The notes beneath the pieces were generated by a model. That model was given only the letters and a program-made list of their open reading frames with translations, had not been told where the DNA came from and made no database searches. A stretch of DNA of 62,082 nucleotides, the filler included, from Circinaria calcarea (taxonomy: Eukaryota), in the NCBI GenBank assembly GCA_051942165.1. It is 12 parts of 12 records of this genome, joined end to end, with 100 filler letters (N's around TTAATTAATTAA, not from the genome) between each part and the next. Parts side by side here need not be neighbours in the genome. Positions count along the whole stretch, not along the records: positions 41,504 to 46,584 come from JAVECS010002058.1; 11 more parts are not named here. One strand, 5' to 3'. The position numbers were made by a program, and so were the translations under genes. Shown piece by piece: positions 1-62,082 of the stretch (positions are counted from its first letter, which is position 1; each line of letters opens with the position of its first letter).

Positions 1-789
1 GTGCCAACCCCCAGAAACGGAACGGAATAAAAACAGAAACGGAATTTGGGATATTTTTTATAAAAATAACCTCTGGAATCCTGGAAATTATTAATTACAT
101 CCTTTTTCTCCGGTTCTTCTTTCTCAATAAAATTACCCAAAGGGGCCCCTGCATTCTGCATTCTGCCTTCTGCCTTCTGCCTTCTGCCTTCTGCCCCTCT
201 TTTTTGGTGTTGGGGGCAGCCCTCTTGAATTATCTTTTTTTCTTCCTTCTTAACTTTTTAATCCGTCGAGACATTGAATCAGAGGAAGTAATAAAAAGCC
301 CAAAGAAATAAAAAGGCAAGAATAAAAAAAAATACCCCGCTGCGTTCGTTCATTTGCGTTCGTTCGTATTCATTTCTCATTCGCGTCGAGTGACTCCCTC
401 CCCCACTCTAAAAGAAAAAAAGGACGCCTGTCGCATTGCATTGCATACTTTGCGGGTCAGAAACCCTGTATTAATCCTAGCCCCCCGCGGGGGGGGGGGG
501 GGGAAGCAAAACGAGAAGGATTTGAAATGGGGAGAACAGTGAAAAATGGATAATGTGAGCCCCCAAGGGGAAATTTTGGATAAAGTGGTTGTTTCCAATG
601 TGAACCGCTTAATTGAAATTTTCTTTAATCTAACAAGTTCTGAAAAAAGTACTTTGCTTCGAGATCAAAAGGCGAGTAAGACCTGATGGAAAATTATCAG
701 ATATCCGCAAATTTACTCGCTCGCCACCACGGTGTATCACAACCCCGATGCAAACAACCAAACAAAAGCAAGATTGAAGAATTTTCAAT

Positions 790-1389
790 CTATCCCAACT
801 CTATTCGACACGTCGAACCTAATAGATACAACGACCACCGGTCTCCATGCCCAGTTGCAAACTCGAGCATGTGATTCCAAGCATCAGCCATGGCAACATC
901 GCTCGAGACGCACGTATACACCGTCTCCTCGGTCTCAGATTCCGGATCGGTCAGCTTGGCGATAAAGACATCGCCTCTAAATTCCAGAAATTCCCCGCTG
1001 ATGAGACCAGCCTTGTGCTGGTTAACAAATAGGTGGCTTGCAGTTGACCAGAAAACAACGTACGTTCCGTTGGCGACAGGATTGACGTGTTCCCTGATCG
1101 TGAACCTGGCGTTGTGGCGTGGATCCCAGCCATAAACGCCCCAATAGGGACACAAGTCCGGCACGCATGTCACCAGTACCGGGGCATTGCCTGTCCCAAC
1201 TACTGCCACGGGGATGCATTCGTATGGAGTGCCATCATATGGAATTCGTACGACTAGGGGAGTAATAGGGGGCGGGTCTATCGATTCACCATCGGCTCTT
1301 GAGTTCGGGTATGCCATGGTAGTGCCATTGACGGTCGCGACCGCAGATGATATATCAGTGCCATTGATAGTTGTGGCCGGAGTGGTCAT
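790..1389 (-). CDS. Hypothetical fungal protein (~199 aa; RIPxDG...PDLxxYW...GxYxxF...FRGDVFIAK motif set)
   Basis: Intronless ORF; most plausible ATG is 1389 (MTTPATT...), since the upstream in-frame extension looks non-coding. Globular-looking motifs; function unknown. Confidence 0.6.
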   Translation of the reverse strand: MTTPATTINGTDISSAVATVNGTTMAYPNSRADGESIDPPPITPLVVRIPYDGTPYECIPVAVVGTGNAPVLVTCVPDLCPYWGVYGWDPRHNARFTIREHVNPVANGTYVVFWSTASHLFVNQHKAGLISGEFLEFRGDVFIAKLTDPESETEETVYTCVSSDVAMADAWNHMLEFATGHGDRWSLYLLGSTCRIELG

Positions 1390-2001
1390 GGTGTAAATTG
1401 TTGTCCTTATGGTTGTTCGGTTTTCATAGAGCACTCTGACAAGGTTCCACAAATGTGTAGGCGGCAATCCTATCCAGTCTTGAAGGAGGTGGGTGGTGTA
1501 GCTATATACCTTCTTGTCAGCATGTCGAGCAGGAACAAACAGTAGATAGCGATATATATCAGTAACCTGTCTGGCTGTAGGAAAACTCCAAAATAGCAAA
1601 CAGAGGTTAAAGCATCTGGACATAAAATGCTCTATCAACGAGGAAACTAACATGTATGATTCAATGACGGCTGTCAAATCAACCAGCTGATCATCTCGCT
1701 TCGCTGGCTAAACTCTTAGAACAACGCATTAAGAGTTATCATGCCACGTTGTAGGCGGTAGCGATAATTCTCTGATGGTAGAAATCGTTCGATAAAGGAC
1801 GTGATTGGTTGATTATATAGGGGCTTGCCTCCTTATTTTCCAAAGGGGAACCACGCACCAAAGGAGATACGGCCTCGAGTATCATCGGATTTCGTGCAAG
1901 TCGTAAGTACGAGGGTGTTGTTATGACCGATAGGGACCCTAGATCCGCCTGTCATCCAACTTACCAAACTTCCCTAGATATCCATCTTTCGCCTCTTCCA
2001 T

Positions 2002-2364
2002 TCAGACTCTCCTTAGCCACCCCCAAAACCCCATACCAATCCAGCAGCACCCCACCACTACCCCTACCGCTGTGATGACCATCCCCATAACAACCCACTT
2101 CCTCATTTCTAGTGCCCTTCCAATCTCCATCCTCGCCATCTTCCTATGTTTCGCGCGCCAGAACCACGATTCCTCGCTCTTGCCTTGGGTGTAATTGAGA
2201 GAGTTATGATTGCGGGTATCAACTAGGAGAAGGGAGAAAAGAAAGGAGGCGAAGAGGAGGGGGTTGAAGAAGAGGCGGGTGAGAAGAGAATCTGGGGGCG
2301 GAGAGTCGGTAGATGTGTTGTCATTGCGCTTTTGAGAAGCGTTAGGGGAGGGTGGTTTGGCCAT
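2002..2364 (-). CDS. Conserved small fungal membrane protein (two hydrophobic segments flanking a KHRKMARMEI motif)
   Basis: ORF with TM segment LFFNPLLFASFLFSLLLVD and a C-terminal TM segment; start may be 2364 or 2421. Confidence 0.6.
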   Translation of the reverse strand: MAKPPSPNASQKRNDNTSTDSPPPDSLLTRLFFNPLLFASFLFSLLLVDTRNHNSLNYTQGKSEESWFWRAKHRKMARMEIGRALEMRKWVVMGMVITAVGVVVGCCWIGMGFWGWLRRV

Positions 2365-2661
2365 GGAGAAGGAAGTGGAAGAGCTGAATGACGAGATAAC
2401 GGTTGGAGAGGACATGACCATGGTGCGTTGTAATGCAAGCGGGGGAAAACGATGAGTGATTTGGTGGTATCTTATGTGCCAGTCTTGTATTCGCGATAGG
2501 ATTATAGTTGGATTCGCGCAACCTCGATTTCTCAAGGGAACCGAGATATTTCAAGACTTGCTTAGACCAATATATAACCTTCGTTCGATGCTCTCGGTCA
2601 GCCAGCAAGAAATGCTAACAACCACGTCGGCAACTTTGGATGACTGTTATCTAATTTGGCA

Positions 2662-3572
2662 CTAGGTGTTTCCCTCTCTCGCTGGCGCTCATTCGGGAGG
2701 TAGGCTTCGCTACCGCGTGGTATTAAATAAAATCCCCAGCTTTAATTGCTCTCTCAATTTTCAACGAAATCTTAATGATAGAAGCTCAGATTATAGTGCT
2801 GAATGGGCGCTTTCGAATACCGTTTTATTTGCTAAATTCGGTAGAGGAAATAAAATCATATTTTACTGCGAACATAACGGTGGAAAACATGATATGCGTG
2901 CTTCTACTTTGCGAATACTACGCGAAAACTATATGAAATCCCCACCTTTAATTATTCTATAGCTTTTGAATAGAATTGCGTGCATAGAAGCTCATATTAA
3001 TGCGCGGAATAAGCGCTTTCAAATGCCGTTTCATTTGCTGAAATCGGTAGGGGAAATAAAATCATATTTCACTGCGAAAATGAAGGTGGAGAACATGATA
3101 TGCGTGTTTCCACCATGGGAATACTACGCGAAAACTACGTGGAATCCCTAGCTTCAATTTCTTTATCAATTTTCAACGAAAACCCGTGCATAGAAGCTTA
3201 TATTAATGCGCTAAATAAGCGTTTTCAAATACCGTTTCACTTGCTCGAATCGATATGGTAGAAAAAATCATATTTAACTACGAATATTGTAGTATTCGTG
3301 GTGGCAATGCGCTCGCAGATTCGGAGGTTCGGAAGTTCGGTTCCGCGCAGTTCCCACGTATATACATATATTAAATGCGACTTTTATTATTACGTATACT
3401 ACTAATTCTTGCATATAGGGGCTTATTTTCAAGGCCTTAATCAGAGCTTTCATATGACCTTTTGATTTTAGAAATGTATTAAAAATTCGTGATGATATTA
3501 GCACTGCATGTTATAGAACACGGAGAATAGCGAGATTAATTATGTGATCTGGGTTTTCCAGCTGGACCCTTT
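2662..3572 (-). mobile_element. Non-autonomous Helitron-like element, family 1, copy A
   Basis: Homologous end to end to 5634-6311. Minus strand starts AAAGGGTCCAGCTGGAAAAC and ends with hairpin GGTAG-CGAAGC-CTACC ... GAGCGCCAGCGAGAGAGG...CTAG followed by T (CTRR|T). A canonical 5' TC is not evident. Confidence 0.65.
2731..3290. repeat. 206-bp tandem repeat, ~2.7 copies, inside the Helitron-like element
   Basis: Units start with AATCCC at 2731, 2937 and 3143 and share blocks such as ATAGAAGCT and AAAATCATATTT; the first two also share GAATACTACGCGAAAACTA. Confidence 0.85.
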
Positions 3573-4430
3573 GTCACTCTTGGCACTTATTATTTTGTTA
3601 CTTCTAATTGGAGGACCGCAGCTTGGCTAGCGTATCTTAAAATCCTTGGCTTTTCCACCAGACATCTACTGTACATTCTACCACAGTACCATAAGCTCTA
3701 GCAAGCAACTACCTACATTAGAAGACAAGGCTGTGTATATGCTGTTGTTTGTAAAGACTTAGTCTATCCACTCCAAGCCGTGCGTCTCAAGTCTGAGAGT
3801 GCAAAGGCAGGACAAAGGATCCGAAAGATGGCCAAATACACGATGATTGTACTACCAGGGGCTGCAGCATAAAAGCCCTGAAGGGAGTGCACGGTACAAG
3901 GAAAAGTCGGTGGAAGTTAATCGACGTGGGATTTAATAAACACGAATCTGGCCTCTTCGTGTAGGTAGGTTCCATGGGTTTCGACTAATTAACATACAGT
4001 CAGGAAAAACTCAGAAATGCCTCATGTTAAAAAGCTCCTCGTAGTGAAGCAGTTTTATGGTTGATATTCTTCTGAAAAGGCCGACTTTTAGATCGATATG
4101 GTCATAGCTTGGCCAGGCGGCGTAGCATGCTGGGCAGCGACCTTTCACCGAGGGAAGGGGAATCAATAAAGCCATAACAGATGAAGAATGATGATACGAG
4201 GTAGGTAGTAAAGCGAAGGATGGCAAGAAGCGCTAGAGGAGTAGCTAAATGATAGCGGGTGATTGAGGATTCTCGACCGAACCGGTATGGAATATGGCGT
4301 TATGCAACCGTATTCCCAGCGGATGATAACAAAATACAGTTCCACCAAGCGCCAAAGCTCAGCAAAATCCCTGGATATCCTTTTTCCCTCCCCAAGTTTC
4401 AAACGCCAGACCAGATGCCAAGGATGGATA

Positions 4431-5092
4431 TCACTCAATCTTAGGCGGATTCTTACTATTCGTACTATGCGAGAATGGACTATGGCTTCGTCTGCAGTCA
4501 CCAGAGTTAGCGCCTGATTCACCGAAATGCTGACGGAGGGAATACTCACGATCTCCTCTCACCTTCCTTTCTATATTCTTCAATAATGTGCATCATCTCC
4601 TTTCTCCCTGCCGCAGCATCCACGGTCCTCCCTGCCATACTCATATTAATCTGCTGCGACGAACCTGCTTTGAGCAGTCGCCTCAACAATAGATGTTTCA
4701 TGTGTATGCAAACGAACAGCCCACAGTCACTGCCGTTCTCCTGCTGCGGTGAATCATCCAAGTCGACGAACTTCAAGTCCTTGCCTATCAAGGTACCGAT
4801 CCTCTGTGTTAACAGCGTGGCATCACAGCTATTTGATGGATAGAGAGAATCATAGTGGAATGCAACCCCATCAATAATACTGACGACGAGTAAAGACCAA
4901 TGGCTGCCACCTTCCCCGATTTCGGCAACACGGTCGTTGATGGGAACAAATATGTGCGTCGTCTCGGTAAAGTCTGGAAGATTGCCTTTAAGGCTGGCAG
5001 TATCGGGTATAATCTTGAGCATCTGGGACATGGTAGGGCGGAGAAGGACGATATGCGCATTCTGGTGCTGGCTAAGGTGTTCACGTTCGAGG
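4431..5092 (-). CDS. denA: Ulp1-family NEDD8-specific protease (DEN1/NEP1/SENP8-like), 5'-partial; intron 4492-4549
   Basis: IFVPIND...GGSHWSLL...FHYDSL...QQENGSDCG catalytic motifs. Intron GTGAGT...GCTAAC...CAG gives last exon RSHSPFSHSTNSKNPPKIE* ending at 4431. Confidence 0.85.
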
Positions 5093-5192
5093 NNNNNNNN
5101 NNNNNNNNNNNNNNNNNNNNNNNNNNNNNNNNNNNNTTAATTAATTAANNNNNNNNNNNNNNNNNNNNNNNNNNNNNNNNNNNNNNNNNNNN
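5093..5192. other. Artificial contig spacer (first of 11; others at 10282-10381, 15471-15570, 20660-20759, 25848-25947, 31034-31133, 36220-36319, 41404-41503, 46585-46684, 51752-51851, 56919-57018)
   Basis: Identical N44-TTAATTAATTAA-N44 linker with stops in all six frames; flanking contigs decrease in length from 5092 to 5064 bp. Confidence 0.98.
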
Positions 5193-5588
5193 ATCACCGA
5201 GCACGGTCAGACCTGGGTCGCTGAACGCCTCCCCTTTGTCGGCAAAACATTCCATGGCCGGCGGGCTACCTCGGACAAGACTGTCCACGACACCAGCTGC
5301 GACGAATACTTTGACCTTCTCGGGGCCACGTTGGTATTCCATCCACACGAAAACACATTACCACCGCTGGAAGGGTATGTTGTCGACGCGGATACAGACT
5401 ATCGAGGTGGAAAACCTGGATCGGGCGCGGTCATGGTGAAAGCCAATTCGCGACTCTCGGCGATCAAGAGCGGACAGAGCTGGGAAGAAGATTTTGTCTT
5501 CGTTTTCAGTGACTTTGGCGCGGACGGTAAGATTGGTAGCATGGAGATCTGGGCAGACAACTTGAGTGGATGGTTGGCCGTTGTATAG
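5193..5588 (+). CDS. Conserved fungal SnoaL/NTF2-like fold protein, 5'-partial
   Basis: Open frame from contig start: ITEHGQTWVAERLPFVGKTFHG...CDEYFDLL...GQSWEEDFVFVFSDFGADGKIGSMEIWADNLSGWLAVV*. Confidence 0.7.
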   Translation: MTEHGQTWVAERLPFVGKTFHGRRATSDKTVHDTSCDEYFDLLGATLVFHPHENTLPPLEGYVVDADTDYRGGKPGSGAVMVKANSRLSAIKSGQSWEEDFVFVFSDFGADGKIGSMEIWADNLSGWLAVV

Positions 5589-5633
5589 GAGAAGTTGGTT
5601 TGTAAATGATGACGATGGGTACGATAAAATTTT

Positions 5634-6311
5634 AAAGGGTCCAGCTGGAAAACGGAGATCACATAACGAATTTATACTCTATAGCTTCACTATGGCTAGA
5701 TGATCACAGAGTTTCAGCACATTTCTAAAATAGAGGCTCATATAGAAGCCCCGATCAAGACGATGAAACTGAGTCTCTATATGCCAAAATCTGTTGTATA
5801 TATAATAGTAAGATTGCATTGCATACATATGCACGCGTGGGAGCTGAGCGGAAGGGTCCAGCTGCGCAATTCCGCTGCGAAATCTCCAGAAACTTCCGCG
5901 GACACTGAAATCTTCGCTGTTATATATATGATATTCTCTACACTACGGAATTAAATTAAATGAAAATGCGTTGGGATGCGCCGAATAAGCACAATAATAT
6001 GAGCTTCTATGCACGCAATTCTATTGAAAATTGTAGGATCGAACACTGTAACCTTCGCAGTTGGATATGATTTCTTCCATACTATGAAATCACGTAAATA
6101 AGAGGGTATTTGAATGCGCTGAATGAGCACAATCATCTAAGCCTCTATGCACGGGTTTGGTTGAAAATTATCAGAGAAATCGTAGGTGGGGATTTTTATG
6201 TGGAATTCGCATAGTGGAAAATCACCTCTTATATTCTTCGTAGACTACCCCGCTGGTAGCGAAGCCTACGTGCTTTCCGAACGAGCGCCAGCGAGAGAGG
6301 AAAACGCCTGG
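5634..6311 (+). mobile_element. Non-autonomous Helitron-like element, family 1, copy B
   Basis: Starts AAAGGGTCCAGCTGGAAAAC; ends GGTAGCGAAGCCTAC...GAGCGCCAGCGAGAGAGGAAAACGCCTGG|T (CTRR|T). Shares GAGCTTCTATGCACGCAATTCTATT with copy A. Confidence 0.65.
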
Positions 6312-6576
6312 TTATCTATTCAACGGAATAGAGGATGTTCCTCTGCTAGCATATCGAATTCGTCACAACGACGAAACACTGCTATTAGTGACATGAGTTT
6401 TCTACAGTTTGCTTTGCAAAATGTACTCAACCCGTAATTAAGATATCAGGATTGGTTGAAGCCAACGGTGCTATATTCTCTAAATATCTTTATACCGTAC
6501 ATGCAAGGACTTCCTTGTCTAAATGCAAGATAACGCCAAAACATAGACAGCGTGCAATCCTGCTACTACCATTGAG

Positions 6577-8331
6577 CTAATTACTTGTCGTCGGCATTCC
6601 CGCCGCTTCTCGCACCTGCAGCGCAGCCGCTGCCTTTTCCTCAAATGTCAAGTCGCTCTTCGCCTTCTTTATCCTCACAAAGGCCGCCATGATTACCAAA
6701 GCAACTCCAGCGCACGCTAGTTGATACCAGAATACCGATTGGTAACTTCGCCTCAGCCCAAGATCTCGAGTTTGGGTCTGGACAACATCTGCGAAGCCGA
6801 TGAGGAATGCAATGCCCAGATATAGAAGGCTGTTGATCAGGGCGCCTGCGAGACCCTGACGGTTTGATGCTAGATTTGTAGTGATGAAGATGTTGGCCAC
6901 ATTGAACAAAACGTCGATTCCGATTGTAGCACAGACCATCGACGGGAAGACGTAGGACCAGTATAATGCTCCCACCGGAGCCACAGCGAACAGAACGGAG
7001 GCAATTATCCAGCCGCACCCGGCTATAAGCATCAATATTGTACCGGAAATTAGATGGAGCACGTAACCGCCAAGGACGGAGATGAGGACTCCTCCAACGC
7101 ACATGGGAACGTACCAGGCTGCGACCTGCAGCGGAGTTGCACCCAAAATGTCTTGCATGTAGAGAGTCGCGTAGAGAAGGAAGATCCCGAGGCATCCGTA
7201 AGAGAAAAATAGAGCGACGAAGAGTGGCTTCAGATAAGGCACTTCAAAGAGGTCAAAGGGAATCAGGGGAGCCTTGGCCACCCAGCCTTCCACGTAAACA
7301 GCCGCGCCAAGGAGCAGAGAGCCCACAATGAGCAAGACATAAATATAAGGTGTCCGCCAACCATCCGGTGCGCCGGAGCTATCTGTGATGGCAAATACCA
7401 CGAGAATCAATCCGGACACAATGAGGGCCGCGCCAAGCCAGTCCATTTCCACTCTCATCTTCCTGTGTTCCTCCACATCTGACGGAACGGTCAAGTACGC
7501 AGCGACGAGGGTAGTAAAAACCAAAATCGCTCCAATCCAGAAGTACCATCCAAAACGTAGAAAAGAGCCGGTCAAGCCAGCAATGAAGACTCCAAAAAAG
7601 AACCCCAATGGCGCCGATCCTCCATAGAGACTAAACACCAGATTCTTACGTGGGCCTGGTCGATAGATATTTCCCATCAGTAAAACTCCCGAAGGTAGGA
7701 ATGCGGCCGGCCCAAGGCCTTGTAAGGCACGGCAGAAATCCAGCATCAGCTCATTGGTAGAGAATCCTACGATTATAGACCATGCGAAGAACCAAGCCAA
7801 TCCGATCAGGTAGACGGGATATCCGCCATAGATATCCGAGAAACGGCCGAAAGGCAGCAGGAAGGCCGATGTGACGAGGGCAAAAGCGCCGGCGGGCCAC
7901 ACCACTGACGCTTGGGGGATATGGAGTTCGTCGATCAGCGTTGGGAGGATGACGTTGAATCCTGAGACAAAGTACTCCTGCATGCCGGATCAACCGAGGA
8001 AATCTCGGGGGGGGGCAAAGGACGGGCCACTTACCGCCATGAACTGCGATGCGAGGATTGAGTACACAAAAAGGATCTCGGCCGTCAGCGACTTGAACTG
8101 AGGAGGTCGTTGTCTCCCCAGCCGTTCGATGCGGGCCTTTTCGCTTTCTTCCTTGGGAGGCTCTCCCTTTTCATTGGTGACGGACGGCGACTCGGCACTG
8201 TCCGGTGTTGGCGCTATTGCGGGCGTCAAAGTAGACGACGGTTCTCGATATGGGATTTGGATTCGTGAGTTGCAACTGATGATGGTGGCCACAGAGCCGG
8301 TGCGCCCTTCCGGGTCTGGACCAGTTGGCAT
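6577..8331 (-). CDS. MFS drug:H+ antiporter (DHA2/Atr1-like), 2 exons, intron 7978-8034
   Basis: LLPFGRFSDIYG motif A, RALQGLG and many TM helices. GTAAGT...CAG intron joins the 7990-8340 and 6577-7983 ORFs in frame. Confidence 0.92.
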
Positions 8332-9861
8332 CTTGATCACTCACGATGCTCGATTGGATTGAGTAAAGGTTGAAGAAGAGAATAATAAGAAAACACTGCG
8401 GACAAGTGTGGAGAGGATATTACGATCAGGCAGGTTGCATGAATGATATTACCGACGAGACAGCAAATCTAGGGTGCGATGGCGTGGATGTGTGTGCGTC
8501 CAGGTGAGGGCGTGTGAAGGGCAACGCCTTATATTTATTTCACTGTCATGCTGCTCTCGGGTCAGATCTTGGGAGTTGCAACCTCAGCGCAGGACGAACG
8601 CATTGGTAATCTCCAGGGTAAGCCAGACGAGCGGTGGCGGGTGGAAGTGGGCGAGAAGCCGGCGTGGGATGGCTATGACGCCCGGCAACGTGAGTTTGGG
8701 CATCACGATTGACAAGATTTCTAATAGCCATCGCGATGTTCGGCTATTTGACGATCGGGGAGGAGACAGAAGACAGCAGTTGAGTGATCTCGAAGCGTGG
8801 CTGCCGATGAGATCGGGATCCAGGGTTCAATGCCCTGGCGCCGAGGCAATATGGGGAACAGGGCCCAAGTAGAGAGATAATTACCGCCGATGCCTCCCAA
8901 TCTGCTTGGAGGAGCTGATAGTAACCTCCCAATGTAATGTATCCCGCCGGCGAAGGACGGATAGGGAGAGGAAAGGGAAAGGGAAAGGGAAAGGGACTAC
9001 TGGGGAGTTGGGAAGAATTGTCGATGAGGCTCTTCGCATGGGTTCTCAACTTCTCGCCGGGTGACGCAAGTGGGGAAGCCACATCCTTGATGCTACCAGT
9101 AAGAGTGCTAAGGTAACCTTTGTAATTTACTTGGGGCTAGTGGCCTTAGAATACATGTAGCTTGCAATTGGTACATCTAGGCGCGCCCCGAACAGTGAAG
9201 AATCATCGTCCGCCATCAGAGAGCAAAGGATTCAAATCACTGATATTCAGTTCAAGATCTGGATCCATGTCTGACGAGCACAAAGCATCCGAGTAACGGC
9301 GGGAGTTCAACGGTCTCTTACTAATACCAGCAACGACCTTTGCCCGTGGCACTTGATGAAGGTACACTTCGGAAGAATCTCCGACATGGAGGTCTCGCGT
9401 GATTTCTAACCGTACCATACCCGGTCCCTACTCTTCCGGCGAGGCTGCTACGGAGTACTGTAAGCAAAGCGACGGGGGCTCGGCAAAATGTTCTCCCACT
9501 GGTGTCATAATTCTCTGCTCCCCCAGTAGGGCCAGGGGCGAAATCGAAATATGACACAGACATTGGGCCGGGGAACGAGTAATGACATAAGAAGATATGT
9601 CTTCCCCTGTTACTGCTCTCCTCCAACCGGCGGCTAAGGCACGGAGCAAAGAGAATTGGCAGAGACTTAATCTATACAGGTAGGGCTACCGTCCGTACCT
9701 TATGAGACCCCGAGCATTTCTGGTCATCAAAGTCACCATGACGTTGCCTGTACTCTTGAATCAACCGCCTGCTCGTGTCATACTCGACCTCACCAAGCAT
9801 CCATCTGTCGGTCACGCCTAGCTGTTCGATCCCTCCTCGGCAAGCAGCAGCAACACTCACA

Positions 9862-10281
9862 ATGCATTGCGATCACATTCTCAGCGTCTTCAGCTTCGCT
9901 TTACTAGGCGCAAGCCAGCAAATCCCTCTGGATCCAGGCGTTTCCGGGCCTCCGCTGGAGTTGGTTCACGTCTACAATGATGAATTCCCTACCGGTGTGT
10001 TGCCACTCATTTTTGGTCTGCCATGCGGGAGCAGGTCACTGATCTCTCAATAGGTATTGCCGTCTCTTCAACCGGTAGAAAGTTCAGCAACTACCCACCA
10101 GCGTTGGATGCAAACAACACCAAAGACGCCACCAATGCGAAGTATACCGTTGCAGAGTTCATGTCCAATAATACCGAAAGGCCATATCCCAGTGTAGAGA
10201 TCAACTCTCCACCCGGCGGAGCCATCAACTATACAACGTTCCCTGCCAGTTAGTCATTCCCGGAAACACCTGGCGGGACAA
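9862..10281 (+). CDS. Secreted major-royal-jelly/yellow family protein, 3'-partial; intron 9995-10053
   Basis: Signal peptide, then GPPLELVHVYNDEFPT|GIAVSSTGRKFSNYP...YTVAE...ERPYPSVEINSPPGG, typical of the fungal MRJP N-terminus. Confidence 0.85.
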
Positions 10282-10942
10282 NNNNNNNNNNNNNNNNNNN
10301 NNNNNNNNNNNNNNNNNNNNNNNNNTTAATTAATTAANNNNNNNNNNNNNNNNNNNNNNNNNNNNNNNNNNNNNNNNNNNNGGGGAGTAGGCTGGGGGGT
10401 AGTGGGTAGTGGGTAGTGAAAGGATGACGAGGCGTTTTGGTTTGAGGAATGAAGGAAAGGAAAGGAAGGGGAGGGGATATTAGTGGATGTTGAAAGCTGA
10501 GGCTGAGTTGAAGACAACTTTAGATTTAGATTTGAATTTCCCCCCCCCCTTTTCTTGTACTGTACCATCCTGTGCTGTACCGTCCTGTGCTGTACTGCCC
10601 GTTACATACGTTCACATTCTTACGACGTACCACGTATGACGGGAAAGAGAGCAACGAAGCCCTCTCCTACCCCCCGGGGAATCCAGAAATCCCTTGGAGC
10701 ACCGAATCGAGTTAGGAGTTATCACGTCTCTCGGACCCATCGACCAAACTCGTTTCCGTAAGATGGAGATGGAGATGCTGTGGAGGAGGGAGAGGAGGGA
10801 AGAGGAGAGGAAGGGAGAGGAGGGACCAGCTGGGAGGCGGAAAGCAGAGGAGGGAGGCGTGAATGACTTTCCGTTACAATTCTCAATTCCCATCATCCTC
10901 GCTTGATTCATATATAGTCTCCCAAGAGTCCTGCCTGCCCGG

Positions 10943-11047
10943 CAGTGTTCGCACCACCGAGTCGTGACCTTCTGCTGATGCCGCTTCCAGTGCATTACCA
11001 TACTGTCCGCCCTGGGCATTCACTTCGGCCCCGTGATCCAGAAGTAA
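10943..11047 (-). pseudogene. Isolated single ankyrin repeat homologous to the neighbouring NLR repeats
   Basis: Translates LLLDHGAEVNAQGGQYGNALEAASAEGHDSVVR; nucleotide-level match to the 99-bp NLR units; no convincing flanking ORF. Confidence 0.75.
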
Positions 11048-11522
11048 CGAGCGGACTCCAACACATCCATCGCGGCGTTAGACTCCAGGCGTTGGAAATT
11101 ACATATGTCGAATTCTTTCTTGTACATAGTCGTTTTAGACATTTAACGTGCATACGAGGGAAATGGGATAGCTAAGGCTATTTCCAAGGGGCATTGCATT
11201 TCATGAGCGGATGTATTTCATGAGCGGCTGTATAATGGGAGAATACCTTGCTTTTATATATAGTGAGCCGATGGGGGTCTTATCCGGTGGACCTGACTCT
11301 TGTCATGATATTAAATTCTCTCCACAACCACTTTTAAATGAATTTTGAACAGTACGGGTGCTATTCCGTATGCTTGGTAATGAACTGCCAAACCCCCCGG
11401 TTGAGTCGGCGTAAACTGCTCCGATTCCGTCAAAGATCCTCCTGAGATTCTATTGGCATTTTACCGAGGTCCAAGTTCTTCCGGACTATACGGAGTACTC
11501 TGCGTCTCACACACTATTTTTG

Positions 11523-11580
11523 TGGGTTAGGGCCTATGGTTAGGGATTACGGGTGGGGTTAGGGGTTAGGTTTTAAGGGT
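11523..11580 (+). repeat. Degenerate TTAGGG-like interstitial repeat
   Basis: GGGTTAGGG...GGTTAGGGATTACGGG...GGGGTTAGGGGTTAGG. Confidence 0.55.
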
Positions 11581-12566
11581 GGGGAAAGGTGGGAAAAAAA
11601 GGGAAAAGGGTATATTTCAATAATTCGAATTCATTTTAAGGAAATATAGCTTGGAAATTTACCCTGATGGAATTTTCGCCATGGTAAATAAAGTTTTTCG
11701 GTTAATCCAGTATAAGTTTAGGATTTATTAGCTTTCCATCGATTCCGACCCGAGGTTGGAGAGAGGGGGGGAGGGGGGAAGAGTACTTTACTTGCAAAGT
11801 ATCTATGGCTAAAATATGTGATAATGTGAGGCACGAGCAATACAATGGCTGTACGCAGTATACTCGAGAACTAATCGTTAAGGAGGGAGGAGAAATGTGT
11901 GCGTGAAAGGGTTTCACAATATGGTACGCCAAGACGCCAGCTAAGCGAGGTTTCGCCACCCCCTATGCGTAGAGCATAACAGAAATTGAGTGCTACGGTG
12001 TAATCCGCATGTATATACGGAGTAAGGGTTATATAACTGCTGAATTTCAACAACTGCTGTAGACTGCAGTATTGCTACTCCCGTGGTTTGTGTGCTGCCA
12101 AGTCCCAAGTGTGTGTGTAGAATATTCGCAGATTCCACAAGTCCCTTGCATGCGCCGTGAAATAAATGATAGACCCGCCCTTTGCCTCCACCAGAATGTA
12201 GCCGGTTTGAGGGGTTGAGAATCCGCATGTAAATGACTAGCTATCTATTGATTAGATTTTGGCTGGTTTTCTATCCGAAATAAATACCCCAGTAATCCCA
12301 CGAGCATCTCGAGACCCTCTCTCTGGATACCCACCGTAACTACCAACAGGGAGCGCGCAACCGGAACGGACTGATGGTCATGTCTTCGAGTTAGAACCCC
12401 GCCGCCATCATCTCGTGGGAGGTTTTACTTGAGTTGTAAACCACAGAATGGATGGTTCCGTGGGTGTTTTTCCGCATCCAAGGGGGCGGGCCGGCTTGGG
12501 ACCGCCGCCTTTCTTTTCCCTGTTGCGATGGATGGACGGCGGCCGGAAAATGAAAGTGGAAAAGAT

Positions 12567-15470
12567 TCAGCCCGAATCGCGGGTGGTTTTCTGTCTTTTT
12601 GCGGGTCTTGGGAGGAGGGGGGGTTGGAGAGTGCTGGGTGCGGACTCTTCTTGTTGTTTCCGCCCTGGGTGTTCATCCTTCGCTCCGTGATCCAGCAATA
12701 TCTGTACCACTGAGTGATGACCTCTTTTCAATGCAGCCTGCAGTGCATTGCCATACTCTCCGCCCTGGGCATTGACCTCCGCTCCGTGATCCAGCAGTAT
12801 TTGCGCCACCGAGTCGCGCCCTTTATATGATGCCGCCTGTAGTGCATTAACATAGAATCCGCCCTCGGCGTTCACCTCCGCTCCATTATTCAGCAGTATT
12901 TGCAACACCGAGCCGTGGCCTGTATATGATGCCGCCTGTAGTGCGTTGCCATATTCTCCGCCTTGAGCATTCACTTTAGCTCCTTTACTCAGCAGTATTT
13001 GCACCACCGAATCGTGCCCTCCTGCTGATGCCGCCTGTAATGCATTGCCAAATTGTCCGCCTTGAGCATTCACTTTAGCTCCTTTTTTTAGTAGTATTTG
13101 CACCACCGAGTCGTAACCTCCCGCTGATGCCGCCTGTAATGCATTGCCATACCGTCCGCCCTGGGCATTCACTTTGGCTCCATTGTTCAGCAGTATTTGC
13201 ACCACCAAATCGTGCCCTCCTAGTGATGCCGCTTGTAATGCATTGCTATACTCTCCGCCCTGAATATTCACTTCCGCTCCCTTTTCCAGCAGTATTTGCA
13301 CCACCGAGTCGTGGCCTCCTAATGATGCCGCTTGAAGTGCATTGCTATACTCTCCGCCCTGAATATTCACTTCCGCTCCCTTTTCCAGCAGCATTTGCAC
13401 CACCGAATCATAACCTCCATATGATGCCGCCTGTAGTGCATTACCATAGGATCCACCCTGGGCATTAACATCTGCTCCGTTTTTCAGCAGCAGTTGCACT
13501 ACTGAATCGTGACCTCTTGCTGATGCCGCCTGTAGTACATTGCCATACCGTCCGCTCTGGGCATTCACCTTCGCTCCGTTACTCAGCAGCATTTGCACCA
13601 CCGAATAATAGCCTGCTAGTGATGCCGCCTGTAATGCATTGCCATACCGTCCGCCCCGGGCATTCACCTTCGCTCCGTTACGCAGCAGCATTTGCACCAT
13701 TGATTCGTGCCCTCTCCATGATGCCGCCTGTAGTGCAGTACCATAATTTCTACTATAATCTTCGCCATGGTCCTGGGCATTGACCTCCGCTCCGTGATTC
13801 AGCAGTATTTGCACCACCGAATCGTAACCTTTATATGATGCCACTTGCAATGCATTGCCATAATATCCGCCCTGAATATTGATCCCGGCTCCGTTATTCA
13901 GCAGAATCTGCACCACCGAGTCGTGACCTAGTTCAGACGCCCAGATAAGTGCCGTTCGTCCTTGTCCATCTTGCGCATCTAAATCTAAATTCTCTGTCCG
14001 GAAAAGTGTTTTAAGGACATCACTATGTCCGTTGAGTGCTGCCAGTCGTATAGCATTCATTTCCGGTCGTCTTATGGATGGGCGAAATGCTCTCCAAAAA
14101 ACTGGAAACCAACGTTGAAATCTTTCAGTGCCCGTATTATACAACTCGCAGACTATATCCATCAGAAGAAAGGTCTTCTGTCCTTGTACACTCCGTACAT
14201 GCGCTGACCAATGTTTAGTAGCGTAATTCCAAAAGGCTTGTATATCGTCCGGGTCATCTGTTTCTTGCAATAGCTCGTTAGAACGAACTTTGTCCCTTGG
14301 TTTCTTAGCTTGAGCTGGCAACTGCTTCAATTTCTTGAGATCCATCCGGGCTAAGTATCCTACACAAATATGTGCCATATACCCCTCAACATCGACGTGG
14401 CTCAAACAATGTTTCCAGCCCTGATTGCTCGATGCAATACCGGCAGTCGAATTTACGAGGAATTCTTTCGCAGTCTGATGAATAAGATATATTCTAGAGT
14501 GATTGATAAATACGAATAAGCCGCACCACTGGGGGAGTTGTTGTTTCAGCCAATTCTTGTCTATACCTAGCTTCACCTCTAACTCAAGTTTTGGTGAGGT
14601 GGCAACCCCAACCGCCACCGCCATTTCCCCAACTGTTAATGGACGACGAGCAGCAACGATAATTTTGAGAATCTTGAATACATTGTCTTTGTTCCTACTT
14701 GCGCCCCTTTTCAGAATTTGTTCGTATGCATCCTCTACTGTGGCTGGTAGTGACTGAATCTCTTCCTCGCTCGGCCGAAAACTGTTTTGAAATGTCTCTT
14801 TGATGCATTCAATGGCTAGGTGAAGCCAAAGATATGTTCGATGCTCCATTGAAAGGAGTTTATTCTTAAGCCGAGCTTTCGCATCTGGCTGTAGAGGGAA
14901 TTTCTTGGCTAGTGTGTTCACTTGCTCTTCGATAACCAGATTGATTTCCCGGTGAATTTGAGCATTCTCATCTTCTCCCTTCAAACGGATCAATGGTAAA
15001 TGCGACACTGTGTCCTCAAACCGACTTTTAATACCCTCATATGGTCGACTCGTGATCAGAAATTTCAGCCAGTGCTGCTTTGGCGCAGTAGAAGATTTAT
15101 CCATGTAAAATTTGGATAACAGTGTGATAAGGCGGTCACGGTCCTGCTCGCGACACTCATCAAGGGCATCTAGCACGCATATGATATTATGTGCCTCTTT
15201 ATCTGTGCCTGCACCTAACATTATCCGCCACAGTTCATCAACCTCCCCCTGCAGCTTATCTTCCGACTTCTCCCACGCTGGTACTGCATGGCGAATCAAT
15301 TGGGGTTGGCTTGTGAATAACTGATGTACCAATGCGCATAGAGCGGTGGCCAGAGAATCCTGCGTTTCGTTGTCTTTGAAAAAGAAGTAGCAGACTGTAA
15401 CTTCCTCATTTTTATGAAGCCATTGTTCGACCAACGAATTTGAAAGCACGGACTTTCCACATCCCGGATC
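12567..15470 (-). CDS. Fungal NLR-like protein: NACHT + ~14 ankyrin repeats, 5'-partial (effector domain off-contig)
   Basis: Walker A DPGCGKS at the contig edge, CYFFFK, Walker B ICVLDALDEC, LITSRP, LIHQTAKEFL, then 33-aa GAxVNAQGGxYGNALQAAS repeats. Confidence 0.93.
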   Translation of the reverse strand, partial: DPGCGKSVLSNSLVEQWLHKNEEVTVCYFFFKDNETQDSLATALCALVHQLFTSQPQLIRHAVPAWEKSEDKLQGEVDELWRIMLGAGTDKEAHNIICVLDALDECREQDRDRLITLLSKFYMDKSSTAPKQHWLKFLITSRPYEGIKSRFEDTVSHLPLIRLKGEDENAQIHREINLVIEEQVNTLAKKFPLQPDAKARLKNKLLSMEHRTYLWLHLAIECIKETFQNSFRPSEEEIQSLPATVEDAYEQILKRGASRNKDNVFKILKIIVAARRPLTVGEMAVAVGVATSPKLELEVKLGIDKNWLKQQLPQWCGLFVFINHSRIYLIHQTAKEFLVNSTAGIASSNQGWKHCLSHVDVEGYMAHICVGYLARMDLKKLKQLPAQAKKPRDKVRSNELLQETDDPDDIQAFWNYATKHWSAHVRSVQGQKTFLLMDIVCELYNTGTERFQRWFPVFWRAFRPSIRRPEMNAIRLAALNGHSDVLKTLFRTENLDLDAQDGQGRTALIWASELGHDSVVQILLNNGAGINIQGGYYGNALQVASYKGYDSVVQILLNHGAEVNAQDHGEDYSRNYGTALQAASWRGHESMVQMLLRNGAKVNARGGRYGNALQAASLAGYYSVVQMLLSNGAKVNAQSGRYGNVLQAASARGHDSVVQLLLKNGADVNAQGGSYGNALQAASYGGYDSVVQMLLEKGAEVNIQGGEYSNALQAASLGGHDSVVQILLEKGAEVNIQGGEYSNALQAASLGGHDLVVQILLNNGAKVNAQGGRYGNALQAASAGGYDSVVQILLKKGAKVNAQGGQFGNALQAASAGGHDSVVQILLSKGAKVNAQGGEYGNALQAASYTGHGSVLQILLNNGAEVNAEGGFYVNALQAASYKGRDSVAQILLDHGAEVNAQGGEYGNALQAALKRGHHSVVQILLDHGAKDEHPGRKQQEESAPSTLQPPLLPRPAKRQKTTRDSG

Positions 15471-15571
15471 NNNNNNNNNNNNNNNNNNNNNNNNNNNNNN
15501 NNNNNNNNNNNNNNTTAATTAATTAANNNNNNNNNNNNNNNNNNNNNNNNNNNNNNNNNNNNNNNNNNNNA

Positions 15572-16456
15572 TGCGTATTCACGGAGATTGGGATTCCCTA
15601 CGACATGGATGACAAGTATGCCTACAAGACCGGCGACTACACCAGCCAGATATCCGCCATGGATGCCAATCATTTTGCACTGGAGGGTTGTGGTGCGAAC
15701 GGATTCACTCTCTGGGTATATATGGCTAAGGTATGTAACTCTTCTGACATCCATTAACCTCCATTTGTCTAATATTTCCCTTAGAATAATCATCAATGGG
15801 GTGATCTCTGGAACGGCGAAGACCTCTCAATCTTTTCTGTCGACGACAAACCCCTCCCACTTCGTCTAGAGAGTGATCCTGCTACCAACAAATCCGCCTC
15901 TACCTCGACCGCCTCTCTGAATCACTCCTCGCCCTCCTACTCCCAGTCCCAGACGTCCAGTCCCGACACCCTGGTAGATCCTAAGAATCTTCAAACCACC
16001 CTCTCTACTCCCTCCATCTCCTCCACCCAGACAGGCACCTCGGCTGACCTAACGAGCCATCCCGGCTATCGAGCCGCCGAAGCTTATGTCCGGCCCAGCC
16101 CTATCGCCACCGTCGGCAATGTCACCTCCTACGGCTTCGATCTCCGCAATGCCACATTCACGCTGCTTCTAACCTGCGATAAACCAGCGACGGAGGATAC
16201 CCCCACCGAAGTCTTTCTCCCGGAGGTTCATTTCCCGCGGGAGGGTAGCGAAGTGGATGTCAGCGGTGGGAAATGGACGATCGGTGTCGATGATGGGGAG
16301 GGCGGTCTGATTCAGAAGCTGAAATGGTGGCATGGGATCGGAGAGCAACGGTTAACAGTCAAGGGGATCAAGAGGCGGCAGGGGACGGCTGTCGGGAATG
16401 AGGAGGAAGAGGGGTACTTGGAGCAGTGCCAGCAGAACCGGTGTGGGGTTATGTAA
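15572..16456 (+). CDS. GH5 endoglycoceramidase-related protein / ergosteryl-beta-glucosidase (EGCrP2/Egh1-like), 5'-partial; intron ~15731-15784
   Basis: FTEIGIPYDMDDKYAY...SQISAMDANHFALEG...TLWVY|NNHQWGDLWNGEDLSIFS...GYRAAEAYVRP...PTEVFLPEVHFP; ends CGVM*. Confidence 0.85.
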
Positions 16457-16638
16457 ATTGGAAATTTGGGGCACTTGGGAGCCGTGAGGGCATGTGTATA
16501 ATGCGATACATTTCCTTGGTGTCAACCCAGCAAACGGGAAAAGGGAGAGGGAAAGGCGAGTAGGGATGATTATTCCGGTAACCCTATGCATTATCCCCGA
16601 GGATGCCCCTTTACCTTCTGCTCTTCTGAATCGCATTA

Positions 16639-17196
16639 CAGTGAACCTTGGCTATAAGGAATCTGGTTATAGCGAAAACTCCGCTGTAACGAATGTTTTT
16701 CGCAGCTTTACTCTTTTTTTGTATGTAAATTAACGAAAACCTGTTAACTACGAAATCCGTTACTGTTGGTCGTAGGGGAAATTAGTTCATAGCAGGCTTG
16801 GCAAAAACCAGAGTATATCTTATACGTAACGGACCAATCAACTCTTCGGTAGTTGCGGATCGTAACTATCTTACAATATGAATTAATTTCCCCGGTTCCG
16901 ACCACGGTAGTACATATTTCCGGAAAATTTCTGCGGGTCTTTCTATGGTTGTTATACATACACAAAGCTATATAATTTATGGATAAAAAGTAAGGATTAT
17001 GACGAGGGCTTACCATATGTGCATAAGGCAGAGTATTGTGGGCATACGAATAAGCCTAATGCATAATTCAAGTTTTATACAGTATCAAGTCCCCCCCGCT
17101 ATACAATCAGCCCTGTCTGATTATACACGAATAATACTCCTTTATAACGAAATGAAATTTCCAAATTTTTTAATTCGTTATAGCCAAGGTTCACTG
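16639..17196. mobile_element. pogo/Tigger-type (Tc1-mariner superfamily) MITE, 558 bp
   Basis: 24-bp TIRs CAGTGAACCTTGGCTATAA(G/C)GAAT (23/24 identical), TA target duplication at 16637-38 and 17197-98, no transposase ORF. Confidence 0.9.
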
Positions 17197-17490
17197 TATT
17201 GCTATTTTTCCCCACTCAGGCCCCACTAAACCCAGTTAATTTCTCGAGTCTCTCGGGTTCATCTTTCGTGGATCTCCCGAACCCGGATCCCGATTACTCC
17301 GTACAACATACAAGAGATAGCTTATCGATCTAGCGTAATCTAGCCGAAGGAAAGCTTATTATATCCCAGCTGGCCCTCGTGCCCGCCTCCACAAAACAGT
17401 CACCGATTCTCCGTTTCCCCCGGATATATAAAACTCTTGTACGAATCTGTATTTGTATCGGTTTTTGGGCCAAATCGGGTATCAGCCAGA

Positions 17491-19501
17491 ATGGCAAGAC
17501 ATGATTTCTCCAGCGCCGATGAGGCTCAGCTGGAAACTCTGGGCCACAAGAGCGAGCTGAAGCGCCAGTTCTCACCGTTGTTGGTGGCTTTTCTGCCCTA
17601 AACTTGGCATCGAAGTTGCCAAGATTATATGGATGTGCTGATGTACGGCCTATAGGGCTATGCTTGGATTGGCCTTTGCGATCCTTAATGTATCTCCGTA
17701 TGCGCCTAATAAACGAGATGTATTTTCTGACGATGGCTATGATTTACAGTCGTGGACTGCGTTGGCTGCGAGTTTGTCGCTTGCGCTTCCGAGCGGGGGT
17801 TCGACGTCAGTGCTTTGGGGTATGCAAGTCTCTAATTGTTCCATGTCAAAGTCCTGTGATTGAGATATTCTCCATAGGTCTCATTACGGCCGGGGTCTGC
17901 AACCTTGCCCTAGCCGCTTCAATGGCGGAATTCTTGTCTGCTTACCCAACCGCTGGGGGTCAATACCATTGGGTTGCTGTAATCAGCTGGCCGGAGTGGG
18001 TTTCTTTGCTCTCTTGGATCACAGGTTGGATCAACGTATCTGGCTGGATCGCACTCACCGCATCCGGCGGTCTTCTGGGTAGTCAGTTTGTTGTCGGTGT
18101 GATTTCCTTGTATAATCCGGTATGAATCCATCCACGGGGTTTCCTAGCAACGCTGATTGCAGGTCTAGTTGTATGAATACCAGAGGTATCAGATTTTCCT
18201 GATATACATCGCGTACAATCTTGTTGGCTTCCTGATTAACGCCTTTTTGAACTCGTCATTAGCTATCGTTAACAAAACCGCAATTTTTTGGTCCATCGCT
18301 GGATTTACCATAATTTCAATCACCGTTCTTGCATGCGCTTCGCCTATTTACTCGTCAGCGGACTTTGTGTTTCGTGGCTTCATCAATGAGACAGGCTGGC
18401 CTGACGGAATAGCATGGCTTTTGGGTGTATGTAGCCTGACGACTCCATGAAATGCCAAATGCTAAATCGTACAACAAGCTACTTCAAGGCGGTTTCGGGC
18501 TCACAGGCTACGATGCCGTAGCCCATTTAATTGAGGAAATTCCCAACGCGTCTGTTGAGGGTCCGAAGATTATGATTGCCTGCGTTGCTATCGGAGTGTC
18601 CACCGGCTTCATCTTCTTGGTCGTTCTTCTTTTCGTGGCAGGCGACATCGATGCTGTTATAAGCTCCACCGCCGGACCGCTTCTGCAGATACTTTACAAT
18701 GCCACGGGAAGCAGAGCTGGAGCTGTCTGCCTACTTATTTTCCCTCTTATGTGTCAGGTGTTCGCAACGACAAGTATCATGACCACTAGCAGTCGGATGA
18801 CTTGGGCTTTTGCAAGGGATGGGGGACTGCCGGCAAGTCGCTTTTTTGCCAAGGTGCATCCAAAACTGGAGCTGCCGTTGAACTCGTTGTATCTGACTAC
18901 GACACTGGTGGTCATCTTCGGCTTAATCTTCCTTGGCTCCAGCAGTGCCTTTAATGCCATCATCTCTGCTTCTGTGGTCGCCTTGGGAGTGTCGTATGCG
19001 ATCCCTCCGACTATCAATTGTTTACAAGGCAGAACGAAATTACCTGCAAGATCGTTTGTGCTCCCAGGGCCTCTTGGATGGGTGGCTAACATAGTGAGTA
19101 GACGCCCTCCTTTAGTATATATTTTGTTGTCTTATCTGACTGACCCAATTATATTTTCAGCTTGGGATCGCCTATGTCATTCTCACCTCGGTTCTTTTTC
19201 TGTTTCCGCCAGAACTGCCGGTCACTGGCAACAACATGAGTGAGGCCTCGCCAGTGCATCAATTCTTGATGTTTTTCTCTTCTGACTGATTCGTCATTTA
19301 GACTACTGTATTGTCGCTTTTACGATAGTCATCATCGTCTCAACCATTCAGTGGTTCGCCGACGGCAAGAAGAACTTCAGGGGTCCCAAGGTTGAGATTG
19401 GCGAAGCTGTTATAGTGGCGAGCGTGCCAGAGGTGGATCCGCAGCAGGGACCAAGTAACGGGAAGGGTGGAAATGAGTTTGAGTCAAAGAAGAGTACATA
19501 G
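17491..19501 (+). CDS. Amino acid/choline/GABA permease (ACT family, HNM1/UGA4-like), multi-exon
   Basis: ADEAQLETLGHKSELKRQFS, SMAEFLSAYPTAGGQYHWV, GYDAVAHLIEEIP, SRMTWAFARDGGLP; several GT-AG introns; stop TAG at 19499-19501. Confidence 0.9.
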
Positions 19502-19906
19502 CCTCTGTTCAAGTACTGTAGATTTCCATACATATAGAAGGACTGAGTTGATCAGTGGAAGTTGACATGTGCCGAGACTCTCTACCCACAAGTAGCCTTT
19601 GCTGTTGGTGCCATTAACCAACTCATGTATACGCAAACTTGTTAATATATTTCTGCATGTAGCGCACGTGCTTGAAGGGACAACTTTTAGCATTTGCGTA
19701 AATTAAAGTTTCATTTAGATATGAGCCTCACGCAATGCTACCTGCTGCCAACGCGAAAGTTTAAGTGTTAAAATTGGCCATTTGAAGTCTTTGTAGGAAA
19801 TCCAATAGCGATGAGACGTTTTGGAGTATTCCCGGAGTGATTCCGCCATCGTTGGCGTGGTAAGGCCGAGATTAAGTTCAACCCCGGATTTTGCATTAGC
19901 TCAGCT

Positions 19907-19912
19907 ACGCGT
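19907..19912. promoter_or_regulatory. MCB (MluI cell-cycle box) ACGCGT upstream of cdt1
   Basis: Exact ACGCGT ~100 bp upstream of the ATG, with ACGCGAAA at 19751 and ACGCG at 19923; cdt1 is a known MBF target in fission yeast. Confidence 0.5.
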
Positions 19913-20010
19913 AAGGTGCAGGACGCGGTGCGCGCTTTCCGTTTGTTGAACGTTTTCCCAAACGAAGCTGCCATCAACGAAGTTGTTCATCACGACGTGG
20001 AAGGCGCATC

Positions 20011-20659
20011 ATGCCTCCAGCTCTGAAGAAGCGTAAAGTAGTGGCAACTGCGAATCGGGCCGTGATTGCACCTTCTCGAGGAATTGTAGCATTCGGAAAG
20101 ATCTCCAAGTCTTTACAACCGGCGGAACCTAGCAAGAAAGATTCTTTACTTGAGGAAGCTTCGACCAGTACACCAAAATGTATCGCTGTGACTCCCGTCG
20201 ACAACAATCCAAGCAAGAGGAAATTAGAGGAAGTGGTGGAGATTCCCGTCGAAGAAGCAGTGTTGAAGACCGGCCAGGCACCATTCAAACAAGCACAGGA
20301 GAATGGAGCCAGTATACCTGCAGAGACGGAGCACGATTCTCCATCAAGCCCACTACTTCCTCCACTCAAATTAAATTCCGTCACACCGCAGAAGAAGGCA
20401 GCTCTGAAGCCCGAAATAAAGGAAACGCCGACAAGAGGCGCCCGTACCTTCCTCGAGGCATTCACGCTCGCCGCATCATCACCTATCTCCCCTAGATCAT
20501 CACCAGTGCCTTCCTTGAAAAATACGCCACCAAGCTCTCCAATCTCAGTGAAAAGCCCTTGCACATCTCGGCAGCATCCAGCCAGGTTACCAATCGAAGT
20601 ACAGGACTTGATTTGCCTTCACTCAGCGTTCCTCACTGCGTTATCCTTGTACTACGCCC
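20011..20659 (+). CDS. cdt1: DNA replication licensing factor Cdt1, 3'-partial
   Basis: Disordered basic S/P-rich N-terminus, then LPIEVQDLICLHSAFLTALSLYYA, resembling the start of the Pezizomycotina Cdt1 conserved region. Confidence 0.7.
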
Positions 20660-21003
20660 NNNNNNNNNNNNNNNNNNNNNNNNNNNNNNNNNNNNNNNNN
20701 NNNTTAATTAATTAANNNNNNNNNNNNNNNNNNNNNNNNNNNNNNNNNNNNNNNNNNNNCCTGAATACTTACATATCCCCCTCCTGTGTGGCGTATCACA
20801 TACCCTGCATACAGCCAATAAACCCAGACTGCGCAATTATCACGAAAATTTATACGGAAAAGCAGAATCCAAATTATATAGTAGAAATACAGCAATATCC
20901 GTGGGTTTAATAGCATTTACATAGAGGGAATCATTTTATCGAAATTAATTCTCGAAAATTCCCCGCGAGATTCAGAGTTACGCGTAAACAAAGATAGTGT
21001 TTA

Positions 21004-21098
21004 CTAGCAAATTACTATGGTACGGCTATCCTAGCTAGTGCCCTCGCCTAATCCTTGCGGAGATCAAAAAAAAAAAAAAAAAAAAGCGCCTACCATTT
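21004..21098 (-). mobile_element. Helitron-like 3' terminus, family 2
   Basis: Minus strand: AAATGGTAGGCGC-polyT-GATCTCCGCAAGGATTAGGCG...GCTAGGATAGCCGTACCATAGTAATTTGCTAG|T. Mini-hairpins and CTAG|T end; homologous to 53625-53741 and 53820-53955. Confidence 0.55.
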
Positions 21099-21153
21099 CC
21101 GTACCAACGGTAAGCGAATGATGACTTCGAAGAACAAATATTGGGAGACATAC

Positions 21154-21395
21154 TCCAGATCCCGGCAAAGCCACGCCGTCGAAACAGACCCGTACCCGAG
21201 CTTTCCGAGCACTTGATACTTTGAGTTAAACACTTCGCCAATGCGGACTGGATGGAAGCTCTCTGGTGTATACCACGAAAATGATTCTTCTTCTAGTAAT
21301 TGCGTGTCTCCCACAAGCTCGAAGCCGGATGTGGGTGGTAGCTTTGGCGGTGATGAAGAACCTTTCGTAGTTATTACAACGGAGAAGGAGGCCAA
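21154..21395 (-). pseudogene. First-exon fragment of an SRPK/Sky1-like CMGC protein kinase
   Basis: TSGFEL...LEEE...FHPVRIGEVFNSKYQVLGKLGYGSVSTAWLCRDL followed by a GTATGT donor; no ATG start and no downstream kinase exons. Confidence 0.8.
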
Positions 21396-23416
21396 TTACT
21401 AGGTAGTTGCCGTGGAGGATAACTGCAGACGGGAAATAAAGGATGCCACGCTTGCAAGAAACTGGGGTTTGCACAGTTATCTAGGCGCCGCTGAGCGTTG
21501 AGACATTAAGCAGAGCCTAGGTCCCGTCCCACTCTGCAGAACCTGCCCTACAAGATTTAGCTAGTACTCAAGACGGATACAAGATTCTTAGGCGCTGGTG
21601 ACGTGAGGCGTTCAGGTTCAGATGCATAGCGTGCATCGCTGTGGACGAACCTCTAGAGCGTAGGCCGAGGCTCTTCCTCTATAAGCAGTTTTGTCGTTGC
21701 AGAAGAGAGCGACTTCAGTTCGAAATGGCAAGACAATCTCAAAAAAGGATAGAAGATACTCAAAGGATAAGTATGCACAGTCTAGAAAGTTTTGTTCTGG
21801 TATAAACTAATTTCCTTAAAACAGAACAGAAATGCCAAGAAGGTCGTTATTAAGTGTGTTTACCGCAGCTTCAGGCGCGGCAAAGGCATACTGATATGGA
21901 CTTCCACAGGGCTATGCACACGCATCTTCCACCGTGGAAGCCCACACCAATGTTGTTTCCTGCCAAATCCAGGACGCGGATGGGGGCTATCTTGGCTCGG
22001 CCCATATTGACGAGGATGGTACGGCGCATCCGAACGCAAAATGGGGGCAAAATCTTAACGGATAAACAAACGCTGGTAGTTATAAAAGGAAATAGGGTGC
22101 TCCGCCATGCTCCTAAGGTATAGTGCAAAGACGCTGTCGAGAATAGGTATCGAAATCCTAAATGGTGAAGGATCAGAAGGTTTATGGCATAAACTGACTG
22201 CTACAGTATAATGCGCATATATAAACCACACAACTGCCAAGTTCAAATACTGCTGCTGTTCTGCTCAGATTGCCCATTTATAATGTGTATGTTGCTAAAA
22301 GCGTGTGTATTTAAATCCAAAATGCTCCAAGCCCCTCTACGCATGCGCCAAAAATTAATGCCCCGACCTGTCCCATTCCATTCTAATCGTTTTTGTCTCC
22401 ACCATATATGGTTTGAAATTCTATTCAGGTTTAGGTTTGGGTGGGGGAATGAAATGCAATTATTAAACCAAGTCAGCGAGCAAGTGGTAAGTAGTAAGTA
22501 GCAGCAGCAGCAGCAGCAGTACAGTTTGCTTGCATGCATGCATTCCCCTGATCAAGAGATTGCACCGTCAAAATAATTGTGGGGGATAAGATTCGTTCTA
22601 GAGGTACAATTTGGGTTATAAGAAAAAGAAAAAGAAAAATAAAAAAAGTGGGGTTGTTAGTGGGATCAAAGAGACTCTGGCTGGGAGGGTGGAGCAGGGA
22701 TATAGGGTTGAATTAGTAATCAAAGGGATGAATAATGCAGGGTCGATGTTGAAAGGATAGGTCAAAGTGGGTGTGCTCGACTGGACTGTGGGAGCATGCA
22801 TAATTGACTCTCTCTCTTTTAGAGAAGCAGTATGAAATGAAAGAGCAGCACAGGAGAAAGCCACCTGCGTCTTCCCTATGAAAAACCTTCCGCGGAACCA
22901 TGTCCGCTCGAGTCAAATCCCCATCCAATGCAACTACCTTCTTTTCTTCGCTACCCGCTACTCTATCTCTACCTAGTACAAATTCGCCTCCCACACATGA
23001 TAGACACATCTAGACTCCTTGGTCTCATAAGTTCAGAAGGATATCGAATCCGCAAAGACGAATGTCCGCATAGCTCAATGGACAGATGAGCAAACCAGAG
23101 CACAGGGCGCCAAACCGGGTGGTGGAAGATTGCAAAGAAATCTATATGCACGGAACCTTGGATACATTGTTGTACAATTGGTATGGGATGGGAATCTTGC
23201 CAAGTACATCTAGACCTAGGCCAAACCCTACCAAACCAACATGTCGATGCATGAGATCTAAACTCCCCGGGGTATATGTGCATCGTCAATATCGTTTTCG
23301 TGGTTTTCATTATCCGGTCCTTTGTGTATCTCCGCGACTCCTCTGTTGCGTCGTCCAACCGCTATGGAATTTTGATCTTGCCCGGATTGCTGTTGCCTCG
23401 TCTAGGTATGACTGCC

Positions 23417-25814
23417 TCAATCGGCATTGAGTAGAGAGTTGATCTCCAAGTATCTTGCACTTGGATCCTGCTGTTGTCTCCTAGGCATGTCAATCTGTTT
23501 CTCCCACTCTTCCGGCCACTTTTTCGCAATGTCTGGACTGATGTAGCCGACAATTTGCTCGGTCGGTTGAGCGTACTCGAGCCGTGTACAGGCATCTAAT
23601 AAATCATCCAGGCCATATCGGCTCATGACGCCCACGTGATCATCGATGTCACTGGGAAGTTTGATCCCATAAGCTTCAGCGGTGGCGCGAAACATTTGTT
23701 GCAGAGGGCCACAAACTGGAAAACCTGGTCGAGCCTCTTGCAGCATGCTCAAAACATAAATGATCTTCTCTACCTGGAGTGTCTCCCTGCGCGAATAACG
23801 AATCAACGTGTCACCTAGGTGAAGGGTACAGAAGATCGTCAAGGGTAAGTTCTGGCGATGGGAGTACAGACGTCCAGAATGCTCTAGAAGGCCGAGAGCC
23901 TCCTCGGCATGGGATAAGACCATGATACGAATCTCTTCTCGATGTTCTGCTGAGAAATAGTTGCATTTTAGGAGTGGAGTGAACAGCTGGGTAAGGGCGG
24001 TGTGATATTGTATACTAGATGCTATCAGAACCAGCGTCAAGAAGATGTGGACTTGAAGGGGGGGAAGGGAATCGTACTGGAGTGATAGGATGTGTGGAAG
24101 AGGCTGCGTGTCAACGTCGGTACTTCTAAGCTGCCAAGGTAATTCTTCAGCCCAATCGAGATATCGTTTGTAGCACCCGATAACGCTCTCGGCGGTGACC
24201 CTCCCACGCGCGCCACAATATACGGTGATGGTATCATGGACGATGCGGAAGAGTTTGGCTTGGGAGTAGGCAGTAAGGATGGCAAAGCTCGGCCTTTTGG
24301 GGACATCTCGTTCATCTCCCGGCTGGCGATAATAACGCCATTGAGCTGGACCGTAATCTCGATCGACCTGAACGTCGAGGAAGACCCGTGACCTGGGCGA
24401 TACAGGAGCAAACGGTTTCTGATAAGTGAACCCAGACCATGCACTATCAAACGTTAGAATCCCAAGGAACATCTGTCCGCGTTCTGAGGTGCTCACGTGT
24501 TCAAAGTGTGAACCCCCCAGTGGGATAGCTCCAGTGCCTGTTGTGATTGCCCGTCCGCTTTACTGAATTTTAAATGGTCTGCTGCACACCTGAGATAAGC
24601 TGTCGCGCTCCTGGCCTTCCCAGAGCTCAGTTCGGAGAGGAACATGATGGCAAAGGCCTGGATAGATGTCATTCGGGTAAAAACCTCCGGTACGAGGGTC
24701 GCGCGCGCTTCAGCCATGAAAGCTCCCCGAAGCTGTTGTGCATCTTCATATCCACTCATACTAGCTTTATCTCGCGGCTTGGCTTCTGGACTGGGATTGT
24801 CAAGCAGATGGCAAGCCATTGCGCAGATCGCGTTTGTCAGGGGTATCGAGCAATAAGTGTCATCACCGAGACGATAGCTGGCGAGAAAATCGACCTCGCT
24901 AAAGAGCATATGGATCGGGTGCACCCAGGTAAAGTACAGTTCAAATAGATGAGTGATTAACGTCTGACTTTTGGTGACTTGGGTCCACTGTTGTGCCGTG
25001 TCCGCAAGCACTTGAGTGGGACTTTGATCGGCCTCGTAAAGGTCTTCGACTCTTTTCACAATGTTCAGGATAGCCTGGTGGGAAGGAGGCAATGATCTCA
25101 AATGTTTGCGAAGGTCCGGTTGAGCAAGGAGCCAGCGAGCAACAGAGTCCCGCGGTTCGCCATGGCGAAGTCTTCTGACAATCTCGTGGTTATGCCCGTT
25201 ATTCTCGAGTATATCAAGTATAACCGATTGCACGTCTTCTTTCGCTTGCAGGGCATCTTTGTCTTTTCGCAATAAACTAGCCGCTTCCTGGAGGCCGGCA
25301 TGCTCCGCTTTGATCTCCTCAATTTCTCGGAGAAGATCATCCTTGTGGGTTTTCGTATGAGGCTCGTAGACACATCGCAGATCTCGTGATACACACCGGG
25401 TACACGGATCTGGTCTCTCACCATCGCACTACAGTCGATGATTAGCTCGGTTGATCAACAACGGCACGACGCAATACGGTAGAAGGAAGTCCGAGCCCAA
25501 AGAGCTGCGGTGGTCCGTTTGCCTGCTGCCGCGAGGTACCATACCTTGGCCCTTGCACGCCTGCACTCGGTACATGCTAGCACAGTCACCTGCCCAGCAA
25601 TCCTCCGCCGGCGAGGCCCTGTGTCGCTTGATCTCCGTCCATGTCCGCTGACACTCCCGCCGCCGCTCGTGCCGCCGCTGGGACCACCTGCGCTGGTCAC
25701 TCCGCTCGCGCCAGAACTGTGGCTGCTGGGCTGTTTGCTCGGTGATGATCCCGAAGACTGGTCGGTCTGTGAGTATGGTGCAATAGATCGAAATTCTGAC
25801 ATTGGATCTCCCAT
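23417..25814 (-). CDS. Zn(II)2Cys6 transcription factor with fungal-specific TF domain (NirA-like architecture), 4 exons
   Basis: ACTECRRARAK|CDGERPDPCTRCVSRDLRCVY cluster split by an intron; LFELYFTWVHP...SIQAFAIM middle-homology region; further introns near 24496 and 24077. Confidence 0.88.
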
Positions 25815-25949
25815 GAAAAAAGGGCATACTCCGGGGTTATGTAGTACNNNNNNNNNNNNNNNNNNNNNNNNNNNNNNNNNNNNNNNNNNNNTTAATTAAT
25901 TAANNNNNNNNNNNNNNNNNNNNNNNNNNNNNNNNNNNNNNNNNNNNCC

Positions 25950-27060
25950 TGTAGCTTGCCCACTCCATGCGGAACAGCAAATATGTAAACAAAGGGTTCA
26001 TTGAACCTCCGGGAACACTCTGCATGGAATGCGCGGGTGTGCAGAACTTCTGCATGGAAAACCATATGTTCCGCCACCTTCCAACAAATGGAAGATAAAA
26101 GTGAAGCGAAGCTATTGCACCTTTTCCGGGCAGCCTGGGGTCACACCGCACCGGAGGACACCCATGGAGATAGGGCAATCGGTAAACGTAAGAGATCGAG
26201 CCTTAGGTCACACGGAAAATCCGGCTACTAATAACATATTTGGCCTAAATAACGCGTGAACTCGAACGTACGCGGATCCACCGTTTCCTTCTCCCGAACA
26301 ATTCTTTCTTTTTGTATTTGGAAGTGTGATGACCATCTTCTCAACGTGTTTGAGATATTTGCGTCGATTCTCTATTCCTCGTACAACTACCTTGGCGGGT
26401 TGAACCCGGTGCTTGCTGGGGGAGGAACGTTTTTCAAGCATGGATACGCTGCGAATCACCCTCCCGGCGATACGGTTTGGGTTCAAAATGGCCAAGTCTT
26501 GATAGTCCTAAGGTATCACGACAATTTCCGAGCGGACTGGGAATTGCAATCAAGGAGGTATGAGGAACATCATATGTTCGCTGGGTTGAAGAAAAAACGG
26601 GAGAAGGTATAAATATTAAAAGATGAAGCGGAAAAAAAGCAGAAAGAGTATGATACGCTAGAGCCAAAGGTGAAAACCTTAGAAGACGCAGTTAAGGAGA
26701 GAAATACCAAGGCCCTGAACTAGTAAAGAAATAGGGATAAAGAGAGAGCCGTAGTACAGTCGAAACTTCAGCTTACTATCTATAGTTCCTGGGAGAAACG
26801 ACTGCACAAGGAGCGAATCAGTGAGTATACTTAGTGTTTCGAGAATCAGGAAATATGCGGGATATGAAATTATTTAAATTATCTATTCATGGAGGAAGTG
26901 GCTGGCAAGATGGAGGAACTCTAGGAAAAGCTAGAAATGGCGAGATTAACTAGAAAGAAGCAGGTGATATAGAGGGAATACGGGACGAAATAGAGGGGGT
27001 CGATTTTTAAGAAAAAAGCATGCTCCAGACGTCTAGCTGCTAGATTCGGAAATTTTTAAT
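25950..27060 (+). pseudogene. RIP-inactivated orphan gene with C-terminal coiled coil
   Basis: One reading frame (that of ORFs 26001 and 26256) runs ~1.1 kb with no frameshift but about a dozen TAA/TAG/TGA stops, each explicable as a single RIP-type transition (CAA/CAG/CGA or TGG). Confidence 0.65.
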
Positions 27061-27583
27061 TATATTATTCTAACGCGCCTTCTAGTATCAAGCTACGTAT
27101 ACAGCATATTATTAAAAACTGGCTTAATAGAAAAGAATTATAGCATAGAGCGTAAACTTGCTTCGTTGGAATAAGGTTATATTTAAAATTCTTAATCTTT
27201 TTTCGGTCTCACGACTGTGACTTGAGCATTTCCAGCATTTTTGAAGCCTTTAGCACGGTAAACACAATTAGTATACCGCCCAGTAACCCCAGCATCTCCA
27301 GCATTCCCAGACACTCAGTATACTGTCAGCGTCCCCCGATATACCCAGCACACTCAGTGTACCGTTTAGTAGCCCTATCATTCACGGTATTACTAGCACA
27401 TATTTACTATACAGAATTATTAGTATCCCCAGAATCTCATGCTCTAGCATCCTCAGCACATTTAATATACGCTCAGTTGCCCCAGCATTCATACGTAAGG
27501 CATCCCCCAGACCGTTTTCCTCAGTATTTTAAGCATCTCTATAGCCCCAGCAATTTCTCAATTCTACAAGTTTCAACGTCAAT

Positions 27584-29851
27584 ATATCTCAAGAAATTAC
27601 AACCAGGCTTGCCGAAGCAGAGCGCCTCAGGGCACTCGTGTAAGAAATAATAGATCTGATTTTTGAGGTGCCAAACGCAACACGCACAGACCTTAAGGAT
27701 TTGTTCGGTGAAATCCTAGGCCCACTGATAGAGGAAATGAACACGGTATTCACCCATATCAAAGCCATCGATGTTGAGAGAACCCAATCCCTGTTAGGAG
27801 ATAGACTTGCGGTAGCCTTCTAGCAAAAAATATTAGAGGAGCAGGAAGTCGTTGTTCAAAAGGACCGGTTGAACCTCTAGAACGCTAAGATAGCACCTTA
27901 GCATGACAAGGATGCCTATAACGCTTGAAAGCTGGTTTTTGAGGAGAAAAAAGCTGCATTACAACAAAGGGAAATGGGCGTTGTAAGCCGGGAGGTCACC
28001 ACCGAGGATAAAGAGCAAATATTGAAGACACGAGAGGAAAATCTCCAAGCCACCAAGAAATCCTATTTTGACAGCATGGAAAAAGATGAACGCGCCTTGG
28101 AGAGCCAAAAGGCCGCTGCGGAAGAAGTAAGACGACGAGTTGAAGAGGAGCGAGTAAAACTCAGAGGAGCTCAATTAGCCCTCGGTCACACCAAAGAGGA
28201 ATTGGAGGCTAGAAAGACAACATACGAGCAAAAGGAGGCTGGTTTAAAGGAAAGGGAGATGGGTATAACCGGCCGTGAAGCACAGGTTAAGGAACGGGAG
28301 GATGCAATTACCACATATGAAGAGCAGCTTCTAGCCAGTCAAAAGTCCTTTTCGGACCCTCTTGATAAAGACAAACGTTTATTGAATGACCAAAAGGCCG
28401 CCCTAGAGGAGGTGAGACTTGGGGTTCAAAACGAGCAAGTTGAACTTTCAGGGGCTCGGGCTACATTCCAAAGGGAAAACGAGGAGCTTATCAATATGAA
28501 AAAGGTGTATGAGGAGAAGGAGGCCAGATTGAACGAGAGGGAAAAGGAAATCATAGGCCGCGAATCACGCGTGGAGGAACGGGAAGAAGCTCGACGCTCT
28601 ATTGCCTCTGAAATATCATCGTTGAAAGACTTGCAATTTCAGGTGAGCAAGGAGCAATCAGACCTCCGAGAATCGCAACGGAGATTCCAGAACGAAAGGG
28701 AGGAGCTTTTTGATATGAAGAAAATATACGAGGAGAAGGAGGCCGGCCTGAACGAAAGAGAGTTGGGCGTGACACGCAGAGAAGATGGAATGGAGGAGAA
28801 GAACCTCGGGCTGAAGCAACGAGAGACGGACCTCGTTGCAAGCCAAGCAAGCCTTAAAACTCTCATGGAAACACCGCGGACCCTCGATGGGGAAGCCCTG
28901 GCAAAACTCGAAACAGCTATTAACCAAGCAGCCGAAAACATACAACAGGCAGCCAGCAAAAGAGAGAAGTTGCAAAAGGAAGCATTGCAGAAAGTTTACA
29001 CCAAAATCATTGCTATTCAAAAGCAGAGTTCCCAGATTAATACCAATCTCCAGAAACATATGGATACCATTGATGGGTACGGTTTCTCCACTTTGGAGGC
29101 AGTGCTAGAGGACGTGGCCAGCAGGGAGGTTGGAACGGAGATCAAAGGGAACATTGAAGCTATCCTGGCCAAGCTCACGGAACGACCGAACCAGGAGGAA
29201 GTGATTTGGAAGGAAGTCAAGGGGAAGATTGATGTTATATTGGAGAAGCTCTCGGAACGACCGGATCAAGAGGAAGAGATTGGAAAGGAAGTCAAGGGGA
29301 AGATTGATGTCATATTGGAGAAGCTCTCGGAACGACCGGATCAAGGGGAAGAGTTTGGAAAGAAAGTCAAGGGGAAAATTGATATCATATTGGAAAGGAT
29401 TCTGGAACGGGAGTACCAGGATACGGAGTTTTCTGCCTTACCCCATCGACCTACAAAGAAGCAAAAGCTGTCCGGGGAGGGCCCAAGTGTCACATCTGCG
29501 CCAATTCCCACACCTGCGCCAATCAACGACATCCGGGAGAAGGTCACCAGCATTCTGAACCTAGTAGATATACATTGCAAGAGGGATGACCGAGCAGATC
29601 AACTCGAAGATATATTGGTTGAGATATTGCAGGAAAGGCCAAAGGAGCCAAAACTTAAGCTGGGTGCCATACTAACCAAATGTGCCGGTCAAACCGGATC
29701 GTGCTTGCTCTGTCAGCTGAGGCAAACGCCCTGTCAGTTGGAAGGGCAAGGAGCTTGTACAAATTGCATGGAGGAGCCGTGTTTGCAGGTCGCTTTATCA
29801 CAGGGGATCAAGGGGAAGAAATGGATATTTATAGAGAGAGGTTCAGAATAG
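27584..29851 (+). pseudogene. Long coiled-coil repeat protein with C-terminal Cys6 cluster; 5' end RIP-damaged, 27974-29851 still open
   Basis: Frame extends 130 codons upstream of 27974 through 5 stops to ATA-TCT-CAA (probable ATG>ATA). Recurring YEEKEAGLNERE units, 25-aa repeats, and CLLC-x6-C-x7-CTNC-x4-C. Confidence 0.7.
29125..29415 (+). repeat. 75-bp (25-aa) coding tandem repeat, ~4 copies
   Basis: EVKGKIDVILEKLSERPDQEEEIGK-type units. Confidence 0.85.
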
Positions 29852-30591
29852 CAGTAATTAAGCAAGTGTTGCACCCTGAAACGTTGGCCAATCAAATCTT
29901 GTGTGTATTTAGCTATGATATAACAGCAGCAAGCTACCTGTATAGGTTTAGAAAGTCCGGCTCTGTTGCTACGGTAACTAGCTTCTTCAACGACATCTCG
30001 TAATCCTGAGCTTGATCTCCCTTTTACTAAGCTGGTTATGCTCGCTCCCCGATTTTGCCTACGGATTAACGCTGGAGCAGGAGAAGCTGCAGATGGTAGG
30101 GGACTTTCTGTGGTGGAGTGGGTGGCGGGAGGTCGAGGTTGCTGACGGTTTGCGATGGGATAACGTCTTGATCCTCTCCGCACGCGTCCTCTGCTGACAT
30201 TTTCAGGAATGGCCCATACCCCAGATCACACGAGTACCGATGCCACCGAGAAGCTGTCCCCAAATCACGTCCTCAACTTTGTCCCATAGCCACCTCTTGG
30301 CCATCATCCAACCTCGGTTCCTCCTTGCTCGCCAGGTCCCACCAATGCGGCACAGAGGGGGAGGAGTCAGGAGGGAGGAATGGATATGAGGGTGGCGGCT
30401 GAAGGTGTCGTTTGGGGGGATGGCCGCAGTCCAGTCTGGGGCGGCGCGCAAGCCTGAGATGGCGGTCCTCCCCTTCTCTTTCCCTGCTCTTGGCTCACAG
30501 TGCGTGTGGGATGTCGTGGGTTACTATGGTTGATTGCACGTAGTTAGCATGTTGCCTGGTTCCTCGCCGATGTGATTTGGGGACGTTTCTC

Positions 30592-30648
30592 ATGCTTCCC
30601 TCTTCTACAGATGCTTCCCTCTCCTACAGATGCTTCCCTCTCCTACAG
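30592..30648. repeat. 19-bp tandem repeat x3
   Basis: ATGCTTCCCTCT(T/C)CTACAG at 30592, 30611 and 30630. Confidence 0.9.
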
Positions 30649-31157
30649 AAACCCTCTCTCTGTCAGGTGTCTACTCCTTGTGTCCCGGCTACCTCCAGAT
30701 TGCGATGCGCATGGTTGCAGCCGTGGGAATATACACATTGGGCGGTAACCAGCGCTTCCTGCGCGTCGCACGCGGCCATACCCTACCCATCTCTTGCTAC
30801 TCGTTCCGTGGTCGATCAGACTCTATGCTACGGTCTATGGTCAGCCTATGAAAAGTGTCGCATACTGTCACAAGGAGAAGCGGTTGGGGGAAATATTTAC
30901 GGTGGCAGCTTTCACAATCCCAACCCCCTCAAGTGCGTGATTGGTTAAAGGTTACATTCATTACTACGATAATGCAGTATACTCAGGATTAATAGTTTAC
31001 GAGACCTATATTGCGATACGTAAACCAATATACNNNNNNNNNNNNNNNNNNNNNNNNNNNNNNNNNNNNNNNNNNNNTTAATTAATTAANNNNNNNNNNN
31101 NNNNNNNNNNNNNNNNNNNNNNNNNNNNNNNNNATTGATTGCTAAGAATTCGAGCAG

Positions 31158-31482
31158 GGACTTGTCCGATGCGATGTCCTCGCTTAACTTGGCCCAAAGC
31201 AACACCCTACAAGACCAGAGACAGCGGGAAACCCTTCGCCATCAGTATAGTATAAAACCGACCGAGCGTGAGCCATTAACTGCTCCTACTCCTAACAGAG
31301 CACCAGTGTCTCCTCCATCGGCTTCACCGGGAATATGGAGTCCTGAAATGGGAATCAATTTTGGTGGGCCTGCACCCCGGGCACTGAACAACAACATACA
31401 TAATCCAGCATATCCAAATACTCGAAGTGGCCAAACCCGAGGTGGGCAGTGGAATCCAAGTCAGGGTGTCAAATTTGGATGA
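31158..31482 (+). CDS. palA: pH-response regulator PalA/Rim20, last exon
   Basis: After branch site and acceptor GCTAAG...CAG: PLTAPTP...GIWSPEMGINFG...GQWNPSQGVKFG*, matching the PalA C-terminal pattern as I recall it. Confidence 0.7.
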
Positions 31483-32750
31483 GCCTTGAAGATAGTTCAT
31501 TGTCGATTATTCAAACTCAGCTGCCTATGCTATGGAGATGAATGTTGCCATCTCTAACAGCTTTCTGAAATTGGGGGCTGCCTTTTGACGATGAATGAGT
31601 GAGCTTGGCTATATATACTATTGCTTGTGAACCTTTCAACAACCCGTCTTTGTAGAGCACCGTGTCGCTGATCGCTCAGGCTGCTAAAATCGAGGATGGA
31701 GGCTTGCATGAGACCTTTGACAGACCATCCTCGACACTCGGCATATACCTATTCAGGTCTAACCAATACCGAAAACTTTCACCAAGGGAGGGCTCTATCG
31801 TCTATCACAGGGCTGGTACAGATATACCTGTGCATCTTTTCGCCGGGAAAAGCTCGCGTTACTGATTACCCCTTCGCTAGAGGCAGAAGTATCTATCGGT
31901 AAATGAACTTCCAATCGGCCTTGCTCGAAGAATTGCTCCAGGGCCGTGTATGGGGTAAACTGCTAGTTGGGGGGAAAGTTGAACTTGCGAGTGAGCCTGG
32001 ATTCTGCGGTTCGAGTTACATGGTACATGTTCATACTCAGCTTGTTAGGTACCGCGACCTTTTTAATTTGTGCAAATAGAATTATGGCAAGTCAATTACG
32101 ATGACACACTTACCTAGGCTTACTACCGCGGCCTGGAGGCTGATTGGCAATTTTGAATTTCATCGGTTTTCTACCTAATTAAGAATATGGTAGGAAAACA
32201 CGAGTTGCTTCCGGTTCTCCAGTTGATTTAGATCTACGTTAGAATAACTATTTCCAAGGTTCTCTAGGAGAGTCTGAGCTACAACGGGAAGTACATGGAT
32301 TACAACTCGACATTTTCGGTCCGGAGGCCTGTTTTTGTTGTACACATTTGTGATTATTTTTTGGTATATCCGAAAGGACATATGTGTACCCAGCTGGAAT
32401 ACACATCTCCCCACGGTTTCCTTTTGATCCTTCCTCCTCACGTAATGTAAGTTTTTTTTACCTTTTCGGGATGATGGACATCCCTTTTTTTCAAATACAA
32501 AAAGGGAGGGGAAGGCTGTCTATCAATCGATGATATCGGTCTATCTTTCTTTTATTCACTCTCTCCCTTTTTTCTCTCTCTTCCCATTTTCACATTGAAA
32601 CCTTGGAGTACTACCCATCTCTTCCCCCACCCCCCAAAACCACCCGTGCATATACTCCAGTTACCCTATTTAATGTAGGACAAAACAAACTTTAAATCCG
32701 TCCGACCCCTTTCTCCCCCGGTTTCCCGCACACCCTGTTCTATCCGAACC

Positions 32751-32788
<38 letters not shown>

Positions 32789-33097
32789 GTTTCCAAATCT
32801 TGGACATCCTTCGACCTAAACTGCCATACAGTTCTGTCCCAGGCGAAGGTGAATGCCCTCCGCACGCACGTTTTCTGGAGAAATAGCATCGTCACTGTAT
32901 CGTTGGTGTTGGGAGCAGCGGTGGTTATGGAGAGGGGGTAGGTGAGAATCGTTGAGAGGTGATGTGGAAAGATTTTGCTTGTAGGTCCGTCGGGGAGTCC
33001 TTTCTATCTAAGCTGTTTTAGATTATAATCTCGTTTTCTCGTGATGTCGTGAGGGGTACGCCTCTAAAAATATACTAAATACCGTGTTTTTCATCCC

Positions 33098-33964
33098 TCA
33101 CTCTCCCTCTTTATATAACCCTTCATTGGAAACCCAGTCCGCTACACCTTCCGTGCACATCTTCCTCAGCGCCTCCATGTCCCCACTACTAGCCGCCCTC
33201 CTCGCCTTCGTCGAGCTAACCACCTCCTCCCCTCCCGCCTTCCCTTCCACAAGTTCAATCCTATCCGCCCACTCCCGCTTCCCTCCCTCATTTTCCCGCT
33301 TCCCGTCCCTCAACTCCTGCAAGTACGCATCTTGCTCCTTCTTTCCGCCCCAATCGTCATCAGGCCGGTACATGACTCGCAGTCTATGATGCGTAAAGAG
33401 CTCTTTTAGGGGCTCAAGGGTGTGGTTGGGAGGATAGTATTTCGGATTGAAAATGCGGGGTAGGCTGTCGAAGCCTGCGAGGTGGATCTGCTGGACTGGG
33501 ATTGAGGAGGATGAGCCCGGGCGGTTATAGACGCCGGAGGAAGCGATGGCGGTGGCTTTGTCGACGTAGAAGGGGAGGGTGGTGACGCCGATATCGATTG
33601 CGATATCGCCTTCTAAGGACTGTGTCTTGGTATCCTCCAGGGATGTAAGCAGATCTTCGGCGAAGACCGTCATCATGGCGAGCCGATGCTCGAAGGAGGC
33701 AGGCTTGGGCGCTTTATCAGCATTGTTTATTGCGAGGAGTAAAAGGAGGCGCGTGGGGCCGGAAGCGGAACTGGTTTCGAGAGCAGAGGAGGCGATGCGG
33801 AGGTGGGCGCGGGTAGGCGGGTTGAAGGAAGAGTCGAGGATGTAAAGGGTTTGGAGGGTTGGGGGGATTGGAACTGATGGGACGGAGCGGAGAACTTGGA
33901 AGGTGGAGGTGAAGGATCGGAGGGCGGAGTGGAAGAAGGTGAGGAGGGGTGGAGGGGAAGGCAT
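33098..33964 (-). CDS. POF1: Nicotinamide-nucleotide adenylyltransferase / cytidylyltransferase-like (Pof1-like)
   Basis: LYILDSSFNPPTRAHL, NADKAPKPA, PFYVDK, GFDSLPRIFNPKYY, VSSTKAR motifs. Confidence 0.82.
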   Translation of the reverse strand: MPSPPPLLTFFHSALRSFTSTFQVLRSVPSVPIPPTLQTLYILDSSFNPPTRAHLRIASSALETSSASGPTRLLLLLAINNADKAPKPASFEHRLAMMTVFAEDLLTSLEDTKTQSLEGDIAIDIGVTTLPFYVDKATAIASSGVYNRPGSSSSIPVQQIHLAGFDSLPRIFNPKYYPPNHTLEPLKELFTHHRLRVMYRPDDDWGGKKEQDAYLQELRDGKRENEGGKREWADRIELVEGKAGGEEVVSSTKARRAASSGDMEALRKMCTEGVADWVSNEGLYKEGE

Positions 33965-34320
33965 TGGCTGACTGGGTTTACCTTCGTACTATACGAAGTA
34001 GGTCAATGAAAAACTAAAGGGTTTCAATGAGTAATGAACAGTGGTTCTCATGCCTGATGGTAACATGAGCAATAAACTGCCTAATTGACAGACCGTGAGG
34101 ACTTCAAGTGTCCTGCTCGAAGATCGGATATGCCGACATCCCAGTAAACGCGCGTTGCCCAAACCGACATAGCGCATGATTTTCACATATCCAAACGGAC
34201 CTCTACGTGGGGCAAGCTGTCAAAGATGGATACGCCCTTGTCTTGACCACAACGTGTCTGTACATACACTAACCCTAGCGATTTGGTGAGCAGTCAGATC
34301 TAAACTGGTGTATTTACAAG

Positions 34321-36219
34321 ATGTGGAATGACGAGGATAACAACCCTTATGGCTCCTTTGACCGCCGCGACTCCAATACTTCGGACCCGCCAAACCCTGG
34401 CTCACCAGGAAATCGTAAGCAAGATTTGGACCTGAACTTACATTGGGCACTATCGTCAATTTAACCGCTACCTAGATTATGACAGCCCTCCAAGTCCAGC
34501 CTCGGATCGTTCTTCGCCTGTCAATGAACCCCCCGAATTTGTTTCTCGGCCCCGAGACCTGAGTGATGAAGACGATGACGTGGAATATCCGGCAAGGAGC
34601 AGGAGTGTACCCAGGAAGAAGGGCGGATACGATAGTCGCATCGAGCAGATCCTGTATGAGAACCCGCATCTACAGATAGTCATTACCGATGCGGGCAAGA
34701 GCAATGAAAGCGGGGGGAGCTACATCGTCTATACAATACGGACTGGGGTATTTTATACCACTGCAGAGCTATGAGACTCTAGTATGATGACCTGCTGACG
34801 AACTTAGGATTTGGAGGTCCGTAGACGGTACTCGGAATTTAGCTCCCTGCGATCCACACTGGTCAACCTACACCCTACGCTCATCATTCCTCCAATACCC
34901 GAGAAACATTCGATGGCCGATTACGCTGCAAAACCTACCAAGGCGAAGGAGGATGCGGGGATAATAGATCTCCGCAAGCGAATGCTAACCGTCTTCCTTA
35001 ATCGCTGTCGCAAGATGAAAGAAGTCCGGGAAGACGGGGTGTGGTGGAGATTCTTAGATCCCAATGCCAGCTGGGTACTAACAATGCCGTACAAATGAAC
35101 AGCAGGGCACGCTGACTCGCTGCTTAGAATGAGGTATTACATTCCCATCCGGTCGCTTCCATACCCAAAAGCATATTGAAGGCGCCACCTCTTGATCCGT
35201 CAAACCCGACCCCGGCCCATCAATGGCTTCCGGTACCCTCCGCTTCAGCGAAGCTTAGATCGAATTCGAACGTCACTGCAACTGGAACGCCGATGTCGCC
35301 TCCTGAACACTCAACCATGCCTTCCGCCGCAGCACACACGATACCAGGCCCACAGGTTTTTGGTCGCTTTCCACCAACCTCCCAAAATCTCTCGGAGCAG
35401 GAGTTAGATCCTTATTTTACAAACTTTGAAACTTCGACGAGGGAGCTCGAACTTCTTTTGCAAGGTAGTATCGAAAGAGTAAACAGAAGAACGCTCAGTC
35501 ATTTGTCATCTCTATCAACCGACCTGGCCGAAATGGGTGCGCGATACAACGCCTTTTCATTGTCTGAACAGTCGCCTACAGTTGCCGCAGCCATCGAGCG
35601 AATTGGACAGGCGGTGGACTTATCGTATATTGCTACAGAAGAGCTCTCTTCGACTCTTGGTGCTAGCTTTGCGGAACCAATGCGTGAAAGTGCCCAGTTC
35701 GCCGGTGTCGTACGTGGTGTTTTAAGATATAGGATCCTGAAAAGAGTGCAAGAAGAAATGACTAAAGACGAATTGAATAAGAAGCGGGCGCTCCTTGAGT
35801 CATTCGAGCGCAGTGAACTTGAAGCAAAGAGAATAGAGACGTATCTGAGCAGTACAGGTGCACCGAGCAACTCCGTCAAGAGATCCACATCCTCAGCTTC
35901 AGCATCAGCAAGGAGCAGCTCTGACTTTCCGTCACGTGGTAGACGTGATGCTGGTCATGATGACACGGCTTCGATTGACTCCGATTTCCCACCCACCCAT
36001 GCCGATATGCCATCGTCACCGCCGTCTGGTCAATATGGATCGGCAGAGCAGGATCCTACCTCACCTTCGGTGGCCCACAGAAAAAGTCAGAGTGGAGGCT
36101 TTGTTACCAATAAGATCTTTGGCAGGATAAGCCATGCTGTGCATGGCATTGTGGATGTAGACCCCGAGCGTACCAGACGTGATCAGATAGGCAAAATAAG
36201 AGAGAGCCTTGTACAGGTA
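34321..36219 (+). CDS. SNX41: Sorting nexin-41 (PX-BAR, autophagy), 3'-partial, several introns
   Basis: MWNDEDNNPYG start; PX motif VRRRYSEFSSLR...HPTLIIPPIPEKH; VDVDPERTRRDQIGK. Confidence 0.88.
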
Positions 36220-36377
36220 NNNNNNNNNNNNNNNNNNNNNNNNNNNNNNNNNNNNNNNNNNNNTTAATTAATTAANNNNNNNNNNNNNNNNNNNNNNNNN
36301 NNNNNNNNNNNNNNNNNNNGTACCCGAACTGAACATGCGCCCGCCATGACATTATCGGACAGGGATGGGAATTACTC

Positions 36378-36557
36378 ACCGCTTCCACCCTTGATCGTAT
36401 GAAGATGTCTGCTTGCCTCTTTGGGACTCACAAGAGGATCAATTCGCGCCGTACCAACAATACCTTGACATTGGAGGCGCCAAAATGCCTGGGACTGCGC
36501 GATCAAGGTCAGGCCAACGGTCGCAAAGGCGACGAAGCGAGTATATGTGAGGTGCAT
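36378..36557 (-). CDS. Secreted DUF1996 (often WSC-associated) protein, first exon; rest off-contig
   Basis: Signal peptide, then AFWRLQC...ARIDPLVSP...HLHTIKGGSG followed by a GTGAGT donor. Confidence 0.8.
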
Positions 36558-38676
36558 TCTGAGAGTCTAGCTCGAACGCTTGATGATGCAGATGGAGGAA
36601 CAGGTAATGCGACGCTGTCGCGGGGCGGTTTTTAGAGTTGCTTTGATTGATGCTGGCGCTTTAGATGCCGAGAGAAGTCGTCACGAAGATGGAGTATGTT
36701 GTGTAGGTTGGTGAGCGTGCAAGTGGAGGTTGCAAGGACGACGGTTAGGGCAGATGTCGGAAATTAACAAAGAATGTTTCCGTTATTGTGATCTCCAATG
36801 CCAATCTCTATACCAATAGGTCTGGATCCAAGCGAGGAAGTAGTGTGTAGGTATGTATGCCACGAGGAGGCTGGGCTTGTTTGGTCTTTTTGAAGCGAAC
36901 AGTGTTCCTCCTGATAATCTGCAATGACAATATGGTGTTGATACAATGCCAATACTCAATAGACAGTGGCGGAGTTTTCCAATGGTATAAATTTTGCGGT
37001 TAGCAGATGTTTTGCGCTCGTATCAATTCCTGTTGGATTTTTTTTGGCCACGTGCTGCTGAGCCACGGATGCACTGCGCGATAAGCTGTGCGTGCTTTCT
37101 CTATCTCTACCTCGGACTCTCTTGGTTGAATGGTATCTCTTTCTGGTGCGTTGCCAATATCCAAACGCGGCGGCCCCAGATGATCCCACAGCAACGTGAA
37201 TTTCCCTTCTCGACTCGAATTCACTGTACACGCGCAATCGACGACGGCGTCTGTAGATAGGTGTGCGTAGGTGGCTCTACGGCGAAAGGAGAGACAAGAA
37301 GTTGAATGGATTGAAGAATCAGTGGACAAAGATGCAGATTGGGTAAATGAGTGACGGTATCGCCAGGACCTGTCACAGCTTTCGGCGATGAACAACCACG
37401 GACGATAATGAAGGTAAGATGCGATACCGGTAAGGAACGTGTGAAGTTGGAAAGGAGAGAGAGAGAGTTGGGAAGAAGGCGCGGATGGAGATGGAGGGTG
37501 ATGTGATTTGGGAGGAATGAAAGGACCTTTGGCTCATCCCTGACCCCCCAGACACAAGGGGCGTCGGGAGAAGGGAAGCCAATCATGGGGTGAGATGAGT
37601 TGAGTGCAAACGTCGGAGCAAATCCAGTCCTCACCCATACCTTTCCCAGACAAGCTCCCTCGTCCCAAAGTGGGGTCCTAATTCTCAGCTTCCAACTTCC
37701 CAGCCGTAGTCGCACGCGGTCCGGCTTTCCAATTTACCGCCGACGATCATATAGAACAGGCTCTCCCTTGTCCCTGACGGTGGTGAAACGTCGGACAGAC
37801 CAATGGTGATGAGAACTACGAGGCCCTTCCCGTCATCGCCCAGGCGGCTATCACAGGGACCGGGGGGGAATACGACGTACGTGTCGTCAGGGGTAAAGCG
37901 TGACACGACAACAAAGCAAGGAGGCCCAATTAGGACAACTGTCACTCTCAATCCAGAATCACGAGAAGAAGCCATACCCGCTGCCTCTCTGTCGGCGTTA
38001 AGACGGGCGGTTTGGAGAAGATACGGAATGGAGTACAGAGACGCACCATCCCCAATGATAAGTCGTCCACTTTGCCCCAATCCGTTATCATGCGCCCGGG
38101 GAAAGGGAAAGGGGGGCTCGCCATACGCTCATCCCAAGTGTGGAGACGCCACGTTTCCGACACGGGAGGGGCGTTTGAGGTGGGACGGCACAGTAATAAG
38201 ATGGGATTTTTCATCTGTTCTCAAGTGCTAACGAAAAACCCCGGTTTCTTTGGTCGCTATCAAATCTAGGGAATCAGGATCGAAAAGTTGAAAAGAGGTC
38301 TTTCTACCGAGTATTGAAAATGCACGGGATTGGACGAGTCGAGGCGCCTGCTCGAGCGTGCGACAGCCTTTCATCGATGATCGCCGAATCACTGGGCGGG
38401 GTTCTATGGATTCGGTCTCGCTTTGGGATTGTTCTATTGAGAGACATTCATTGTGCTATTGGGAGATGAATCAATTTCGGGAGAAAAGTGGATAAATAAT
38501 CTCTTCTGGTTCCAACAGTAGGCAGGCTGCAGGCGAATGGCGACCGTCGATAAAACTGCCAAACTTTATACAAGACTTCCGCGGGGATGTTGCCTGTAGA
38601 TAATATTGTACAGATGTCAAATATACTATCTAGGTGCATTGAACCATCCAACCACTGCCGTAATAGCAATACATGG

Positions 38677-40655
38677 TCATCGACTGGGACCGGGCTTCAT
38701 GCGCCTCCAATTCCCCGATACCTCCCAAACACCCGCCTTGGTATAGTCGGCCGCGCTGCTACCCATCATGTAAGCGAACCGGAAGTACTCGTCTTCCTCG
38801 CGACCCGGTCTATCCCACGTAAACAACGGCTCTCCCTCGCCTTCGTACCACCTGTGCCTCTCCACATCATTGACCAACACACTGACTCCGTCGTACGGCG
38901 AAGGGGGTAGTGCCCATTGAAATGTGATGTTGGATGCTGCTACAACAGGTGCAGTCATGTTCGGTAGCAGTGTGTTCATTTGACCTCCGCCGAGTAGTGC
39001 TGCCGATGTCTGAAGGATCGAGTCGAACCCCCAGCGGGCAACACCATTGATGAACAATCCCACCAGTATACCCTGATATAGCAGGCTCGGCCGTGTCTGT
39101 ACTCGGGTGCCTGGCAGCAATAGTAATGCAAGGATGTAGTGATGGATTCGTAGGTTAAGGCTCGGAATGATCACACAGATGATCAAGCCGATCCCCATGA
39201 GAGCATAAAGAGCCAAGTACCTCGGAAGACGACCCTCGAGTCGAAGGTACCAGATCTGACCCAAAGCTATTAAGAATATGGTAACGACGATGATAACGAG
39301 GGCCAATCGAGCTCCAGGTTGGGCTTGCAGATCATGCGGGGTGAGACGCTGGATGGGAATGAAATCAAAGGTGTAATTATTCAGCGATCCCACCCAAGCA
39401 CCACCGAGCCATAAGATAGTCTTTTCAAACTGTGCGGTGAAGCCCGTCAACTGGGGCCGTACACAGAATCGGTAGATGACATACCCCACAAATGCAGCGG
39501 GTAGGTAACGACCAATGATGAGAGATGTCAAGGACGGATAATCGGAGGTGTTTGGTGGGTCGGAAACGAGACCAACATGAAAGAACAGCATCGTGAAGGC
39601 AGACGAGAAGAACACAGCCGGAGAACTGGTAAAGATGGAAAGTAGCGTTGTGAAAATAATAGTAACAGCCAGTAGAGGCCAGCGCTGATCTACCTTGCCA
39701 CATTCTGAAGGTATTCCAGAAAGAAAAGTAAATGACTTGGGGAAATCAGAGCCAAAGCCAATGCTTTTGATACCATTACGATAGGTACTTGGGAAGCTGT
39801 GTTGTTTGCCCTCCAACGATACAACTCCGCAGCCTCCCCTATCGTTACTGACCACCCCAGCATGAACAGCTGCCTGACAGATGAATGAGTCCGCACGATA
39901 GATAGGCTTAGTCGCTGGTAGTCCGTTACCGTCATCTTCAGGCCCACCGATGACTAGCGGCTTGTAGACGACTTCTTGATCTCCTACTGCATACGGATTG
40001 AAGACTTTCATACTTGCACAGTTGGCCGGGCACTGAAACGCTAGGGATGCGTTGTTGAAAGGACGACAGTTATTGCCGTTGATACCGCAACGGTTACCTC
40101 CAGACCTAGACCTGTCAGATTATCGACCAAGCCTTGACATCCTTTCTAGGCTGTTTCTTACCAGTAGCTGGCTCCGCACCAAAGAGCTTGAGGGGTACCA
40201 TATCCCTCAATTTTCCCCGATGATGCAGAAGATTGTAGGATCAACGAAAAGGTCAGAACCCAGCTGATATAGAAAAGGACGAGAAGTGCGGTCTTATGCC
40301 TCTTTTTCGGTAGGAACCGATCCACCAATTTCAACGGTGCCTCCTGTACGGTAGGAAAGAAAGGCGTAATCTTTTGTTGTTGTGGTGGATCCGGTCCTTT
40401 TGTCCATGCAATGACAGATCGAGTCAAGTTCCGAAGGGGCAAAGGGACCCATTTCCAATGGAAAGACTTGGAGGACTCTCGCATCCAGACTGGAAGAGGT
40501 AGTCGGCCATTCTCAACTTCTGGTGAATTTGACCTAATCTGCAAGTCTGTACTGTCTGCGATTGAAGGCTCGGGCATCTCATCTTCTCGCCATTGAGAGT
40601 GTCCGTTTGGCGGCGCCGTATAAGCTGACTGACTATCATGGTTGGGACTGCTCAT
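38677..40655 (-). CDS. LCCL-domain multi-pass membrane protein; intron ~40111-40160
   Basis: CGINGNNCRPF...FQCPANC, YRADSFICQAAVHAG (LCCL), FIPIQRLTPHDL, LRIHHYILALLLLP. Confidence 0.9.
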
Positions 40656-41251
40656 GCTTGTAAGTGGTAGAAATGATGGAGTGTGAGTATAGCAAAACCG
40701 ACTGCGGGCGATCAGGTAAGTATACTATCAAGGCGGATTCATAGTACAAAAGGAAGTATTAACAATCATGCAGCGGGTTCAAGATACAGAGTCGCGACCT
40801 TTGTATACGTAGAGTTGCATTACAGATCTGAGGATGCGACTTGGTTACCTCTGCTAGCGCCTTTCGGCGGTACCTTCAGTATCTCCGTACGGACAGTAAG
40901 CCGTCACACCATCCGCTTGACTGCGTCCAACAGGAGAGGATACGGATGAACTGTTTCAACTTATCGAGGTCTTCTGTTTGATATACTCTATCACTCATCT
41001 CTCCATTCTTGTCCATGACAGACATAACCCTTCTAATAAACCGAGCTTCTCCATTCAGATTCGGGCATGGGTGAACAACGGAGTGAAGAATGCCGATTGG
41101 CTGTCTTGCATGTCATTGATTTCAAAGACAGCCGTCATCGAACTGCCTTAAATCCTTATCGGCCAACAGCGAGGTTCATTCTCTTGTACACCCCCGCATT
41201 GCAACTTTCTCTTCAGAGCACCTTTGGGAAATTGCCCCCATATCTATCAAT

Positions 41252-41403
41252 ATGGCCGACGTACCAGTAGCGAACGCTAGAGCCCCCGTCGACATCTCCC
41301 ATCATTATTCCAACGTTCTCAATAACAGGAAACCCAGTAGTATCAAGGATTTCTACAAGTACTTTACCATCCCTGGAATAGGGAACCTTGCCGGCGGTGG
41401 GAT
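41252..41403 (+). CDS. PLP-dependent aromatic amino acid aminotransferase (Aro8-like), N-terminal fragment
   Basis: PVDISHHYS...RKPSSIKDFYKYFTIPGIGNLAGG. Confidence 0.75.
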
Positions 41404-42659
41404 NNNNNNNNNNNNNNNNNNNNNNNNNNNNNNNNNNNNNNNNNNNNTTAATTAATTAANNNNNNNNNNNNNNNNNNNNNNNNNNNNNNNNNNNNNNNNN
41501 NNNTCCCTGCTCCCCTGTGCTCCCCCGTGCTCCCCTGCTGCTCTCTCGCTGCTCCCTTTTAAAACGGCCTTACTCCCTTTCCACACCGAAAACGGATCAG
41601 GCTCACCCCCATCTCGGGGCATATATAATATATATATATCGGTAGATGCATCACCGAGCTAACCGAATCTTCAAAAATGGAATTGCTAATTATTTTTAAG
41701 AAAACGAAAATACACCGTTTTTATAGTTATCTAAATTAAAAACCTTCTTTTTTATTCCTAAAATTTTCCCCTAACTACCATCCGGATTGATCGGCTTTGC
41801 CGTAGTTTTTTGTTAACTTAATTCCATGCACTTGCGTTGCATGTAATTAAAAATAAAAAATGTACTGTAGCTTCTCCTTGCAGGTAGGATGAGGACACTC
41901 GAAGGGATACTTCTTTTTCAGATATTGATAATGTATCTTCTCTAAATGACGAGAGAATCGAACGTATGTATTGAGAACTCCCGCGTTCTGTCGGCCAAGA
42001 CAGAAAAGGCATGTTGATGGCTTATAATGAAGTGAATAGCGTAAAATAGAGTTTCGTAAACGGTCTTCCGAGAGATATTTGACGGCGAGGGGAAAAGATA
42101 TTTACCCCCGCTCTTCCCGGCGAGAGTATAATTAATTTATATTAGATATAACTATAATGCGTCGCTCAGTCGTATCCTTTATAATAAAAAACGGTTTAAA
42201 GAGAATTCTAGCTAACTGAACACGCTCAGGTAGGGAAGGGGGTGCCTTACGAGAGATTATTATTTAAATATTATCATCATTACTAGAATTATTATTATGG
42301 CTGTTGCCATCGCCGCTGTTGTTATTGCTGTTTTTCTCGTTACTTTTATATTCAAACCATTCCGCGCGTAGTTTGATCTTAGCTAGATTCCTTTGGTTCT
42401 TTATCTCGTTTTTATACGCTCGCACCGCCTTATAAAAGAGTAAAGCCACTTCTGTTCCCTGTTTCTCGGCTTCAGTAATAGAGCCGTAGCGTTTAGTATA
42501 TTCGTTAACCAATTCTAGCCTTATACTGTGTAGTTGAATCACCGCTGGAAGATTAAATATCTTCAAGTGTTATTTTTTAGAGATTTCTTTTGGGGCGCGA
42601 AGGTCTCGAGAACGTATTATATCACCCGCTGTAAATATAACGGATATTCGGTTTTCAAG

Positions 42660-43028
42660 TGTTACGTCCCTAAGCTTCTTAGGCAAAGGCAATGCTAGTC
42701 ACTGGTATAAGGCAGGGGCTCTGTAATATGTACCAAGGTTCTATACCAATCACTTGGCAAGTAATAAGTGACAATAGAAGTACATTGCTACACTTGTAAG
42801 GTCTTGACCACACAGGTCAAATACTACGGAAAGGACTGAGACTATATAGATCTTTCTGAGGTTACACGAACCTTCCCAAAAGGGGTGGACGTAGTGGACG
42901 TCGTGGACGTCGTGGACGTAACGACGTCCAGCACGTCCAGTACGTCCAGTACGTCCAGTACCAACAATACGCCTAGCCCGCGTACTGCTCAGACCTCTTG
43001 GCACAGCCCTGCGAGGTGTGCCATTACA
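42660..43028. mobile_element. Solo LTR (369 bp) inserted in the captain gene
   Basis: TGTTAC...ATTACA termini with perfect 5-bp TSD TCAAG (42655-59 and 43029-33); removing it restores ...NIFLGLENRISV... Confidence 0.9.
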
Positions 43029-43932
43029 TCAAGGCCTAGAAATATGTTCTAGATATCCCATTTCACTATTTATAACCTATACTTTTTATCGAACATCTTT
43101 GGATCTGCATAGCCCATAGCCTGCATTGTAAGAGAATAGGGAGCGTAACCTAAAACAGTTTACGTTAGCATGATTTAAGGCAATAATTTGTCGGTAATAA
43201 GCTGTATCGTTTATAGCGTTGCTAGAGTCTCGTCGAATAAAATAAAAAGGCGGCGCCGTTTTAAATCCATTATTAAGACATATCTGGCGCCAATTAATAC
43301 TTAGAACTGAATATATTTCTAACTAGTTTATAACCACAGTATTCCGGATGCTACGAAGGATGGGTTTAAACTTTATATCTTCCTTCTATTTAAAGACCTT
43401 TCGTTTTGTGCCGTTAGGGATTTTTGCGTTATAGATAACAGCCGCTGTATTATATTTATTATCAAAGGCATTATTTGCGAGAGCGAGTATAATAAAATAA
43501 ATAACTAGATATAATCCTAGACAGCCATTAAATTTTTAGATAATATAAATTATTCTGGAATAATGGTTAGCTGGTGGAATATAGAATACCAGAAAAACGA
43601 ATGAAGAAAGAAAAAAGGATCTTATAATTTATTCTTATCCCGACGCCCTTTCATAAGGTTAAGGGTAATGCGAATAGCGAAAATAAAGATAAGCTCGTAT
43701 TCACTATAAAATAGAACCGCTCCGGTGCCTTTAATTCTTTCGGAATTGCTTTCGGCAAGAGCGCCCGGTCTAGAAGTAATATATCCGAGAAGAAGGATAA
43801 AGAAAACCAGTTGGACTCTTTTTCTTTTTAGGGTATAATGATAGGTGTCGCCGTCCCAGAGATAGGTGATGATGCTTTTTAAATCCGCTGGCGTTATTAT
43901 ATCTACTTCCCTGGCCCTCCCTTCCAGTAATC

Positions 43933-44257
43933 TGTTATAGCGTGCCCGCCATGACATGCACTAGACCCGGTTGGGATAGGATCACGGGTCGGGGGAACTT
44001 CCACCGTAAGGATGTTTAGTGTGCTCATGGTGCTCATAGAGATAAGCGGGGTGAGCAGGGTGAGCAGGATGCTCGGTATGCTCATGGTGCTCGGGAAGGT
44101 GAGCACGGTGAGCAGAGCATTATATATAGCAGGCTATTCCCGCTCTTTAGAATAGCATGCTTATAGACCGTGTTCAATAGACTCCATACTATTGAGTCTA
44201 GGGCAACAGTTCAACTACACCCTATGTAACCGTGCTATCACCAATCGGGACTTAACA
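43933..44257. mobile_element. Solo LTR (325 bp) inserted in the captain gene
   Basis: TGTTA...TAACA termini, near-TSD TAATC/TATTC, internal TATATATAG box; captain coding sequence on both sides. Confidence 0.8.
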
Positions 44258-45115
44258 TATTCCTCATTAGGCCCCAAGGATTGCAGCGCCCTTACATAAT
44301 CTAAACCTTTTTTTTAATATCGTTTTAATGGTTTACCGAAGCTTAGTTATAGATATAAACGGGGATGAATAATTTACTTATCGTAGTCATCTTGGTGGAG
44401 ATTATTGGGTTCATGCTTTTCCCGATCTTATATTTATATACGGTCTGCATTCTGCGAAACCGGTCTATCGCGGTATTAACCCGTTTGATTTGGCTTCCGC
44501 GCAACAGCCATTCTATATATTTAATTAGGAAAGGAGCGGTGCTCTAAGCTAGATATTATCAGTAATCTCTTTAAATAAAGGTATAAAACCTTTCTTATAT
44601 TAGCCGCGATTCACAGGTCCAATAATTTCAGGGACAAGCTTCACTTTTTCTATTTTTCTGTTATTACGATTAACTGGATGCGGGCGACGATAGAGAGATC
44701 ACTTGCCCTATTATCGTTAAGCTCATTAATATCTTTTTTAAGATAGTATTCCGGTCCCAATTCCGATTGAGGTGTTCGGCCATGACGGCTCATGGCTGAT
44801 AAATAGATTCGGGTGAGGTCGAGGAGATGGAGGAAGAATGTATACCGAGGAGAGGTCCGAGGAAGCACAGGTCAAGAAAAAAAATCGTGGGCAGTGCCCT
44901 TCAGCCCGTTTCCGAGCCATTATAGGTATAAGGAGCCAGCAATGGCTGACACCACGCCGGAACCGAATACTATACATCCAGAATTGACAGCGTTGCGGCG
45001 AAAAAAACGGCGACAAAAAGGGCCAGAGAGTTAAAAGCGAATGACGTCGCCGCTTTATTTTTCACTAAACCTGATTCGGACCAACGGGACTCTGATGCGG
45101 TGGATCTAAACACAT

Positions 45116-45151
45116 GGGATGCCCAGTTCTCTTGAGTCTGTGGTCGTATGT
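45116..45151 (-). rRNA. 5S rRNA gene, 5' 36 nt only (disrupted target site)
   Basis: ACATACGACCACAGACTCAAGAGAACTGGGCATCCC matches the Pezizomycotina 5S 5' end; similarity stops where GTCCGCTC should follow. Confidence 0.85.
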
Positions 45152-45174
45152 GATTGAATGTTAGTCAAATTAGA

Positions 45175-45180
45175 TATATA
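45175..45180 (-). promoter_or_regulatory. TATA box at -29..-24 of the 5S gene
   Basis: TATATA lies 29-24 nt upstream of the 5S +1, the position known for dispersed Neurospora 5S genes. Confidence 0.65.
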
Positions 45181-45444
45181 TTCTAATGACAGCACCGCAT
45201 AAGATGTGCAGAGTAACGGACGGGAGAAAATTCTTATGGGATCTACGTAAGAAAGCCACTGATGTTAAAAGGATCATCACAAATTTAGAAGCCTGATCTT
45301 AGGCGATTATTCTTATCGATAGTGTTTCGTTACTCCGTAGTGTCACTAGATTTCCGTCGTGTCAATTTTCTGAAAAGAGAGTGACAATAATGGAGAATGT
45401 GGTCCCAAAATAGTATCATTCCTTGATGGTCCGGCTTGCATAAG

Positions 45445-46584
45445 ATGTCCAGCGTCGGAAGTGATGAATTTGGAGAGGTTGACGAAGAAGATCTGTTACT
45501 GGTAGCTACTCAAGCTGAAAGGCAAGAGAGCGGTCACCCGAGGCAAATACAAGCGGATTCACCAGTATACCGAGCCCGAAAACGCCGTCGCCTCAACGAT
45601 CTTGCGGGTGACCGAGGGCAAGAAGACGATGATGGCTCCATCACCTCGCAAGACGCATCAACATCACCGGCCCAATTAAGAGACGGGGTGGGCAATGGCG
45701 AGGAGGATATTTCCAAGAATAGGCCCAAGTCCCGACACAAGATTCATATACCCAAACAAGCCGACATTCCAAAAGACTCATTTTACACACAACTACCTCG
45801 ATCGTCTCAAAGTCCGTATCGTATTCGTGGGCCGTATTGGCAGAAGCCGAAGTCAAAGTCACCATCTCCCCTGGTGGTTAGAGAGAGTCTACCGCGTTGC
45901 GAGCAGCATGAGGATCAGACGAGGGACTTCTCTGCTAGTCAAAACGCTCTCTTTTACAGTGATGATGAGGCTCTTACAATAAGCCCAAGGCAGCCCGATG
46001 AACGGCAACACAGAGGTTTACCAGATCAAAGCCGCTTCACCCCAAAAGATGTATCCGGCCAGCGAGCTTCCACTCGCCCTCTTGCTACAGCCGACAAAAA
46101 TGCGATTGATGAGCTTGTGGATTTGCCATTGGGAGCGTTCTCGTCGCCAGTGCTCACTAAAGGCAACCCAAACGATGCTATAGAAGTGCCTTCTCAAGAT
46201 GAATATACACAACAATGGCAGTCTCAGGCAACACGACCTCGGAAGCTTGTAGGAGCGCAGGCCAACTTACGACAAACCACATTGTTCGGCGGTGAAGCTC
46301 AGATTGCTGGGTCTCAATCACAGTCAACAAGGCGGCACAACTGGCCCCTTGTAGACCGAGAGGAACCCCCTACTCATCATAAACTCGACAATGATGCTTT
46401 AAAAACATGGGTATATCCTACCAACCTCGGAAGTATTAGGGACTACCAATACAACATCGTCGCCCGAGGTCTCTACCATAATCTCTTGGTCGCTCTACCT
46501 ACGGGACTGGGAAAGACGTTCATTGCAGCAACAATCATGCTGAACTGGTTTCGCTGGACTAGAGATGCACAGATAGTTTTCGTG
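45445..46584 (+). CDS. MPH1: ATP-dependent DNA helicase Mph1/FANCM, 3'-partial
   Basis: [17 protein letters not shown]...[19 protein letters not shown]...[24 protein letters not shown]. Confidence 0.93.
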
Positions 46585-49500
46585 NNNNNNNNNNNNNNNN
46601 NNNNNNNNNNNNNNNNNNNNNNNNNNNNTTAATTAATTAANNNNNNNNNNNNNNNNNNNNNNNNNNNNNNNNNNNNNNNNNNNNGTGAAGGGAGAAGGGC
46701 GATCAGTGGGGACGGACGGAGGTTGATGTCGTACTTCGTTGATTCACAGGTGTTTCTGCCAACGCCTTCTTTGGCAAAAGGCCCAGATCGTGCAAGTTGA
46801 TGATTCTCTGAAGGTTTTCCTGTCCTGGATTCCCAACCCGCTGGTGTGGAGACGTATGATTTTCCGACATGGGCCTCGGATGGTCTTGGGGGCCCGGAGA
46901 TTGTGGAGTGTGATGTTATTAGCTAGTTGTGAAGAGATGGTGACGGACGAAGGCAGTGCGCTGGGCAGTCTCCAAGATACAGTGGTCAAGTAATAAGCAT
47001 ACCCTGCGATGGCAATGTCCACCGCCAATGGAAAAGGCCAGGTCCCCGAGTTGGAATGATTTGAGGACTTGTTACGATTCTAGTGCAAGTGGTCTCCGTT
47101 TTCCCAGCTGTACTCTTGAAGGGGGGGGGGACTAGCGAAGCTCTATGTACAGGAAGTGGTTTGAAGAGCCCACGGCCCCTGCCAGTAATCCGTCCCTAGT
47201 CCTGCGGCAGGCAGTACCGCGCCCCCATGCAACTACAGGGCAGGCCGTCCAGGGCTCAAGGCTTGATGCAGCTTTGCCTACGGCTTGCATGGATTCGGGT
47301 CGCTTGGCTTGCAGTTCGGAAGGATCATGGGTAACGGAGGTATGGTCGACGAGAGGGCAGGTGGCACCAACAGGGAGGGTGGGCTACACAGAAATGGGAC
47401 GAATGGGATGAATGGGATGAATGGGGACGAATGGAACCAATCAGGCGCAGAATTGGAAGGGTAGCGGAAAAGGCAGCAATCGAAGGTCGCATCGACTGGT
47501 GTGAAGCTGACTGTGACGATTGAAACAATTCGCTTCCCCGTCATCCTGTCGGCGACCAAGAGACCGCACACGGAGTAGTATTCTCGTGGTTGCCACGAGG
47601 CCGAAGCACCAACCGCCGTCGACTAGCCCTGCCACTTGCCTCGTAAACGGGGCTTGGACTCTGGACTTTTGGACTCTTTGGACTCCTGGACTCTTGGTCC
47701 CTGGACTGGGCTAGGAATATTAATTAACGCGGCCGGTTGATTAATGTTTCGACGATGGACTCCATCGAAAGGCCGACCGGGGCTAGGAACATTACTGTGG
47801 TCTGGTCGCAGGCATAACAAATGTTAGCCGTCGATTTCATGTGTAACAATTCACTTCGAATCCATACAAAGATCTAGAATAGGCACCGCACACCCTCGCT
47901 ATCATCAAGAATTCCTACGCTTGTATTCCGAGTATGGAAGGGTTTGTCGAAAACCGCGCCAACACATAATGTCATGCCTGCGACCACTGTAGTCCAGAAT
48001 TTCGCGATATCGACGCTCCCAAATTTCCCAGCCTTTTCTTCCACTCCACCGGAAAAACAGACATCCACGAAAAGATCACCTCTTGGACCATCGACGTCAA
48101 AGCATAGAACATGGTGGGATTCTGATTGGCTTACAGGCAATGTTCAGGGACAACGTTTTATGCTAATGATCAATCTACGGAGTGAGCCGCCGCCACCGAT
48201 TTACGGAATGTCAAAGATTCTTTTGGTTCTTCGCCTGCATCGGTCAATAGAATTGAGATTGGGTACTTGACGCAAAGGGCGGTGGGAGATCCCAGCACCG
48301 GGGAAGCAAGATCTGAACCTTCTTCTGGATAAGGTGGCCTCTAGATACATTCCGCTCCAGCCAGAGGGGTTGTTGGGGTTCGTGTGGCTTTAATCGTGTG
48401 GATTTCTGGAGAAGCAGTTGAGAACCCTGCGGCAGCATCTTACCCAAAGGCTACTCTGTAGAATCTACACCCGTAATCGGGAATAGATGAATTTTCACCT
48501 CGGGGGAGTTGCCGCCTGTCAGAGGCATTGTTGACGCAGCAATGATTCCATGATTGGATCAGTCAGTCATCAGTGAGTCCTTTGACAGGGTCCCAAACTG
48601 CATCAATAAATACAACGAACCGTGGCACCCTTGGTCACCCTCTTCATCATAGCTACTTCTGATAGGTCTGGGCTCGGTATCGATTCAGATTTGCCTGGCC
48701 TTATTACCCCTGGCTCGCGGCTCGAGATCCTAAGCGCTTGTCTAACTTGGGCTTAAGGTCCGAGATGGTTACACCCCAAGAACGAATGGTTATCCTTCCT
48801 GAAGAACGCAAGGCTAAGCAACGTCCCAAAAGTCGCATTCCCCGGGACTTTTCTCGTGTTGCCTTGCTACCCGTCCTTCCCGTCCTACCGACACCAGAGG
48901 TCAGCATCCCAAGCAAGAGCAGCGTAGAGAGCACGTCACCGTGTAACACTCCTAAACTTCGACGAAGACGTAGGGCTCCTGGAGGCAACCCCCAACGGCC
49001 ACTGCGCTGTCCGTATAGGCATCCTCTAGTCAAGTTGCAAAAACTGCGCCCGTTGGCACAGCCAGATGAGTCCGGTTCTGGCACTGGCACCGGCATCCAC
49101 GATGCTTTCCGCAGTAAGCTGCACAGGGTCTCGTGGATGACGGCGCGCCGCTATGGATGGCGCAGGACGGGGTGGGTGTCCAACGTCAAAGCAATCAATC
49201 TTGCATTGAGCCAACTTTGCGCCCATCCAGTGTGGTCTCTGCTGATGCATACAGAGTACAGACAGCTCGGGCTAGAGTCCTTTACTAAGGTTACGTGTTA
49301 TACATGGTTAAATACAAGGGTATTTCTTATTTACCTGATTTCCCATCAGCGTTTTATACTTTTTCCGAGTCTTTACCAGAGCACCATGCGCTTAAGCAAG
49401 CACTATCAGCTGTATCATAATTTGTATTTCTGGCACTAAGTGTACCATACCCTGTTAGTAATTAAAGCGGCGTTGTACAAGGACCATGAATGCCACGAAG

Positions 49501-51851
49501 CATTCTAGCCCGAGCTGTAACGTCCCCCTTCTTCGGCCGAACGCAAACGTAAACGAACGACGCTACTAGTAGATTGCTCTGCTCATTCCCATTCGGTAAT
49601 ACTCCCATTTCATGACCACGAGGCTGTCTGAACCTTATTCTGTAATCTTGACGATCTTGTTCATGATTGGTTCAGTAGGTAGACGTATGGATCTGTGCTG
49701 AGATTTATGGGTTTCTTTTGGCAATCGGCGACTGCAGCTCGGAAGAGCAACGAAAAGATTAGATAGACCCGGGAAAATTGCAAAGCGAGTGACCGGTCAA
49801 GCCCAAGTAAGATCCCGTTATTTGCACATCTCTGATAACCTGAGCGCTATCCCACGGCGTCCAAGTGCGAGAGCATGAAGCATATCTGGCAATACAGACG
49901 AACCGCGGTACTGCACAATAATACTTGTATAGGCAAATGAACCGTTATCAGCAACCTTGGAAGTCTCTGTGCATTGTTGTGGTAAAAGTCACATCCAAGG
50001 GGAAGCCTATTTATCATACAACGCCCACAAGTACCTATCGCACTGGATATCGAGAACATCTCAGATAGGAAACCCGGCGTTAGGATATCAAGCCGACTCC
50101 CAATCTCATAGTACCTCGGATCCATCCGAGCGCGGTCATTGCGGTCTTCAGGCAGTGACAGCAAGGCTCGTATCCGAACTTTCGAATGTATATGGGCCTT
50201 CGGTTGGCCTCGATTCTAAATGCTTTACTGTACGCCGAACCTTATCACTATACTATTCCTCAATTCCGGATCATCGCCATGCATGGGCCGAAGGAACCGC
50301 CAACGTGTCTGTCAAGGGTAGTCTTGGTGAGGACATTACTCGAAGACAGGGCGCCTAAAGTGCCACGAATATTCACGAGGAAAGGTGATAGTGGTTGTGC
50401 TTGGATCCTGGACGAAACCCATCAAAGGACGACCGCTATCATCTGTTTCTGTCACTAGCAACGCGTTTCATCAACGCGGCCAAGGGTTCCCTGCTCACCG
50501 ACACCCGTGGCTGTTGGAGCCTTCCTATTCACGCCTTCAACATTACCCTTTCCTTTCTTTTCTCTTGGCCGAGCTCTGAAGGCCAAGTTCCCAGTTCCCC
50601 GACCCAACTTATTAGGGCTCGGGTATTCAACTCTTCAGCTTGCGGACCATTCCGGCACGTATTAAAGACTTTTTTCTTTATGCCTCTTGGAGGTTCAACC
50701 GAAGCCAGACAACGCGGCCTGCAACCAATGTGACAATTGCAACATGGTGAAGCTTGCAGCACTTGGCCTAACGCACACCACCTTCAAGGCTTGCCCAAGA
50801 CCTCCGAAGCTATCACAAATTCACGAGGCAGTTGGCCCGATCGAACCTTCGATTCGCACGTGTCTACAATGACTGGTCCTTGAGCCTAATTTCCCAGCCT
50901 CTCTGGCATATAACACCGAAAATGGTTACAGTCTCATCAGGAACGTTCTCACCATATTCTCATTAAACTGACAAACTATGTTGATGAAAGACTTAATCAC
51001 GTCTGCAATGGGGCCCTCAAATAGCATCCTTGTGCAATAAAAATTCGATATCATCTTGCTCCCAACCGTCCCCTAGTCAGAAAGGTCCCTTCTTCGTTCG
51101 CAACACGACCCAACTACTCTCTACCGAAGCCGAAGACATGACCACAAAAAGCTTGTGATGCTGTTCAAGAAAACAAGTGAGAAAAAAAAGACTATCTGCT
51201 CTGTCCTTCAACCGCATTGCCCCAGGGCCCCTACGATATGGCGAGGATTTAAGCTTTTAAGCATACGTTGCAGTAGCTGTTGGACAGGGGGTGGGTAATT
51301 CACCCATATCCAACTCCGGTTTGTTCTCCGTCGCGTGAATGTTGGATGGACGGGCCAGATGGAGTTGGTCTCGTGCGGCCGGGCGGTTATCAGTAGCGGG
51401 ATTGCTTGGAGTAGCCGCAATAGTTTAGAGTGCCTTGATCTTTTGGTGCTCTATTCCAGCGTTTGAAAACTTTGATTCATATATTACTGTTTGTACTAGG
51501 TCATTCATGTTTACAGCTGCTTCATCAGCTACTGAGTTAGCCCGCCCTTATATATTTCTAGCAGTCCCTTCTCAATCTTATTCTCCCTGGACCTGCTCAT
51601 CTCTTCATCTCTGACCTCATGTTCCGATTTCCAGGAATGGCTACGGTCACAGCCCCCACCAACTCCCTCAAGCCCCTGACCCTATCCTCCATCGCCCCTT
51701 CCAAGAACACTCTCGCGACAACCCAAGCATGAATTCCCCCGGGCTCCTCCTNNNNNNNNNNNNNNNNNNNNNNNNNNNNNNNNNNNNNNNNNNNNTTAAT
51801 TAATTAANNNNNNNNNNNNNNNNNNNNNNNNNNNNNNNNNNNNNNNNNNNN

Positions 51852-52966
51852 GATCGACAAGGGCAAGGGCAGGAGCAACGATGAGTACGGTCACGGTGCA
51901 ATGGCAAACGTGCATGTTCACAAGCTAAGCTTGGTGACCCAAATACAAGATCTATTTCCCGACCTTGGGTCGGGCTTCATTGTGAAGCTACTAGACGAGT
52001 ATAACGACGATCCGGAACAAATGACTGCACATTTACTTGAGGATACCTTACCAGCGCACTTAAAGCAGGCGGACCGAACAGAGAACATGTACGTGCAAAC
52101 CCAAGTTCATCTGAGGTGGCATTGCTTACTGTCACCCTAGCAAAAGTACTCCCAACTACCAAGCAAATGACATCGTGCCTAACCTCGCACCCCGTTCAAC
52201 ACCACCTCTCCTCCCGTCACGCAGAAACATATTCGATAACGATGACTTCGACAATCTTGCAATCTCGCCCACAAAACTCCACTTCGTTCGCCGAGAAAAT
52301 CCAGATCCCCTTACCGATCGCTCCAACGCTCCTAACTCAGCCGCCATCCTCTCCGCCCTCGCTCTCTTCGATTCAGACGACGACGAACGCGACGACACTT
52401 ACGATGTCGGTGACGTGGGCGGAACAGTCGATTCAGCCATCCCTGGAAGCGATGAAGTAGACGCTGATCTGGGAGACAAGAATGAGGAAGCGCTTTTCAG
52501 CGCATACAGGATGACTCCGGAAGTCTTCGAGCGGGATTCCAATACCCGTCGCGGTAAGGCGAGACTGGCACTGAAAAGCGAAACAGGAATGACGGATGAA
52601 GCGCTCGAAGGCTGGGCAATAATGATTGGTCGAGACCCAAGGAGGCTAAGAAGACTAGAAGCCAAATTCTCCACCTTTAGCGGTGGGCAACGAGAACTCG
52701 CATCCACTGCCTATCGAGAAGGCGGTGTGGAATCCGGGACTGAAGACTCCGAGGGGGGAGCAAGGGGTGGAAGAGGGGGCTTCAGGAGTAGAGGAAGGAG
52801 TCGAGGACGAGGAGGCGGGAGAGGTGGAAACGTAGCCGGTCCGAGTGATGACAAGGGCGTGCAGATTGCGCGGCAGAGGAAGGATGCGAGTAAAGGCTCG
52901 AGAGCGAATCATAACCGGCGGGACCAGAGAGCGAAGAAGGTGGCCAGAGCTGGGTTGATGGGATAG
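51852..52966 (+). CDS. CUE3: CUE-domain protein (Cue3/Rqt3/ASCC2-like), 5'-partial; intron ~52089-52140
   Basis: CUE motif QIQDLFPDLGSGFIVKLL, RRNIFDND, DDERDDTYD, C-terminal KGSRANHNRRDQRAKK. Confidence 0.82.
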
Positions 52967-53220
52967 AGAGGTGGTCGAGAAGTATGCTACTCTCTCCGTT
53001 GAGACTAAGAAAGAGCCCTTCTGCTCCGCGTCGAGTTTATGTTTAAGTAAGCGGCGTATGCCGCGCCCCAGCAGTGGCAGTTGAACTCTTGTCTCTGCCA
53101 TGAACATGGCATGACCATAAACTGTCGCGGAAAATTTCGCGCACTCCACCACCTCCCCCCATCCCTATGCTCGATTCCTGTTTCTATTCCTTTAACTGTA
53201 CTCTCACTTTCTCCCTCCTT

Positions 53221-53350
53221 TTCTCAATGTCTTTTTTCCTCTATCAATGTCTCCCTCTCTTTCTCGGTGTCTTCCTTCCTTTCTCAGTGTCTCCCTCCCT
53301 TTCTTAATGTCTTCCTCTCTTCCTCAGTATCTCCCTTCCTTTCTTAATTC
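53221..53350. repeat. 20-bp pyrimidine-rich minisatellite, ~6.5 copies
   Basis: TTCTCARTGTCTYCYTYYCT-like units at exact 20-bp spacing (53221, 53241 ... 53341). Confidence 0.85.
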
Positions 53351-53624
53351 CTTTTTCCTTTCCTCTCTTCCTCTCCTCCTCCCCTTGTAAAGGTGAGGCA
53401 AGAGTATCGGGAAATAGGGATGTAGAGGAAATAAGAGAAAATGAGGTAAGATGGCGTGGATCAGCCACCGCAGGCTCGTGCTAAAGACTTGGGAAGGGGG
53501 AAGCAACGGCGGCGGATGAGTGTGGGTAAGGAAGGGGAGGGGTTTCCATTCTATTATATTATATTAACGGGGAGAGATTTGACGGGGGTGGAATGAAAGG
53601 ATAAGTTAGCTCGCGAGCGCGGGG

Positions 53625-53955
53625 ATAGCCGGTATTAAAATGATAGGCGCTTCTTCAGGTTTATCTCTTTTCTTTTTTGCGATCTCGGCAAGGCTTAGGC
53701 GGAGCGCTACAGCGAGTAGCCGTAAGACGGTAATTCATTAATACAGCCTATTAATAATATACTCCCAAGAATTCAATCGGATACCCGCCCAGAAAGTCAA
53801 ATATTCATCGTTTAGGATAGTGGTAAATTCTTATGGTACGGCTATCGTAGCTAGTGCTTTGGCCTACCATACCATAACCCTTGCGGAGATGGCCCAAAAA
53901 AAAAAAAGTAAAAGAAGAAACCTGAAAAAGCGCCTATCATTTTAACACCAGCTGT
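53625..53955. mobile_element. Two inverted (tail-to-tail) copies of the family-2 Helitron-like terminus: 53625-53741 (+) and 53820-53955 (-)
   Basis: Outer 38 bp match 34/38 as an inverted repeat, all differences transitions; both share TACGGCTA, CCTTGC(G/C)GAGAT and AAGCGCCTAYCATTT with 21004-21098. Confidence 0.6.
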
Positions 53956-54017
53956 ATGAATTTTCACACCCCAAAAAGCAGTCTCTTCCCCCTCCCCCCC
54001 CCCGGCAAAAACCAAAA

Positions 54018-54103
54018 ACATGAAACAGCCGGGTATTCGCTGGTGGTCACCCACCCGACTGCAGAAGCGGATCGGGGTGCCCAGGACCCTCGGTCGGTCA
54101 TGT
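54018..54103 (-). pseudogene. 5S rRNA-derived sequence with internal deletion
   Basis: 3' part AGTCGGGTGGGTGACCACCAGCGAATACCCGGCTGTTTCATGT plus T-runs is close to the fungal 5S 3' end; 5' part ACATGA...GACC...CTGGGCACCCCGATCCGCTTCTGC is a diverged 5S 5' half. Confidence 0.8.
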
Positions 54104-54567
54104 CTTTGAGCTGCCTCCGGATGATTCCCAACAGTCGAACACACCACCCTTGAAAATTAACGTCAACTATTGAATCACGCAAATGGGCATGTTCCATATC
54201 TTGATACCCAATACCTCGTACGCCCATGTGCTCACGTATGGGGTCGTACATACCCCCCTAGGGCGCCCGTGGCCCGCCCCCCCTTGCATTCCAGGGTGCA
54301 CAAAGAGAAAGGGAATGAAGAAAGGGAATGAGGAAAGGGCCCAGAGAAAGGGCCAAAGAATATTACCGTCGGTAAACAAGGGCATTTATGAGGGACTTTT
54401 TTCCTACCTGTCTGATGGGCTGCAAACGGACAAATTGCCCTTTTGGCCATCTTCGGATGGTGGTGATATTCGTCTTTGTTAAACAGAGGGTCAAATGAAG
54501 GTATATAACCACTCATTCGTGTTCACCCGACAGCGACTAACCTAGCAAATCTTTTCCCGTTTCCAAC

Positions 54568-55632
54568 ATGGTTTACAAAGAGATGGAACCCCCAATCGGG
54601 CAGTCTATTGGCCTTATCAAGCCTGGCTTTTGGAGCATCGGTACCCTCATGTCATGCGAGCAGCTTCAAGGTCAACCGCCGGAAGATGCAGTGGCTCATT
54701 GGAAGGATGGTGATACTGCGTTTTGCCTCCGGCCAAAGTTGCCCAATACTTCCTCTACCGGTGATTCAGCAATTGGCAAGTTCTATGACCGCGGCACTTG
54801 CTCTGCAGCTTGGAATTTAAGTTCGAATGTCATCTGCAAGGCCACAAGCTGGGTCCAAGGGATGGAAGCCGAAGGAAAGACAATCGAATTCGTGGTGAAG
54901 CACGTCCCATCCGTACCCGTTCCCGAGGTTATTTATCATTGGGTTGATCCCGCCTGGGACAGATCCTTTATTCTCGAGAGACGAGTTCCAGGCGAGCGGT
55001 TAAATGAGGTCTGGTCTCGAATTTCTCACGAACAACGCGTGGGCGTAGCCGCTCAGCTCGCGGAACATGCAGTCAGCCTGGCCAAGTTGAAATCACGCCG
55101 GTGCGAGAAAGCCACCGGTGCTGGCATTACCTATGAATCGACCTTGCTTGGCGGAGTTCCTTGGGAAGATAGGCCGTCGTGGAAGCCTCTTCTCCACACA
55201 CCTCTCACCGCCGGGCAAGTCACGGCGCGGATTGTGAACTTTTCAGGCGAGGCGCCTCCGGATCTTGGGGAGTATTTCCTATTTGCCCACACGACCATGA
55301 ACCCTACGAATGTTTTTATAATTATGCCGGCGGAGGAGACTGGGCACGTACAAGTCAGTGCGATCCTCGGCTGGGCAAGTGCCGGGTTTTATCCGCATTG
55401 GTGGATTAGTACTACACCTCGGGTACATGCAGGTTTTGCCTTGGATACTGAATTCATCGACGATCCACCTCAAGATCAATGGGACTGGATGTGGATCCTA
55501 TCGGATGCGCTCATTCGAAAAGGATTTCCTTGTGAGGATAAGTGGTTCATGCAAAACATGTTTGATAAGGAGAAAATTGCCGCAGAGCAAGAGGCTCGTG
55601 AACAGCGAGAGGCTCGCGCAGAGCAAGAGTGA
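54568..55632 (+). CDS. Aminoglycoside-phosphotransferase/choline-kinase-like (APH-fold) protein, probable pseudokinase
   Basis: ICKATSW...EGKTIEFV...VPVPEVIYHW...RVPGERLNEVW and SAGFYPHWWI; Brenner motif reads HTTMNPTN and the DWE motif reads GWA. Confidence 0.82.
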   Translation: MVYKEMEPPIGQSIGLIKPGFWSIGTLMSCEQLQGQPPEDAVAHWKDGDTAFCLRPKLPNTSSTGDSAIGKFYDRGTCSAAWNLSSNVICKATSWVQGMEAEGKTIEFVVKHVPSVPVPEVIYHWVDPAWDRSFILERRVPGERLNEVWSRISHEQRVGVAAQLAEHAVSLAKLKSRRCEKATGAGITYESTLLGGVPWEDRPSWKPLLHTPLTAGQVTARIVNFSGEAPPDLGEYFLFAHTTMNPTNVFIIMPAEETGHVQVSAILGWASAGFYPHWWISTTPRVHAGFALDTEFIDDPPQDQWDWMWILSDALIRKGFPCEDKWFMQNMFDKEKIAAEQEAREQREARAEQE

Positions 55633-56805
55633 GTTGGATAGGATAACTATGGGTTGTCATTGCTTAATGTGCATCCTGCTCCGCCGCTTGATTTCCTTCC
55701 GGCCTTTCTCAACCGCCTTTTCTCCTCGGATCTCCACTCTCAAATTCCCGGTTCTTTCCTTCTGTTTTTGCTCGTTTGCTTTCGCTCCGCTCGTTTTCCG
55801 CGTTCGTGCTTTCTCACGTCGTCTGCATCCTCTGTTCCTTTAACGCCCCTTGTCTCAATTCCGGCCAATGGCCGACCGGCAGCTGGCTCGACGGCGTGAT
55901 GCAGAGATGAAGATAAGAAGTACCCGCTTGCAACGTTCGCATATCGGCTTTTTGACAGTTGTATTCTGAATGATGTTGTTGTAATTGCATTGTGGGCATT
56001 TTAGCATTTTGAGTTTTTGCTGAGGGCTGCTTAGAAGACTCGATATAGATACTCTTGTCACTGAAACTTAGAAAACGTAGATTGGGCCTAGATGCGAAAT
56101 GTAATAGTTGAGAGGATTGAGGGAGTGTGTTGAGAGCGGATGAGTATTTACATGTCCGGGGGGCGATCTATATATAATATCCTTCGAACCGTGCCAAAAC
56201 ACCACAGGATCCACCTTGGAGATTTTCTCCCCTGCAAAATTCAAAACACGACAAAGCAGCCCACGGAATAATAATTGCCCCAAAGAGTGGAACGAACCTG
56301 AAGGATTCGGCATTCTCAAGGACGCCCTGTTTTGTAGGAGTTTTGAAGAAACAGAAACATGTCCAAATGTCCCCCAAAGACCCAAAGAAAGAAAAGTAAG
56401 ACCGAAACGCAAAACAAAGGAACAACATCCCGGCAGCGCCCCCCCAAAAAAAAACAAGGGACGGAGCGGCCCCCATACACTCGAGGTCGAGGACCTCAAA
56501 CAAAGAGATTTGTGCGAAAAGGGGGAAGGGTGGAGAGGAGGGACCGACTTGCCGCTTTTCCCCAACAGCGAATGGGAAAGGTGGTGGTGGCCGTTTTATC
56601 CGTTTCTTTAAAAAATCTATTATATCTTGTGTAGGGTCAGGCCAAAAAGATGATGTTTAATTTCTCTCCTGATAAAATATATAGATTATTCCCCCCCCCT
56701 TTGTCCCTTGTGATGAAGGATGCCTACCAAAAACCCCCCTAATTCTCCTCCTCCTCCCCGGCCAACAGAATATTAAAAACCCCCCAGGATCCCCCGCATC
56801 CGTAT

Positions 56806-56911
56806 CTATTAAATCCCATCCATCCATCCATCCGGTCTGTCCGTCCGTCCGTCCGTACAGCTCATCCCATCCCCCATCAGACCGGATGGATGGATGGATG
56901 GGATTTAATAG
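56806..56911. repeat. Perfect 34-bp inverted repeat with 38-bp spacer containing (GTCC)n
   Basis: CTATTAAATCCCATCCATCCATCCATCCGGTCTG (56806-39) and its exact reverse complement (56878-911). Confidence 0.92.
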
Positions 56912-59900
56912 CTGTCTCNNNNNNNNNNNNNNNNNNNNNNNNNNNNNNNNNNNNNNNNNNNNTTAATTAATTAANNNNNNNNNNNNNNNNNNNNNNNNNN
57001 NNNNNNNNNNNNNNNNNNCCCACCGGCCCCCTTCTTCTAAAATACAACTCAAACAACCAAAAAAAAGGAGGAAGAAGGGAAAGGCAAAAGAAAATAAGAA
57101 CGAGAACGAGAGGGGGAAGGGGATAAAGGTGCTGAGAATAACGTGTGGGGGCTTTAATACATGTTGGTGCTGGTGATGATGATGATGATGAAATTGGTGA
57201 ATGGGTTATTAAAGGAGTTGTGGGGTAGGTGGAAGATGCACTGAAATTACTAATTTTTTTAAAAAAAAATTCATTTAAAAAAAGGGGGAAAGGGCTGGTT
57301 TCGGTTGGGTTCGGTTGGTGGTGGGAATGTATCCCGGGAGGGGTGGCAAGGATAGGATGTACGAGGGCAGAGAAGGGGATGAAATGGAGTTAAAGTAAGT
57401 CGAGATTGGAAAAATCCAAACGGAAGCGAAAATGAAAGCGGGAAGAATGGTGTCTGTGGTGACGGGGTAGATTGGTATTTGGGGTATGGGGGGAGGGGAT
57501 AAGGATAGCGAGAATCAAATGGGGTTTCTTATGATTAGTTTGATATCCTTGCTTGAAAACCCGAGATCCAGTAGGTATCGAAATAGGAGAGTGAAGGAAA
57601 GTTTGGTAAAGGGTACTGAATCAACGATTTGGGCTGGAAGGGGGTGGAGGAAGGGTAGCGGGAAGCTTTATGGGTAGGGTGCGACGAGAAAAAAAGAAGA
57701 GGGAAGGGAAAGCCGGCGTAGGGTAGTGGAAACATTTTCAGTTGTGGACGTAAATTGACAATTAATGTCTGTTTCGTCTGCCTTTGCGATTTCCAGAAAA
57801 CCGCAAACATTCTACCTTATCCCCACAGCCCACAAGCCACACATGCCTGAAAGCTGCAGTCTCATTAATATAAACCCAGCTCACACCTAGACAAAACAGC
57901 AGCACCGACCTACTGATACAGAGTATATCATAATCCACTTACCCCTTCCATTCCTCTATTTCCTGGACGCCCTTGTTCAACCGCACTCAGGTCCAAACTG
58001 TGTTGAGCAAGCTGCTGGCTTCAGGTTCATTGCCAGTATATCGCTCATCCCATATCGCTTTCCCAGGAGTGTGAGCTATATTCAAGTGAGCAGCGGGCAA
58101 GTTGTCAGAGCAAAGAGACCTTAACCAAGGCGATTTCCGGCTGTGACAGTTAGTAGCTTTACGAAACGGAATCCAGCGATAGGCCTTGGCCGGTACGACT
58201 GGTAGCCCATGGTTGTATTCTTTCTCCGACGTGGAACGGCTACCTCGCAGCGGTAAGGCAAGTAGTAAGATGCCTCAGGCACTTACTCCCTCATATAGGG
58301 CATAAAGTTGTCGTATTTCCCATGTTTCGTAGGTGATAAAAAGTGGGATACCGAGATGAATACCATATTGGGTATTCTATTTCAGCATAGGGGGCTACCA
58401 GCTCATATCCATATCCTTGTCTCAATATTCAAGGACAATGCAAGAGAACTGGGATTCAACCATTCTATCAATTTGCACCGAAAGGCTGCGCCGCATATAC
58501 ATGCAGGTTTTGCCTTGAGGTTTAACTACCATGCGAGAGAACTCTCGATTGAGAATTGGATACGGAGTATTTGCAAGGGAAATGTGATGTTTATTTGGAA
58601 ATATAAAGTGAAATGGTAAGTTGAGAAAGTGAACTATGATATGTTTCGTTTTGATGTTGAACTATTAATCGAAACTATCCTTGGCCGAGCTTTTTTGGTT
58701 AAGAAACATAGGGTTAAGGTATAGATTGGAAGGCCGCTAACACATGGTCTTAGTATCCACCTTGAGTGAAAGGTCAACGATGCCTAAGAGAACCTCAGTT
58801 AAGCACTGAAATGTGATGTTAGGCATGGTCTTTAGCTCGTCGAACGATGGTGTAAAAGACAGTCTGCCATGGGAAAGGAAACCCCATGAGTTGTGTAAGG
58901 ACACCTTTACTAAATCAACACTACCGATAGCACACAAGAACCCATAATAGCATACGGCCATTGCGATCAGGACAGTAGCAAGGACATCCGCTGCAGCGTG
59001 AGCCATGTTCAACTGATTTTGAAACAGTTCAGCTGTAAGATTTCCAAGCGTATATTCGGGTTTCTGTCCGGAAAGTCGCTAAGGTATTGTTGATTCAAGT
59101 CAGTCAAAGCGAAGGGGAGGTGTCGTGGTTATCCATGCTGTCTCAGGTTGCGGAGCAGTACTTCAGCACGAGCAAAGCCTGAAGAACGCGGTGAGCTGCA
59201 TATAAATCGAGATCCAACTTGGAACCGTGCTGACCAACTCGGACGGAGCTTGTTTCGGAAGCAAGAGAGACACTTTGGCGGCAGAACTGGCGGAGATTCT
59301 CCTTAACCATACAGCTCTCGTGCCCAGTGCACTACAGTGTACCTACTCGGCTTCGAGCATGAAGCAGAGGGCTCGCAGGATGATATTGCAGGCGTCAACC
59401 TGCCCATACGCGAAGAGCCATTGCCGCTGCACCCCAGACATACTGCATATGCCGCATGCAGCGTAGTGCAGTGAGCTAGATACTTGGCTGTCCAATCAGA
59501 CTAGTTTAACGAATACGAGATTGAATTGCCATGAGCTGAACAAAGACCATGATGAGGCAAGAGATCGGAGATCTAAACGATCGGGGGTGCAGATGCTCGG
59601 CGAATGAGGAGAACAGCAGCACGAGGACTGTTCGAGAGAGCTTGCAGAGTGGTATTGCACAAATGCAAGGTACCTCCTCATTTAGTGGGTCCCGCAGTAG
59701 CCGGAAAGGAGAGATCATCACAACGAAAAGTGTACGGGTCAACAGAACTTACCTTGTTGATGGTAACAGCGGTAGAGTAGATACGGGAAGAGATAAGTCA
59801 AGGGAAACTATCTGCCTGGAAGTCGTCTCCACGAGGTAGACATGCGGCCACAAGCCACAAGCAGAGAAGGTTGAATGGAGGCTTCATATGGCCTTCCATG

Positions 59901-61363
59901 GTTGATAAGAGTCGGATATTAACGTTTGGATTCGGGTCACCCTGCCTCCAACACACAGCGGCGAGAAGTCCTTCGCCGCCGCCCGCCGGGGTTGGCTGAT
60001 TCACCAATAGAGTGTTCGGGGCTCAAACCAGCCTCGGTCCAAGTCACGGCACGCTCCCCCTACGCGACCATAAGGGTCCAACTCCACCGGGGTCGACTTG
60101 GTCCAGGCGGCCCAAAGAAGCAGGTCTCTCTGCCGTCCAGATCCTTCCGCATGGTCTCGTTGCATTGCGGGAGATGATTGTACCAGCAGCGCATGCATTG
60201 AGATAATCAGTCGTCCGAGATGGGCAAGCCATTCTACTTGATTCGACCTAAGAACTCTCAGCTTCATGTAGAAAACCCCGTAAGTGGTAGCTGGGTCCCT
60301 CGGCCACGGAGGATGGTGAGTGACTGGGCTGAAAGGACAGCAATGGCCCCCCCCTTCGGCCGATGAGGCTGTCACAGTCTCAGCAGATGGTCAAACTCCT
60401 GGAGGCTTCGGGCGCAATGATTGGTTACCGAAGGATGCGCGGTTTTCGATGGTCCCTCGTTGTTATTGCCGCCGTCGCGTCGGATTGGCGCGCATCCACC
60501 GCTTATCGGGGTGTTCATGCACAATCTTGGCGGTCCAATAAGGTGATGACATCAGCCCATTGGGCTTCACCTCTGGTGACTCGTCGTGTCTGTGCTCTCC
60601 CCTATCACCCAGTCCGAATGTCAGAGTGAACCAAGTCGCAGGTGTGACCCCAGCTCATGGCGCGATGGCGTACACTGCGGCCTCAGATTCGCGGGCATAG
60701 CAGGTTCCTCCTCCAAACGGGCGGCATCCAGTCAACCAAGACAGGAAGCTGGACAGTTGGGAGGATTCGCTGCTAGCCGTGCCTCGCCAGGGTAACACCT
60801 GTGCCGAAGACGTTCTGGCACCCGTGTATCACCATGGCCTATCGTCGATTCGTCTGATGTCGCCCGGCCCTCGAATTGATTGTGGCCGCCTCGGAACAGG
60901 TGCGTTGCGGAAGTTTCTGACGTGCATGACCACAGGAGAAACACACACGGAGTCCTCGCTTACTATAGCTGACAGCAGCCTTTGACATGGTCTGGGGGCC
61001 ATCCTTCGAGTCATTCTCCCGAATTCTCCATTGCAGGGCGGGTGAAAGTTTATTGATCAGGTATTGTAGTTGTCTAGCAAGTCACCTGTGCACGGGGAAT
61101 GTGCCCTCTATCCGTCGACAAGGCAGGCGAAGTCAAGAGCAACGGGGAAGAAGCGAGTACGAGGCAGGGACGGAATCAATAGGTATCTAATTGTACTAGT
61201 CGGACACGCTGGATGATTTCCACATACTTGGCCGTGGTGGGGATGCTGATTGGACGGTAGCTGTCGAAGAAGCGGAAAGCGAAAAGGCCCGATGTCCGAT
61301 GCGGCCAAGACCAGATGGAAGGCCACGAAAGGGAAAAAGGGCCGAGTCTTTGTGGGAGATGGG

Positions 61364-61406
61364 CAATGGACAATGTACAATGTACAATGGACAATGGACA
61401 ATGGAC
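61364..61406. repeat. 7-bp tandem repeat CAATG(G/T)A x6
   Basis: caatggacaatgtacaatgtacaatggacaatggacaatggac. Confidence 0.85.
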
Positions 61407-62082
61407 GATTGATAATAATAACAAGAACAACAACGACATACTTCGCCAGTCTTGGGGATTTACACTCATAGTAACTCATACCTACGTGACAGCCAAGCGT
61501 GCCCTACCAGTAGTCGGTTGGATTGCTGTATCAGCATCCATCCTCGACCAGCCAGTCACGGCATGCCAACGCTCGAGGACTCGGTAACAAAAAGGTAACT
61601 AATCCTTGTCGCGACTGTCCCCATTCCCCCATCGTCCAGAGTATTCCAGTTTCCCCAGTCTTTTCTTGTCCCTATTTCTCCGTCTGGCTTCGTCCTGATT
61701 GAATCCAACAACCGGTACTTGTCCCAGCCGTACCATACCCCGCAAAAGGCAAATAAGCGTGGCTTTCCCCAGTCCCAAACCAGTTCTCCGCTCAAAGGAC
61801 GCCTTTCCAGTCCTGTTCCTCGGACCCCTTCTAGACCATCGACCTTCGATTCCTCAACCGCCATTCAACTGTCCTGTCCTGTACCGTCGCCGTTGAATCT
61901 GCCCACTAACCCAAGTGATACTTGGGGGCCCCCGGCCTCTGACACCGTCCCTCCGCACTCGATCGTCCCTATACGCGCAATGCACCAACCACCCTACTCT
62001 TAGGCTTTCCTTAATATAACCTCGACTTTGCATCCTCCTGCATCTCTTCCACGCTGATTTGTGTTCGCCGGCGGGCCTAATC

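Follow-up and report, generated by a model that had tools for sequence, protein, structure and literature searches.

Results

A complete DUF3435 pseudogene on a 5-kb contig

The DNA that we analysed (the window, 62,082 nucleotides of the Circinaria calcarea assembly) consists of 12 size-sorted contigs of about 5 kb, mutually unrelated and joined by N44-TTAATTAATTAA-N44 linkers. One of these, a contig of 5,081 bp, carries the remains of a DUF3435 tyrosine-recombinase gene, with the following features.

41504 to about 41625, no strand assigned: short-repeat fragment related to insertion 2, at the contig's left end (local alignment)
41775-44793, minus strand: DUF3435 tyrosine-recombinase pseudogene, whole, from the ATG at 44793 to the TAG at 41775-41777 (tblastn with P0030, P0011 and P0004)
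44645-44793, minus strand: exon 1 (codons 1-49 plus 2 nt; aligned to the P0030 N-terminus)
44590-44644, minus strand: putative intron 1, 55 nt (GTGAAG...CTAAT...AAG)
43595-44589, minus strand: exon 2, split by insertion 2 and carrying the SRPG Arg and LMKG Lys (tblastn of P0030 residues 68-120 and 151-247; DUF3435 profile positions 3-86, E 0.0017)
43530-43594, minus strand: uncertain intron 2, 65 nt (no homology, frame change)
43208-43529, minus strand: exon 3, with the YFIRR (YxxR) box (Pfam DUF3435 positions 96-231; tblastn)
43150-43207, minus strand: putative intron 3, 58 nt (donor ATACAG with GT lost, branch CTAAC, acceptor TTTTAG)
41775-43149, minus strand: exon 4, split by insertion 1 (P0004 at 70% identity; DUF3435 positions 254-413)
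42660-43028, plus strand: insertion 1, solo LTR, 369 bp (TGTTAC...ATTACA)
43941-44345, no strand assigned: insertion 2, unclassified, 405 bp (repeat search; GC 0.49)
45111-45151, minus strand: 5S-rDNA-like fragment of 36 nt (45151-45116, starting ACATACGACCACAG) ending in a 17-mer (45127-45111)
45217-45225, plus strand: CGGACGGGA, the other 9 nt (left arm and core) of a Lasallia boundary repeat (by eye)

Because the window is a concatenation of unrelated contigs, the usable context of the pseudogene is only 41504-46584; genes elsewhere in the window sit on unrelated contigs and are not its neighbours, and reasoning from neighbouring genes is therefore unsafe here. The contig's left end lies 270 bp past the pseudogene's stop codon. 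A FANCM/Mph1-like gene adjoins the pseudogene and is untouched by decay. No second copy of the pseudogene was found in the other 11 contigs (about 56 kb searched).

Once both insertions, together with their target-site repeats, and three short stretches lacking homology are removed, the locus reads as a virtual coding sequence of 2055 nt, with 684 codons in four exons and 15 internal stops. Its closest full-length homologue, P0030 from Lasallia pustulata, is likewise 684 aa long; the locus is colinear with it in five tblastn segments, and 225 of 653 aligned columns (34%) are identical in a global alignment. The ends given to the gene in the first-pass annotation are borne out, in that the ATG at 44793 and the natural stop at 41775-41777 match the termini of P0030 and P0004, and so is the description of a full-length DUF3435 pseudogene, which runs from Met to stop over 684 codons and matches Pfam DUF3435 colinearly. 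Three read-through pieces together span positions 3-413 of the 418-position profile in order. Two exceed the gathering cut-off of PF11917 (25.8 bits), namely P0001 (34.1 bits, E 2e-8, positions 254-413) and P0002 (30.4 bits, E 2.6e-7, positions 96-231), and P0003 (17.8 bits, E 0.0017, positions 3-86) falls below it when taken alone; the DUF3435 model, proposed at the outset as a check on the reconstruction, is thus matched. The virtual coding sequence scores 487-491 bits against a local family HMM. An exhaustive phmmer search of 1.84 billion proteins with the C-terminal read-through frame returned 25 proteins at E<=0.001, the best being P0004 (E 4.7e-118, 70% identity), and Pfam DUF3435 scored above its cut-off in 14 of the 15 matches that were scanned. 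By its end-to-end alignment with P0030, which is annotated 'tyr', the locus belongs to the Starship tyrosine-recombinase superfamily in the loose starfish sense.

The putative intron 1, placed from frame and homology, has intact GT-AG ends; without it, frame 0 runs on into that of the following tblastn segment, and similarity to P0030 is continuous. The stretch assigned to intron 2 contains GTATTC...CTAAC...CCAG, its exact borders are not recoverable, and skipping it leaves 41 residues between KG and NNAF, against 40 in P0030 and P0011 (counted by eye). For intron 3, ATACAG (43207) is the sole phase-compatible donor position, and an intron there would explain why many relatives' ORF models begin just past this point (P0004, P0005 and P0008 at MQ[AV]MGH, and P0006 two codons upstream of VSAAPES). 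Two donors altered to AT had been proposed. ATACAG is a plausible mutated donor, but ATAAGT (44381, its single occurrence) is not a donor, because the stretch there stays in frame with the homologue.

Two insertions interrupt the gene

Insertion 1 begins with TG, ends with CA and is flanked by a 5-bp duplication of its target site, TCAAG (42655-42659 and 43029-43033), and thus qualifies as a solo LTR. Removing 374 nt (the LTR with one repeat copy) restores the frame, and P0004 is continuous over the empty site (...FLGLENR...). Neither a second copy of insertion 1 nor an internal retroelement was found within the 62-kb window. Insertion 2 is flanked by a 7-bp direct repeat, GTTATAG (43934-43940 and 44346-44352); removing 412 nt restores the frame, and the insertion contains arrayed 9-mers as well as a TATA-like box. 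No register of it gives TG..CA ends, and a comparison with insertion 1 yields no significant similarity (score 17 versus a shuffled mean of 18.7). The earlier reading of two LTRs therefore stands only by half: both insertions are real, but only the first is a convincing solo LTR, because the second has no TG..CA ends, carries a 7-bp repeat and is unlike the first. The GC content of both is 47-49%, and insertion 2 has a composite RIP index of -0.25 and no RIP signature. The fragment at the contig's left end aligns with the 9-mer array of insertion 2 (score 26 versus a shuffled mean of 17.3, with 1 of 200 shuffles reaching 26), and the assembly probably broke inside this repeat; the composite RIP index of the left-end 200 nt (41504-41703) is -0.89.

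Catalytic motifs and zinc fingers

A motif search placed all of the motifs that had been listed for the gene on the minus strand and in the order claimed.

43774-43763, minus strand: SRPG (Arg)
43657-43646, minus strand: LMKG (Lys)
43244-43230, minus strand: YFIRR (YxxR)
43117-43106, minus strand: MGYA, the His position, with codon TAT at 43111-43109
43093-43079, minus strand: FDKKY, with the nucleophile Tyr at 43081-43079
42608-42591, minus strand: RDLRAP
42011-42000, minus strand: CLFC
41897-41880, minus strand: CPHPTC

SRPG, MKG, YFIRR and FDKKY align with P0030 and P0011, and the Arg, Lys, YxxR and Tyr of the catalytic set are all present. Judged from the literature and from spacing, the catalytic residues would be Arg186, Lys226, Tyr340/Arg343, His365 (lost) and Tyr375, with 35 residues from Y340 to Y375. 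YFIRR itself is the YxxR form native to the pseudogene's lineage and not a lesion. The second conserved His, which should precede the nucleophile Tyr by ten residues, is missing from the pseudogene, and its loss is secondary: the MGH column holds His in 12 of 12 aligned homologues and Tyr (TAT) in the pseudogene. The RIP-type conversion suggested for this residue fits a change from CAT to TAT, although we do not regard it as a special event, because 5 of the 13 aligned His show an H>Y change, this one included.

Exon 4 encodes two C2H2-like fingers, CLFC...HLEKIH and CPHPTC...LHATQVH, whose Cys/His columns are kept in at least 90% of homologues, and the source name of P0030 is 'C2H2-type domain-containing'. 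No Pfam zinc-finger model matched this C-terminal module at E<=1, and its PDB matches are weak (E 0.069-8.9); a sequence profile search of the PDB returned no recombinase. Two leads come from the Atlas: it groups P0030 with DUF3435/C2H2 clusters of Ascomycota, and its model of P0030, and so of the homologue only, resembles phage-integrase clusters over residues 14-405 (TM 0.73-0.85, depending on the target). In outline, the gene codes for an N-terminal part of about 150 residues, a catalytic domain of the YxxR type and, at the C-terminus, two zinc fingers resembling C2H2.

A RIP-like mutation spectrum

P0004 is a 324-aa ORF from a public metagenome contig, of which only the last exon was modelled. 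Compared with it, the pseudogene shows 95 mismatches, 64 of them explicable by C>T/G>A only and 12 by the reverse (binomial p 1e-9); when the C>T/G>A-only differences are set aside, the two agree in about 90% of columns ((231+64)/326), and P0004 is therefore a near relative or paralogue of the gene as it was before mutation. Of 26 sites inferred to have changed from C to T, 18 precede an A, where the baseline, drawn from the same mutated sequence, is 0.38 (p 0.0012); another context test gave p 0.049. Among 70 inferred changes, 37 lie in CpA contexts and only 2 in CpG contexts. As had been noted from the outset, the internal stops are mostly TAA or TAG (14 of 15; 9 TAA, 5 TAG and 1 TGA), and the aligned positions include 6 Q>stop among 16, 5 H>Y among 13 and 5 C>Y among 11.

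Without its insertions the pseudogene has a GC content of 0.373, a TpA/ApT ratio of 1.05, a (CpA+TpG)/(ApC+GpT) ratio of 0.90 and a composite RIP index of +0.14, versus 0.453-0.506, 0.68-0.84, 1.14-1.30 and -0.36 to -0.57, respectively, in the other 11 contigs. The usual thresholds for RIP are a TpA/ApT ratio of at least 0.89 and a (CpA+TpG)/(ApC+GpT) ratio of at most 1.03, and both indices of the pseudogene lie beyond them. The first-pass attribution to RIP is thus upheld by the direction of the changes, by their CpA enrichment and by the dinucleotide indices. RIP-hit copies of the same lineage also exist elsewhere, as judged from P0025, which differs from P0030 at 42 positions, 39 of them C>T/G>A-only and 0 the reverse.

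The decay is limited to about 41.6-44.7 kb, and the 5' flank is untouched. Exon 1 shows little RIP signature (GC 0.41-0.46, composite RIP index negative), and none is seen in the first ~150 nt of the ORF or in the 318 nt that separate the ATG from the candidate boundary described next.

Sequences upstream of the pseudogene

The 17-mer at 45127-45111 matches, at 14 of 17 positions, the 17-nt boundary repeat given for the Lasallia Starship laspus2_s07456 in supplementary Table S7 of PMC11162782, and would place a candidate 5' edge 318-322 nt upstream of the pseudogene's ATG. It is the one match in 62 kb, versus 0.14 expected, with a 12-mer exact; for the 14-mer there is one match versus 0.03 expected. 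The likeness to 5S rDNA of the fragment that ends in this 17-mer rests on a 14-nt exact start and on 27 of 36 positions compared by eye with the 5S-derived sequences printed in PMC5063351, and a search with the 5S rRNA model (Rfam RF00001) found no match at the candidate boundary at E<=10, even in truncated mode. Relative to the captain, the boundary motif points the opposite way from its counterpart in the Lasallia element, on the reading that repeats in Table S7 are given in the orientation of the contig, as the ttac of '+' rows and the gtaa of a '-' row suggest. The half-site CGGACGGGA, at a distance of 89 nt from that motif, is not on the side where a simple insertion would have left it.

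Discussion

We have found that the locus is a complete but dead relic of a Starship captain-type DUF3435 tyrosine recombinase gene, and an ordinary one. The explanation that we favour, and consider probable, is that of a derelict gene of the Starship 'captain' superfamily that was killed by RIP and later received two insertions. With 15 premature stops, a lost His, a lost donor and two insertions, it is unable to make a protein. In its working state, as far as family knowledge allows, the enzyme would have bound the ends of its element, cut with Tyr375, assisted by Arg186, Lys226, Tyr340/Arg343 and the now-lost His365, and moved the element by site-specific recombination. An active element bearing the gene may first have landed at the locus; the presence in its nucleus of another copy that was similar enough, probably a captain paralogue, could then have exposed the gene to RIP in sexual cycles; and once the DNA had become AT-rich, a retrotransposon would have entered it, to be reduced later to the solo LTR, with the short 405-bp repeat also inserting at this stage.

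By definition, a captain sits at the 5' end of an element that has boundaries and carries cargo (PMC9156397), and the captain status of the pseudogene is accordingly that of a candidate. It gains indirect support because its homologue cluster holds a Starship captain whose boundary repeat recurs upstream: P0030 (KAA6414651.1) and P0029 (SLM37746.1) are listed as 'tyr' in the PMC11162782 tables and share a 90% cluster with laspus2_tyr7798, the captain of the 65.3-kb Starship laspus2_s07456, which lies 557 bp from the boundary of that element (Tables S3, S4, S7 and S9). The family label of this cluster is inconsistent in those tables ('fam08' (Moya) for two members, 'clade01' for the third). Like the pseudogene, with its 684 codons, the Lasallia captain has 684 aa, with DUF3435 followed by two C2H2-like fingers and with a YxxR box; its gene spans 2263 bp, versus 2233 bp here without the insertions, which suits three short introns; and its 17-nt boundary repeat recurs at 14 of 17 positions. 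The two differ in that they are only 34% identical (225/653), the copy here is dead and the orientation of the repeat is opposite.

It is nevertheless possible, though in our estimation rather unlikely, that this RIP-degraded gene never headed a Starship and was instead a unit of the recombinase alone, solitary or compact (~3 kb), or else a captain copy left stranded, with RIP set off only by the likeness of the gene to paralogous captains. The RIP signature leaves the 5' flank untouched and begins only some 100-150 nt into the ORF, as if only the coding region had had a similar partner; the unmarked 318 nt and start of the ORF count against duplication of a whole element, because such a duplication should have marked them. 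The 5-kb contig holds neither cargo nor a second boundary, and a 2022 survey placed only 194 of 1890 DUF3435 homologues in recognised Starships or Starship-like regions (PMC9156397). The absence of cargo is uninformative, however, because the contig ends 270 bp past the stop. A genuine captain, that of a 65-kb element, belongs to the homologue's 90% cluster, and the boundary repeat lies upstream of the ATG at a captain-like distance (318 nt versus 557 bp).

We regard it as very unlikely that the decay is something other than RIP of a duplicated captain, such as RIP leakage from adjacent retroelements or generic AT-biased pseudogene decay. RIP is known to leak into adjoining single-copy DNA in Neurospora and Leptosphaeria, three short repeats lie in or beside the gene (42660-43028, 43941-44345 and 41504-41620), and its composite RIP index is modest. 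But the repeats are the least mutated sequences, the reverse of what leakage predicts, as the GC content of insertion 2 and the negative indices of insertion 2 and of 41504-41703 attest; the mutation ends sharply before the neighbouring gene; and the scarcity of CpG relative to CpA among the inferred changes speaks against deamination of methyl-C. That the contig is a chimeric or collapsed join of pieces of several degraded copies is hardly credible, even in a highly fragmented assembly (~5-kb contigs) and on a contig that ends inside a repeat, for the five homologous segments are colinear, ordered and sum to exactly 684 codons, and both insertions have matching target-site repeats, which a chimera would not yield.

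The most likely target of the original enzyme is the 5S rDNA core TCCC|GTCCG, because a 5S-like fragment ends at this core 318-322 nt upstream of the ATG, a lead that we would give about an even chance of being right. 5S rDNA holds 23% of curated Starship insertion sites, and 5S-targeting elements of Fusarium have the repeats tcccgtc / gacggga in Table S7 (PMC11162782). The candidate boundary here resembles those of 5S-targeting Starships (Voyager and the Fusarium elements) in lying at the end of a 5S-like fragment with this core. It differs from them in that Rfam gives no support to its 5S identity, and from Voyager, which is described as inserting 20 bp from the 5S start (PMC9156397), in that the break here is ~36 nt in. 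The fuller proposal, that the pseudogene was the 5' end of a 5S-rDNA-targeting Starship of a lichen-fungal lineage that shares the TCCC|GTCCG core with its Lasallia relative in opposite orientation, is tentative and, on present evidence, doubtful.

Among other known systems, P0004 is the nearest in sequence, being 70% identical over the last exon and reading across the site of insertion 1, but it is intact and has His in MGH. HhpA, the Hephaestus captain of Paecilomyces variotii, is described as having a central-box Tyr, Y381, 35 residues from its nucleophile, Y416 (PMC10104507). By residue positions it thus shares with the pseudogene the Tyr in place of the central-box His and the spacing of Y340-Y375, although it belongs to another family, targets TTAC(N7)A and is demonstrated to be active. 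The nearest named homologues here come from a lichen-forming Lecanoromycete, and the Tangerine family consists of Lecanoromycete captains; going by their description, however, Tangerine captains are mostly without a core-binding domain, whereas the gene here has ~150 N-terminal residues before the DUF3435 match. Crypton transposons are likewise eukaryotic tyrosine-recombinase DNA elements of a few kb, and DUF3435 repeats were first annotated as Cryptons, but DUF3435 captains form their own clade, equally far from Crypton and bacterial recombinases (PMC9156397), and the pseudogene passes the DUF3435 model.

In its premature stops and RIP damage the locus does not differ in kind from derelict Starships and pseudogenised captains such as that of Wallaby; PMC11162782 recommends 'derelict' for copies of this sort and allows that many annotated captains may be pseudogenes, and RIP of repeats is reported in Xanthoria (PMC13486527). 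The locus is thus a distant but ordinary derelict member of an already known kind and, taken alone, carries small weight, since derelict captains with RIP mutations are to be expected and Starship papers already recognise how abundant they are. It could be useful for training pseudogene filters in captain annotation, because it can be traced codon by codon from Met to stop despite the damage. It also adds a distant (34%) member to a DUF3435 and double C2H2 lineage otherwise known from Lasallia, and suggests that a particular 5S rDNA core may be the target of that lineage. Were the 5S proposal true, it would extend orientation-flexible 5S targeting beyond Arwing, the one family noted as inserting in either direction, and the permuted 5S pieces upstream of the gene, 3'-like and then 5' (45225-45116), would be the scar of repeated recombination.

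Results

By homology, the pseudogene at 41775..44793 on the minus strand belongs to the DUF3435 recombinase superfamily. All of the recombinase motifs listed in the first-pass annotation are present on that strand and in the order given there. Taken one at a time, stop-to-stop fragments give only weak matches to Pfam DUF3435 (E 0.0026 and 0.054); read-through frames, in which the translation carries X at stops, give three matches that run colinear along the profile, two of them above the curated Pfam cut-off of 25.8 bits, in keeping with the assignment made earlier.

DUF3435 matches of the pseudogene (read-through frames)
Match 1: profile positions 3-86, E 0.0017, 17.8 bits
Match 2: profile positions 96-231, E 2.6e-7, 30.4 bits
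Match 3: profile positions 254-413, E 2e-8, 34.1 bits

Searched exhaustively with HMMER, the C-terminal frame returned 25 proteins at E<=0.001, and DUF3435 was above its cut-off in 14 of the 15 of these that were scanned (P0019 is a low-complexity match). The best match, P0004, is an unnamed metagenome ORF of 324 aa (70% identity, E 4.7e-118), and another database homologue, P0006, shares its cluster with two full-length proteins that carry names, P0030 (684 aa, KAA6414651.1) and P0029 (600 aa, SLM37746.1), both from the lichen fungus Lasallia pustulata. No homologue came from word-based searches with the N-terminal or the middle read-through piece, nor from one of longer proteins with P0004; a metagenome scan with a five-sequence alignment gave one 1.9-kb locus, L001, whose match of 35 residues is uninformative on introns or boundaries. 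The catalytic half was compared with three full-length homologues, two of which are 98% identical to each other.

A tblastn search of the window with P0030 yields five colinear segments, all on the minus strand. The twenty residues that follow the ATG at 44793 resemble the N-terminus of P0030, and the frame terminates at TAG 41775-41777, the exact end of P0004.

Features of the pseudogene
44644-44590, minus strand: intron 1, 55 nt, GTGAAG...AAG, ends intact
44555-44397, minus strand: tblastn segment 1, P0030 residues 68-120
43941-44345: insertion 2, 405 bp, 7-bp flanking repeat GTTATAG
43885-43628, minus strand: tblastn segment 2, P0030 residues 151-247
about 43594-43530, minus strand: intron 2 (uncertain), contains GTATTC...CTAAC...CCAG
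43529-43200, minus strand: tblastn segment 3, P0030 residues 258-367
43207-43150, minus strand: intron 3, 58 nt, CTAAC branch site, TTTTAG acceptor
43144-43034, minus strand: tblastn segment 4, P0030 residues 368-404
42660-43028: insertion 1, 369 bp, TGTTAC...ATTACA, TCAAG flanks at 42655-42659 and 43029-43033
42641-41778, minus strand: tblastn segment 5, P0030 residues 411-678

Once both insertions, together with one flanking-repeat copy apiece, and three short stretches lacking homology are left out, the virtual CDS is 2055 nt long, that is, 684 codons plus a stop, the same length as P0030. Its read-through translation aligns end to end with P0030 (225 of 653 aligned columns identical) and scores 487-491 bits against a profile from 12 homologues, which bears out the earlier description of a reconstructable full-length pseudogene. 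According to Table S3 of PMC11162782 the Lasallia gene takes 2263 bp for 684 aa, leaving 208 nt for introns; the corresponding span of the pseudogene is 2233 bp, with 178 nt for introns.

Removal of intron 1 gives unbroken similarity to P0030. Among the border pairs examined for intron 2, none is clean with the expected spacing. For intron 3 the sole phase-compatible donor is ATACAG, and many ORF-style database models of relatives start directly past its position, as expected if an intron breaks the frame there. Two donors had been read as AT in place of GT, and ATACAG is a plausible one; ATAAGT (44381, its single occurrence) is no donor, since the frame continues across insertion 2 and there is no acceptor in the right phase. 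The stretch around it has 33 residues, against 30 in P0030. We also note that most homologues (P0004-P0010, P0012, P0013, P0018, P0020, P0023, P0027, P0028) are ORFs of about 270-340 aa with their start at MGH or just ahead of it, corresponding to the last exon called separately. As a result, public collections hold many truncated 'captains' that are without the first active-site residues. The Tangerine captain, described in PMC13486527 as 283 aa long and without active sites 1 and 2, might likewise be a last exon called alone.

The pseudogene keeps its Arg (SRPG), its Lys (MKG), its YxxR box (YFIRR) and its presumed nucleophile Tyr (FDKKY). All 12 aligned homologues have His in MGH; the pseudogene has Tyr there (TAT, 43111-43109), as the first-pass annotation had read it. 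Lying 10 residues ahead of the nucleophile, this His would be the second catalytic one of the recombinase set. Since it is one of five His-to-Tyr changes among 13 aligned His, we regard its loss as a by-product of general damage and not as a killing blow. YFIRR as a second RIP-made change of this kind was rejected, the Tyr being native in homologues (P0030, P0011) and in the literature: captain clades 1 and 3 are reported to carry YxxR (PMC11162782), and HhpA is described with Y381 in the central box and Y416 as nucleophile (PMC10104507), the same spacing as the 35 residues from Y340 to Y375 of the pseudogene. The 15 internal stops are mostly TAA or TAG, as had been observed (9 TAA, 5 TAG, 1 TGA), and stops now stand at 6 of 16 aligned Gln.

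At the C-terminus, Cys and His residues make up two C2H2-like patterns that are conserved in at least 90% of homologues. The source database names P0030 a 'C2H2-type domain-containing protein', and in the Atlas several Ascomycota clusters combine DUF3435 with a 'C2H2-type domain-containing' name. A Pfam scan for a zinc finger in the pseudogene pieces gave no match, and PDB sequence matches of the zinc module to zinc-finger proteins are weak (E 0.069-8.9).

The usual thresholds for repeat-induced point mutation (RIP) are 0.89 for TpA/ApT, 1.03 for (CpA+TpG)/(ApC+GpT) and 0 for the composite index.

RIP indices of the pseudogene without its insertions and of the other 11 contigs
GC: pseudogene 0.373; other contigs 0.453-0.506
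TpA/ApT: pseudogene 1.05; other contigs 0.68-0.84
(CpA+TpG)/(ApC+GpT): pseudogene 0.90; other contigs 1.14-1.30
Composite RIP index: pseudogene +0.14; other contigs -0.36 to -0.57

The indices agree with the RIP proposed earlier, as does the direction of change. In a codon-level test against P0004, 231 of 326 aligned columns are identical, and the 95 mismatches comprise 64 accounted for solely by C>T/G>A in the window, 12 solely by the reverse, 11 transversions and 8 mixed or ambiguous cases; against the more distant P0030 there are 99 C>T/G>A-only and 18 reverse differences, with 148 transversions. The anticipated CpA>TpA bias is present: the 70 mutated sites inferred against P0004 fall at 37 CpA, 26 CpT, 5 CpC and 2 CpG. 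A follows 18 of 26 C>T sites (baseline 0.38, p 0.0012) and T precedes 19 of 44 G>A sites (baseline 0.30, p 0.049), in a test that is conservative because the baseline is taken from the same mutated sequence. Discounting the 64 C>T/G>A-only differences raises the agreement with P0004 to about 90% of columns, which puts the gene before mutation close to P0004. The signature stops about 100-150 nt inside the ORF; exon 1, the 5' flank and the adjacent gene are spared.

The two insertions had both been called LTRs, and for insertion 1 this holds: P0004 spans its empty site without a break, and by the usual criteria it is a solo LTR. Insertion 2, unlike insertion 1, has TG..CA ends in none of the registers, and its local score against insertion 1 is 17, a value attained by 162 of 200 shuffles (shuffled mean 18.7). 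An LTR within it starting from TGTTAAGTCCC was rejected, the 11-nt match to insertion 1 lying within chance by the same shuffles (162/200) and accompanied by no fitting target-site repeat. Taking out 412 nt restores the frame exactly, and insertion 2 is a genuine insertion of a short dispersed repeat. Its 9-mer array resembles the fragment at the left end of the contig, 41504-41625 (1 of 200 shuffles reaches the score), and by eye it has motifs in common with the bodies of 5S-related Aspergillus fumigatus SINEs (PMC5063351). On these resemblances insertion 2 and the fragment may represent a SINE-like family instead of an LTR, which the 7-bp duplication would suit. Both hold arrays of GTGCTC/GGTGAGC-type 9-mers, and by eye both recall the TTTTAATGG-type tails of those SINEs (PMC5063351). 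Both insertions probably came after the gene's mutation, since their GC content (0.47 and 0.49) exceeds that of the gene (0.37) and insertion 2 is free of a RIP signature.

The window is a string of size-sorted contigs and no single chromosome stretch, cut into 12 pieces by eleven identical 100-nt linkers, N44-TTAATTAATTAA-N44.

Pieces and linkers of the window
Piece sizes in order: 5092, 5089, 5089, 5089, 5088, 5086, 5086, 5084, 5081, 5067, 5067, 5064 bases
Linkers 1-6: 5093-5192, 10282-10381, 15471-15570, 20660-20759, 25848-25947, 31034-31133
Linkers 7-11: 36220-36319, 41404-41503, 46585-46684, 51752-51851, 56919-57018

Because the linkers separate contigs, gene neighbourhood across any of them is meaningless, and the context of the pseudogene is limited to the ninth piece, 41504-46584. 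An MFS transporter, a NACHT-ankyrin protein, a Ulp1-like protease and further genes lie on other pieces, and none adjoins the pseudogene. Ulp1-like and NACHT-ankyrin genes are kinds often carried along by Starships; here the Ulp1-like fragment (4546-5136, minus strand) and the NACHT-ankyrin protein (983 aa, 12567-15518, minus strand) belong to other contigs of the same genome, and there is nothing to link them to the pseudogene. We rejected the NLR, the Ulp1 and the other window genes as Starship cargo, all being on different contigs. The neighbour on the ninth piece is the 5' part of a gene cut by the contig end (45427-46584, plus strand). Its residues 326-385 match PDB 9el5_A (FANCM, N-terminal helicase part) at E 6e-14, it also matches Hef nuclease, and no Pfam match falls in its first 325 residues; this is an Mph1/FANCM-like host gene, divergent from the pseudogene and free of RIP mutation. 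A scan of the ninth piece for tRNA and Rfam families found none, and the whole window gave nothing in Rfam at gathering score.

Discussion

RIP acts on repeats, and no DNA or protein similar to the pseudogene was found in the window's other 11 contigs. The possibility that RIP leaked from adjacent repeats into a single-copy gene fits poorly, since those repeats are the least mutated parts. Relatives lend indirect support to a multi-copy lineage. Tables S3 and S4 of PMC11162782 give three loci of the P0030 cluster across two Lasallia assemblies, and of the 42 differences between P0025 and P0030, 39 can have come only from C>T/G>A in P0025 and 0 only from the reverse. Compared with P0007, P0017 and P0015 have ratios of C>T/G>A-only to reverse differences of 31:3 and 35:9. 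From these counts, the database 'proteins' P0025, P0017 and P0015 appear to have been translated from RIP-mutated copies within the same recombinase lineage.

In the strict sense, as set out in PMC9156397, the name captain is for a DUF3435 gene sitting at the 5' end of a repeat-bounded element, and a contig of about 5 kb, like the ninth piece, is too short to show this. The P0030 cluster has a third member, laspus2_tyr7798, annotated as captain of the Lasallia Starship laspus2_s07456 (76156-141422, 65.3 kb); it lies 557 bp from the upstream boundary of this element, and both boundaries have the repeat cggacgggatgcccagt (PMC11162782 Tables S4, S7, S9). This 17-mer has a single match in the whole window, at 45111-45127 (0.14 expected in 62 kb), 318 nt upstream of the pseudogene's ATG; 14 of 17 positions agree and the last 12 are exact. 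A cluster mate that is a Starship captain and the recurrence of its boundary repeat upstream together raise the odds that the pseudogene is a captain. Read on the strand of the gene, this match closes a 36-nt stretch (45151 to 45116) whose opening 14-mer, ACATACGACCACAG, occurs once in the window against 0.03 expected, and by eye 27 of the 36 positions agree with 5S-derived heads (PMC5063351). Other Starships are listed with repeats tcccgtc or gacggga (PMC11162782 Table S7), and 5S rDNA is given as 23% of curated Starship insertion sites (PMC11162782).

Several observations count against this lead. An Rfam scan of the upstream fragment for 5S rRNA did not find it. Relative to the gene, the motif points the other way from that of the Lasallia element, provided that Table S7 uses contig orientation, as its ttac/gtaa rows suggest (PMC11162782). 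The complementary 9 nt of the repeat, CGGACGGGA (45217-45225), are 89 nt further out, on the side where a simple insertion would not put them, and the 318 nt from motif to ATG are without RIP mutation. On balance we give about an even chance that the pseudogene is the captain of a 5S-targeting Starship. We note that 45116-45225 (minus strand) has a seemingly permuted 5S-like order, TCCCGTCCG plus 65 nt and immediately after it the 36-nt 5S-like 5' part ending GGGCATCCC, with another TCCCGTTGGTCCG 26 nt downstream of its end (45089-45077); recombination at the target core of a Starship could have left this arrangement as a scar, or it could be a degenerate tandem copy of 5S.

One 90%-identity Lasallia cluster has mixed labels in Table S4 of PMC11162782 (fam08 n=2, clade01 n=1). 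Clade 2, including family 8 (Moya), is described there as typically keeping HxxR, whereas P0030 has a YxxR box, so that, as far as these entries go, the family label of the P0030 cluster looks unreliable.

The locus would once have worked like a Starship captain. RIP-degraded ('derelict') and pseudogenised captains have been described (PMC11162782, PMC10104507), as have zinc fingers in a captain (PMC11162782), and 5S targeting by Starships is already known. The first reading was careful and largely correct, and the pseudogene is an ordinary relic, of which the 5S and boundary-repeat lead is the sole part worth following up.

Follow-up and report, generated by a model that had tools for sequence, protein, structure and literature searches.

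Starship elements that are led by a DUF3435 tyrosine-recombinase captain and target 5S ribosomal DNA have been described in print, as an earlier note on this DNA had stated, and 5S rDNA accounts for 23% of the 222 curated Starship insertion sites; at least five distinct 5S target sites have been inferred (PMC11162782). For the Arwing family, insertion at a CCCG/GGGC core is reported in both directions, and Fusarium Starships are tabulated with the direct repeats CCCGTC and TCCCGTC (PMC11162782, Tables S1 and S7). The Voyager insertion of Macrophomina phaseolina lies 20 bp from the 5S start (PMC9156397), and in Aspergillus fumigatus 5S genes are broken up by the Osiris elements (PMC12153272). 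The tabulated element most pertinent to the locus described here is laspus2_s07456, a Lasallia pustulata Starship of about 65 kb (76156-141422), whose captain, laspus2_tyr7798, starts 557 bp from the boundary and whose direct repeat is cggacgggatgcccagt (PMC11162782, Tables S3, S4, S7 and S9). This captain belongs to a 90/80 cluster (representative umbpus1_tyr10627) together with KAA6414651.1 and SLM37746.1, both entered in the starfish tables as Starship tyrosine recombinases; the family labels given to the cluster conflict (fam08 three times, clade01 once and clade02 once). The same source records RIP in a Starship of a lichen fungus, the Letharia lupina element labelled "Ripped" in the starfish benchmark table.

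We analysed a window of 62,082 nucleotides of Circinaria calcarea DNA, which consists of 12 pieces of 5064-5092 bp each, split by 11 linkers that share the structure N44, TTAATTAATTAA, N44 between all adjacent pieces (5093-5192, 10282-10381, 15471-15570, 20660-20759, 25848-25947, 31034-31133, 36220-36319, 41404-41503, 46585-46684, 51752-51851 and 56919-57018). The pieces are separate contigs, and features on different pieces are therefore not genomic neighbours. The locus of interest occupies a single contig of 5081 bases (41504-46584, JAVECS010002058.1), the low- and high-coordinate ends of which are marked by the unstranded linkers at 41404-41503 and 46585-46684; the remainder of any element would lie off this contig, as the earlier note had proposed. 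Two further genes were seen on other pieces. A NACHT/NPHP3_N and ankyrin-repeat (NLR-like) gene at 12570-15470 (minus strand, piece 10382-15470) runs into a linker, and its contig is not linkable to the 5S and captain locus; NLR genes are frequent Starship passengers. An open reading frame with an Ulp1 protease C48 domain (E = 2.6e-13) at 4549-5092 (minus strand, piece 1-5092) reaches its contig end; C48-type domains are present in some transposons.

The host side of the locus is formed by the N-terminal 386 codons of an MPH1-like 3'-5' DNA helicase (45427-46584, plus strand; Pfam ResIII), which runs off the contig end. This open reading frame has 2053 homologues at E<=0.001, the best of them 87% identical, whereas the best named homologues, about 50% identical, are 3'-5' DNA helicases of lichen-forming Lecanoromycetes; some of the matches are named MPH1. 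The MPH1 host flank of the earlier note is thus supported, as a conserved MPH1-like gene. About 280 bp from this gene, and in divergent orientation, starts a 5S rRNA gene fragment (45116-45151, minus strand), which comprises bases 1-36 and ends in ...GGGCATCCC.

To place this fragment among genuine 5S genes, we searched metagenome contigs with a degenerate pattern derived from the 36-mer (27 bases fixed), which yielded at least 122 matches in at least 121 loci. Among the matches listed, nine loci are identical to the window 36-mer at 35 of their first 36 bases, the sole mismatch being a change of G18 to C that is private to the window copy and absent from all 122 copies listed; the exact window 36-mer had no match in the metagenome contigs. 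Eight of these nine loci continue as a complete 5S gene, and the ninth, L100, breaks after about base 60. Alignment of the fragment to 5S with blastn covered 36/36 bases at 97% identity (E = 3.8e-13), and an nhmmer profile built from 29 distinct full-length 5S genes of the metagenome loci matched 45151-45106 (E = 3.2e-7), with real identity stopping at base 36. Direct reading of the minus strand places a TATATA at 45175-45180, that is, at -29 to -24 relative to the 5S start. Such a position is typical of 5S genes, because 48 of the 110 distinct 5S upstream regions in the loci listed have a TATA between -40 and -16, most often at -28 and -30 (the modes), where shuffled sequences give 20.6 such regions. 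Judged by sequence, the 36-base match and its typical upstream TATA identify 45116-45151 as the start of a genuine 5S gene, 36 bases long and still attached to the upstream region that belongs to it, in agreement with the initial description of a TATATA at -29 followed by 36 nucleotides of 5S and then unrelated sequence. The 5S internal control region lies further 3' than the bases retained, and the remaining piece is thus presumably dead.

The covariance model gave a different outcome. RF00001 found no match at 45116-45151, an outcome that, taken literally, the earlier note had named as refuting its reading; nothing was detected at gathering scores or at E<=10 over the whole window, nor in stretches of 501, 51 and 36 bases around the fragment searched each alone. 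We interpret this silence as blindness of Rfam to such short pieces, because truncated control copies were missed as well: when 12 metagenome loci were given to Rfam, the six full-length ones scored 64-75 bits over model positions 1-120 and the six truncated ones scored nothing. The fragment, with 36 of 120 bases, does not reach the gathering score, and in-register identity from base 1 is present. Rfam silence was consequently discarded as a refutation of 5S identity.

The same control loci indicate how often 5S genes are interrupted. Among the matches listed, the 36-mer gives way to non-5S sequence in 13 loci, most of which are cut after base 41 and continue into mutually related sequence. 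None of the five broken-5S loci with 3 kb of downstream sequence carries a DUF3435 gene, and 5S genes that are broken yet have no captain close by are common. The loci cut after base 41 (...CATCCCGTCCG; L051, L040, L045, L060, L070, L093, L095, L108, L109, L110, L114 and L028) break where the direct repeat of the Lasallia Starship ends. DUF3435 was found in none of the four that have 3 kb of downstream sequence (L051, L040, L060 and L070), as the Lasallia arrangement would predict, because there the 5' half of the 5S gene appears to abut the captain-distal end. In the read-through translation of L051, a similar short peptide recurs several times downstream, which suggests repeated units. In a different 5S variant, that of L001 (match on the minus strand, 3001-3036), similarity likewise ends directly behind CATCCC(G), where the window copy breaks, and the 3 kb downstream of it are free of DUF3435. 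We rejected the other truncated 5S loci as parallels, since neither a captain nor a homologue of the sequence beyond the window break occurs in the 121 loci listed; that sequence likewise has no homologue in the other 11 window pieces.

At the break itself, the sequence from 45115 onward (minus strand, ATGTGTTTAGATCC...) is unrelated to 5S, with only scattered bases alike. After the CCC the window reads ATG, not GTC, and the 5S match is extendable to base 38 (CCCGT) if one CpG transition is allowed at base 37; because base 37 may have undergone this transition, the crossover is fixed to bases 36-38 and no closer. A non-5S leader (44794-45115, minus strand), presumed to be the 5' terminus of the element, separates the break from the start codon of the recombinase. 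The element boundary must fall within the 630 bases 45426-44793, because these are flanked by the conserved host gene and by the captain ATG, and the 5S break is the obvious discontinuity within this interval. Within the leader, beginning 27 bases past the break, the minus strand holds TCCCGT (45089-45084), TG and then GTCCGAATCA (45081-45072). TCCCGT and GTCCGAATCA resemble 5S bases 33-41 as well as the junction in the loci cut after base 41, and may reflect chance or a target-like subterminal site.

No 3' part of a 5S gene that fits the break, starting near GTCCGCTC, was found within the window. A degenerate 5S pseudogene at 54018-54104 (minus strand, piece 51852-56918) matches the nhmmer profile at 54062-54018 (E = 4.2e-6); it aligns with bases 1-119 apart from small indels and the internal loss of 30 bases (48-77), has 25-26 identical bases at 54031-54056 and is followed by a T-run. 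We rejected the match at 54062-54018 as the missing 3' half, since it lies on another contig and aligns from 5S base 1.

Beyond the leader, 41778-44793 (minus strand) contains a DUF3435 tyrosine-recombinase pseudogene of the Starship captain type, detected with Pfam, phmmer and tblastn. Minus-strand translations that read through stops (written as X) match PF11917 with E = 5.4e-15 (profile positions 254-413) and, a second time, with E = 0.0026 (positions 3-108). Queried with the 451 C-terminal codons of the captain, phmmer retrieved 51 proteins at E<=1e-3 from among 1.84 billion representatives, the best of which, P0122, is 70% identical (E = 3.2e-131). DUF3435 is present in all 12 matches tested, and the second-best cluster includes the named L. 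pustulata proteins SLM37746.1 and KAA6414651.1. Residues 68-678 of KAA6414651.1 (P0174, 684 residues) align by tblastn with 44555-41778 in five segments (residues 68-120 with 44555-44397, 151-247 with 43885-43628, 258-367 with 43529-43200, 368-404 with 43144-43034 and 411-678 with 42641-41778), at an identity of only 29-38% per segment. These five homologous segments are interrupted by ten in-frame stops, and the gene is not an open, active captain; frame changes between segments were not counted as frameshifts, because they could be introns. Word-based protein searches returned nothing, whether the query was the read-through captain or, to find longer relatives, P0122, and loci encoding captain relatives were found neither in viral contigs nor in prokaryote genomes.

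Two longer gaps in the captain alignment, of about 370 and 420 bases, contain 9-base tandem repeats. The repeats, at 42885-42971 and 44009-44115 (minus strand), are accompanied by a 28-base inverted repeat within the captain. Both repeat-bearing stretches are without counterpart in the Lasallia protein or in P0122 and may be introns or in-frame expansions.

The captain has the same orientation as the 5S fragment and points away from the break, so that the first gene at one end encodes a DUF3435 tyrosine recombinase and is transcribed inward, as in Starships. The first homologous segment shares its frame with the ATG at 44783 and not with the one at 44793, and extrapolation from residue 68 places the start near 44756. 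The captain N-terminus aligned with the Lasallia protein with a score of 28, not significantly above the shuffles (mean 24.9, sd 4.7); this match was rejected as proof of the start codon because it is no better than shuffles. We therefore give the start as either 44783 or 44793, 322-332 bp from the break. The original claim of a DUF3435 gene about 320 bp from the break holds for the gene and its orientation; the ATG at 44793 that it had chosen is the out-of-frame one.

The recombinase gene bears the marks of repeat-induced decay. In the alignment with P0122, 87 of 293 positions are mismatched; C>T/G>A changes alone explain 61 of these 87 mismatches and the reverse direction explains 13. The 294-residue C-terminal segment has five stops, four of which are Q codons changed to TAA. 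The contig has a raised TpA/ApT of 0.99 (0.68-0.84 in the other 11 pieces) and a lowered (CpA+TpG)/(ApC+GpT) of 1.02 (1.14-1.30 in the other 11 pieces), and this combination of directional C>T/G>A change with both index shifts is a RIP footprint. Because of the mutation bias, the stops and the shifted indices, we classify the captain as a RIP-like pseudogene, and since its recombinase is now a pseudogene this copy is unable to move itself. RIP-like composition is confined to 13 windows of 300 bp within 41654-44503, and the host side and the leader are normal, with a leader TpA/ApT of 0.76 (44804-45103). The leader would thus lie outside the repeated unit on which RIP acted, in which case that unit would begin near the ATG rather than at the break, or else it is a short stretch with little RIP substrate. 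This normal composition mildly weakens the case for an element start exactly at 45115.

We conclude that the locus is probably the captain-proximal junction of a Starship-type element that was inserted into a dispersed 5S gene and is now inactive. The 5S gene that was hit would have stood head-to-head with the MPH1-like helicase gene in a lichen-type fungus, a lecanoromycete. Recombination by a DUF3435 tyrosine recombinase would have placed the element in the stretch formed by GGGCATCCC and the following G, at 5S bases 36-38 (helix III/loop C), so that the host side kept 5S bases 1-36 together with the upstream TATA. The recombinase gene would later have been struck by RIP-like C>T/G>A mutation and turned into a pseudogene, and the cargo would lie on other contigs. 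The break falls inside the Lasallia repeat, the Fusarium repeats and the CCCG/GGGC core documented in PMC11162782, which, as far as sequence can tell, argues for an integration junction. The base rate of such an association is low, because tblastn found no DUF3435 in the flanks of the 121 other 5S loci listed (347,780 bases) or in the other 11 window pieces. The RIP-like decay, also in favour of this reading, is limited to the captain part of the contig. Counting against an integration junction are the silence of Rfam, the non-RIP leader, the sense orientation of the captain, its identity of 29-38% to the Lasallia protein, and the fact that truncated 5S genes without a captain are common. Of the earlier proposal that 45115/45116 is the left junction, a junction on the captain side remains the best explanation; the exact boundary is less firm, the 5S match reaching possibly to base 38.

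It is unlikely, in our view, that the break is a true integration junction of a solo or stranded captain, a recombinase-bearing remnant left for instance by cargo deletion, with no giant element elsewhere. The restriction of RIP-like mutation to the captain would suit such a remnant, as would the contig end at 41504, only 274 bp beyond the last aligned captain codon, and predicted recombinases greatly outnumber bounded elements, with 10,771 given in the title of Table S3 and 587 element rows in Table S9 (PMC11162782). However, short-read assembly ends contigs after RIP-affected repeats for any repeated element, and because such contigs end just after repeats the absence of visible cargo is uninformative.

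We consider it quite improbable that an unrelated 3' truncation of the 5S gene and a DUF3435 gene came to be neighbours by chance, the real boundary lying elsewhere in 44794-45115. Truncated or degenerate 5S genes are indeed frequent, as illustrated by the 13 loci listed, by L100 with its break at about base 60 and by 54104-54018, and the leader differs in composition from the captain. Yet coincidence would have to place the break in the CCCG core and inside documented Starship repeats, one of which belongs to an element with a related captain, and would have to reproduce the captain spacing and outward-to-inward orientation of elements catalogued in PMC11162782. It would also have to do so although DUF3435 is near none of the 121 other 5S loci listed.

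An assembly chimera, in which the 36 bases held in common led to the MPH1-side flank of one 5S copy being connected with the Starship junction of a second copy, is suggested by the fragmentation of the assembly into contigs of about 5 kb and by the dispersed, repeated nature of 5S genes, but is very improbable, given that usual final assembly k-mers are longer than 36 bases and that the 36-mer carries the private G18C absent from the 122 other copies listed, and it would alter only which 5S locus is occupied, leaving the junction between 5S and captain unaffected.

Taking the break as the putative captain-side junction of a 5S-integrated Starship, we compared the locus with the described elements. 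Like the families named Enterprise, Arwing and Voyager as presented in the sources cited above, it would combine a DUF3435 captain as first gene with site-specific entry into a dispersed 5S gene that is thereby fragmented. The CCCG/GGGC core of the Arwing family includes the window break, whereas Voyager is inserted 20 bp from the 5S start and the window break is at base 36. The Fusarium repeats equal, in sequence, 5S bases 33/34-39 and overlap the window break at CCC/G; they have GTC after CCC, in contrast to the ATG of the window.

The resemblance to laspus2_s07456, as documented in the tables of PMC11162782, extends further. The captain cluster of this element includes the nearest named relative of the window captain, its captain likewise starts at a distance of some hundred bp (557 bp from the boundary, compared with 322-332 bp from the break in the window), and its host is also a lecanoromycete. 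Reverse-complemented, its direct repeat cggacgggatgcccagt equals bases 25-41 of 5S in the metagenome loci, and this stretch contains the window break point. The two differ in that 5S identity extends to base 41 in the Lasallia element and to base 36, or 38 at most, in the window, and in that the window copy is a pseudogene, whose identity of 29-38% per segment to KAA6414651.1 is partly lowered by RIP-like decay. They differ, moreover, in orientation, the Lasallia captain being antisense to 5S and the window captain sense. The window locus therefore does not display the Lasallia-type combination of a repeat over bases 25-41 with an antisense captain.

This difference in orientation raises the possibility, which we put forward tentatively and regard as somewhat doubtful, that one near-palindromic 5S core, GGGCATCCC (bases 28-36), serves two related captains in opposite orientations. 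Were this so, a clade of lichen-fungus captains would recognise a symmetric core and integrate either way round, and in sense copies the start codon of the captain would come some 350 bp after the TATA of the host 5S gene, and this TATA could then act as a captured promoter.

Targeting of 5S genes, this particular 5S stretch and the CCCG core are all already in print (PMC11162782). The locus would accordingly be one more, inactive, example of Starship integration into 5S rDNA, from a lecanoromycete poorly sampled for such elements. Set beside the entries of PMC11162782, its only unusual feature is a captain that is sense to 5S, as opposed to antisense in the nearest catalogued relative at the same core, and its value is that of a catalogue entry and of a minor contribution to the record of how target sites are oriented in a single captain clade.
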